A stretch of 64,000 bases of DNA from Marsupella aquatica (taxonomy: Eukaryota > Plantae > Marchantiophyta). The stretch covers positions 8,867,875-8,931,874 of the forward strand of contig OZ316891.1 of the NCBI GenBank assembly GCA_973895155.1, in the 5' to 3' direction. The notes under the pieces were generated by a model. The model searched no databases and was not told where the DNA came from. It saw nothing but the letters and a program-made list of their open reading frames with translations. The first letter of the stretch is position 1. Every line of letters starts with the position of its first letter. Positions 1 through 64,000 of the stretch are shown here, in pieces. The position numbers and the translations under genes are program-made.

Positions 1-67
1 CGACAATACTGAGCTAGTATTCGGCTGGGAAGTTGGAGCTGGATCTCAGCAGTGGCTCCAAACCTTA

Positions 68-177
68 TCTGCGAGGGCATGGCGAGCTCTGGAGGACAAA
101 ATACTCAAAGAGCTTATCGCCATTCACGGAGCTCAGAACAGGAATTTTATAGCTGAAAAGCTAAACGGGCAGATCAG
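68..177 (+). pseudogene. Degenerate R2R3-MYB exon-1 fragment (R2 repeat)
   Basis: Translates SARAWRALEDKILKELIAIHGAQNRNFIAEKLNG, then after a 1-nt slip RSG followed by a GT donor (178-179). This matches the plant MYB pattern RGHWRPAEDxKLKELVxxxGPQNWNLIAEKLxGRSG|K. The second Trp is lost. Confidence 0.7.
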
Positions 178-459
178 GTGCTTCTCGTCTATGACCGCTA
201 CCAGATCGACTCTAGGTGTGCCATGCGTGATAGATTTGGGCGTCAAATAGTAGCAAGCAAGCAAGTACGATCGTCAAAGTAGGCAGCGCCTACCTCCCGA
301 TTGAGCAACGCAGCAATGCAGCTCCAATCCTGGCACTCCGGTTTGAGATATTGCAACACTCCCTGCAGTAGCCACCTCCCGTTTCAGCAAGCTAGCAGCT
401 CCCGTTTTAGAAAGCAGCAATGCAACACTCTCGACACCCACCTCCCGGAGCGCAACACT

Positions 460-1310
460 CTTGCTCGATCCTTCACTCCCGGGTTCACTTCAAGCAGCAG
501 CGCAGCTGCAAAGTCTCGCTCTCCCCTTCACTCCCGGGTTCACTTCAAGCAGCAGCGCAGCTGCAAAGTCTCGCTCTCCCATTCACTCTAATCAGCACAC
601 GCAACTGAGAAGTCTCGCTCTCCCCTTCACTCTAATCAGCGCACGCAACTGAGAAGTCTCGCTCTCCCCTTCACTCTAAGCAGCAGCGCAGCTGAGATGT
701 CTCGCTCTCCCCTTCACTCTAAACAGCAGCGCAGCCAGGAACTCTTGGTCGATCCTTCACTTCAAGCTGCAACGGCAGCAGCACAGCCGAGAGTGCAACA
801 CTCTCGCTCTCCCCTTCACTCCAAGTAGCAGCGCTTCACTCGATCCTTCGCTCGATCCTTCGCCAAGAACTCTCGCTCTCCCCTTCACTCTCGCTCTCCC
901 CTTCACTCCTTCGCTCGATCCTTCGCCGAGAACTCTTGCTTGATCTTTCACTCCAGCCGCAGCAGCAACGCAGCTCGATCCTTCTCCGAGAAATCTTGCT
1001 TGATCCTTCACTCCAGCCGCAGCAGCAACGCAGCTCGATCCTTCACTCCAGCCGCAGCTCGATCCTTCACTCCAGCCGCAGCTCGATCCTTCACTCCAGC
1101 CGCAGCTCGATCCTTCACTCCAGCCGCAGCAGCAACGCAGCTCGATCCTTCACTCCAGCCGCAGCAGCAGTGCAGTCGAGAGCACAACAGGAGTCGATCC
1201 TTCACTCCAGCAACAGTGTAGTCGAGAGCACACTCTCGCTCGATCCGACCTTCACTCCAAGTGCAGTCGAGAGCACACTCTCGCTCGATCCGACCTTCAC
1301 TCCAAGCAGG
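460..1310. repeat. Imperfect tandem repeat array (gctcgatccttcactccagccgca / ctcgctctccccttcactc units)
   Basis: Directly visible 24-45 bp repeats. The overlapping low-complexity ORFs in all frames are by-products. Confidence 0.9.
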
Positions 1311-1907
1311 AGCACAACTGGTTTAGACCCCGTTTAGACCATTTGCTGCAAGGTACAAACAAAAGAGACTCTGTTGAGGCAAAGAGCGGGTGGGGCCAAA
1401 GGGATAGTGGAGGGAAACGACACGGGAGGAGACTGACAAGGGCCAATTGAGGTAAACGAGACACGTTAAACAGAAAAATTTCAAACTTAATCCCGGTCAA
1501 ACCCTAAACGTGAGTCCCCATAAAACCAGATCATTCTCAAATTCTTGCCATGTTAACATATTAGAAAAATTAGGAAAATATATTGGGAATGTTATGTGTG
1601 CCATGTGTACCAATGACATAGTGACACGTGTACTTTACATAGTCCGACACAAAGACCCCCTAACTTCTTTGTATGCCTTCCATCTACAAAGTCAAAAATA
1701 TTAATATCCCTATTATTCTTACAAGTTGTCCAACATATAAAGTTGGCCCTATTGTTCTTACACAAATCTTCTTAAGTCTTCCGAGAAACCCAATTAACGG
1801 ACCCTATACTTCGTCGCACATGATATGAGATTTTCGCGGAGTGAGACCCCCGAGACAATTCCCTTGAGTCATCACCAAGGCAGGGGTTTGAAGATGTTGA
1901 TACAGCT

Positions 1908-2804
1908 TTGAGGTCAAACCCAAACCTAGTAGCAGTGATTACGTCCTCTACTCAGACTCCCAGGAATGCTACTATCAAGAAGAAGTATCCCAAGCTTCCC
2001 CAGGCTCAAGTACAGAAGTATGTAGACATCTGTAAGGTTATGCATGCCAACATGCCACCAGTTGGAGAATTCCGGAGATACTATTACTTAAAGAAAACTG
2101 AGGCGAGCTACATTTTTGACCTAAAGTATCATGGGACTTCTCGATTGGAAATGGCCCAATTTGATGAGCACTGGACTGACTCTGTCTACTTCCGACCTAT
2201 TCTGGCAATGATGTTGCTGCAAGGTGATGTAGAAGTGGAGGATCCTGACCTACTCCTGGCCTACTTTGGGAATTTTGCAGCTTATGTTTTGGACTTTGTG
2301 CTTACTTTTCTCATGCAGAGTAAGAAATCAACTTCTTGGCAGAACAACTACATCCCTAAGGAACCTAAGGTTATGCTGGTTTCAACCAGCACATTGGCTG
2401 ATAAGCAGAGAATCTGGGATAATGTCACCACTCACACTCTGGCCAAGTTCAACAGGTACTTTAAGGATGTTTGCTGGAGACTTTGACCTTTCTACTCGAA
2501 GAAGATGAGAACTAAGGATTTCATGGCCTATTATCCCCAGGTTCATGCTGCTACCTGCAATCACTATGATGTGATTGGAATTTATAGGGAGGCACTCCGA
2601 ATAGACTCTTGTTATTTGATGAGGAGAATGCCTGTGATGTATCCAGATAGGCAACTGAGATGTTGCCCTATTCTCGAGGTTCACCATGACAGGTTGAGCT
2701 CATGGAGGTTGTCCAATCAGGCACTGTTGCTTTCGTGGAGCTTCTCGAAATCAACGACATTCGACACCGAGACTAAGGCAGAAGTCCTAAGTGTTTTTAG
2801 TTAG
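1908..2804 (+). other. Unidentified ORF remnants (192 aa + 99 aa), probably TE-derived
   Basis: Two consecutive same-frame ORFs separated by a stop. No domain recognised. Followed by AT-rich repeat-like DNA. Confidence 0.3.
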
Positions 2805-4789
2805 TTTAGAGTAGTGCATCTTGTCCGATTCTTTTAGAAATATGTTCTAGAGCCTTAAAAGCTGTCATACTTCTTTAGTATATAGTCTGTACCTAGGAAA
2901 GTCTGTTGGCAGAATCTCAGAGTTTTCTGACTTATATTTAGGGAGTTAAAAATAGTTGAATTCGCTAAGTCTTCAAGTATACCGCATTATGTTTTTACTA
3001 GTTTACGAATTACTAGTTTAGTAATTACGAGTTCCGATAGACAGACAATTACGAGTTTACTAGTTCACAACTTTTACTAGTTTACAAGTTTAGACTTAGC
3101 CAGTTTTCTGGCTTTTCACTTACTGAATCGTCATTTTAACTTTTTGAGGAGTATGAAGAGGCATGTCTCTTCGACCCTATGACCTTTCACTCTATAGATT
3201 TTTACTATAAGACCCCTCCACCACTAGTGTAGGTGATGGTTAAGTTTGCCTTTTCCTTGTGTTAAACTAGTTGATCATGAATCTATGAGTTCAAGATCAG
3301 GTTTAACCTTTGGAAAGACTTACCTCCTTCTTGTGTTTTTACCCCTGATTTTAAACACAGGAAGTAAAATTCCTTTTGTGCAAATCTTTGGATGTTGTGA
3401 TGATAGATTCCTTTTTAGTGATTCATTGCAATCTCCTGAGTTCTTAGAGTTAACTCATTGAGTTTAAGCCTTATTGAAATCGATGGATTTTCTTTCATGA
3501 TACTTAGTACCATCTAAATGTTGAAGTAGCTACCTTTTAGATTTTATCTGAGTACCACTTAGAAAGAAAGGATAAGACATGTTGATGGCATTTTAAAAGT
3601 ACTCTAGTAAGCAGTGTAGATCTGAAAAGCAAACGTGGATTTGAATCCTTAAGTCTTTTCATAAATTTGACTTATGTCTAAGGAGCAACCTTGGTCAATT
3701 CCAGACTCCCTTAGCATACTTTAAGATATTTTCCTTTGTATTTTGTTAATCATTCCCTTCTCATTAATTTATAGTTATACAATGCTGAGTTACCATTAAA
3801 AACTACTCACCGCTGTGGAGCGATCTTTAAAATACCTTAGTAAAGTAATCAAACTTGATTACTATGTGTGGAAAACATTTTAAGTCTATTATTGTTGTTT
3901 AAATCTATCAAACCAATCCCATCTTGTTCTTTACGGGAACGAATACCGAGTTTGAAGAGCATTAAGTGTGTTTTTGGTTCTTCATAGAAAACTACAACTT
4001 CATCTAGCTAGTACTTTTATATAACAAATTGCCAAAAAACAAGAGGCATCCAACCAGGAGACACAAGTTCAAATTCAAGTACTTAGTTGATTGCAATCAT
4101 TTAAGTGTTGCAAATTTCTCAAGGGTATTCTTTGAACCGTGGTAGTTAGCAGAACTGGCTATTGATAATAAAAAGTACAGTCTCCCAGCTTGAGGGCTGC
4201 CAAAGCTCAGGGACTCACTCCAAGGGAGGTATCCCATACCATGTGCAAAGTTTTAAAGTAATAAACACCCTAAAACTCAAATATATTTACGGACCCCTAT
4301 GAGGGGTCCATTCTAAATTCCCTGGCACAAGGATGCATCACATCAACGAGGATGGTGACAAACAGGACAAAGCAGGTTTTCTGAAAAAAAAAACTTGTCA
4401 TGTTTGTGTCCATATTCATGTAAATTATGGGGTGCCATGCTGTAAGTATTGAACTTAAAAAGACTAGGAAAAAAACCAGAATACAAAGGAAAAGATGTAA
4501 GTCATTTAATAAAATAAAGCTACCATTCTAATGTTTGTCAATGAGATATCATTTGACATCAAAATAATGCTTGTATTTTATAATTGTTGCAAGCTTATAA
4601 AAACCAATCCATAGAAATGTACATAGTAAGAACCCCTCTCGCTCCACATGCTTTCAAGATAAAAATTTAGAGCCCAGAGAGGCATTGATGACTTTGTGGT
4701 AGCTCATTTGAGTAAAGATTGATAGGTCTTGGGTTCAACTATTGTGGCTGACTCTTCCTTTTATGTGGGGTTTCACAAATTCCCTTAAA

Positions 4790-5200
4790 TAAAAAGGTCA
4801 AAATTTAGAAATTCATGATCTCTTTAGTATAATTGTCTTGATAAACTCTCTCAATGTCATGCTCATTAGAAAGCTAGAGGAAAATTAGAAACTCATCATC
4901 TCTTTAGTACTTGACAAAATCTATCAATGTTAGGTTCATTGGAAAGCTAAGGAAATTTGGACACTCACCCGGGATACTCATGATCTCTCTAATTCTTGAC
5001 GAATACTCCCAATGTCACACATTAGAAAGCTAGAGAGATTAAAAATCTCATGCTCTTTAGTACTGTGACAAAATCTGACATGAAATTTGTCAGTTAGACA
5101 TAATGTTGGAAAGCCAAAAGAATTCATTGATGAACTCATGATCAAAATTTTTTATTGTCACACTCATTGGAAAGGCAGAGAAATTCAAAAACTCATTTGG
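4790..5200. repeat. Degenerate ~70-bp tandem repeat (aaattagaaactcatgatctctttagtacttgacaaaatct..ggaaagct), part of a dispersed repeat family
   Basis: About 5 copies. An inverted relative lies at ~29870-30040. The associated motif tacggacccc..ggggtcc..aaattcc occurs at 4288 and 29348, and inverted at 11575-11630. Confidence 0.6.
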
Positions 5201-5442
5201 AACAAAATTTGTCAATCTGAGGCTAATTGGAACCTTTTCTCGATTAAGAGATGTCACAATCTTGTCACCGTCATAAACTTAACTGATGGCAAATTGATTT
5301 TTTTGATTATGTCGTCATCGTTTGTTCGCAATGCTTGCTTCCCGACTTGAATTGTTTGCGTCCCTCCAAGCTTCAACTGAAGCTCACTCTGAACACAAGT
5401 TGACGCCAAATGCAACTTTGGAGGTCCCACATTCTCCGCCAA

Positions 5443-8158
5443 TCATTCTTTGAACCCTTCTATCATAGCCATACCGTTTGACATCTGAAGTAAGTTACAA
5501 CGTGAGAATCCAGCAGCTCCCAGAATTGCTTGGTACTCCTCCCTGCTTCTCTCCCGGGCACCCTTCAAATACGTCAGCATTATCAGGTCCATACACTCAA
5601 CATATTTACCCCGAATGTTGTTGTCATCCTTGTCCCTGAGAAACTCGGCAACGATTATCTTCCCGTTCTTTGCCGGCAGTGCTTTCCAGCAATTCTTCAG
5701 GATTTGGATGGCTTCTTCATCTCTGTAGTTGTGTAGAATCCACTGCATTCGAGTCCCAAGGCGATGAGTAATGAGAGCGATTGTCAAACAGTCAGTGTCA
5801 GTGTTCTTATTCACTTAAGGTTAAAGATCGACGCTGGCAAGAAAGAGAGAATTTAATAGGGTGGAGGCACGATCAATGTATGAAGAGACACTATTGCATA
5901 ATTTATTTTGGTTTCTTGCACACGTACGATCGTAAAATCGCCGTATCGCCCCAAATATATTAGCTCCGAACGAAACAACACGACAATGAGCCCAAGTTTT
6001 AGACACCATTCAATGAGTACTCAGAAAACGTTAATTAACGTCCATGCACCCTTTTTCTCTTAAATGTGATTCGCACCAAATCGGTCGAAAGTATTCAGAA
6101 GGTGGGAGCGACGTACGAACCTTAAGAAACATTGCGTCTCCTGATGGCACACTGTCGAAGAAACTGCCTCCGACATGTTGCACACCTGAGGCACAGAAAT
6201 TTTGGAGATAAAGTCACCGAATCTGTAAATAGTACCACTCAGAAGTACCTCTCTACATTTAAATTGGATGTGCCTGTACATGGAAGATGACAAAGAAGAT
6301 CATATCAGGGATTGAAACTAAACTTTCAAACTTACTGTAGATAACTTCAGAGGATGGCACAAAATTTAAGAGCTTGAAAATGAAGATTGGAGAAGGGGAT
6401 CGGTGAGGACCGCGCACCATTTGCAGGAGCTGTGGCAATAACATATGGCAGGTCGAAATTGATCCCTTGGATATGTGGGTTGTGAGCAACAACCTGAGAT
6501 ACAAAGCATCCCGTAGATCCGCCCACGTCGACCAGAGTATTCACACCGTCGAGCACACCCGAATGCAGCAAACTATCCAACGCTCCTTGCAAGACCACAT
6601 TGCTGTTGGCTGCCATCGCCTTTTGAAACGTTACCCGAAACTCGGGGTTGTCAAACTCATACACAGGCACTCCGAACGCGTTCGTGAAGGCATTGGTAGT
6701 CTCATCTAGAACGGCTTCCGGCAAGCAAAGCTCAGTAGGTGGAGCAACTGAGCTATTGACCAAATCTGCACAAAATGTCGGGCGGGGAAGTAGGTCCATA
6801 TTAGAGTTTACCAAAAGTTTACCGAACACTGGTACGAGAGTTTAATTCCCGTTTGTTTTCGTTAGCTCCGTACGATTATATTGAAGAACTCTAGATCGAG
6901 CAACGTACTGTGAATCGCTTAATTGCATATCCCTCCGAGCAATTAGCATACATGCTGTGGTACAAACATGATGGATCTGAACACAAATCAAGGTTGCAAT
7001 GGACCTCAATTTTTCTATCAAAACTTGTCGCGAATTAAATTGAGATTTGACACTCCAGTACGTAGTTAGAGCAATTTGCTCGTAGCTAGCTAGGAAAGGA
7101 ACTTTGCACAGGTCACAACTAGCTTTAGATCATATGCACTTGAATGGACGGCCGGTGGCCATGGCCATGATGCATGACAGCCGGGCATTTGAGATCTTTA
7201 GACGATGGTGTGTCTTGTTCACTGGCTGGCAGTAGTACACAATCATACTGACTAGAGTATGAACGTTACTATTAACTAGCATCGAGGCTGAGATGGGCTC
7301 CCCAACAGTTCTTGGACCAATCTTTTGCGACCATAAATGAAAATCCGTACGTCGCACACAAGAAGGCCATCGAGATTGCTACTGACTGTCTAGCAAGGAA
7401 TTTCCCACATGCACAGCTGACAAATGATTTTAGAATAAAATCTTACTTCAAAATTCTGCACAGGCTGTTCGACGGGGTGATCCTCGTGTGTCGTGGCTTG
7501 CCACCTACTAATGCCCTTATGCATCCGCATTTGTAGCCAGGATCAATGATAAAACACAGAACTAATCGATGAGGTGTGAAGGCGATTACTTACCTGAAAA
7601 GGGCGCGACGCTCATCGGATTTCCTCTAACGAACCACTGGGAGACTTCCGTAAGGCCATACACAGGTTGCTCATCGCCGTCCAGAGATTCACTAAAGACT
7701 CCTTCTCTCACTAAGGGCCTGAGGAGGCGTTGCAAATTCTGAACCACTATAGGTCCTGCAGGAGTGGATTTGGTTGGCAGTTGCCGTAGAATTTCCTCAG
7801 CCGACATGGGCATTCTCCCTTCTGCACTAGCGAGGATATCTGGGATACCTAACTTAAGTACAGTCTGGAGCGCCATGGAAACGAGTCTTGTGAAGATCAG
7901 ATTCTGTGCCACGAGGTGACTGGAATCGATTTGTGCAGTTCTTGCATCATTGATGCTGCTCATCGTGGCCATGGTTGCAAGTTTGTGCACAGATTTGCGC
8001 CTGGACCTCGCCCAGACCACCGAGTAGGGTTGAAGTGGCCCCATACGGCAACGACCATAGCTCGGCAACCACAAGCCGGATGTGCGAGCTTGCGACGGGG
8101 TTATGAACGGGCGGCCAAGTCCTAGAAGGTGCCGATGAGGGAAGGAAATGCACGACAT
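5443..8158 (-). CDS. COMT-like (class II) SAM-dependent methyltransferase, copy 1; 4 exons, 425 aa
   Basis: Exons 8158-7594, 6765-6418, 6185-6121, 5742-5443; all introns GT-AG; 1278 nt in frame. Dimerisation domain (ALQTVLKLGIPDIL, LQRLLRPL). Motifs LVDVGGSTG, GINFDLP, VGGSFFDSVPSGDAMFLKWILHNY, ILKNCWKALP, GARERS. Confidence 0.93.
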
Positions 8159-10649
8159 TTGTCCAGGACGAAAATCGATGCCAATACTGTCGGACTCCCA
8201 CTATCAAAGTTGCAAGCCCCACCAGATTTATCAAGATCTACCCTGCCTCAGGTGCATAAAAGGGAAACTAAGACAGTACGTTCTCGGATTCTCCACTTAG
8301 CTCTCGACCATCCAATTGAAATCTATTCAAGTTGGTGGATGTATCCGGTCTCATACAACGAGCCTACGACAGAAGTGAACGAAGAGTAACTGAGATTGAA
8401 TTGAATGGTTTCTTCGGGATCAATTGGAATAGCTAGAGAATATTATACTGAAGCATAACTTATTGTGTGCGACACTGATTGTTGTCATCTGATGTAATTG
8501 ACTCTAGTCCTACTGCTACCGAATTTTCTGTCGAGAAAAAGTGAAGAAAAGAGTGACGTCGGATTAAGAAAAGTGAGGTTCATAAGTGTACACATGGACT
8601 TCTGAGTTAGATCAACTTCCTGAATCTTGAAATAGCCTCATGAGTTTAATCTTGAAATAGCCAAACTTTTGATAATATATAAAAAGTGTGAATCTAATTC
8701 AGATTCTCCTCTTTGGGTCCAACCATGGCTTATCTACAAGTTTTAATAAAAGAAAATGCTTTGCTATACATAAATTGTACGTTATACATAAACCGTCAAT
8801 ATTAAATGATAGTGTAGAATATATAGTAGAAGTATCATTATCAATTATTATAATATGCTATGTGGCCAAAAATTTCATCGTTTGCATACAAATTTGGATA
8901 TGGAGGCAACAAACCTTAGCCATCAGAGTTTTTTAAATCTGAGTCAACACACCTTAAGCCATCAGATCAGATTTCTAAAAACTAAGATTTGTGTGGAATC
9001 ATTGAACTAACGGACCAGGAGTGTCCAATGGAAAGATATACTTATTTTTATAGTAAAATATATAGTATATGTGATCACTCCTATGTTACATCATCTGTAA
9101 TGTGTCTTTTACTGCATGTACCCAAGTAAGCACTTTGGGAAGATAATATTTTGGGGCATGCAAAACTTTTAAATTTGGCGTTTTGCATCGAATATGACAA
9201 TTTAGAAGGAAGAAGATTGGGTTACATTTGCTTCACTTTTCACTCTTTTTTTTGTCTTTATATAATTGTGTATATTTTCTCTTTATTTAGTTGTGCGGAA
9301 GGGAAGAAAAAGGGGGAGGAAAGGAGTGAAGAAATGAGAAAAAAGGAAGTAAAAGAAACATGCTAACTAAGGCAGAAAAAGAGAAGATTGTGCAACCACA
9401 CCTTGAGCCCCCAAAAAACTTTGTCTTGCTTGACATCTTTGCCTTCACATATTTTGTAGCATTAACATCTTTATTTTGCCTCAACATATTTCTTTGCCTT
9501 GACATCTTTGCCTTGCCTTGACCCCGACCTTGGGTCTTTACGTCTTTTGTCAGCTCAATATCTTGCCTTGCCTCCACATTATTTCATTGCCTCAACATCT
9601 CTATTCTTTAAACCACCACTGTCCATATAAAAGGAGAAGTGTCCAAGACTCCTCACTTTTTCTCATTTTTCTCCTCTGACTTTGCTCCACAATTTCAAGA
9701 AAAGTATACTAATAAATAATGGTGGAACCAGGTTTTGTCATGATGGACATTGGCACTTTAACAGCTTTTCTCAATTCGAGTTGTGCGCTGGGCTAGTTTA
9801 ATACTACACAGCTGGGCTAGTTTAATACTACACATTAATAACTTTTGCATTGTGACATCCACTCCCGTGCATGGGCTTCATTGCATATTAAGCTGGAGCA
9901 AGGGCCGGATCTTCCTCTTGGGAACACTTGTCTGCATTGTCACATCTAGAAAGACATCTTTACTATCCTTTGAACTTTAGTTGTCACCACTTATTTCTCA
10001 GTAATGTTGAGGTAACATTGTTTTCTGGGGTTGGTTTCCCCTGGCCCCTTAATTTGGGAATTCGTTGGGCATTTTCCCTTCCCTTTTTCCCTTTATTGGG
10101 TTGGTTTGCCTTTGGGACTCTCTTTGGCATTTTTTTTAAAGTACTTATGTTTTGGGGTCTCATTTACACAAAAATTAGTTCGTGGACCCCATCTGTTTTT
10201 ATTCGATCGAGATTGAATTGGAGCGCACTGCACAAGGCCCTCCTATGGTGAATCCGAAGTCAGCAGTGTTACTGCAGCAGCAAACACCAGTTCCACCTCC
10301 TTAAGTGTAACCTCTTCCATTTTCTTGTGAACTTACTGTATTTAGGTCTGCTGTCTAGCTTTTCTCCTGGATTCATCCATTCTGTAGTAGTCTTGAGGCA
10401 CAGTTTCCTGTTTGTAATGGTCAAAATTTCTGAACCTAATGTGCAGGACTTGTGCTTTGTAGAGAAAGGCAGGGACGGCGTCAGCATTGTGTGCCGCTGT
10501 CGTGGGTCACCACATGTGTCTCGCATCTAAATTGTAATAGTAATTTCCCTTGTTCAGTGTATCATAGATTACTTAGAAACAAAACAGTCCCTTTCGTTCC
10601 TTCAAAGCTGTACGTACAATTGATCTGGTTAAATATCGAATCTTCTCCA

Positions 10650-10832
10650 CTACAGCGGCTTTCGAGGCGTGGTATACCTCACTATATCCTGCACAATACT
10701 TTTGGCGTCGAATGAAGTGCCTAGAAGTCCTTTCCGTCCCAATCCAACCGCATACAAACCTCTTTCATCTTTCCACGATTGTTGCGAAGATGGCTTCGGA
10801 AAACCATTTTGGGCAAAGAAATTCTCTTCATC
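10650..10832 (-). pseudogene. Orphan last exon of a YUCCA-type flavin monooxygenase
   Basis: CAG acceptor at 10835-10833, then DEENFFAQNGFPKPSSQQSWKDERGLYAVGLGRKGLLGTSFDAKSIVQDI. This matches the YUCCA C-terminus (GFPK..WKGExGLYAVGFTRRGLLGASxDAxxIAQDI). No upstream exons found. Confidence 0.8.
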
Positions 10833-12220
10833 CTGTATTAGAGGGCATTTCATATGAGTCAAGATGAGTACAATATCTTTCACAATTGCCTAGAAACAAC
10901 TGAAGGTCACAAAATTATGATCAGTACAGTACTGCACTAGAGCGAATGAAATTTTTGAATCTCATTATGATTTCTTAGGAAACTGGTAACTCACATTCTC
11001 GTCGGCGGTTATTGACAATCAGACCGAACGCCAATCATAATTCCATACATTGACTTCCAATCATAATTATGTATGCAATGTTTTCAGGGAGTGCTGATTG
11101 AAAGTGAGAAATGATAACCCTTAGACTATCGACACACTTTCGAGAGGAATGCCCGAATTGAGAAGGCAAGAAGACAAGTAGATAGAATTATGATTGGCGT
11201 AAGCAGTGCAACTAACAAAAACGCAGTCAATCTCTGCACTTTCTGCACTCATAAGGTTAGTTTGGAAAGTTACCTTCTGCCGCTGCGGGATTCTTAACTG
11301 CCATGTTATGTTGTTTCATTTAATTAGTTACTTATTACTTATAGAATATATTGAATCACAATTCACAAAAAAGGGTGGGCCGTTGGTTACTCGCGGTAAA
11401 TAAAATTGAGTTGCAGGCCTACTCAGGGTAAATAAAACAGTTATTTTTTATTACTTTTTAATGAACATTTACGGCACGGCGTCCTCAATTTTACCAAAAT
11501 CCTGCCGCAAACACGAATGTTGGCATAATTTCATTGTGGAAACCAATCCGTTCATGTTTGCAGTGAGCCATGATGATGTGGCGCGCTGTGGAGTCAGGAA
11601 TTTTGGAAGGGACCTCTAGTGGGGTCAGTAATGACAGATCACATGCAATGGATGATAGTATCATTTTATGGGTTCTAAGGGAATATTTAAAAAAATTCCC
11701 AGAGTAGATATAGGGTATTTTAAATCCAATTGACACTTATAGAAAATATTATGGTATTTTAAATCAAAGTTTTGAAATATTCCAAGAATGTTTTGACTTT
11801 ATAGGGGTTAATAAAATATTTTTTTAAAACCACTTTAGGGGTCCTAGTCACAAAATCGTTGCAAGTGATGGGCTCCATGTAGCCAGACCCCCCGTGCATG
11901 TTGAGTGATCTAGACACAAACTGGGAAAGAACTTGTGTGTCTGCCACCTAGTAGCCCCAACCAGGCCAACTTGTTTTCGCGAAGAAAATCAAAGTGGGCA
12001 TGAAGACCTCTGAGTCAACAATGCACTGGTCCAGTAACGGTCCTTCTGCCAGCTAGCCTTCGGGTCGAGAAACTAATTAATCACAACCAGGCCTCCATTG
12101 ATCTTGAAGTTCACAGCACCAAGTCAGATCATTTCGGTACGTCCTTCTGACGTTCGAATTTCAATTATAGAAATGCTAGGGTAGAAACGTTAAAGTTGGA
12201 GGTCCCACATTCTCCGCCAA

Positions 12221-15032
12221 TTATTCTTTGAACCCTTCAATCATAGCCATACCGCCTGGCATCTGAACTACGTTACAACGTGGAAATCCAGCAGCTCCCA
12301 GAATCGCTTGGTACTCCTCCTTGCTTCTCTCCCGGGCACCCTTCAAATACGTCAGCATCATTAGGTCCATACACGCAACATATTTACCCCGAATGTTGTT
12401 GTCATGCTTGTCCTTGAGACACTCGGCTAGGATTACCTTCCCGTTCTTTGCCGGGAGTGCTTTCCAACAATTCTTAAGGATTTGGATGGCTTCTTCATCT
12501 CCATAGTTGTGTATAATCCACTGCATTACGAGTCCCAAGGCGATGAGTAATAAGACGATTGTCAGAGAGTGTTATTCCCGGTGTTATTGTTGTTATTTAC
12601 TTAAGGTTTCGATCGACGCTGGCAAAAATGAAAGAATATTTTAATTTAAGAGTCTACTTGTAGGCACGATCGATACATGAAGAAACAGTGTTGCATTCTA
12701 TCTGTTTTCTTGCACACGATCGGACAATCACCGTATCGCCTTTAATTAGCTACGAACGAGAAAACACGAGACTGAGCCATGCCAAGAAAGTTTGGGACAT
12801 GCACCATTCAATAAGTACGTACACATAAAACGAACGTTAAGGTTCTTGCATTCAGAAGTGGGGAGTAAAGTACGAACCTTAAGAAACAATGCGTCTCCTG
12901 ATGGCACACTCTCGAAGAAACTGCCTCCTACATGCTGCACACCTGAGTCACAGAAATTTTGGAGATAAATTCACCTTATTTGTAATTAAATACTAACACT
13001 TAGAAATATCCCTCTATATTTAAGATATATGTTCGTCATCTATGTACATTTGAATTGGATGATTGTGCTGTCTTCGGAAGATGACAAAGAAGCTCCCGTA
13101 CATCAGTAATTGAAACTAAGCTTGGACAGTGTAGATAAATTAAGCGAAGGGAACAAATTTAAGAGCTTGACGATCAAGATTGGAACGGGGATAGCTGAGA
13201 ACCGCGCACCATTTACTGCCGGAACTGTGGCAATAACAGATGGCAGGTCGAAATTGATGCCTTTGATATGTGGGTTGTTAGCAACAACCTGAGATACAAA
13301 GTGTCCCGCCGATCCTCCCACGTCGACCAGAGTTTTCACACCGTCGAGCACACCCGAATGCAGCAAACTCTCCAACGCTCCTTCCAAGAACACGTTGCTG
13401 TTGGAGTCCATCGCCTTTCGGAACACTGACTGCGACCCCACGGTCGGTTTATGCTCGTAAACAGTCACTCCGTACACTTTCATAAAGGCAGTGGTAGTCT
13501 CATCTAGAACGGCTTCCGGCAAGTAAAGCTCACAAGGAACAGCAGATGGGCTTTGGACCAAATCTGCACAAAATGGCCAGCGGGATAAATAGATCTACAT
13601 TAATTAGAATTTACCAAATGCTTAACACACTCGGGTACCAGAGTATAATTACCAGGAATACATTATACCAGGAATACTCCTGATAGTTTTCCAAGTAGGT
13701 GACCAACAAAGGTTTATTTCTCTTCGCTACGATCAGATTAAAGAACTCTAAATCGAGCAAGCGTGAATCGCTTAGTTGCATATCAAATGTTCCGTTCAGT
13801 TAGCTTTCATACTGCGGTACCCACATGATCGATCTGTAACAGGAATCCAGATTATGACGAACCTCAATTCTCAATTAGGAAAATGGTTGCGAGATTAAAT
13901 TGGGATTTGTCACTCCAGTAGTAAAACTTAATACAATTTGTCAGTACTAAGGAAATGATTTCTGCACGCGTGAAACCTTTCTTTAGATCGATCAAATGCC
14001 CTTGAATCGACGGCCAGTGTCCATGAATCATGACAGGCGGGCATTTGAGACTTTGACGATGGCTTATATACTAGCTTGTCCGCATGGCACTAGCAAATAA
14101 TCATACTGACTAGCTAGAGTATGTATCAACGTTACTATTGGTTAGAGCTATGCATCCAGGCTGAGATGGTTACCGAAAAGCTCTTGGACCAATCTTTTGC
14201 GACCTTAACTCAAGATACGTTCGTCGCATACGAGAAGGCCATCCAGATTGCTACTGGCTGTCTAGCAAGGAAGTTTCCACATGCGTAGGTGACAAATGAT
14301 TTTAGAATAAACTCCTACAGCAAAATTATGCACCTGTTCGATGGGATGAGCTTCGTGTGTCGTGGCTTGCTACTTACAAATGCCCTTATATTTGCGTCCT
14401 TCTTTCAGGGCAGGATCAAGGATAACATAGAATTGATCGATGAGTTGTGAAGGTACGTACCCACCTGCAAAGGGTGCGATGCTCAACGGATTTCCTCTGA
14501 CGAACCATTGGGAGACTTCGTTAAGGCCATAAACAGGTTGCTCATCGCCGTCCAGAGATTCACTGAAGAGCCCTTCTCTCACTAAGGGCCCGAGGAGGCG
14601 CTGCAAATTCTGAACCACGGTAGGTCCTGCAGGAGTGGATTTGGTTGGCAGCTGCCGTAGAATTTCCTCGGCCGACATGGGCTTTCTCCCTTGCGCACTA
14701 GCGAGGATGTCTGGGACACCTAGCTTAAGTATGGTCTGGAGCGCCATGGAAATGAGTCTTGAGAAGATCAGATTCTGTGCCACGAGGTGGCTGGAATCGA
14801 TTTGTGATGTCCTTGCATCATTGATGCTGCTCATCGTGGCCATGGTTGTAAGTTTGTCCACATATCGCCTCGCGCAGACCACAGAGCCCGCCACAGAGTA
14901 GGGTTGAAGAGCCCCGATGCGGAAACGCCCATAACTCGGCAACCACAAGTCGTTTGTGCGAGCTTGAGACGGCGTTATGAACGGGCGGCCGAGCCCTTCA
15001 AGGTGCCGCTGAGGGAAGGAAATGCACGACAT
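12221..15032 (-). CDS. COMT-like SAM-dependent methyltransferase, copy 2; 4 exons, 428 aa
   Basis: Exons 15032-14465, 13563-13210, 12942-12878, 12520-12221; GT-AG; 1287 nt in frame. Motifs LVDVGGSAG, GINFDLP, VGGSFFESVPSGDALFLKWIIHNY, GARERS. Confidence 0.93.
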
Positions 15033-17109
15033 TTGTTTAGGAGGAAGATCAATGCCAGTACTATCGGACCCTCACGACCAAAGTTGCAAGCCACACGTAC
15101 CAGATTTCTCAATACTCTTTGTGGTCTCGATGATCCAAATCTAGTCAAGGTAGTGGATGAATCTGGTTTTATACTACAAATGTACAGCAGAAGTGAACGA
15201 AGAAACCGATCGAGAATTCAGTGGTTTTTGGGGGATCTGTTGAAATATTGAGTATTATAGTGAAGCACAACTTATGCGTGCAACTCAAACATTGATTGTT
15301 GTCTCTTCGACGCAATTGACTCAATTCCTACTACTCCGGACGTTGCTGTCGAGAAAAGTAAGGTGGGATATTTGGTGCTCCTACAGGCCTCTCGTTTCGA
15401 GACAGCAAAATTTTAAATGGGAGATACCAAAATTAATGCCAATCCATTGCTATTGAGACAGCACGTAAAGTACTTTGCCATTGGGTGGGTATCTCGCTGG
15501 AGATACATAGCAATGAATCTATCAGAATCCTTCTTCCCTTCAACCTGTGAATATTCTCCTTGCTAGCAGAAAATTTTGTGTGCTTGCATCATACCATACC
15601 TGACTTATTATCAATCTTTGTATCATGGAAAACTGTAATATTATAGTACTTTGGAGGATACTCGCTTCTGTTTTGGATCCTTCGAGTTAAGATCCTCTAC
15701 AGTAGCTGGCGACAGTATTGAGAGCAAATTGTTATCCCGATTGTGGCCTTTTGTGTGGAGATTAACTTGACAACAGAGCACCAAATGAATATTAAAGTGG
15801 GCCCATTGTCATCTTCTAACAACCATGATTCTTAGATTTATAACTTTCTGCAGCAATGACCTGTTATTTATCTTTGGAATGAATACGATCATTCTATTGG
15901 ACGTTGGATATTCCATCCAGGTTTGGCCGTCACTGTCTGGATTCTCCTCAGCTGGCTACGTGCACAAAAGTTTCAGTGGAAAAATAAAAAAACCTAAGCT
16001 TTTTCCAACTTGGTGATAAATTTATCATTTCTGGTCGCGTTTTGTAGTTCTGGGGATGATGATTAGACAGTGGGTGATTGGTTCACTTTACTCAAAAAGA
16101 ATCTGCAAGGTCTGATTGCCATTGTGTTAGTGCAAAATTAATGTTAATGCTACTATTTGTTTTTAGTTTATTGAGGTGGATAAGTAACATTTTTTAAAGT
16201 ACCATACCTTTGAGTAAGTGTTTTCCAACCAAATTTCAATGATATTCTTAGCTCAATTCAGATAGTAGTCCTTTCCTTCTCCTTAGGTTCCCATCAATCT
16301 TGTCATCCACCTTTACTAAGTTGCCACCCTTTTCCATCTCTTATTAAGTTCGCTTGACTTGTGTGCAATTCCAAGAACCCACAATTGGACAGTCAAGTCA
16401 ATCACATTGCTTTTAAAGGCAATAATGCATACCAAATTCAGTAAATCCCTGGTATTTGCTCCGTCCGAATCACTTAGTGTAAAACCCCTAAAACCTCGGG
16501 GGCCTCAGTATACAGAAGACCCCATATCACGTTCGACGTTTTGGGTCCTTGTGACCCTAACTTATTAAGTAAATTTTTTTCCCCCTCTCTATTATACTTA
16601 TAAGAATTTCAAATCATAAGATTTTGACCCCTAAAAACAGTTAAGTAAAGTTTTATAGTCAATTAAACATACCATAGTAAGAAAAGAAAAGTTTTTCAAT
16701 TGCACACCTTTCTCAAGTCTTCGAGCAGTAATATCTCCTTTGGCGTCAATATCTCATGCAAAATTTATAATATATACTATTGATGCTTCCACTATATATA
16801 GAATCTCAAATCTAGTAGAAGCTTCAGCAATTATATACAATATGAGTTATTCATATTTGCATTGTTCGCTGCTTGAATATCACATGCGAACTATAGGTGC
16901 AACAAAAGGGAATCTCCCAATATTCAAAATCTTTATATGATGAAATCTTTACATGATTGTTTCTTTTTGAATGGTGAGTGTACATGCATGTGGTAGAGGG
17001 GAATTGAACCCCTGATTGAGCAATAAGCTCAAGTATCCAAATCTGCCACCCCCTAGCCTATCCTCTGTATCTACAAAAACCAAATGTTGCCATGACTATT
17101 TGATGCAAA

Positions 17110-20100
17110 TCATTGAACTCTAGACATGGTGTCCAAATAAGTATCCAAAGCTTGTTTATCGACTCGGTCTAACACATACACTAAGCCAATCCCTTGTTTC
17201 ATGGTTAGTGTAACACTAGTCATCACCATTTCTATATCAATCCATTGCAAATCAGTTGTATCATAGGTGAATTCAACCTTATTTGAGTTTGTTGGCTTAT
17301 ACCAATTGAACAAGAATTGACAAATACTCCCTGTGTGTCCATGGGGAGATGTTGGCTTGTCAAGTAGATCAATAGCAGATCTCACTCTAGTCCATTGTCC
17401 CTTAATTTTGTCTCATCATCATAATACGACCAAGCCAAAATTCTTTCTTTGCTTGCAGTGTTGGTTCCTCAATCCTAGCTTTACCTCTTCCCTTACCTTT
17501 ACCCTTCTTTGATCTTGTAGAAGGCCCTACCACATTAGCACTTTCAACTGCTACTCCACAATCACTTCCAACATCAACAAAACAGGTCAGTCACACTATT
17601 AGGATCACATTGTTTCCTCTTACCAAGATTATAATATGCCACTTGCTTTACCCTTGTGAGCCGCCCTATCCTTGGACAAATGAGGATTACCCACCAGTTG
17701 ACTCACCAAAGTTGATTTGTAAATTGTCCTGCCCTCATAAGTAACAGTAGGACAAACTTTCTTCTTAATTTTCTGGCACAGAACTGTGAATAGACTCTGT
17801 AAGTCAGCCACAACAGAAGACAACACATGACGAACCTCATGCCCCAAAGTATCAACCTCTACAGAATGAGGTTCTAGTATGTCCACCCCATCCTGCAAGA
17901 CATCCTCAGGAATGGTTAGTTCATCTGTCAACCATGCATCAATTCGATTTAAATCTTCCTCAGGGTCTTCAAATTCATGAAATTCTCCTTCTGGACGAGG
18001 TCCAATTGGAGATCTATGCTCTACATGATCTTTAGAATCATCAACAACAACTGCCTCTGCTAATACAGCTGATTCTGGCCATGTCTAAACTTCCACATCC
18101 CAAGGGTGAGTCCACCACCGCCTTCTTGCTATTGGCAGATCACTTCTGGGAGACATTTGCAACCTTCTTACTTAGGAACTCTTTTGCTTCTTCAAATCCT
18201 TCTTTCAAGGCTGCAACCACCAACTCATTAGTTTGTACTTCAGAATAGTCAAAAAGATTAGGTGCATCTTCACCTTCAAGTAAAGGATGAAGCTTGGCCC
18301 ACACATGATCTTGTTTTTTATGTGATCGAGCTACTTTCAGGCCCTCTAGTCCACATTCTAATCCAGCAAGATGATTTAACCCAATAGCACTATCCAGCAA
18401 AGAGCCAAAATCATAATTTCTCTCATGGCCACTCATTCCACCTACCTTGCTAAAAAAGATCTCGCAACAATCAGAACCCAACTCATGAAATGAAATACAC
18501 AAATGAGAGAACTTATCACGAAAAGCACATACAAGCAATACAATAAACTGGCAAGACATATTAACATCATGAAAAGCTTGGATTGATCGAAATCATGTTT
18601 TTTTCTGTATGTGAAGCAACATTTCCACCTACAGCATGATCACCATACCTCAACCACAACCTCCATAACAAAAAAAACCAAGAAACTTTGGCTGCCAACT
18701 TCACTCTAGTCCTCAGGTTATGTTTCTGGGAATAGAAAATGTCAATGTAGTCTGCACAAATCTGTAGATACAACTTACTCTGTCCCCAAACTTCTTTCAT
18801 ACAACAGATCAGTTCTTCCATGCAAATCTGCTAAACATGCACGTACCTTCTCTGATGCTATCCTCTAGAGGGACCAGCCCAGTTTTGACGATCAGATCTG
18901 TTCACATCATCCCAATTCAACCCATGTTGATGGATTGGATAATGATTATAATACACATTACGAACATGAAACAAAGAAGCATGTTGGTCTCCAAGTGCCA
19001 TTATAGAGGACACTCGATCTAGTGGGTTAATCAACTTCTTCCCATTGTGAGGCTGATCTTGATCACCAAAACCATACAACTTGTCCCCATTAGGCAATAT
19101 GGCAACAGAGTAAGGCCATCCTTCCCACCCTACACAAAATAGAGGATAAGAGCCATTTGCTCCTCTGTAATCTTCTAACATCAATTTTCTACGTCTAGCA
19201 TCACCATCACTAGCATGCCCAAGCAAAGGACCTACAAACTCTCTGCAATGCACATCCCAAGATTCTTTCAATTGCACCCAATGCTCTCTGACCCATTCTG
19301 CCTTAAACTTGTTACAGGTTGATATAGCACAAAGGGCTAACTTTGGCATTCCAACATGTAATGGATTCACAATGACAACTCTAGCATACATGCCCTTGTT
19401 ATACTCTTCAAACGTATTTACAATCTTGTTATAGCCATCCTCACCATCACCTAAAAGAACTTCTGATCCAAATTCACAGGTGTGCCCATCCTTATGTCCA
19501 CAGAAACCAATCAGAGTATCATATTTGGCCTCCCACCTGCAAAGTGCCTAGTGAAAACTAACGAGATTCAATAATTGGTAAACCTACATGTAAACAATCA
19601 AAAACAATCTTTACTTCCAATTGTTACAATATGCAAACACACCTTGGGCTTTCCTTGATCCTGGTTTCATCCTCTGCAAGCAAAATAAGTACATCCCCTT
19701 GAATTCCCAACATGTCCTTTGCAGTAGACAGAATCCTAGCCACCTCCTTGAATGTTTCTGGTCTAATACCAGCACAAAATTGGACAAATTTTTCTCTGTC
19801 TTGTTTCAATGTCTTCAGGCTTGGCCCAGCTAAGTTTCTTGCAAAAACATGGGCCACCTGCCGACCTCCATATTGAAACATAGCTTGAGCTATGGCTTTT
19901 GTTTTCGGACTGTACCAAAACCCCTTGCATTTCTCTCCAAATTTCTACTTGCATTCTTCAAGAAATCCCAAAGACATTCTTTTCCACCAAATGCACCATT
20001 CCTATGACCATTGACAATGCTCCTCAAAAAAAGTCTCAAATCTTTTTTGTCTGCAGCTACTCCTAACAGTTCCTGCAATTTTCTCTTCCTAGACAGTACT

Positions 20101-21437
20101 AAGGGCACACACTTTTTGAGTCTAGAGTGCCAACAACCATCTCTCTTTTCTCCTCTTGACATTCAGACCATTCATTTGTATGGTCAACTCTAGACGTGTC
20201 AAATAACGTGCATTCAAACCACCTTGTGTACTTCTTTCCCCTTCTCTTTGCTAAAGCCTTCGCTTCCCTGTGCACCCGCCCATGAAAGTCATCTTCTAGT
20301 GTTATAGCATGACATCTACTGCAAGTTAGGTCGACAAACCCCCCACCATACAAGGATAGCCTGCAACAATGTTTATGCCTAAATAGCCCTTCTACATGTA
20401 CAATAGAATTTGTGTTTGGATTGTAGACATCTATAGAGGCTGAAACATCTAAATCCCATACATGTCCTCCACGTTGATCATGCAAGATACCCTTGACAGC
20501 ATACTTCACATTCTTCCACTCAACATGTTCATCCCATATACCCCAACAGAGCAAACTTAAGCCCAAATCAATGTCTACAGACCACCTATGCCAAAGCTAC
20601 TCCTTGCATTGGAAGCATCCTCGAAGAATTTTAAAATTGAATTCTGTGAAGGATGTTGATCCCTCTCATCTGGCTTCCTTGGTCTGCCCCTCTTTCCAGA
20701 TCTCAATGCAAGTTCAGTAGTATTCTCTCTGGCTTCAACTACATCCAGGTGACCCGACTGACCAAGTGTGTCCTCAGGTTGTGATCCAAAGTCCCTTTCT
20801 TACAAACCAAATCCATGACTGCCCCACAGACTTTACAGCGAACCTTATACAGGAATCACTTGTTTGCATTATTGGCTAAACCAGGCACAGGGGGCACATG
20901 AAATAACTCATCATCACCTCCACACTCAGCATTCAGATTCTGTACTATCTCTAGGCCAGTTGCTATTGCCCCCTCATAATCAAACTCAGGCTTCTATGCA
21001 AGATCTGAAGGCTTCACCCTAGTCATAGCAACACCCCTTCTCCTACAAAAATTGTCTTTGTGTTTAGCAAAGGTGAGGTGCTTGGTCTTAAAATTGCTGA
21101 AAAGATTAGCAATTGACTTCTTATCTTGGGAATTGTCTGCCCTGCCATAGACCACTCTACACTCAAGACACTCTAGATGGCCTCTCACATCCTCTCCTTC
21201 ATCCCATGTTTTAATTCTCCAATTGTGATCTTTATACCCATTCTTGTAAATCCACTTCTCTAGTCTTGTAAATTCATCATTCCAGACTTTAACAGATGCG
21301 TGCCTTAGACATGAGAATAGACTCAAAAGAAGATCTGACTGGGGGAGCTTCTTGAAGTTGTTCACCCTGTGAAGAGTTGGACATTGCACCTGCTTGGGTG
21401 ACAGCATCAGAAACTGATGGAAACTGTGTTCTACCAT
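17110..21437 (-). pseudogene. P-element/THAP9-like DDE transposase with N-terminal Cys/His zinc-finger-like modules; frameshifted
   Basis: Ordered motifs across ORF fragments: LLAEDETRIK (D1), GHASDGDARRR (D2), DQPHNGKKLINPL (DxxH), DRQNW (insertion domain), GSDCCEIFFSKVGG (E). An intron at ~19537-19642 joins KESPR|WEAKYDTLIGFCG. CxxC..H..H at 20994-21437. Several frameshifts. Confidence 0.72.
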
Positions 21438-21966
21438 TTGGCAGTGATCCTATTTGTTCAATGACAGCAACTTTTCCATGCATCCAATTCAAACAGCTCA
21501 GTCATTTTCTCACTCTTGACCTTCATGTGACCAGGAAGCCTATAATCCCAGAAATCAAAATCAAAATCAACCAAATCAGGAATTCAACTTCAAAAATCAG
21601 CTAAAGTTTGTCCTTCTTTGAAAGCCAACACAGCTATAGGCTCTTCATCTTTCCCATCAGTGACCACATCCCTCTTTTTGTGAAGTAATTTTACAAACTG
21701 GGTAGCCATTTCAACCAATTTTTTCAAGTTAAAGCATCAAGGGTCCTAATAACAATCAGTCAGATAAGGAACCTGCCATACAGACTGAACCTGACATACA
21801 ACACAATGGACAAAACAATACAACATGTATTAGATATTACTCCAAAATAGTTCGAAAAAGCTTTTGATCACCAAATTTGATGACCAACACAAACAAAATC
21901 TTGTTCATGATTGCTCCTGTGATTAGCCTAGTGATTAAGTTTGCTTGTACCAAAGCAATTCTATCA

Positions 21967-22699
21967 TTATATTTCACAGCCTCTAAGAGGTATGGGGTTG
22001 CATAGGAACCAATTCGCCCTCAGGTATTGCATGCCTAGATGGCAATAAATAAAACACCACCCTTCCACATCCCACTGGTCCCTGCCCTTCACACATCTCC
22101 TGAGGTGTTTAGCACACCCAGGTGTCTCATCATGGCACCAACTGCGAGGGCACCTGCAACATTGTACAAAGTCCTTAATCCCATCTTTGTAGACTTTACA
22201 GTACTCACAAAAATGCCTTGGGCACAATAGATTTTTTGGACTTGCTGCATGAGACCTTTGGGGCAGTGCCCCGACCATAAGTAACACTCTCAGGCAGCCA
22301 GGGTGGTAATGGGAAAAACAATCAGGGTGGGCACAGTGGAGCACAAGAGACTCCTCTACTGTGGGATGTTCAAATCTGCCAATGAGTCCACAAGCAAAGC
22401 ATCTAGCTCTGCCGGCAGAACACAATTGGCAAACCCAAGGTGCCCTCCAATCATTGTTTTCCTGAAGGCAATGTGATAGGAGTGCAAATGGCCCCCTGCA
22501 TACCTTCTCCACCAACAAAGTGAAAATGTCTACTGCAAGGCCCGTCACAAAATACCACATCATCTGTCTCATCACAAAAGAAACAGCAAGGGGGATCCAT
22601 GCGGTGGTGCTCCTTATGGGAAAATATGTCAATCCGTGGCACATCAAAAGCCATGTTGACTTGCCGGATAGGGATTTTACCTTTGCACAACAGATCCAT
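21967..22699 (-). pseudogene. EDM2/NSD-like tandem PHD-finger cassette inside the P-like element (one frameshift at ~22510)
   Basis: CFFCDETDDVVFCDGPCSRHFH ... WVCQLCSAGRARCFACG ... CAHPDCFSHYHPGC ... CPRHFCEYC ... FVQCCRCPRSWCH. The Cys/His order is the same as in the composite PHD region of Arabidopsis EDM2 and animal NSD1-3. Confidence 0.75.
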
Positions 22700-23457
22700 T
22701 CACTCAGCATTGATATTGCAGCCCCTCAATAGTCATCCCTTCAACATTGACCAACATATTCCTACTTATTTTGCAACTACGGACTAGGCATCTTGAGCGT
22801 AAGCACAATTACCTCAATTCTCTTCTCTAACAAGAGATACAACAAATGATGTTAGTTGTTTGAGGTCTACTCCTTCCACAAATTTTGGATCAAAACGTAT
22901 ATTGCTGAAGCTTCTGAGATGCTTCCACTACACCATAAACCAATCCATCCTGCAAGAAGAATTGAGAGCATGTTAACTTATGAGGTGAACTCGAGGACTG
23001 TTCAAACTGAGGCCACACTCATTCGTGGTGGAATTTAATTCCTTCATAAAGGACAGCTGCATGCTGTGGAGACTAAAAATAGAAAGTGATCAAACAATAA
23101 AGAACTTGAGCAAACAACTAAACTATTGATTCAAGTTGAGGCTGTTTCAACTACCTCAAGAAGCTGCCCTCTTTTTGAACGACCTGCACAACACAGTGCC
23201 AAACAAATTTCAGTCAAAGCCTCTATTTCTAAACTGACTTTCAGCAATCCATGGAATTCAGAGTTTCTGTCCAAGCGTTGTTGCTAGCTTAAAATGAGTT
23301 GGACTGCCACCTAAACAGGAGCTTTTAGTATGAACTGGACTAAGCCATCATTCGATCATGGATCCTTGCAAGCAGGACAACACATAAATCCGCTTGCAAA
23401 AGAGGGGAGGGGGGGGGGGAATACAGCATGGACTCTTTGAGAGCTCTAGCCAATCGC

Positions 23458-23737
23458 CTCGGGGGTCTCACTATATGGGAACCTCCCCATTGCCTGCGAC
23501 GTTTTTAGGCCTCGGACCCCCTAAAATGTAAGAATTTTTTATTATTTTTTAACCCCTATAAAGTTGGAATATTCTTGGAATATTCTAAAAATTGGATTAA
23601 AAAGACCCTAATGTTCTTATAAGTCTCAAAATTGAATTTAAAAGACTTTATTGTTAAGTCTTCGCTTAGAACCAATAAAATGACCCTATCCTTCGTCGCA
23701 CGTGATATGCCATTTTTGTGGAAGTGAAACCCCCGAG
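23458..23737. mobile_element. 280-bp MITE of the P-like family nested in the 9.2-kb element
   Basis: TIR CTCGGGGGTCTCAC / GTGAAACCCCCGAG. Exact 8-bp TSD CCAATCGC at 23450-23457 and 23738-23745. Confidence 0.92.
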
Positions 23738-23839
23738 CCAATCGCTCACCTGATCAAGGACAAAGGAGCTAGCTGGCTAACAAATAAAGCTATGTCTAAG
23801 CAAGGTCATTGCACATCTGACATTGGCATGGACTGTCAA

Positions 23840-24025
23840 AAGAGCAGCAAGAGATACAAAAAAGCAAGGTACAGAGCAACGAGATACAAATTAAGCAGCA
23901 AGGTATAGCGAGATACAAAGCAGCAAGGTACAGAGCAGCAAGATACAAAGCAACAAGGTACAGAGCAACAAGATACAAAGCAGCAAGGTAGAGAGCAGCG
24001 AGATACAAAGCAGCGAGCTATAGAG
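23840..24025. repeat. 15/30-bp tandem repeat (agatacaaagcagcaaggtacagagcaaca)
   Basis: Directly visible; it generates the spurious (LYLAA)n ORFs. Confidence 0.85.
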
Positions 24026-24224
24026 CATGTAGTGAGCTACAAAGCAGCGATGAGATGCATTGTAAGAGAGGTTTCTTTGTGGAGCAGAAGGTAGCAACAA
24101 GTAAAATTGAAAACAAATGAGCCGTGCCCTTACATTCACGAGTGCAATTTATTCATAAAGGACACACAAGAAGGGCATTTTGAACACACCAAGAGCAATG
24201 GATAGAAAACTCCACCGATAGTAG

Positions 24225-24970
24225 GTTTGCCCGATGACAACTTCGCTTAATCACAGGTTTGCCAATGACAGCTTTGCTCGATCACAGGTTTGCCCGATCA
24301 AAGCTTCGCCCCTTCACAGATTTGCCCGATCCAACGTAGCCTGATGCCAACTTTGCTTCACCACTACTGCCAGCTTCTCGATTGCCCCTTGATCGCAACA
24401 GTCTAATCAAATCGCCCACAATCATAGCAGCCCGATCAAATCTTGCACCCCCCGATCACAGCAGCTCCACAAATCTTGCACCCCCCGATCACAGCAGCTC
24501 CATCAAATCTTGCCCCCCCCCCGATCACAGCAGCTCCAACAGTAGGTCAATGTAAAGTTGCCCCCAATCACAATAGCTCAATCAAAAGTCGCAGCTCCCC
24601 GATTACAGACTAAGTAGCTCTCCGATCAGAGTAGCTCTGGCAGTAGCTCAACGTAAAGTCACCCCCAATCACACCAGCTTGATTGAATCTTGTCCCCCAA
24701 TCACAGCAGCTCAATCAAAAGCTGCAAGGCCCCGATCACAGCAGCTCAATCAAAAGCTGTACCCCCCGATCACGGTAGCTCAATGAAAAGTTGCAGCCCC
24801 GGCCCTGATCAGCAGCTCAATTGAAAGTTGCAGCCCTGCCCCGATCACAGCAGCTCAATGTAAAGTTGCAGCCCCGGTCCCGATCAGCAGCTCAATTGAA
24901 AGTCGTGCGCAGCCCCGCCCCGATCACAATAGCTCGATGTAAAGTTGCCCCCCGATCACAGCAGCTCCAT
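24225..24970. repeat. Subterminal repeat array (cccgatcacagcagctcaa..aaagttgc)
   Basis: More than 12 imperfect ~30-40 bp units, ~0.7 kb from the right terminus. Confidence 0.85.
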
Positions 24971-25992
24971 CCACAGTCAACTCGCCGTTGATCAATCTTC
25001 AACCTTGCTCAATCAGTGCATCATAGCGCCCTGCAGCATGCATGCATTTCCTTTCGAAAAGTATCGAGGCAGCGTTTGATCAGCCCCTACCCTCGCGACT
25101 CACCCTCTTAATTTTTGCCCAAAACACTGCAAACGTTCACGAGTCTCTCAAATAGGGTTGCGGCGGCCATGCAGGGCCTGATTTAGGGTAAAATAGAGCA
25201 GCAATGATCCAACCATCCGTTTCTTGGGCCATCGGTCGGCTATGGTCTATTTTACCCTAAATCAGTCTCGCTGCAAGTAACAAAGAATGGACTTACCAAT
25301 GTATGGCCGCACGATGTTGACACAAACGGCACTAACCTGGATCAATGGCCCTAAATGCTCTCGACCTGCGCACCTGACCCTTGCTCTTCTCCCCTCATCG
25401 ACGACCTCCCGCTCACACCCACAAACAAAATTTTGACCCAAATTGGCCATGGAGTACACATGGTCCTGCACATGCATGGTGCCCCTAAACCAACTTATGA
25501 AAGGAATTGCCACATGGACCAATAAACGATTGACACGTATACCCCATATATTTTGTTGGCTAATACCCCTATAGTTCTTCCACAAAACTTCTTAAGTCTT
25601 CCGGAAAATTGAATTAAAAACCCTATACTTATTCATGCGTGATGGGTCGGAAGTTATTAAGTGAGGACCCCGGCCTAAAACATGTGAGAACAAACCCATA
25701 AAATTTGAAAATGTAGATTAAAAAACAAATTCTAGCTATTAGAAAACCCTTGTACACTTTATTGAATGACTTTTGATAAAAAAAGTTATATCTGACTTCC
25801 TGAATATTCAAATAATATTTCTACCAGAGTTGGATTTTTAAATTAATGCCTTAAATAGCGTAAGTTTTTGATTATAACTAATAGCCCGTCAAGACTAAAA
25901 ATAACCTTCATTTGTTCACTCCCTATTCTAATAACCCAACAAGTGAAAAAATAATTATAAATAAAACTAAAATAAAAACGCAACAAGTGAGT

Positions 25993-26017
25993 GGTCAAAA
26001 GCAAGCTAGAGGGGTAC
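25993..26017 (+). mobile_element. Solitary Sola2-like left TIR
   Basis: GGTCAAAAGCAAGCTAGAGGGGTAC, identical to 44194-44218. No own right TIR seen. Confidence 0.7.
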
Positions 26018-28834
26018 TTGATCATTCACTTACAAGTCTTCCTTATCCATGGGCGATTATATGAGAGATGATGGCGCTGTTTGGGGACTAGAGTAGAGGT
26101 GAAAGAAAGAGCTTATTTGCAAGTTCTGGTAATCAACGAGAGATGGCAATTCTTAGTGAGGTAGAAGACGAGGCTAGAAAAAGAGAGACTAAGGGTCGCA
26201 ACCAATGAAGATGCGGGTGAAGACGCCAAAAACAAATATGGTCAGTCTAAGTGAGAGGAAGCAAAAACACTCCCACTGAATACAATTGGGCGGATGAGCT
26301 TCTTGCAGATGCAAAGCAGCACCGTAATTAATCACATTCTTGCAGACGCAAAGCAGCAAGGTAATGATATATGCTTGCGTGCGGAGTTACAGTGTGAAAC
26401 TTAATGTGTTTGCTGAGGTAGAGCCCCTCGGCCCTCAGCTTACGTAATCCCGGAAACACGTGCGCCCGCTTGAAGGGTATTTTTAATCCATTTCCGGCTA
26501 ATAATTATAATTCAATTAGAACCAACCAGCCCGCAACTTTATACAAATTTGGGTTTATAAGGAAGAAAGGTATAATTTCCAAAACCGTGGCAGCCATATT
26601 AACTCAACCGAAGGGGTCCTATAATGTATGTGACACGCGTCATAGTATAAGGGGCCATGTGGCAAGGTCTCAATCATTGGAACATAGTGTCCCAAGTGAG
26701 TCACTCTATTAGTACCTAGACCCATATCTTAGTTTGATTATCTGGTTTGTAATCCTGTTTGTAATAGTCTCTCCGATGTAGAGTGCACGCTTGGTGCAGG
26801 CAGTGCCCATGCTTGTGGGGATGTTGCTGCTGCCCACCTATTGCCTACCAATCCATGTCTTGTCCATAGTCTTGCCTATACTAGTTTAGCCAAACTGGTA
26901 AAACATATCTAAACTACGAGTGATTGTATGCCCCACTAGGGCGCTGTATGCATCATTTTTCTCCAAAAAATTTGTGTATCTCAAATTGGATCTTGTATGT
27001 TAGCCATATCTTGGGTTTTCTTTATTATAATTCCACAATGGGTTTTCAAATATAGATTTTATCAGTTTTATAAGGCATCTAAGGGTATAAAAAATTATCA
27101 AAAACTAATTTTTTACATGGATAAAAAATACAGTTGATCAAAAACTAATTTTTTACAAGCCAACCTAGCCAGCTTTTCAGAAATTTTATTAAAATTCTAA
27201 AAATCTTTTAATAAAAATTACAATATGATTAGGAATATTTTTAATTTTATGCTGAAAAAGCAGAAAACTAAACCTTTTATATGACTTGGAAAATTCCAAA
27301 TACTAATTTTTTTGTATAGTCAACTTTTTTAGTCCATATAAAAATATATATATCCCCATGCCTATTATACAAGAGATATGTTCCCGGGGCCAGCAATTGC
27401 TTTGTGGGCGGTGTACGTGAATGAACAATGCAAGGCGACGGCTGCTATGGACGACATATGAGAAATCACTGCCCAGTCACAGAGTAGGTTGCTCCGTTGT
27501 TACAGGCCATGCTAGCTTTTAAACTTGCAAAACCAAGTTGCTAAAGGCAAGGGAAGAGTCTGTGTTTTGAATGCAAGCATAGGCAGAAGGGAAGCACGTC
27601 TCCAAAAGCATTGAATGCACAACTTAACACTCAGTACATGTGTCTTAAGTGTTGATGAGCCAGAGTTTCAAGTTCATCATTTGGACAAGGCTGGAAACCC
27701 TGCTGGAAACAAGCTCAATACCAAGAAAAGCACCAATCTCACACGCCCATGAAGAGAATTGGCGTATTTAGGGATCATAGTGATCCTACTCCAAACCGGA
27801 AGCGACAATGCACATCAATACATTACTTATACATCATGTACATACATTGAAAATTCCCTGGCACGAGGATGTGTCATTGTAAAGAATTAAAAATTTGTCT
27901 TATAAAAAGGGAGTTGCGTACCCCAGGTCCATTGTAGGGAGTACATATCAGACCTCAGTGCCCACAATTTTGGGTGTCAAGCATCAAAACATCTACAAAG
28001 CAAGTGCAATGAGGAGGATGCATCAATTATGAGATATCCTACCAGCCGGTAGCCAAAAGGTTAAGAGTGACAACTGAGATTTCTATTGAGGTACGAAAGA
28101 TTGTGAAACGGTATAGGGTATAGGGAAGGCAATGCTCAAATTTCCCTTGCAAAAAGGATGTGGCCAAACTCCTACTAGGTGTCAGCGAAGAAGTATGCAG
28201 GGAATTAAGTACGAGAAGCATTCCAAGCATTGGCTTGAGGATACCAAGGTAAATACTGGGTAATAGCTACTTTTTGCAATTATGATTGTGTTGAAATTGT
28301 ATTGATTGTGCCATGATAGAGTTTTTTTTGGTTTTTTTCTAATTTAAGGAGAAATCTATGAAACCCCATAGAAAGTGAATAGTCAGTCACAACACAGATA
28401 ACCTACCACTCAGCCATGCCTCTCTGGGCACCATGATAGAGTTTCTATGATTAAGCTGAACCTTATATTGCAAATGGATAGATCCTGATTTCATATTCAA
28501 TGCCCATCCTGCAAGTTGAGTTATTCATGAAGCTCCAAAATTGGTGCACTGTGGAGGGGAATGGAATAATTTCTATAGGTCTTAGATCCTTTCAACATTA
28601 ATTTTTAAAGCCATATATCCACACTATGAAGGATAGAATAATTTAATTGTATATATGTTGTTGCAAACAACATATAGAAATGGACCTGTTGAAGGAGGCA
28701 CTCAACAAGTTCAGGAGACACCAGCACCAAAAGGATTGTAATCATTGATGATAAAAACACATGACAAAAGTCATTATCATTGATGACAAAAGTCATCATG
28801 TATGATAATCATTTTCACATAAATAATATTAATC

Positions 28835-31800
28835 TCATGAGGCTCGACCGATCTTTGCAGAAATACCGTTGCATTCAATTATTTTGTTTTCTGGCACACG
28901 ATCGGAAATACTTGATTAGCTTAGACGGGGCCAAGTTTATGACAACAATTATTAATGAATACATGTAAAAGGTAAATTAAAGCCCGGTCTGTCCACCAAG
29001 ATTTCGCTCAGTTGTTGATTCCAACCAGAATGATCAATAAAACTTTTATATTTATCCAGAATATTTGAAGATTAGACTTATGAGTCTCATTCAGGTGAGC
29101 TACCATGCAACTACGCCTCTCCTCAGGGCAACTGGTGTAACAAAACTTTATCAAGCACTCATGTGAGAGGTCCCATGGATACCCCTTATAATTAGGTTTA
29201 CATATCCCACTGCCCATATTTTGACACTCCTTATATATATGGAGAATCCAACTTTACTGTTTTGTCTTATTCATATTTGTGTATCATGTATTTTTATTTT
29301 AATGTACCTTAACAAGGGGCATCCTTTGTATCACATAGACTTTTAATTACGGACCCCCATTAGGGGTCCTTTCCAAAATTCCTGGCTCTACAGCGTGCCA
29401 CATCATCATGGCACGCTGCAAACACGAAAGGACTTGTTTTTGGATGAAATTAAGTTCTGAGTTCATGTTTGTGGCAACTTCTTTGTAAAAACTGGGACGC
29501 CATGCCGTAAAAGAGAATGTAAAAAAACCTACATGCAAATCAAAAGATAAAAAGATTGAGGTAAAACTGTTCCTTGTAACTGTTTTATTTACATTTTTAT
29601 TATATTCAAAACATAAAATTTTCCCGGTAACAATTTTTGATTTGACATTGCTGAGTCAAATCATAATGAAAACTCACGTATAATATGACGTTGGAAAGAT
29701 CTTGAAGAGACGGTCCTAATGAGCTCAGGATTGTCAACATTCGGTAAAAATTGAGTAAGTAATTTAAAAAACATATTTTATCCATGATTTTATAATCTAT
29801 AACATGAATAGAAATCTTTGTTGCACAACCTCCAAAGTGTTGATCTCTTCCATGAGAATGAACCCTAAAATTGACAGATTTTATCGTACTAAGGAGATTC
29901 TGAGTTTTAGAATTTCTTTAGCCTTTTAATGAACTTAACATTGATAGATTTAGTTGAGTTCTGAGTATTATGAATTTCCAATGTTCTTTAACTTTCCAAT
30001 GAGTGGTCATGAGTTTCTAAATTTCTCTAGCTTTCGATCGATTCAGAATTCTACAATTGGAGATTTGTTTCCGTGAAACTTTTTGTCTCAAACAATTATG
30101 CAAGGTTAGGATTTGATGACACCAATAATTTCTCCCTCTTCGTCCCTATACGTGTAGGAATTGAAAAGTGATTACTTTCAATACAACTTGAGTGCATCTG
30201 ACATCCCTTCAGTACCGTGGAGGAAACCATTAAACACCGTTTTGCTAAAGTGGGCAATTAAGCTACCCACACATTAAACAGTAGTTCACATTGTAGCTGG
30301 TTTTGTGATTGATGTTAATTATGGTTGCCTCGGTAAATTTGGAAATTGTTTCAAGTGTCAAGCTTTGACTTGTCCATTTTTCAATTGATTTTTCTTTAGA
30401 TTTGGAGATATATCTGGGCTTCAGTTTCTAGATAACTGCCTCTAAAATAACATGGGGGTCCATGGATTAATTCATTTTTGGTCCCCTTTAAATTTTTGGT
30501 ATCCTATAATATTTTGAATTTATTTTGGCAGCCCCCTTAAATTTTTAAAATTTGTTAAGTCCTAGAGAGAAACCAAGGGCTTCGTTTTCTAGGCTTGTAA
30601 GTATTCTCATGAGTGAGAGGAATGATTCTAAATAATGTCAACACATTCTGTCTTAACTTAAATTCCCCTTGTGGCTTTCTTTCCTAAATTTATGGTTTTT
30701 ATTGAAATAAGAGTCATTAGTAAGACACATTGAAGTAAGTGCAGAACTGGTAACATCTTTGTGTCATAAATTTTAATTATATTTTCCATTGGTCACTATG
30801 TGCTTTTATTGCATGTGCTTTATTGCATGTGCTTTATTGATGTTATTTTATTCTATTCACACATTTAATATGTATTCTAATTTTACTCTCTAATTTTAAC
30901 TTAATATCACTACCAGACAAAAAATAAAGCATGTTGATGAGCATGCTATATTGCTATATCATTCGGCAGCACACAGTTAGTAATGGACCTTAATTTCCTA
31001 TCACACAAGTTGTCCCGAAATTAAACTAAGATTTAATCGTCACTCCGTGAGTTTAGGAAAGGAATTTGCACAGGTGACAAGTACACTGATTACCGTAATT
31101 AATCTCACACACAGTATTTGGGAACAAAGGTTTTTGAAAGCTGTCACCATAATTAATGTGTGTGAGACTATATAAGAAGTGATACTAAATACATGCTATT
31201 CTAAATTAGAGTAAATGAGATTATTTTTGGTGACACTCAAATAGTGTGTGATGAACACATATTATGTATATAGCTTATGAAAACTACAAATATTTCTAGT
31301 AACTGTAAGATATATTTGTAACGGCGTATAAAATTAAAAATGAATTTCAATTGAAAGTCAGATTTCATTAAAGTATGATGAAATGAAAACCAGGTTATAA
31401 ATACAATCAAAATCAAATTAGAACCAATGACAATAGACTGAACTCTTTACTTGTACTAATATTTATATTTTTTCAGATTTGTAGTCACACCCTTATTAGT
31501 GTGTGTGATACTATTTATGCAGGGAGACTATATAAGTTATGATACTAATTACGGGAGACTATATAAGTTATGATACTAATTACGGTAAACAGTGTAACTA
31601 AGCTTTGGATAAAATGCGCTTGACTGGACAGTCTACAGTCGGTGTCCATGATGCATGATAGTCGGACATTTGAGATCTTGAGATGATGATGGTGTGGCTT
31701 GTTTGCTGGCCTAGGGCAGCAGGTCACAATCATACTGTCTAGAGTGTCGACATTACTATTAATCAGAGCTACGAATTAATCGACTGGGGTGTGGATTTGG

Positions 31801-32640
31801 TTGGCAGTTGCCGTAGAATTTCCTCAGCCGACAATCATGGGCTTTCTCCCTTCTGCATTAGCGAGGATATCTGGAATACCCAACGTAAGTATTGTCTGAA
31901 CTACGATGGAAATGAATCCTGTGAAGACCAGATTCTGTACCACGATGTGGCTGTCATCCATTAGTCATTTCATCAGAGATACTGCTCATCGTGGCCATGG
32001 TTGCCAGTTTGTGCACAGATCCGCGCCAGACCTCGCCCCAAAGTTGCAAGCCCCACGAGGTTTATCAAGATCTACACTGCCTCACATGGATCGAAGGGGA
32101 AATTAAGACAGATCTCGGATTAATTCTCAACTTAGTTAGCTCTTCTTGCTCTAGCTCTATCATTCAAATCTATTCAAGTTAGTGGATGAATCTTGTCTGA
32201 TACTGTCTACAAGTCTACAACAGAATTGAACGCAGAGAAAATCAGATTGGAATGGTTTGGGTCGGGATCAATTGGAAGAGAGAATGTTATCTAGTGAAGC
32301 GTAATAACTTAAACATGCAACTCAGGCATTGATTGGTGTTCTTTGACGCAATCGAGTCAACTCCTAGCTAGTACTACATACGGACAGTGCTGTCGAGAAC
32401 GGTGAGGAGAATATTTGGTGCTTGGGTTATCGCGTTAACATTAGCTAGCTACTATGGTCGATTTATGTCACTTTTGGGTGGAAGGCAATTTTTTCTGTTC
32501 GGTCAAAACTACAGTAAAAGATATTTCATGATAGTGAGATCTTGGAGCGACAGAAGTGAGGTGGATATTTGGTGCTTCCGGAGGTCAAAATTCTGGCTTG
32601 TCTCGTTTAGAAACAGAAAGTTGAAAATTGATACCAAAGT
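28835..32640 (-). pseudogene. Decayed fourth copy of the methyltransferase gene
   Basis: Exon-1 remnant 31787-32040 with frameshifts and a deletion removing the first ATG. Upstream-region homology 32040-32640. Intron-1 remnants at ~30985-31083 and 31595-31780. Intron-3-like remnant at ~28835-29035. Exons 2-4 not found. Confidence 0.85.
31084..31594. mobile_element. 511-bp MITE with TA target (Tc1/mariner-type) in intron 1 of the pseudogene
   Basis: TA|CACTGATTACCGTAATTAATCTCA ... TGATACTAATTACGGTAAACAGTG|TA. Removing it restores gcacaggtgacaa..agcttt, as in the paralogous introns. Confidence 0.85.
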
Positions 32641-35476
32641 ATGCCAGGAATGTATTGTTGTTTCCGCTTGTCTCGTTTCATAATGGAAAAGTTCAAAGAA
32701 CATGATACCAAAGTCCAATGAATCCATTGAGACATGTACAGTTCTCATGCGGACTCACTGTCTGCTGCCCGCACAAATTGAAATCACGTCATGTAAAGTG
32801 TCGGGAGCTTGTCTGTCAATTTCGGTCGCATTTCTGTCCAAACGGAAGCACCTCCAGAGACCTCGGACTTAGAATCCTAACGTTATGAAGTGTGAAGATC
32901 TTGTCTCAACCCAGGTTAAATTGGCTGGGCCAAATGGCAAGCGCCTCCGTGGAATGCAAACTCACAATCTTGACCTCCCACTGAAATGATCTACAACTGT
33001 TTCGATCAGGCAATAGAACTACTGTAGGTAGTTGGTGATATTTTCAGGTGCCCTGGGCATGTGTTAAATCAATCACAGGAAATATAACTCATCCAAGACA
33101 AAGGAGATTTCAAAATGTCATGCGTGAATATCTTGAAGGCAAGGGCAGAAGCATTTCAGGTATGAGAAGTATGAACCAAAGCCTGCTGGACAAAAGAGCG
33201 ACTCCATATATTAATTGCTAGCATTGCACTCTATGTCATGGTTACAGGGCTTGAGCACCAAGTGGCAGGCAGCAGGGGCAAACAGCCCTGCTGGTAATCA
33301 CACATCAAAATGTGGCTGCATTCATTGATTGAATAGAAAAAACTAAGATTATCACGGTATGCAGGGGCGTCGTACAAAGTATATGTCATATTTTGATGTG
33401 CAATTACCGAGACCCGGCAAACAGCCTGAGAGACACATTATGGCACTTCTAGGGAGTAGCCGCCCCAAATTGTACCATTGGGGCAAAAGCTAGGTAGGGG
33501 TGAAGTTAGGGGCAAACGCCGGCCCTCAGGTTTATTAATAAACACTCATGTTATTTCCGTCCTAAATATCTGTTGTTTCTAGGAATTTTGAATTGTACTG
33601 TACTCCTCAAACTTTTTAATAATGGCCCATGTTATTCCAGTCTTAAATATCTCCTTTTCTATGAATTTTGAATTGTATTATACTCCTCAGACAGGTTTTT
33701 AATAAACACATATTTTGCGTGAAGTTTATTCCTTTAGAGACTGCCCGTAGACCTTTCTAAGTTTGTTTTTTATTAGGCCCACCACTTCATCATGTAAAAG
33801 AACCCTCTATCATTTATATAATGGGATAATTAACACACATTTGACCTCATAGATACGATGACTGAACCCAAGTGTCATAGTCACAATCCTATAAGAAAAT
33901 GCACGATATGCACTTCTCAAAGGAAAGTGAAACTAAAAAACTACATAATTAGTAGGAAATAAGATGTGAGAATAAGGTCTCTTCTTGTCTTTATCTCACC
34001 ACAATATCTTTTTGTCACCCTTGATATATTTTCTTCACCTCAAGATCATTTTCTCATGTTGACATATTTTTCTCATCTCACCATCTTTTCTCACTTCGAC
34101 TTATTTTCCTCTCCTCGACACCTTTTTCTTGCCTTGACATCTTATCTTTAATTTCTCATCTTGCCATCGGCTTAAAAACGTTCCAGGTGATGAGAGGGCC
34201 TCTATGTAGTGAGACCCTCGAGAGTGAGCCTTAGAGTTTTAGGAAATCCTTTTTCCGGGTTTGTTTCTTGAAGTATGTCTCCAAGCTAAGTAGCAATGTA
34301 AATATCCTGAGCCCGAGCAGACTTTAGGTGACAACTTTCTGGCTTAACAACCCTTTTGATGCATCTTACAATGCTGATGACTGTGTCTTCTAGCACATAA
34401 ATAATATCATGAAAACCCCAAAAGAACAAGTAACTAATTGAAAGTACTGCTGGTTTAATGCTCACACTGCCACCATGAACTATCAACTGACATTTGATCA
34501 CATGATTTGTCTCAATCTCTAAATAATCCGATGGCGTGCATCTTTTCTTGTGACCATTGTTCATTCTTGTCCACCATCCTCTTTTATAGCAGATGATTGA
34601 TTGAATGAGTTGATCAATCAGATCAAACGGTTAGAGTTCACTGTTGTTATTTGTTGAGTAGATAAATTATATAAGAAAGTTGTTTATTATAATTCAGAAA
34701 GGAAATAGAACTGTTACCATAGGTTACTTTTGCATTAATTTGCTCCTATTTATCTGGCATGTTAATTTTCATTTTTCTTAACTTTTCACCATTCCTAAGT
34801 AACCGTTTTTGATGACGTTGCTGCAAACACGAATGGTTGTTTTTATTGTCACTACAAACATAAGTCTCTTTCATGTTTATGGCAAAAGCTGTTGACATGG
34901 TATACTTGTCACCCACCAGGACCTTTGGAATATATAGATTTGTCATGGGGGTAAGTAATAATAATAATTAATTAACCCAAACACTTTTGATTTATTTGTT
35001 CCAAATTAAACACCTTCATTTCTTACCATCCATTCCCTTGCACTCTTTATTATAGTAAAAACTTTTGTGATTTTTCTTTCTTATTTTTGAGGATAATGTG
35101 AAATTAATGCACTCAAAAATGCAAAAGAGAAAAATCAAGAAACTATTTACGGTTACAAATAGATTCTGGACAGTCGTTCTTCATGCCTTGCGTCATGCCT
35201 TGCGTTTTTATTGACATTGAAGAAACCTTGTTTTTGAGAAAAAAAAAAAACAATCTCACTATGAAGACGTATGAGTCAACAATGCACTGGTCTAGTACCG
35301 GTCCTTCTGCCAGCCTTCGAGGTCGAGAAACGATTTAATTACAACTAATAGGCCTCCATCGATCTTGAAGGTCATAGCAACAAGTCAGATCATTTCGGTC
35401 CTTCTGACCTTCGAATTTCAGTTCAAGAAATGCTCTAGTAGAAACTTTGGATGTCTCACATTCTCTGGACCGCCAA

Positions 35477-38032
35477 TCATTCTTTCAGCCCTTCGATCAT
35501 AGCCATGCCGTCTGGCATGTGAACTACGTTACAACGTGGGAATCCAGCAGCTCCTAGAATCTCTTGGTACTCCTCCTTGCTTCTCTCCCGGGCACCCTTC
35601 AAATATGTCAGCATTATCAGGTCCATACACTCAACAAATACACCCCGACCGCTGTTGTCATGCTTATCCTTGAGAAACTCGGCCAGAATTATCTTCCCGT
35701 TCTTTGCCGGGAGTGCTTTCCAGCAATTCTTCAGGATTTGGATGGCTTCTTCATCGTCATAGTTGTGTATAATCCACTGCATTACATGTCCCAAGGCGAT
35801 GAGTGATAATAGCTAGCGATGGTGAGACAGTGTTATTGTTGTCATTTACTTTACGGTTTCGATCGACGCTGGAAAAACAGAATGAATTTTAATAGGCTGG
35901 TGGCACGATCGCTGTATGAAGAAACACTATATATTGCACTTAGTTTATTTTCTTGCACACGATCGGAAATTCACCGTATCCCACCGAAGTAGCTACGAAC
36001 CAAACAAGACGAGATTGAGCCCAGTTTGAGCTAGATACCGTTGAATGAATAAATGTAAGACGTTAAGGTCCTTGCACCAGGATTTTTCTCAATTGTGATT
36101 CGAACCAAAATGATTGGGTCGAAAGCATTCAGAAGGTGGGAGTGACGTACGAACCTTCAGAAACATTGCGTCTCCTGATGGCACACTCTCGAAGAAATTG
36201 CCTGCCACATGCTGCACACCTGAGGCACAGACGTTTTGGAGGGAAAATCACCTTATCTGTAAATAGTGCCACTCAGAAATATCTCTCTCTAAATTTATAT
36301 ATCTCCATTGAATACATACATTTGAATTACATTTGCTTGAAGACGAACGGATAACATCAGTATCTGGAATTGAAACTAAAATTTGAAAGTATAGATAAAT
36401 TATGCGAAGCGAACAAAATATAAGAGCCTTGATGATATATCAAAATTGGAACCGGGGATCGATGGCATCGGTGAGAACCGCGCACCATGTACTGGAGGAA
36501 CTGTGGAAATAACAGATGGCAGGTCGAAATTGATGCCTTGGATATGTGGTTGCTTAGCAACAACCTGAGATACAAAGTATCCCCTGGATCCTCCCACGTC
36601 GACCAGAGTACTCACACCGTCTAGCAGATCCGAATTCAGCAAACTGTCCAATGCTCCTTTCAAGAACATGTTGCTGTTGGCTTCCATCGCCTTTTGGAAA
36701 GTTAACCGAAACCCGGGTTCGTTAAAGTCATAAATAGGCACTCCGTGCGTTTTTATGAAGGCGGTGGTAGTTTCATCTAGAATGACTTCCGGCAAGCAAA
36801 CCTCACAAGGCAGAAAAGCTGTGCTCGTGACCAAATCTGCGCAAAATGTCCGGCGTGATGAGTAGGTCCGAGATTATCAAAAGTTTACCAAACGATTACC
36901 AAGAGGTACGAGAGGTCCCATGGATACTCCTGATCATTTTCCAAGTAGGTGCATGACCAACGACGGTTTGTCTCTTTTAGCTACGATTAGATTCAACAAC
37001 TCTACATCGAGCAGATGCGAATCATTTAATTAATAGCATATCACTCCGAGCAGTTGCCTTTCATACTGCACTACCCGCGTGATCGATCTGTAACACGCAT
37101 CCCGGCTGGATCCCAGCTCTTCATTGATCAGAAAACCGTCGCTATATTAAATTGAGATCTGTCACTCCAGTAGTCAAACTTAAAACAATTTGCTAGCTAG
37201 TACGTAGCTTGGAAATGAATTTTGCACAGGTGACAACGAACTTTCGATCAAATGCACCGGTGTCCATGCTGCATGACAGCCGGGCCTTTCAGATCTTTAG
37301 ATGATGACAATCTGGCTTGTTTGCTGGCCTATAGCAGCAGTTCACAATCATACTCTCTAGAGTTCGACGTTACTGTGAAGTAGAGCTACGCACTAGTTAA
37401 TGCCCTTATGCGGCCGCCTTTCTGGCGAGGATCAAGGAGAGCATTGAACTGATCGATGAGGTGTGAAGGTAATCACCTGAAAGGGGTGCGATGCTCAACG
37501 GACTTCCTCTGACGAACCATTTGGAGACCTCGGTAAGGCCATAAACAGGTAGCTCATCGCCGTCGAGAGATTCACTGAAGAGCCCTTCTCTCACTAAGGG
37601 ACTAAGAAGGCGTTGCAAATTCCGGACGGACGTAGGTCCTGGACTGGATTTGGTTGGCAGTTGCCGTAGAATTTCCTCAGCCGACATGGGCTTTCTCCCT
37701 TCTGCATTGGCGAGTATATCTGGGATACCTAAGGTAAGTATAGTCTGGACCGCCATGGCAATGAATCTCGTGAAGATCAGGTTCTGTGCCGCGATGTGGC
37801 TGTAATCGATTTCTGAAGTGATTTCATCATTGATGCTGCTCAACATGGCCATGGCTACAGCTTTGTGCACAGATCCGCGCCTGGACCTCGCCCAGACCAC
37901 CGAGTAGGGATGAAGAGCCCCCACACGGAAACGCCCATATCTCGGCAACGACAAGTCGGATGTGCGAGCGTGAGACGGCATTATGAACGGGCGGCCGAGC
38001 CCTACAAGGTGCCGCTGAGGGAAGCACGACAT
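35477..38032 (-). CDS. COMT-like SAM-dependent methyltransferase, copy 3; 4 exons, 423 aa
   Basis: Exons 38032-37477, 36836-36486, 36219-36155, 35776-35477; GT-AG; 1272 nt in frame. Motifs LVDVGGSRG, GINFDLP, VAGNFFESVPSGDAMFLKWIIHNY, GARERS. Confidence 0.93.
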
Positions 38033-38167
38033 TTGTCTAGGTGGAAGATCAATGCGACTACGTGCTATCTGACTCTCACTGCCAAAGTTGCAAGCCCCAC
38101 CGGCCAAGTTTATGAAGATCTAGCCTGTCTCACATCGAAAGGGAAACTGAGACAGTTCTCTGAATCC

Positions 38168-38560
38168 CAACTTAGCTCTTCTTGCTCTCTATCATCCAAT
38201 GTATTCAAAGTGGTGGGTGAGTCTGGACTAGCTTATACTTCAAGTCCACAACAGCAGTCAACGAACTGAGAACTTCAGGAATGGTTTGTTTCTGGATCAA
38301 TTGGAAGAGAGAATAAATTATAGTGGAGCATAATCCGAGCATAATAACTCATGCGTTCAACTCAACTTAGCTCTTCTTGAACTCTATCATAAAAATGTAT
38401 TCAATGTGGTGCCTGGGTGACTCTGGACTTAACTTATACTTCAAGTCTACAACAGAAGTCAACGAGGCCGGAGAAACTGAGAACTGAATGGTTTGTTTCT
38501 GGACAGAGAATATTATACTGAAGCATAATCCCGAGCATCATAACTCATGCATTCAACTCA
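38168..38560. repeat. ~195-bp tandem duplication upstream of methyltransferase copy 3
   Basis: caacttagctcttcttg...cataactcatgc.ttcaact occurs twice in tandem; it is single in the other paralogues. Confidence 0.8.
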
Positions 38561-39119
38561 GGCATCGATTGGTGTCCTTGGACGCAATGGATTCAATTCG
38601 TAGTATTACGGATGGCGCTGTCGAGAACAGTGAGGTGGATATTTGGTGCGTATGCAGCATATTCGGGTTTAGGGTTTAAATCGGTCTATATCCCCTTGAA
38701 CAAGTGATTCTACCGAGCTCTGAGGATGGCCATTCTGCTTGGCTAGCTACTATAATAACAACTAGCCTGATTACCCATTCCGGGGATTTTTTATATCCCC
38801 TTCATCTTTGCCCCCGTCGACCCGGATTCCATTATCCCATTAGAGTGGGGGTCTAGGAGATTTCATCCTAGACAGTAGCTCTGAACAATGCTTTATTAAT
38901 TAAATGTACCACGTTTCGGAGGAGGGGTGCGGGTGTTCGTTTTTAAAAATCACTTTTGGGTGGAAGCAATTTTGGCTGTTTGATCAAAAATGAAGTAAAA
39001 GATTTTTCATGAAGATCTTGGAGCGAGAAAAAGGCGTAGGGTAACCCATCCCCAAGAGGGTATAGTGGGCTGTAATCCTTGAGGGCACTGAGCCAGGGAT
39101 TACGGCCATTATCCCCAAG

Positions 39120-39345
39120 TGGCACACAACAAAGACAACAGCAAAGTCCATATTTGATTATGTGGTATAAAGCATACAGCAAATGCAATGACTAGCAACG
39201 TCCATAATTTGTACCGGCATACAGCAAATACAACAGCATAGTCCATATTTGACTCTGTGGTATAAAACATACAGCACATACAACAAATAGCAACGTCCAT
39301 AATTTACACTGGCATACAGCAAATACAATAGCAACGTCCATAATA
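39120..39345. repeat. Short tandem repeat (catacagcaaatacaa.agcaacgtccataattt)
   Basis: About 5 imperfect ~40-bp units. Confidence 0.7.
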
Positions 39346-40054
39346 GTAAGGGATTAAAATCTGGCCACTGACGAGAGCTTGAGCTTTGTGCTGTTCCTGT
39401 AACCTCAGTTTCGATTCACGCGACTCCATTCCAAAGTCCAATGGACAAAACTTGTCTGTTCCTTCTTCTGGACACATCAGAATCGTCAGCATTCACTGTT
39501 GGATTTTTTATGGGCACTGGATCCTTTGAAATTTGTCAGAGGCTCTCACATGGGCTTCCGTTGGAAGATTCTTGATTTGAGAAGCTAGGCCCGGCTACAG
39601 TAGTTTCGCTATAGACAGTCCACAGTCAAGACGGCATCTGTGTGAGGTTGTCCACGCGTCTGTGTCTACTCCCAAAAGGACGAAGCTAAGGGCCTGAAAT
39701 GCAAGGTTCCTAATGCTGTGATCCATACTGTTCCATCTTCATCCGGCACGTGGTCACTTAAGTTGAGAATGCTCAGATTCTTCTAAGAGAGTTTTTTACA
39801 TTAGAACTTCTATCAGATTTCTACTGTTCACTGCTTGTCAGGGTGAGGAAGGTAAAAGATATTAATAGCAAGGAATGGCAAGCAAAAGGTGACAGCAGAT
39901 GATAGTGGCTTTGCAAAACTGTTCAACCAGCTTCGTCTCATTTTCAGCAGTGAACCATAGTGTCATGCCCACACACGTGCTGATTCGAACTCTGTTGGCC
40001 CCGGTTTGGACTTGCCCGGCAAATAGGCCGTTTTAAGGCCGTCAACCCGCAAAC

Positions 40055-40445
40055 CGACACCCGGACTCTCCCGGTCGGCATCATCCGGTCCCGGCCCAAG
40101 TACATCCTCCGGTCCCGGCCTGAATAGAAGTCCCGGTCCTGACCCGGCTCCGGACCCTATTCCCTCCCAGCCCCGGACCCTAAACCACCCCCGGCCCGGA
40201 CCCCGGACCCTTCACCCTCCTGACCCTGGACCATTCATCCTCCCGGCCCCGAACCCTAAACCCCCCTCCCCGGACCCCGGACCCTTCACCCTCCCGGCCC
40301 CGGACCCTTCACCCTCCTCCACCCGGACCCTAAACCCCTCCCGCCCGGACCCTAAAGCCCCCGGCCCCGGACCCTAAAGCCCCCGGCCCCGGACCCTTCA
40401 CCCTCCCGACCCGGACCCTAAAGCCCCCCTGCCCCGTCCCGGGCC
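40055..40445. repeat. GC-rich, C-skewed tandem repeat (cccggaccctaaa / cccggacccttca)
   Basis: More than 12 copies of ccggaccc, several followed by the telomere-like CCCTAAA. Confidence 0.9.
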
Positions 40446-40549
40446 CACCATGAGGCCGCGCGCGAGGGGAGGCAGCCGCCGGGGGGGTTGGGCTCGGCCG
40501 CCCGGAAAATGGCTCGCGAGGTGGGGGAAGGGGGGCAGACTGGGACCGG

Positions 40550-40646
40550 GCCTATAAAGTGAGGAGCTCTCCTCACTTTTTCTCATTCTCTCTCTTCTTC
40601 TCTAACTTTGGCTTGGCTCTCTTGCAGGAAAGGCCGTTGGTGAGTG
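40550..40646 (+). promoter_or_regulatory. Putative Pol II core promoter and non-coding first exon
   Basis: CTATAAAG at ~40552 after a CpG-rich island, then a CT-rich Y-patch and a GTGAGT donor at ~40640 followed by a T-rich intron. Confidence 0.55.
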
Positions 40647-41261
40647 TTTCTTGCTTTTCTTCATGTTTTGTTTACTTTTGACTTTAGTTGCCTTGTTTTT
40701 TAGTGTTTTTTTTCAATGCTATGCTTTGCCTTGCATATATGACTTTAATATTTTTAGTTTTAATTTGGAGGGGTATTATGGTTCTCACGTATGCGCATGC
40801 TTGGAGCTTATGCTTGGCGTGTGGTATTTCGTATGAGAGAACCTAATATCGCCTTAACAGTTTAGTGTCATTTGTGAGTTGAGTGGACAATTTGCTAGGA
40901 TAGGGATTTTCATGTACGCATGCTTGGAGTTTCCGCTCGGCGTGTGGTACTCTGCATGGATATCTCGATTCCTTGTAAATATTTTCACAAAATTTACAAA
41001 TGATATCTAAACTATAGGTTTCACATAGATTGGAGTAGGAATGTAACAATTTGAAGGAAAAGACAACTTTTGTGCGCATGCTTGGAGTTTCGGCTCGGCG
41101 TGTGGTATTTCACATAGTTGTCTTTCCCCTTCATCATTGTTACTTTCAAAGTACTAAATAAAAATGAATAAAAATGAATAAAAAATAGAACAAATATTAA
41201 GATTATATTGTTTGGGTATTATTGGTACCCACACAAAGTGTAAAATGACATTTCAGGATTC

Positions 41262-42996
41262 TTGATCCAGCTTCATTGTACTTGCATCATCCATACCCTC
41301 GGCAAGCAGCCAACACACTCCATAAGCGCCTATTCTTTGTCCTACAACTTGTTGTGGTTACTTGAGAACATGGTCGCTGCACATGTGAGTGTAGAGTATA
41401 TGAAACTTTTTGAGGCAATGAAGACCATGCTAAACGAGGGATACCAACCAGATCCTCATGCCTTCAATGCCCTAAGAAATGCTCACAAAACCTTAGAAAT
41501 TTGTAAACATGGCAAAACCTTAGGGAAACGGAAACACAGAGGAGGAGCAGTTGGTGTTGCATTAAAAGAAAGAAGGCAACATGTGTTAGTTTGGAAAAAG
41601 ATTCTATATCCCCACACTTTGCCAGCATAGTATCAGCAGGATGGCTTTGAGAGAAAATATGTCATGCATGGAGCAGAGGGTTACAAAAACCTTTTAAATG
41701 ACATGGGGCGTTGCATGCATGAGACTGTGGAGAAAGAAGAAGACATGACCCAAGATGATTGTTGCCTTAATAAGTGATTTTGATAAGCCGGGTGGATATG
41801 TTGAACATTTGGCGTTGAACTTTGCGGTAAATCTTTGGGACAAGTTGGAAACCAATTTGGATGAGACTAGGGCCATCATGCTTGGAGTTCCTAGGCTATA
41901 CACACATAGAAGAGATTTGCTAGAAAAATGAAGCAAAGAGTTAGCAATGGCCAAATCGGAGAGTAATGTCAAATATGCGAGCAAGGTCGTGCAGTTTGGA
42001 GAGATTGGCATGGAAGTTGCAGATAGAGGAACGCGTCCATCACAAGTTCTTCCCATGGTCAGGAGTATTCATTTCTTGAGGAGGGAGCACGTATAAAATT
42101 TGCATCGCATTGGAAGCGGTATCCAAGGACATGTGTTCATATGTCGTATATTGGATTGCCCATTGATTCCTCGAAATGTAACACTAGTTGCAAAACGATT
42201 CAAGGATGGAGATCGACACAAAAGACGAACAGATGCTTTACAAGAAGTGCTAATGGGAGGGTTGAATCACAAAGGAATCATTGGAGCCTTGGCAATGACC
42301 ATCGAAGATCCATCCAAACTTATCTATGATCATTACAATGGAGGTGACTTGGAAAGCTTCATAGATAAGTGTGGGAAATGGAGTAAGAGCAAAGGAAAAT
42401 CACAATCTACTTCTGAAGTCGATGTCACATTCATATCCGAAAAGAAACTTTTTTTGGAACATCGTTTGGGGATTGCTATGGCCTTATTGGAGACCTTGCA
42501 ATACTTGCATGCACATGACCGTTTCCATTGTGACCTTCACTTTGGAAATATCCTTCTTCATTTTGATCACGAGGATGATGTGGCAATCAGAGTTTATGTT
42601 GGAATATGTGATTTTAGGTTGTCCAAACACAAATCACAATGCACATTATCACATAATTGAATATGGCCCACCCCAGCAGAGAAAGTTGTGGCCCATCAGA
42701 AATAATATCCTCAATTGGCGCCTAAGTTAGTTTGACCTGATCCAACAGAGTACAGCCAAGCAACTGATATATATGCTTTGGGCAATGTCTTTGAAACATT
42801 ACTTACAAAAAATTGGGATGGAATGGGCCCAATGACACGATATTTGAATAGGGGTTGGAATGCTAGAGAGCATGGTCCAAAATTAGAGAGTATGATACGT
42901 GACATGATGGCCACTGATGTTAGCAAAAGAATGGATTGCATTCATTGGAGTTTGATAATGATGAGGATATTCCAAGATTGTAGATTAGTATACTAG
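41262..42996 (+). pseudogene. Intronless divergent protein kinase pseudogene with a long N-terminal region
   Basis: IGSGIQGHVF (Gly loop), VAKRF, HCDLHFGNILL, ICDFRLS (DFG mutated), LAPKL (APE mutated), TDIYALG. In-frame stops at 42658 and ~42734. Confidence 0.8.
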
Positions 42997-45048
42997 CACA
43001 ATAGTCCTTATCTTAGAGATTAAGGAATGCATAGTTTCTTCAAGAATGACAATGAGACATGACATGAACTATCATCTATTTAATCATGTCATATGACTTT
43101 AAATATTTTTCTCCTTTGCTTCATTGTGTATTATTATGATTTTTACCTTGATGGTTAAATGTTGAATGAATGCTAAATATGTTTATGTCATTGTAGATCT
43201 TGCAAGTATGGGAAAATGGGAATTGGAATTTGATGAAGAGGAGAAAACGTGTACAAAGGATGGGTATGCCCAGGATTTACACGACTATGTTATGGAAGAG
43301 TACGCTGCAATAGATTCTCAACCCACGAATGAGGACATGAGAATGAGTAGCAACCATGCAAAGCAAAGCAAAACCAAAATGGAAAAGGACACCAAAGATG
43401 TTGAATGGAATATCACAATGCCAAATGTGAAACCTCCTCACAATGATTGGCCCATAACGCCAAAGAATTGCAGATATTGGTGCCGCATGTGGAGTTCCAC
43501 AAATTTATGAAAATCATTTTTGATGATGAAAATTTGTGGTCCACAAGGTCCTGGTTGTAAGAGAAGTACACCATGTCGAAGGTCACACATGTGGAGATTG
43601 GGAAGCATTGGCAACAATAATTTCAAGAGTATGCTCCAAAAAAGGCGCAGGGCAAAATGAGTTTGGTTTATCCACCATTTCTCAGACTCCTAATTGTTGA
43701 ATTCATCCTCAACTGGAAGGTGGATTATCGTTGGGAAACGGAAGAGGGTAAGATGGCTCACAATGTGCATACGTCTGTCTTGGATTTACAGGGAATTAAG
43801 AAGAGTTCTATTGTAAAACATATCTCGGCACAAGCAACCAACAAAGGGTCCAAAAGAAAGATAGATGATACGCAAGACATTCATGTGCATCAAAAAGATA
43901 AGCCGACTGCATTGGAATGACTCTTCACTAAATCTGAAAATTACGGTGCAACAAAACATATGGAAAAAAAATCAAACATTTCAGCTGCCTCTACAAGTAA
44001 CAATCACTAGAAGAAAACAGGGCCCTTTATGACCAATCACCCAATGACAGAGATGAATAAATGACCAAAATTTCTAATGACACAAAAAGAATGACAGAGG
44101 AATGACTGTCCACAATGACCAATAGACTGAAATGACAAAATGTTAACTTTTGCGTCATTTTGTATAATGTCTGTAATGACTGATGCGACCAAAGGTCAAA
44201 AGCAAGCTAGAGGGGTACCAAAGGAGGCCCCAAGGACTAGGGGAAATGACTTCATGTCCAAGGACTTCCAAGGCTCATGTGTGGCCAGGATTACACAATC
44301 TTGAAGTGACTAAGGACTTTTCAATAATCATTATTCCATCACTAATGCGTGACTCAAGGGGTAGCCATTATGAGCTTAAGCCGTCATTTTCGTGCCCATG
44401 TGAACAAGATCTAGTTTAAGACAAGCATCCTTCTCCCATTTTGAATTTTGAACGCGACTTTTAATTTATGAAAGGCCACCTGACAAGCTGTGGGGCCAAC
44501 TTGTTGCTTTCGCGTGATGTCCTTCACAGGAGTCACCTCCTTTGACACGGCTTTCCCGGCGTGGTGGGGGTACTTGGTGCATGTTGGCTAAGCCACATTT
44601 AATTTTTTTGTCTCTTTTGGGCCCTATTGAAGGTCACTGCGCGCGAACTGCTCTCACTTGGTCACTTTTGGATTCTCTCGTCATTCTTTCCAAACACTTA
44701 GATGATTTTGAATCCCGCATTTGGAGGTGAGGCGCACCAGCTCCACCAAACTACTCTCGGCAATTTTGCATCCCATTGCGCATCACATTTGATTAGCCCA
44801 AATCCCACTACTGACGATCCTGGAGGTTGGAGGTGAGGCACGCGCGGTCAGAGAGTGCAAGACTTGGTGCGCAATTTGGTGGCCAAATTCAGGGGATTGA
44901 TTCGAGGCGGGGGTGAATAACTTCTGCTCCTTTTCCAATTTCTTGGTCACCTTTGCCATTCAATGTTGAAGCTAAATCTGTAGGTTAAACCACGCTCCTT
45001 TACTTTGGTGGATTGTTGATTTGTATGTGTACTCAGGACTAAGTTACG

Positions 45049-47476
45049 ATGGGTGTTGTGCCTCTTGACCTTGATGGACTTTCAAAAGATGTCGCTAATG
45101 CAATAGACCATATAGAGGCGCCGCAGGTTAGAGATGTACCTATAGTTGTTGGGGGTGCCACACATGCTGTTTCAGTAGAACCCCGCATGTCAAGTCGGAA
45201 GAGCGAGAAGAGTGTGCAGGATTGGGATCCTACTGAATTCCAGAGAGACCCGACATATTTTGCTGTCACCTTTGGACTCCCCAATGTCGGTGAAAATCCT
45301 TATAAGATAAGTGATGTTAGTGACCAAGATTTGAGTACATGTTTTGGAGAGAAAACGCGCAGTGGTTATAGATTAAATAGCTCAATTGGCATCCCCATTG
45401 CAGACTTGTTGCATCTATCCCAAGTCGTTGATGGCTACGATAAACTGGTCAATGGACTTCTGGCTCATACCTTTGTGAAAGGCGCTTATGTTGAGCATAC
45501 GTGTTCTTGGCCGAAAAGTCAATTGGGCCGCATATGCATCGTCAAAGCTAAAGGGGCAGATAATCCAGTGGGAGAGAGAGGGAAAGGGTAGGCCAGACGG
45601 GCCTCCTTGTGTTAGGAAGCCCCATCTTTACAAGAGTCCTGTGTCAATAGAGACTGCCCCGCAGTCTAAGAGCAAACCAAATCAGCAGATGCCTCCAAGG
45701 AGTTTGAATTGTCTCTTTGGGATAATGTAGCCAATGATAAGACTCCGGGGGTTGGATTGGTCAATGAGGAACTTACCACCCTGTGTAAGGCTATTGTCTG
45801 TGATGTCCCAAAGGTGCCCTTTTATCAAGCTGAGCCTACCGGACTTCTACTATCCATGCTTGACTCAGAAATTTTGTCTACAAAGTGCCAAAAACATGAG
45901 GCTCTGCTAGACGCTGCCAAGGTTGAAGCCAGTTTGAAGGCCCTAGATGCAGCTGAACGGGATCACCCAACAACCGTGGAAAAGCTTAATGAGCAGTTGA
46001 GATCTATGGAACAAGAACAAGATCAATTGCAGGAGATGGTAGACTCTACAGACAAGGAAGTCGATGACATCATTTTAGACCTCGAGCTAGAGGCCAACAA
46101 GGAAGATGAGGGCTCTGGGAATGAGGTATATTCACCCTACCTTGCAGGGGAATCATTCATAGTCTTTCATTCCCTAATTATTTTGCATCATCAGAAAGAA
46201 TTATGGAGTGTATTAGTCTAGCATTGTTGTACTCTTACAAATTTGAATTGTTTCCGATGGTTACAAGGCATTGAGTTCAATACTCTCTTGGAAACCCGAC
46301 TTAAAAACTCAAGAGCCAAAATTGCTGAGTTCAAGGGCCGCCAAGAGACCATCGGGAGGGATATGGTGAAGGTGACCGAGATCATTGCAGCCAAGCAGAA
46401 GCAGTTTGAAGCATCATCAGGGATGGTGTCCCAATTGAAAAAAGTGGCTGTAGCTGTGGATGCAGACTTGAAGGAGCTTAACTTGGCGGAGGAAGCACAA
46501 AAGTCTGAATATGCAACTCTGGAGGGGGTATTGCATAATCCCTGTCCAACCTTGAGGCCGACCTTTGTTGCAACACTTACTTCTCCAGTGTCAACCCAAG
46601 TTCTGTTATCAAGTTGTCCCGTTTGTTGCAATGGTTATCATTGCTGCAATTGGATCCCAGCATCCTGTGGGCACACATATCATCCGAGTTGTCTTTTTTC
46701 TTTGATTGGTGATTCAAAGGATACTCCTAAGTGTGAAGCTTGTGGGCTACCATTTTCTGATGATTGGTTACGAACGTGGGGCTTACCCACACACGGAGAA
46801 CAGAGGCGAGTAAGTTACATAGATCACATGAAAAGAGTGTACTATGGGGAAAAGAGTGTACTATGGGGCGCCAAGTATTGATCTTTTCAGTAGGAGACAA
46901 GTCGTACAACAAATCCAAACTGTGCATGAACAGGTATGGAAAATGAGACAAGTGATGCATGCATTATCAATTCCTTTGTTGTTGTCTGCACTTAATTGGA
47001 TAGTCCAAGTGGTTGTTCCAATTTTAAAGTCTCCAATAGTGTACTGACCCTCTATACTATTACATGTGTGCATTCAGGCAAACCTCCAAGCTGAAGGTGA
47101 AACGTTGCTACTTGCTTTGGAGGCGGCTCCCATGTCACAAAAGCTGGGAAACAAGTCTGGGAAAGATGATAACCAGGATGGCGAGTCTACAGGGAGGCTT
47201 TTGACACCCAAAACTGAGGGTCGGGAATTGGGGAAAAGAACGAGGGCTTTGGAATCATCTAGGAAGGTGCTAAGTAGACCTTTGACGACTCCAGAGCTAC
47301 TCACAATGCCGTTTAGCCCAGAGTCCATGTCTCAGGTTTCCTCCAGGCAAATGTTAGACCTACTTGGAGTTGGCCATGGACATCCAGTTGTACCACAAAT
47401 ACTCGATTTCAAAGGCCCTCCTAAATCCTCTGCACCGCCAGCCAGTTCCAGAAAGAGATTGTGGCTTCCTTCTTGA
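45049..47476 (+). pseudogene. Second gene of the Sola2-like element: coiled-coil plus RING-H2-like finger; frameshifted, probably spliced
   Basis: ORF chain 45049-45591, 45488-45730, 45709-46221, 46243-46881, 47066-47476. Heptad E/K/Q/L-rich segments, then CPVC..SCGHTYHPSC..KCEAC (C3H2C3). Further possible exons at 48534-49129. Confidence 0.65.
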
Positions 47477-47944
47477 ACGTGGACTAAGAAGCTGGCAATG
47501 GTCCACTCTGATTGACTGTGATCAAATAATTTGATACATCCATGATGCATTTGTTGCATGGCCGAATTTGTTGTCAGTGTAATTTGTAGACTTTGTTACT
47601 GAATCAGATTTTTGCATGTGTTGTTTCTTGGTGCAGGCAAGTAGAGGCCGGCGCAATACCCTTTTCTGATCGGATGGAGGATCAAGTTGGAAAGGTAAAT
47701 CTGATTTCCATTTCTTTTAGATCAATCGGTACTTCTTGCTGGATGAACATTAGTCATGCTATAGATAAATTAGTTCGAGTCCTTGCTGTGAAGGATGGTT
47801 GATAGCGGAAGTTCTTGGCCAAGGACTGACAATTCTTGGATTGGAACTTGCAGTCATTTCACCCAGTCTTTCACCAAGTGAGTCGATACTGTCCTTGTCA
47901 AAGCTAGCACTCATTGCAATCACTCCCACTAGTGCACACTAGTC

Positions 47945-48400
47945 TCCAAGGACTACGGAAATATCCTCTCCAAGGACTAGTTCTCCTTCCCAAGGACATG
48001 CGGTCCTTTGACAAGGACATGCAGTCCTTTTCCAAGGACTCTCGGTCCTTATCTAAGGACAAAGGTCCTCTTGCAAGGACTCCACTCGGACATCATCATT
48101 CCTTTAGGAAGGACTTTCGGTCCTTCTCCAAGGACTTCAGGTCCTTGAGTCCAAGGACTTGGGTCCTTTCAAGGACTTTTGGGTCCTTCTCCAAGGACTT
48201 AAGGTCCTTGAGTCGAAGGACATGGGTCCTTTCAAGGACTTTTGGGTCCTTTCAAGGACTTTTGGGTCCTTTCAAGGACTTTTGGGTCCTTCTCCAAGGA
48301 CTTCCCTCCTTCAAGTCCTTGTCCAACTACTTCTTGTCCTTCTTCAAGGACTTGCGCTCAAGGACCAGGACTCATCTCCTCAAGCCTGGTCCTTCACCAA
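47945..48400. repeat. AAGGACT/AGTCCTT repeat array
   Basis: Many caaggactttt.ggtcctt units forming local palindromes. Confidence 0.85.
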
Positions 48401-50195
48401 GGAGGCAGCAACTGTTCATTAATTTCTTTGCTTGCATGCCTTCTGCTCTTTGTTGTTCTGTAGGGATATAAATAGCTAGCTGCAATAACTATGGGTCTGT
48501 CTGACCTCACTACATATTCTAAGATCCTTTTGTTTGATACAGTTGCAGATGGACAAGCAAGGCTCATTTTGCACTCTCAACAAGGCAAAGATTGAGAAAA
48601 TGTGGGGCCTCTATGCGGGATCTTATGTTTATGAAGGCTGTGGTCTGTTGCTGAAAGATGGCCGACCTTGTGCATTGGGGAAGCACAAACGCAAACTCAG
48701 GAGGCATAATCTTGAGTCTCCACTGGGTCCTCACTCTAGGGGGAGGAGCATGCTTGTTGTGAAGACGGGAGTGGTACATACATGTACTGTTTTGCTATCC
48801 AAGTGGGTGATCTTGTCATCCAAGTAAATGAAGCTCATGGGTCAAAGTTGATGGGGGTTTCAGGGCAAACCTTCAAGGATTCATACAGTAGCGATGAGCA
48901 GAAGAAAAAAGAAATTTTTGAACAGGCGATGACTTTGCTGTGGACTATCACCTATGTCAAGGATGAGTCTTGTGGGGATGTGGTTCGGGCTGTAGGATTT
49001 GAACAGCATCCATCTGAATCAGATGGAGTGACAGAGGAGTCAAAGCCCAGGCCGAAGTGGATGAAACTGTATGAGGATTTTTCAGCTGACATAGTGGACA
49101 CTTTAAAGTCATTTCGCATCTCTAACTAGGAGTTAGCATACAACAATTGAAGCAGGGAGGCAGAAAGCCTGTTCAAAGCTAAATCTGTATAGAAAGCTAA
49201 TTTAGAGGGACGGGACGGTGCTATTTTGTAGTTTTGGGAAACTACACGCGCGCTTGTAGTACTTGAGTTTGATATCAATGTTTACTTTGTACATGATCTA
49301 TGAAGATCTTTTGCTTTTGAATAAAGCTGGCAGTTTCGTGACATATGTGTTTTTGTCCTTTCATGTAGGTCCTTGTGAGGGAAGTCTAAAGGACGTTTAT
49401 CGATTGTTATTTTCTGTGTTGGTAGTTTGTTTGGTAGCAAAACTTTGCAAAAGCAGACCATGGAATTTGAAGGACTCGGCAGAGTTCTCAACATAGCATA
49501 TATGACTTGGTGGACAGTTGGACGACTCCATTGGATTGGGAGGCTGGGAGGGGGTCAAAAATATATTGGCAACTCTGAACTGATTCTTGATTGCAGCTGC
49601 AGACTGTGCCTCTTCTCATGTGGAGCCAAAAGTGTGCTTTCCAGACTTTGAATCATGAACTCATGTAGTAATTGCCACGGATGATTTGATCCAGATAGTC
49701 AAGTCACTGGAACTTGATCGATAAATAAGTTTGAGTCACTGGAACTTGATCTGGTGGCAAATCTTAAGTAAGGCTGCAACTTGAAACATTTTGTTGTCTA
49801 TATATCAAGTTATGTCTAGTATGAATATGAAATGGTTGTGCAAACCGATGGTGCTGCCGTCCTTAGTTATTGTTGATCGGAAATGAGAAAATGATAATAA
49901 ATACTTTACAGGCGTTTAGAGATTGAAGTTTGCTTTGTGGAGTTCAAGGCCACATGGGGAAATAAAGTTTGCTTGTAGATACAGGGCTATGCTACAGGCT
50001 CGGCGGATAAGAATGGTGCTCTGTCTAATTCGGAGGGTTAAGACAAATTCTGATTGGAATGTAGTTGTCATTTTTTTTGACAGAATTGGTACACAACATA
50101 GTCCAGAATTGTGTGCGAGATTGAGTTTCAATCCAAAATAGCAATCAGTCACTGCTTTATAGCTCTTTACTTCCTGACATCATATGTATATACAA

Positions 50196-50543
50196 GGTCA
50201 ATTGCAAGATTGAGGGGGGCAAAAGGACGCAAAAAAGGATTAGCTCAAAAAGGAGAGAAAAATGACTCAAAGATCATAAAGATTTAGTTGAACACCACTT
50301 CCATAAAGGTTGGACACACTTCCAAAATTGTTGTGCACACTTCCAAGAAGATTGAGACTTCCTACAAGCCTGGACACACTTCCAAAGACTTGGCATGCAA
50401 GATCTCACCATCCAATCTCAACAAACTAATCCTAGCCATTTGGTGTAACACCTTGTCCACCCCTTGTAAATTGGGAAGGACTGGAATCCTTTTGGTGGAG
50501 AAATTGGAGATCCTTTTTGCCCCCCTCAAGCTTGCAATTGACC
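50196..50543. mobile_element. 348-bp MITE of the Sola2-like family nested in the large element
   Basis: TIR GGTCAATTGCAAG(A/C)TTGAGGGGGGCAAAA. 4-bp TSD ACAA on both sides. Subterminal cttttggtggagaaa.tggagatcctttt is shared with 57750-57778. Confidence 0.9.
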
Positions 50544-51119
50544 ACAACAGCCACGGTGGGCTTCACCCTCAGAGTTTTTAGCTGCCTCTCCAACTTGCAC
50601 CTTGCATAACCTTCCGTGCTGACAGAGCCTGCTCTTGGGTAAAACCAATGAACAATGAAATGATTCTAAACTAACTTAACACTAATTCAATCGCAATCCT
50701 GGGCAAGGAATGCAATGAATACTCTCATGTACATGTCATGAGAGAAACTCATAATAGCCTTCTATCTGTTGTAGAATGTCCCATGGTTGAATTGCCAACA
50801 CCCTTGGAAACTGTACCCTACAGGGAAAATCCAAAATTAGGTAAGATCCTCTACGAGTAACATCCAAAATTATTGCAAGCACTATTTACTCTAAACTGCA
50901 GGTACTATTAATTTCCACTTATTGTGTGGAAAAACTGATGGAAAAATTGGGCTAAAAGGTAATAAAGGTTGAATACAAACTGAAGTCGATTCAAAAGCAT
51001 TGCAGGCACCACTGACAGAATTTCACACAGAAAACTCTTATTAAAACTCTTCCCTTATTACATGAGATGATCATAAGATGACCACTTCATAAAAATTATG
51101 AAGGGATTTGTAGGGACAA

Positions 51120-52100
51120 TATAGTCCTTGAAGGGAAGGAGTTCAGACAATCAGACAGACCTTGAAGGAGTGAACTCTAGTCCTATAACTCCTTCAGCCA
51201 ACAGGTATTAGATACTCCACACAGAAAGGAGTCCAGGACAGAATTTAGTCCTTCACATAGAATAGAGTACGTCAAGTGTAGTACTCTTAAAACCTAGCTC
51301 TTTCCTTTGCACAAAAAGGATTCAAGTCCTTCTCAAGGTTAGAATCCTTTCAAGGGAAAAGGAGTAAAGTCATTTTTGGACTTGAGTCCTTCAAACAACA
51401 AGGATTTTAGTCCTTCATGCAAAAAGGAGTCTAGTACTTCAGTCCTTCGGACATTGGAGTGGAGTCCTATATTAGTCCTTCCTATAAAAGGATTTAAGTC
51501 CTTTCATTCAACTGAGTCCTTCATGCACAAGGAGTCCAGTCTTGTAGTCCTTCGGACGAAAAGGATTAAAGTCCTTTCCTGGGACTGAGTCCTTCATGCA
51601 CAAGGAGCCCAGTCCTATAGTCCTTTGGACAAAAAGGATTAAAGTCCTTTGGTGGGACTGAGTCCTTCATACACAAGGAGTCCAGTCCTGTAGTCCTTCG
51701 GACGAAAAGGATTAAAGTCCTTTGGTGGGACTGAGTCCTTCATGCACAAGGAGTCCAGTCCTGTAGTCCTTCGGACAAAAAGGATTAAAGTCCTTTCCTG
51801 GGACTGAGTCCTTCATGCAGCAAGGAGTCTAGCTAGTACATCAGTCCTTCGGACAACAAGGATTAAAGTCCTTTCCTGGGACTGAGTCCTTCATGCAAAA
51901 AGGAGTCTAGTACATCAGTCCTTCGGACAACAAGGATTAAAGTCCCTTTCAGGGCTTTAGTCCTTCGCACAAAATGGATTAAGTCCTTTTCAAGGCTTGA
52001 GTCCTTCACGCAAAAAGGAATTCGGTCTAAAGTCCTTGATGGAAAAAGGAATTCAGTCCTTGTGAGGGCGCATGATTCCTCTGTCAGCTACATACAAGGA
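51120..52100. repeat. ~75-bp tandem repeat built from agtccttc/aagga motifs
   Basis: About 6 near-identical units at 51510-51950 with degenerate flanks. Confidence 0.9.
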
Positions 52101-52324
52101 CTTGAACATTGATTAAGACCTAGCAAGCATATTTTGCATACACTGGATTGAAAGCAAAGCTATGGATACAGCAGTCAGATTGAATTACAGAAAATCTATA
52201 GTTTACAATGTAACTTGTGGGCACCATACTTGACTAGTCATTGCCAGGCACTTCACTCCATTGTAGCGCCTGCATGCACAATCTACATTCCAACAGTGAC
52301 TTGTGAAGTCAAGGAAGCAGAGAT

Positions 52325-55300
52325 TTATGCTAGAGAATGTACATCTAAGTTGTACATCCTACTGCCACCCTTTCGACCAACCTCACATGGAGTCAAAGCA
52401 AACCTAATATGAACTACAGATTTTGCATGAGTATAGCTTGAGGGTGCACTGTCATTGAATACAAATCTGGTTTCTGATTTTGGAATTGGTTGAAACCACC
52501 TTCCCTTCAATGCCAAGTCGCCTGCATCGAACTCCACCTCATACCCGTCTGTAAATCTCTCTTTGATTGTGTGCAGTACCTCCTCACATTGAAGGACGTA
52601 GAAATCAGCACCCCACTTATTTGGCTGCTCGGCTTCAACAGCATAAAAGTCACCTAGTTGGACCATTACTGCCAAAAAGCCATTGTCGTATAGTGCTAAG
52701 TATCAAAAGTGACTCTCCTCACCTAAAACCAGGGTTTCGATCCCTTTAAGAACAGATTTCAGAATGAATTGTATAACTTTTATCACTCCGAGTGATTTAG
52801 AGTCTTGAGCTCTATGTTGACTTCACTTCTCAATAAAAAAATCGAATAAACAAACAACAAAGTAACTGAACTTCTGATTTATGAATTAGAGAAGAAATGA
52901 GTAAGGATTTAGAGACTACAAGCTGCTACTGCCACTCCTTCAGAAAGGATTTGGGCTCAGTATAGACATGAAATCTATCTCATAATTCATCCATCTCACT
53001 CTTCAAAACACAAAGGTTAATGATAATGGAATTCTCAATCTGATGAAGCAGAAGCTTTCTGATTGCAAATGAATGATATGATTTAAAATGCCGTCAACAT
53101 GGTTTGACATCAGCGATACGCAATTCAGTCAAACTCTAAACCATATTCCAGAATCAAAGCAACAGTACTAACTACTCTGAGAATCAGAATTTACTTCTCA
53201 TTTATCATTAACTATTCTTGAATTGGCTAGCGAATCCCGACTCTGCAAGCAAGCCTAGCAGTGAATTCAATACGAGTTTCAGAAATCTGCAACTGAATTC
53301 AATCACCACAGGAATCTCTTGAATTCAATCTTAACTTCAATCAATATAGCTTTACTTCCATACAAAACACTCACAGCATGCCTTGTTACAATGGAAGGAG
53401 GAGAAAACTATTCAGAAGACTCAATTCTGAATATAGTATTAACTCTATTTCTCTCTACTTCAAATGAGCATTCTACTCTGTCTTATAAGTGCTGGAATCC
53501 TAAAATGGAGGAGGTAAGAACAGTCGTGCCTTTCCAAGCTTAAAACTAAACAAGGGAGAAGCACAGCATAAGTACTTCAACAAGGGTGGTAGAATACTAC
53601 TTTACTAGTAATCTACTTCAAAAACTAAGTGTTGAGCGGACGCTGCTAGAAGCGTCGGGAGAATCTGGACGCTGCTAGAAGCGTCTTAAGTAAAACCAAC
53701 GGACGCTGCTCACACTGCTCACAGCGTCAATACTAGGGTGGACGCTGCTCACAGCGTCGTGTGTTGAAGCTGACGCTTTCCACAGCGTCGGTCGAAATCC
53801 TCATAGAGTCTTGGTGGCGGTCGGGCAAAGTACACTAGGAATCGTCAGGAAAGCCGGAGATGTCAAATATTTCTATAAGTGTCCAGAACAAGTAAATGTT
53901 GGCCGGAAGGTGTCTAAAGTGTAAGTAAATCTTGTGATATGCTAAAAATAAACAAGTTTCCAGAAAAAATTGCAGGGACACCCATACCACAGCCATCCTG
54001 CCATTGAGAACCTCCTTCCCCTAGTCCTATGTTGTGTATGTCAGGTATCACATCAATTGGCAGTACTCCTCTCACCATCTCGAGTTTAAAATGTCCTACC
54101 CATTCTATGTTCTCACATTTGGCTGGTTCATCATCTACACAATGAGCACAGAAGCAACAAAGATCCCTTACTTGCAAAAGAGTAGAGAGACGATCACTAA
54201 ACCCATCAAAGCAATGTAGTATTCTACTTCCCTTGATTGCGTCACAGTCCCATTTTTTCCTTCGGTTCACTTCATGTGCACCAATTTCCCAAAACATTTG
54301 CCTCACCAATTGAACGTCACCATATTCCTTCTCTTGGCCAAGGGCAAATTTGTCTTTGCAAAAAGCAACCACATCAGCAGCATTCTCCAACCGAGCTCCA
54401 TGAATTCCTTTTAGCTGCTCCTTCTCTATTCCGCTCTTAATGTGACCACCAAGAGCATCCTGAAATGAAGCACACCAATTACAATTCAATCAGAGGGTGA
54501 ATGAATGTACACCTGTGCAATTTGTAAAGCTCACTATTTACAATGAAAGCTCACTATAGTATTGAATCAGATTGTTCATGATGGTCAAATAGAGCAGTAA
54601 CTAATCAAAGACAGAGTTAAGAAACTCACAGCAACCCCCTTTCCATGTCCTGAAGCATGGAAGAACCATTTCATTCTAGCACCATGTCGCTTGTAATATT
54701 TGGAGACATAATAAAAAGGCCTGCAAGCCTTAAACTGTGAAGCCGCTCCATCTGACCAAACCCAATGGTGCTTGAATGAAATTTTCTCTTGCTTCATCCA
54801 ATTTACGTGTGAGTCCATGCAGTGTTGCACAAAAAGGGTGTCATGGGTGTTGTCATCACTAATGAAAAAATGGTAATCAGCTATAATGTCTTGATTCCCA
54901 ATGTTGTCTTGTGCCATTCCTACAGACCTACCTACGGCAGCCTCAATAGACTCAACATCTTCACGATGTCTGTATGTCACAAGAATCAACAAGGTAATTT
55001 GTTTATTATCCCAATGCTGAGTTTGGACCTCATTCTGGACCTTGAACGTATAATTCTCAGAAAAGTCTATGGACAACACTATAGTTCCCCGCGGGAAGGT
55101 CTTTAGGCAGAGTTTGGACTGAACAGCTTGCCAACGGGCTTGAAAATTATGAATAAGAAATGTCTTCATTGTACCTAGTACATGCAGCTTGAAATCAGGA
55201 AGAGAAGTTCTTCGATGCACCATCCGCAAGCGCTTTACCTTCTGTTGTGCGCTTTCAGCAGTCCCTTTTTTCTTTTCTCTCTTGTTCTGTGTCTTCTCAT

Positions 55301-56954
55301 CTAGCTCCACGTATTGAAAGGTTTCCCAATCAATATAAGGTGTCTCTATGATGTCCATCTCCATTTCACACCATGACAACTTGTGAACTCCACATCTCTC
55401 ACACTGACCAAAAATACAACTCTTCCGGTGCCATTCCTGACCCTCAAGCTTAGGACAAACTGCTCCTTCCATCCATTCTCGTACTGAAGTAATGGATGTC
55501 TTAGAGGCAATACAACTGCGACCCTCTGAAGAAGCATTGGGTGATCTACATATGGAACACTCACAATTACAATCCTTTTGGTGCTGGTGTCTCCTGAACT
55601 TGTTGAGTGCCTCTTTCAACAGGTCCATTTCAACATGTTGTTTGCAACAGCAAACCATTCTATCCTTCATAGTGCGGATATAGTATATGGCTTTAATTGT
55701 TGAAAAGATTTGAGACCTATAGAAATGCCATTCCCCTCCACGGTGCACCAATTTTGGAATTTCATGAAGAGCTCAACCTGCAAGACACGCAATATGAAAT
55801 CAGGATCCATTCGCCAGGGGGTAAGGTTCAACTTACTCATAGAAACTCTGTCATGCACTTCAGAGAATACGAGTTCAACACGATCATACTATTAGCAAAA
55901 AACAATTATTTACCTTAGTATCCTCAAGCCAATGCTTGGAATGCTTCTCGTACTGCTTCAAACCTAGGCGTAGTTTGGCCACATCCTTCTTGCAAGGAGA
56001 AATTCGAGTATTGCTCTCCCAGTATTGTTCCACAATCTTTCGCACCTCAATAGAAATCTTGTCACTCCTAACCTTTCGGTCACTGGTAGGATATCTCAAT
56101 GCTGCATCCTGATCAAGCTGTTTCCTCATTGCACCTGCTTTGTGGATGTTTTGACGTTTGACACCCAAAGCTGTGGCCAATGAGGTCTGGTATCTACTCC
56201 CTACTATGGACTCTCCTACCAGCGATATCAAGAGCGCTCTCTTCATGGCTAGATGATCTTTGCGTCTAGCTGATTTCACAATTTTTAGAGATTTAACAAG
56301 GTCAATCACGGCAGACCCTACAAATGCATCTAGCCTTGCACACCCAAGCGCTGCAGGCTAGTATTGTCTCAAAGCACTATGCAACCAAAATCTCTCCATA
56401 ACTAGCTTTCTAGCAGCCACATTAAGGTCTTTCATTCGACTCATTAAAACCCTAATGAAATTGGAAACTAATCTATTGATGCACTGTCGCTTCCGGTTTG
56501 GGATAGGATCACCGTGGTCACTACATACCCCCGTTCTCTTCATGCGGGTGCGAGATTGGTGCTCCTCTTGGTATTGAGCTTGTTTCCTTGCTGTGTCTCT
56601 TCTCCGAAATGCTACAGCCTTGTCCAAATCATGAACTTGAAACTCTGGCTCATCAATAGACACTGCGAGTTGCGCATTCAATGCTTGGAGACGTGCTTCC
56701 CTTCTGCCTATGGTTGCATTCAAAACACAGACTCTTTCCTTGCCTTTAGCAACTTCCTCTTGCAAGTTTGAAAGCATGGTGTGTAACAACGGAGCAACCT
56801 CACTCTGTGCTTGGGCAATGATTTCTCGTATGTCATCCATAGCAGCCATCTTTAGCGCCTCGCATTGTTGATTCACACCACGAAGCAATTGCTGCCCTTC
56901 TTGCTCTGCCTCAGTGAGCATGTTTTCACATTGTAACTCCGCATCCGCAAGCAT
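52325..56954 (-). pseudogene. Sola2-like DDD transposase, spliced, disrupted by a stop and a solo LTR
   Basis: SIDFSENY..QNEVQTQHW, WVWSDGAASQFK, and FFHASGHGKGVA|DALGG across a GTGAGT..TTTCAG intron (54629-54460). Cys clusters upstream (CCCKQH, CIFGQCERC) and downstream (CCFCAHC). TAG at 56358-56360. Confidence 0.82.
52684..53980. mobile_element. Probable solo LTR (1297 bp) inserted in the transposase 3' exon
   Basis: TGTC...GACA ends. Flanks GCCAT / CCCAT (4/5 TSD match). Coding-like sequence on both sides. Internal gacgctgct..agcgtc palindromic repeats at 53637-53790. Confidence 0.7.
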
Positions 56955-57999
56955 ATCCGAACCTTGTTGCTCCGCATCTGCAAGAATGTCATTACAGTGC
57001 TGCTCTGCATCCGCAAGAACCTCGTTCTCCCAATTGCACTGAGTGGTTGCATCTTTTTTCTTCCTCTCAGACTGATCGTAGTATTTCTAACGCCTTCTTT
57101 GGTTACGAGCCTCTCTCTTTATCCTTTCAAGTGCATCTTCTACGTTACTAAGAATCACCATCTCTCGTTGATGAATTTGCAAATAAGCTCTGTATGTGCC
57201 CGCCCTCTACGCACTCACCTCTACTCTAAATATCTCCGACTTCCGAAATGGAATTGTTCATGAATAAGGAAGACTCTCAAGTGAAATGAGGGATCTGAAA
57301 ATAATGCAACATCAAACCTGACCGTGTGCATTCTTTCAAGTGTTTCTTTAAGAATGGGAATATTGAAAGCATTGCGTGTTGTGCCTTGAGCTTTGGATAC
57401 AGAGTCCGACGCAACATTCAAAATAAGTCACGAAGCTCCAAAGGAGTCATCGGGCAACAGTGGTTGCAACAGTCCTTATTTTGGATTTAGCATAAAGTTT
57501 GGGATGTCTTAATTGATATTTTGAATTTTGAACCGTCCTAAAACCGGCGTCTATAATCAAACAAAGATCCTTAATCACTAACAACTGGCTTTTGGGGCCA
57601 CCACTTCGCTTTAGAGGGGTACATTCAATGCATATTTGGACTCAAATTCAGATCTAACCTTTGGATGGGCACGAAACAGATCTGGGCCCTTCCATGTCAC
57701 ATTTTGGTCACTTGAGAATATTCTGAGAATTAGTTCAAGGACCCAAGTCCTTTTGGTGGAGAAAGTGGAGATCCTTTTAGTACCCCTCTAGCTTGCTTTT
57801 GACCCAAAATGACCCAATTTTCCTAAATGGTCAATTTAGACACGTGTCTTAAATGACGCAAATAATAACAACAATGATAAATCAGTGTTTAGCAACATTA
57901 TAGTCACTCTAGACAATGATAGAAATGACCAAAAATCTATTTAGGTCATTTTGGACAACGGTGATAAATGACAAAAAATGTATGACCGTCATTTTAACC

Positions 58000-58445
58000 A
58001 ACGGTGTTAAATGACAAAATATAGGGTCAATCTGAAAATGAGAATATATTAGTGTTTACAACAACATATTGTCATTATGGACTCCTCCCATAAATGACTA
58101 ACTCTAGGGTCAATCTTGAAATTAGGGCATATCAGTGTTTACAAGAACATACCGTCATTATGGACGTCTCTCATAAATGACTCACTCTAGGGTCAATCTA
58201 TAAATTATGACATATCAATGTTTACAGGAACATACCGTCATTATGGACTACTCTCATAAATGACTAACTCCAAAGTCAATCTTGAAATTAGGATATATCG
58301 GTGTTTACAACAACATACTGTCATTATGGACTTGTCGCATAAATGACTAAATATAGGGTCAATCTAAAATCACGATATATCAATGTTTACAATAACATAC
58401 AGTCATTATGGACTTATTGCATAAATGACTACTTATAGAGTCATT
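58000..58445. repeat. ~84-bp tandem repeat (agggtcaatct..gtgtttacaa.aacatac.gtcattatggact..cataaatgac)
   Basis: Five consecutive units visible. Confidence 0.9.
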
Positions 58446-58524
58446 AAAGAACCCAAGAGACATGAGATTAAAATACTCAATAGTCATTCCAGACACCGGT
58501 CATAATTGTAGAGTCATTGATATA

Positions 58525-60960
58525 GTTGATAACCCTTCCACTAAGTGCGGGACACAATACTCATCATTGTCCTCCCACTGGTTGCGGCATTAGCAATTTG
58601 AACACATGTCTTGCATTTACTTTAGGCATGATGCACCTAGCTTTGGGGAAATCACTCCCAAGTCATACACCTTTGGAGTGATTTTCCAGAAGTGTTACCA
58701 TATATAGATGCGCGCATACTATCGTATCCAAAGGCAAATGAAACCTTTTTGTCTCTCCAAGAAGTAGGGCAATACCAATGGAAGGTTGTCATCCTTTGTT
58801 GTAATTGTGTCATGTTTGTGCCGGTGTTTGGATGGGGAATATTTTAATTTGCAAATAAATAGTGATGGGGCATTCAAGGAGCTAGTGTAATCTTTATTGG
58901 GTCATTTCTAAAAACTTTTACATCACAAATACCAATGACTAAAAGTAGGGTCATTAAAACTGTCATATGGAGAGTCATATTAGTCTAATGATTGGATTTG
59001 TGGTCATTTGAGGGGTCCCTCATGCAGTCATTAAGGAAAACCACAAATGAGCAGTTTGGGGCTAGGGGCTGGAGGTGGGCCCTAGAGTGCCCTGGGGCCC
59101 CACATGGAGGTGAGAACCCCTCCACTGGGTGCGGGACACTATACTCATCATTGTCCAACCACATAGAGGCATGATGCACCTTTGGGGAAATCACTCCCAA
59201 GTCGTACAACTTTGGAGTGATTTGCCAAAAATGTTACCATGCATGCATACCATCACATCCAAAGGCAAATAAAACCTGTTTTTTGGTTCTGCAAGAGGTG
59301 GTGCTGCACCAATGGAATGGGCAGGGGAATTGTGCTTCTCTGTATGGTGTGGGTGTGGGTTTAGGGAAGAGGAATATTCCAAAAGGAATCTATTGCGGGC
59401 TCTCTTTGGAGGTACTAGGGCCTTTATTGGGTCATATGTGACCAATGACTTGTCATAAATGCCAATGACCAAAAGTCAAGTCATTAAAACTGTCATATGG
59501 GAAGTCATATAAGTCAAGTGACTGGACTTGTGGTCATTTGTGTGGCCCTTCATGCAGTCATTAAACAGAAGCACAAATGACCAGTTTGGGGCTAGGGGCT
59601 GAAGGCCCTAGAGTGCCATGTGGCCCCACATAGAGCTCGCAACCCCTCCACTAGGTGCAAAATACTATATTTACTATTCTCCAACCACTAGTTGCACCAT
59701 TAGCACCGTACCTCATATGTGAGTTTTTGCGTTTACTTAAGGGATGATGCAACATTGGGGAAATCACTCCGAAGTCATACAACTTTGGAGTGATTTGCCA
59801 AAAGCACCATCATGGATCATGAATATCTTATGTTCCAAAGGCAAATGGAGCCATTTGTTTTGTTCCTCAATGAGGTAGTGCAACACCAATGGAATGGGCG
59901 TGGTAGTGGTGCTTCCCTCTACGGTGGACATGTGTGTTGGTTAAAGGTATAGGAATATTCCTATTTTACAAGAAATCTAAAGCGGCCTCTTTCTTGACGT
60001 ACTAGGACCTTCATTGGGTCATTTTTTAACAAAGTCGTGTCATAATTGCCAATGACTACAAAGAGGGTCATTGAATTGGTCATATGGGATGTCATATAAG
60101 GCAAATGACTGGACTTTGAGTCATTTGAGATGTCCCTAGTGCAGTCATTGAAGACAAGCATGAATGACCAATTTGGGGCTAAGGGTTGGAGGCGGGCCCT
60201 AGAGTGCCATGTGGCCCCACATAGAGCTCGCAACCCCTCCACTAGGTGCAAAATACTATATTTACCATTCTCCAACCACTAGTTGCACCATTACCACTTT
60301 GGAGCTGTGTTTTTGTGTTTACTTTAGGCACGATGGAACTTTGGGAAAATCACTCCCAAGTCATACAACGAGGAGTGATTTAGGAAAAGTGTCACCATGC
60401 ATGCATACCGTCCTATCCAAACAGCAAACAAAAATTGGTTTTGTCTCTCCAAGAGATATATAATGCAATACTAGTGGAAGACTATGTCCTTCTATATAAC
60501 TATGTCATGTTTGTGCCGATATTTGGATTTGGATATATTCTATTAAATTCCAAATGAATTGTAAGGGGGCACTCCGAGAGGTAATGTACTCTTCATTGGG
60601 TCATTTTCACATAATGGTGTGTCATTAATGCCAATGACTACATATAGGGTCATTTTTATAGTCATATTGGAGGTCATTTGGAGCAATGCCAAATTTGTGG
60701 TCATTAGACAGGTCCCTCATGGTGTGTCATTAATGAAAACACCTCAAATTAGAATCATTTTGGTTGTCATACTACAGGTAAGAAGTTCCAAATGATTGGA
60801 AATGTGGTCCAATCAAAGGCTATTGGGGGGTTCTCTTTGGAGGTACAAGGGAGTTCATTGGGTCATTTGTGAATTAAATAGTGCTTCAATCTGAATGACT
60901 AAAAGTGGGGTCACTCACGCTGTCATCTTGGAAGCCATTAATGTTGGCATATTGGAGGTC
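58525..60960. repeat. Large ~530-590 bp tandem repeat, about 4 copies
   Basis: Anchor aaccc.tccact at 58531, 59116, 59641 and 60232; aaatcactcc.aagtc.tac also recurs four times. Confidence 0.88.
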
Positions 60961-61785
60961 ATATAGTCATGGGAAGGCTCACTTATTAATGCTTTGGTGT
61001 AATGCTCTCAAAAACTCTTAGACAACACAACCTCATATGTAGTGCTTATGTAGCATGTAAGGGGCCCGGGATGTGGGCCCATGACGAGGATGCTGGCAAG
61101 TACACATACTATACGTATGTCTATTAAACTAATAACTATCATATGGTGAGACTAATAATGTAGTCCAAAATTGTGTTCATGCATATGGTCCTTTTTGCAG
61201 ACATAACCTATCACCCAAAAAACATGGCCGGTATATAGTTAATTACACTAATGTAATCCACAACACCCTCACCTCCCATTAAGGAGGTTTAAATGAGGGG
61301 CGGGTTATGGGATTAGGGTCAATGTCTTGTTGGCACCTACACAAACAGCCATGACCTTATGGGGGTGTCGTGACATTATGAGCTATTTACCTTCAGTGCC
61401 TTCCCTAGGGCCTTATGGGGGCGTCCCGACCTTGTTATTAATCTATTTAGTTGGTATTATCTATGGGCCTTATGGGGGGGTTTTGTTACATTGTTATTAA
61501 CTAGTCTCAAAAAATAACCCTAATTAATGACCCACAATATCCACCATCCCCATCCAACAAAATACCTTACCTTTACGGGGTTTAGGGGTCCAGCAATTAG
61601 GTTTATCCCGCTCAAGCGTACCAACAGGAGCCCTTTTTCCTCAACAAACATTGAGAGGGCAACGCGATATGTGCTTAATTCTTAGCATGCCTTTGTGTGC
61701 ACATTGCCAGGGCTTAGGGCTGCGCAGCTTTGTGCTCCATTCCACCAAGCGCACGGAACGAAGGCGGGCACATTTGCCCCGGGAG

Positions 61786-62072
61786 CTCGGGGGGTTAACT
61801 AAGTGTATATTTTGAGGTACCACGTGCAATCCTAGCCTAATATAAATAGACCTAATTTATAAAGAAAATATTCCAAGAATATTCTCTATTTTCAATACTA
61901 ATAACCTATTTTACTTTATAAAGGGTATATATTAAAGAATATTCTATAAACATGAGTTTATAATACCTTCTTTTGCCTCCTACGCTTTTTAAAAATTTAG
62001 TTAAAATTTGTCAAAAATACCTATTTTGGATCGCACGTGGTTCCTAAGATTTTTGATAGTCAACCCCCCGAG
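61786..62072. mobile_element. 287-bp MITE of the P-like family
   Basis: TIR CTCGGGGGGTTAACT / AGTCAACCCCCCGAG. Exact 8-bp TSD CCCGGGAG at 61778-61785 and 62073-62080. Confidence 0.92.
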
Positions 62073-64000
62073 CCCGGGAGCAGAGATTGGAGTTGCGGGA
62101 GGAAGGGAAGGCATTCGCGCATTGGTCTCACCGTTTAGACCTGCTTAGACCTGCTTAGACCTGCAGGAGCACAGGTTGGAGTTGCAGGAGGGGAGGAGTT
62201 TCGACACTCTTCCGAGCACATGTTTGAGTTGCGGGAGGGAAGGGAAGGCATTCGAGCGTTGGGGACCCCAATCATTGTGGAAGGCAAAAATGGTGGAAGC
62301 TCGTGGATCGAAGGCAGTGAAAGCAACTAGTCTCACCGTTCGTCAAGGAGCTATGGGAGCTGCAGGAGGTGTTACATCAGGAGCTGCGGAGCTGCGGGAG
62401 GAGTTGCAGAGCTACGGGAGGAGCTGTGGAGCTGCGGGCTGCTACTTGCAAGTTCAAGGCGGAGGTCGCAGGTAATGCTCCAATACGCTACTATGATCCT
62501 TTGCTTGCCACATTTTGTGCTATGTCGTTTGTCTGCTCCGCATTCGCTGCTACATTTCCGATTGTAGCTCAATTTTTTCCCAGAGGTCAGCTGAGCAGAG
62601 GTGAGGTCTCGTTGCTAGGAGGTGGGGAGTTCAATGTATGGGAGTTATGCGCGCGGTCCCGAGTGCCTAGGTTATCATCATAAGCACATCCGTTTGTTCC
62701 TTTTACTTGCGCATGCGCCTGCTCCCTCCCCTCTGTGCTTCCGTCAAGACTTGACGTTCAATGTTTGGCTTTCTTGGCACACCACGTTACTGAGCGCTCG
62801 TTGCTTCATTGGCATTGGTGAGGGTTGTGCAGCGTCAATGGCCCCCTCACGCTGATTACATGGCCATTGCTCCTGGCTGCATTGTGCCTTGGTAGCTTGG
62901 TCAGATGAGGTATGAGGCATGCTCAAGGCTTGGGTTGCGCAGCTAAGATTATCACTGAGCTGCCATCACGGAAGGAGCTACGGGAGTTCAAGGGCTCAAG
63001 GCAATCCATGACAACCTTCAATCGACAACAAGCTACTGGTGATTGAGGAGTGGGAGGAGTGGTGAGGAGCGGGTGAGGACGAGCTGCAATCGGCAATCAA
63101 CTATAGGAGGTTCCAGAGTGGAGGAGTTACGGGAGTTGAGGAGCTGCAGATGCCATATATGTCTGCAAGTTCCCAACATGGAAACAGATTCTGGGCCCCA
63201 AGGATAGAGGCACCAAGGAGCTGCGGTAGTTGTCCATTGTTGGAAGTGGGAGCTTCATTGCACTGTCTTTCCAGTGCAACAGCCATTGTCGGACGGTGGT
63301 GGGAGGAACTAAGGACTTCCATTTGTGGGAGCAAGTTCGGGCTTTAAGGGTAAGCGCATGATTGTGTGATCATGCGATGGTTGGAGTTTGGGTTTCTCTC
63401 TGTTTTTTTGTCTTAATCACAACCTGGACCCTCTTTCCGACCTTGTCTCAATGTTCATAGAGCTTTACATGTGCCTGCAATATATGTGTTGTCTTAAAGG
63501 ATCCAGACAGATTGAATGTAATCAGTCTTAAAAACTATTCGTGCGAGGACTGCTCTGCAGAACAATTGAACACCATACACCTCAAGCTTATAATTGCAAA
63601 AACAAAATAAAGCTTACTATCTCCAAATGACAGTGTTCCTTTCTGTCTGCTATTGATTTGCTGATTTGCTGATTTCTGATTTCTGATTTTGTTATAGTGG
63701 AACATTAAACTTCTGTTGTGGTCTGATGATCTCCCTTCCTTAGCAACCATGTCATCATTCCAATCAATATATTGCCTACAGTCCAAGCAAGAGAGATGAT
63801 TATACCTCATAGATCGCTAATGAGCACTTCAGGACCTGTGGAACATAATGTCATCGTACGAGAAGAGTAAACAAGGACCTGGGCCTCCATCTGGTAAAAT
63901 GTGCTCGTGATTAAATGTAGCCAACCAACCCATGGTGAATGCCATCCTACGGATGTAACTGCGCCCACTTTGTGTATGTCTCCTGTAGTTCCTCCTTAGC

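Follow-up and report, generated by a model that had tools for sequence, protein, structure and literature searches.

A predicted EDM2/NSD-type PHD gene upstream of the transposase gene in a multi-copy P-like DNA transposon of a liverwort

The accessible text of a survey of 21 plants reports P-element MITEs from Chlamydomonas only (PMC9641971), and a review of land-plant transposons, in its accessible part, treats six TIR superfamilies and mentions P for Drosophila only (PMC9033089). According to the accessible portion of PMC7529245, Arabidopsis EDM2 binds H3K9me2 and combines two and a half PHD repeats of atypical form with acidic, PGR and methyltransferase-like parts. In the AAE complex, together with ASI1 and AIPP1, it favours polyadenylation at distal sites where introns contain heterochromatin (PMC9292364, excerpt), and fingers of the EDM2 type are also found in other eukaryotes (PMC3632883, excerpt). 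VANC of the VANDAL/Hiun MULEs causes elements of its own family to become hypomethylated, and Rehavkus carries a PHD fused to its transposase (both from the accessible part of PMC6446971); a preprint, likewise in excerpt, gives 823 candidate reader-transposon fusions (bioRxiv 2021.11.30.470311). Both the recruitment of PHD/chromo readers by transposons and the presence of accessory anti-silencing genes such as VANC are already known. VANC is a sequence-specific DNA-binding protein, and its targets are tandem motifs. A full-text search of the literature, with subscription papers and Repbase outside its reach, returned neither a land-plant P-like element with a PHD gene nor a transposon-borne EDM2-type reader; Repbase may contain unpublished entries of P-like elements from plants.

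We analysed a window of 64,000 nucleotides from Marsupella aquatica (the whole stretch of DNA, to which all coordinates refer unless stated), to which the contigs of four public runs (X1-X4; two organisms, two studies; one run may be the source sample itself) were aligned. At 16495..25673 on the minus strand the window holds one decayed member of a multi-copy family of P-like cut-and-paste transposons with two genes; it is 9,179 bp long including a nested MITE. Both flanks carry the exact 8-bp duplication CCTAAAAC (16487..16494 and 25674..25681), an 8-mer that occurs five times on the plus strand of the 64 kb (7.8e-5 per position). The terminal inverted repeat at the 3′ end of the element (16495..16512, plus strand) begins CTCGGGGGCCTCAGTA, the left terminus at 16495 reading CTCGGGGG, and its counterpart at the 5′ end (25658..25673, minus strand) is one base short. 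Though this base has been lost at the right end (25673), the 60 subterminal bases can be aligned to the right-hand ends of related window elements, and loose contig ends at 25653 in three runs continue as the same terminal motif, followed by variable flanks. A scan of the window for perfect TIR pairs with a target-site duplication did not recover the large element. The sole perfect pair CTCGGGGG...CCCCCGAG near the PHD region bounds the nested MITE (23458..23737, 280 bp), which has termini of the same type and its own 8-bp duplication, CCAATCGC; the idea that the target-site duplication belongs to this MITE alone was rejected after the decayed right end of the large element was found. The earlier note had placed a PHD region inside a TSD-bounded element, upstream of the transposase and on its strand, and the CCTAAAAC flanks around 16495-25673 bear this out.

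The nested MITE is missing from one X1 contig, which joins 23407 to 23744, and at 23458 the aligned contig depth lies far above that of the transposase. The 5′ region of the element also contains tandem-repeat arrays (23841..24948) with units of 15/30 bp, 16/31 bp and 33-37 bp; their aligned depth is near single-copy at 85% likeness, and they must therefore diverge fast among copies. Short terminal inverted repeats with 8-bp duplications, as expected of the P superfamily (7-8 bp), are found in the large element, in two MITEs and in L005, a metagenome relative discussed below. Further ends of the same kind occur in the window: a second MITE-type element at 61786-62072, with the 8-bp duplication CCCGGGAG, and single MITE-type ends at 1854, 11896 and 34222. 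Elsewhere the window contains three diverged copies of one gene (5400-8200, 12200-15100 and 35500-38100, with a fragment near 31800-31970), which may be of the caffeic-acid O-methyltransferase type. Long inverted, diverged duplicates at 26000-28750 and 55560-57290 (73-98% in pieces) are likely two copies of another mobile element. There is also a degenerate GC-rich array with telomere-like CCCTAAA units at 40112-40424, and tandem arrays of 73-bp and 83-bp units lie at 51300-52075 and 57985-58443.

The transposase gene lies at 17110..21709 on the minus strand. It is one ORF in intact relatives, but here the frame changes at least eight times and is cut by several stops. The uninterrupted single ORFs of two metagenome loci (1,492 and 1,514 residues) map over 17110-21284 of the window in changing frames, so that what had earlier been taken for separate zinc-finger and transposase ORFs, rightly placed 3′ of the PHD on its strand, are fragments of one broken gene of about 1,500 codons. 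The N-terminal domain of the metagenome and Riccia proteins resembles, by eye, the window frame that starts from the ATG at 21709. This conserved domain is followed by two zinc-finger-like motifs, a DDE core and a predicted C-terminal barrel. The catalytic motifs (18437..19677, minus strand) are AEDETR (19677-19660), HASDGD (19217-19200), DQDQPH with its D(2)H (19064-19035) and GSDCCEIFFS (from 18478), which we provisionally assign to the DDE triad by analogy with PMC3698922; the D, D, D(2)H and E are invariant or nearly so across 24 relatives. A copy-specific insertion of 79 nt within this stretch (19549..19627) is found neither in other copies nor in intact relatives: two of the four runs show the joint 19548-19628 without it, and the loci L003 and L005 are contiguous there.

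A profile search with the best-kept piece of the transposase found 554 proteins at E<=0.001; ten of these relatives were looked up, and they include five from Riccia and one from the fern Adiantum. In a quick-method tree of 72 rows, each spanning 185 or more of the 229 query residues and with short Riccia hits excluded, the window transposase pairs with a Riccia sorocarpa protein at 59% identity (SH-aLRT 98), which points to a liverwort as the likely host. The fold was tested by modelling the intact relative P0016 (mean pLDDT 79.6), which is 36% identical to the window transposase over the core and stands in for the broken window protein. The model matches the Drosophila P transposase with a Foldseek E of 1.3e-11 and a VIA Z of 26.8 (rmsd 5.2, 412 aligned), the alignment covering residues 128-566 of 6p5a; at E<=0.001 the only Foldseek matches are 6p5a and 6pe2, and the next-best VIA match is RAG1 at Z 10.0. 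A profile of 24 transposases compared by sequence with the PDB did not find the P transposase, which only the fold search recovered. The family is thus predicted to have a P-type fold, and together with the D(2)H-bearing DDE motifs and the 8-bp duplication this agrees with the P-like identity first suggested for the element. Since no THAP domain was found in the intact L003 and L005, in 45 relatives or in 12 window ORFs, we file it as P-like, outside the P/THAP family. No relative of the transposase was found in viral contigs. The C-terminal domain of the window transposase (17113..17590, minus strand) is homologous to that of P0016, whose residues 837-938 are predicted to resemble BAH/Tudor/chromo barrels at a weak to middling Z of 6-7, and Pfam, PDB-sequence and Atlas comparisons gave no support for a BAH/Tudor likeness. 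Other relatives bear extra domains of their own: Tudor (E 1e-9), SAP (E 6e-10), C1 (E 5e-6) and a weak UCH among P0038, P0060, P0135 and P0137.

Upstream of the transposase lies ORF1, a putative stand-alone EDM2/NSD-type PHD cassette of about 221 codons with two and a half to three fingers (21983..22654, minus strand). It runs from an ATG at 22654 to a stop at 21985-21983. Similarity to other copies drops just upstream of this ATG, and we therefore set ORF1 at 22654-21983 in place of the bounds 21967-22699 originally given for the PHD region. That a composite PHD is present is well supported: the ORF at 21970-22725 (minus strand) matches Pfam PF22908 PHD_NSD (E 3.5e-8; 34.1 bits, cut-off 23.9), and that at 22454-22699 (minus strand) weakly matches PF23011 PHD-1st_NSD (E 0.0013; 19.3 bits, under the cut-off of 27). 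Translating ORF1 across its first break with an X gives the identical two matches, that of the first finger ending at His46. The top ESM Atlas match is a PHD_NSD cluster whose commonest taxon is Streptophyta (score 0.93, 190 of 256 features shared), at a recognition of 2221, under the guide value of 2300. The ligand pattern fits atypical PHD repeats, with an irregular third finger, and the stop codon of ORF1 comes after the last ligand; a single-sequence fold model reached a pLDDT of 43. A Pfam scan of ORF1 and neighbouring ORFs found neither SET nor PWWP, and ORF1 itself consists only of fingers, with no acidic, PGR or methyltransferase-like (ELP) domain in its roughly 221 codons. PDB sequence searches with the PHD gave no match. 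Word-limited searches, which are weak evidence, scored no homologue among 57, 6 and 86 candidates and confirmed none of 139 pattern matches in a metagenome scan. The Pfam and Atlas families do not separate EDM2 from NSD, and with the finger spacing they would be consistent with EDM2 ancestry for the cassette. The long spacer between His and Cys in the first finger, together with the half finger at the C-terminus, presumably places it nearer EDM2 than NSD.

The PHD reading frame of the window copy is broken in two places, not in the single one implied by the earlier note, which had correctly called it frameshifted. A 4-nt insertion after the first finger (22462..22465) is missing from other copies, in all of the X4 depth and in part of that in X2 and X3, with loose contig ends there in X1-X3. 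Near the end of ORF1 a 2-nt insertion (22037..22038) is missing from about half of the aligned depth in X1, X2 and X4, and from none in X3. These are the two frame-change places of the window copy. The aligned depth of the PHD relative to the transposase median is 0.93, 1.23, 0.89 and 0.78 in X1, X2, X3 and X4, and it exceeds that of the lowest copy-specific bin 26- to 226-fold, depth not being the same as copy number; the bin that contains the spacer between the two genes reaches 0.19-0.48 of the transposase median in the four runs. Two X4 contigs, with 37 and 48 letters other than those of the window, run from the start of the transposase into the end of the PHD. Among the best-supported 40 of 186 differences to other copies, ORF1 and the 273-bp spacer hold 18 each. 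In ORF1, 12 of the 18 are silent, all at third positions, where 5.4 would be expected (P about 0.001). For the transposase the silent share is 20 of 34, six of 40 rows lying outside its frames. Because the list is a selected subset, the excess of silent differences is support for purifying selection and not an estimate of dN/dS. Taken together, these comparisons of sequence support the view that most copies carry the PHD and that purifying selection acts on it. Its transposase-like depth, the other copies without the frameshifts, the joins of PHD and transposase in diverged copies and the silent excess speak against a one-off capture, and the earlier note's own refuting condition, a single capture that evolves neutrally, does not hold.

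The PHD gene is, however, not found in the relatives compared. At the metagenome locus L005 a complete element of 6,096 bp (192-6287 of that locus), with perfect 26-bp TIRs beginning CTCGGGG and an 8-bp target-site duplication, contains one open transposase ORF of 1,492 residues and no PHD; it is apparently young and a candidate active element. No PHD match was found at any of 26 related loci, ten of which extend at least 2.6 kb upstream of the core, or in any of 161 related proteins. Transposition therefore does not need the PHD, the gene is not ancestral to the whole clade, and the intact L005 marks it as a lineage-specific accessory. L005 is a natural control without the PHD, and close relatives with and without the gene provide such a comparison within the family itself.

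What the accessory does is less certain. Our preferred reading, which we hold tentatively at a little under even chances, is that ORF1 encodes a histone reader that stands alone, has no part in the cutting reaction and keeps the element expressed in silenced chromatin. The predicted ligands of the protein are modified tails of histone H3, and it would dock on repressive H3 marks over copies of the element. Once docked, it might recruit the host EDM2-associated read-through machinery (ASI1-AIPP1) or compete with host readers, the outcome in either case being that full-length transposase mRNA is made. The dominant H3 mark on liverwort transposons may differ from that in Arabidopsis. The analogy with VANC drawn in the earlier note holds in that ORF1 is a separate accessory ORF, but it is a loose one: with no recognised sequence-specific DNA-binding part, the ORF1 protein cannot choose its own element as VANC does. 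A broader proposal, which we consider rather doubtful, sees in these elements a THAP-less land-plant branch of P in which the EDM2 module would be a mini-gene plug-in used across bryophyte transposon superfamilies for anti-silencing by histone mark, either hijacking ASI1-AIPP1 or pairing with the BAH-like barrel of the transposase as a private BAH-PHD reader.

The main rival to a reader that maintains expression is a separately encoded targeting partner, which would tether the transpososome to H3-marked nucleosomes much as the PHD of RAG2 does for RAG1. The position of ORF1 next to the transposase is fixed in diverged copies, and in structure the transposase family comes close to RAG1/Transib (Z 9-10), both of which fit such a partner. 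BAH-PHD modules exist in plants as paired readers, and the possible BAH/Tudor-like barrel of the transposase (Z 6-7) could pair with the PHD in a similar way. Chromatin readers of transposons are, moreover, usually taken as tethers (bioRxiv 2021.11.30.470311, accessible part). Intact relatives such as L005 nevertheless transpose without ORF1, and the BAH-like call is weak and without support from sequence searches, so that we regard targeting as possible but on the unlikely side.

One could also imagine, as the earlier note did for one of its two options, that an upstream exon codes for the PHD and is joined in frame to the transposase by splicing, giving one Rehavkus-like protein, since the two lie on the same strand and only 273 bp apart. 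The spacer (21710..21982, minus strand) is non-coding and diverged among copies; its AG sites follow pyrimidine-rich runs, and 11 AG sites within the first transposase codons would permit a stop-free join. However, all 13 spacer AG sites of the window copy fail to give a stop-free in-frame join, and in-frame stops of the spacer precede the transposase ATG. The relatives are single ORFs that open with a homologous N-terminal domain at the position of the ATG at 21709, none of the 45 scanned has a PHD, and ORF1 closes with a stop of its own. The start of the relatives at this ATG and the lack of a usable spacer AG site disfavour a fusion, which we think quite improbable, and the earlier note's second option, a separate gene with its own ATG and stop and a spacer before the transposase, stands.

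It is also decidedly unlikely that the cassette has been kept for a function other than histone reading, such as binding of proteins or DNA by diverged fingers, or self-restraint of copy number. The cassette is strongly diverged, without a sequence match in the homologue and PDB searches, the ligands of the third finger are irregular and the first-finger Pfam score is under its cut-off; but the composite cassette is complete and retains its Cys/His ligands, and the top Atlas and Pfam matches are all PHD families. A Pack-type passenger, a piece of a host gene picked up in a single event and since carried along without selection, would be in keeping with the absence of the PHD from all 26 related loci and with the broken window copy, but this is largely refuted and highly improbable, as the PHD is multi-copy, open in other copies, rich in silent differences and conserved beside a diverged spacer, with no close host-like match in the homologue searches.

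To our knowledge, the counter-defences of plant transposons described so far (VANC) act by DNA sequence. If our preferred reading of ORF1 as an expression-maintaining reader is true, this would be a counter-defence that follows histone marks: an EDM2-type reader standing on its own and kept by selection, derived from a host protein whose normal role is to allow read-through of genes across transposon heterochromatin. ORF1 would also be a natural minimal version, of 220 residues, of the EDM2 reading module. The family itself would extend P-type transposases to land plants, when set against the accessible parts of PMC9641971 and PMC9033089.

Comparison with the known systems shows both likenesses and differences. 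The window family is like Drosophila P, Galileo, 1360 and THAP9 (6p5a, 6pe2; PMC3698922, accessible part) in its predicted fold and its DDE with D(2)H, and the window element shares the 8-bp target-site duplication, short TIRs and associated MITEs of the P superfamily. Its transposase is, however, twice as long as that of Drosophila P, with other N- and C-terminal domains and 15% identity, and in contrast to Drosophila P and THAP9 the family has no THAP domain that we could find, has a second gene and lives in a land-plant host. A similar picture emerges for RAG1-RAG2, where again a DDE enzyme of related structure is accompanied by a PHD-bearing partner from a separate gene, although ORF1 has no RAG2-like propeller, the genes stand in tandem and the partner is dispensable in relatives. 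ORF1 probably resembles Arabidopsis EDM2 in its predicted PHD_NSD-type repeats, about two and a half in number, and in the long His-to-Cys spacer of its first finger, but it is encoded by a transposon, is only about 221 amino acids long and has no acidic, PGR or methyltransferase-like domain. VANC and ORF1 are both separate accessory ORFs in autonomous plant DNA transposons whose elements carry tandem repeats (PMC6446971, accessible part), whereas ORF1 is a predicted histone reader in which no VANC likeness was detected. Rehavkus, the chromoviruses and the 823 candidate fusions are likewise, as far as the accessible texts go, transposons that recruit PHD or chromo readers; in Rehavkus and the chromoviruses these readers are fused to the transposase or integrase, whereas ORF1 is likely a separate protein of the EDM2/NSD composite type.
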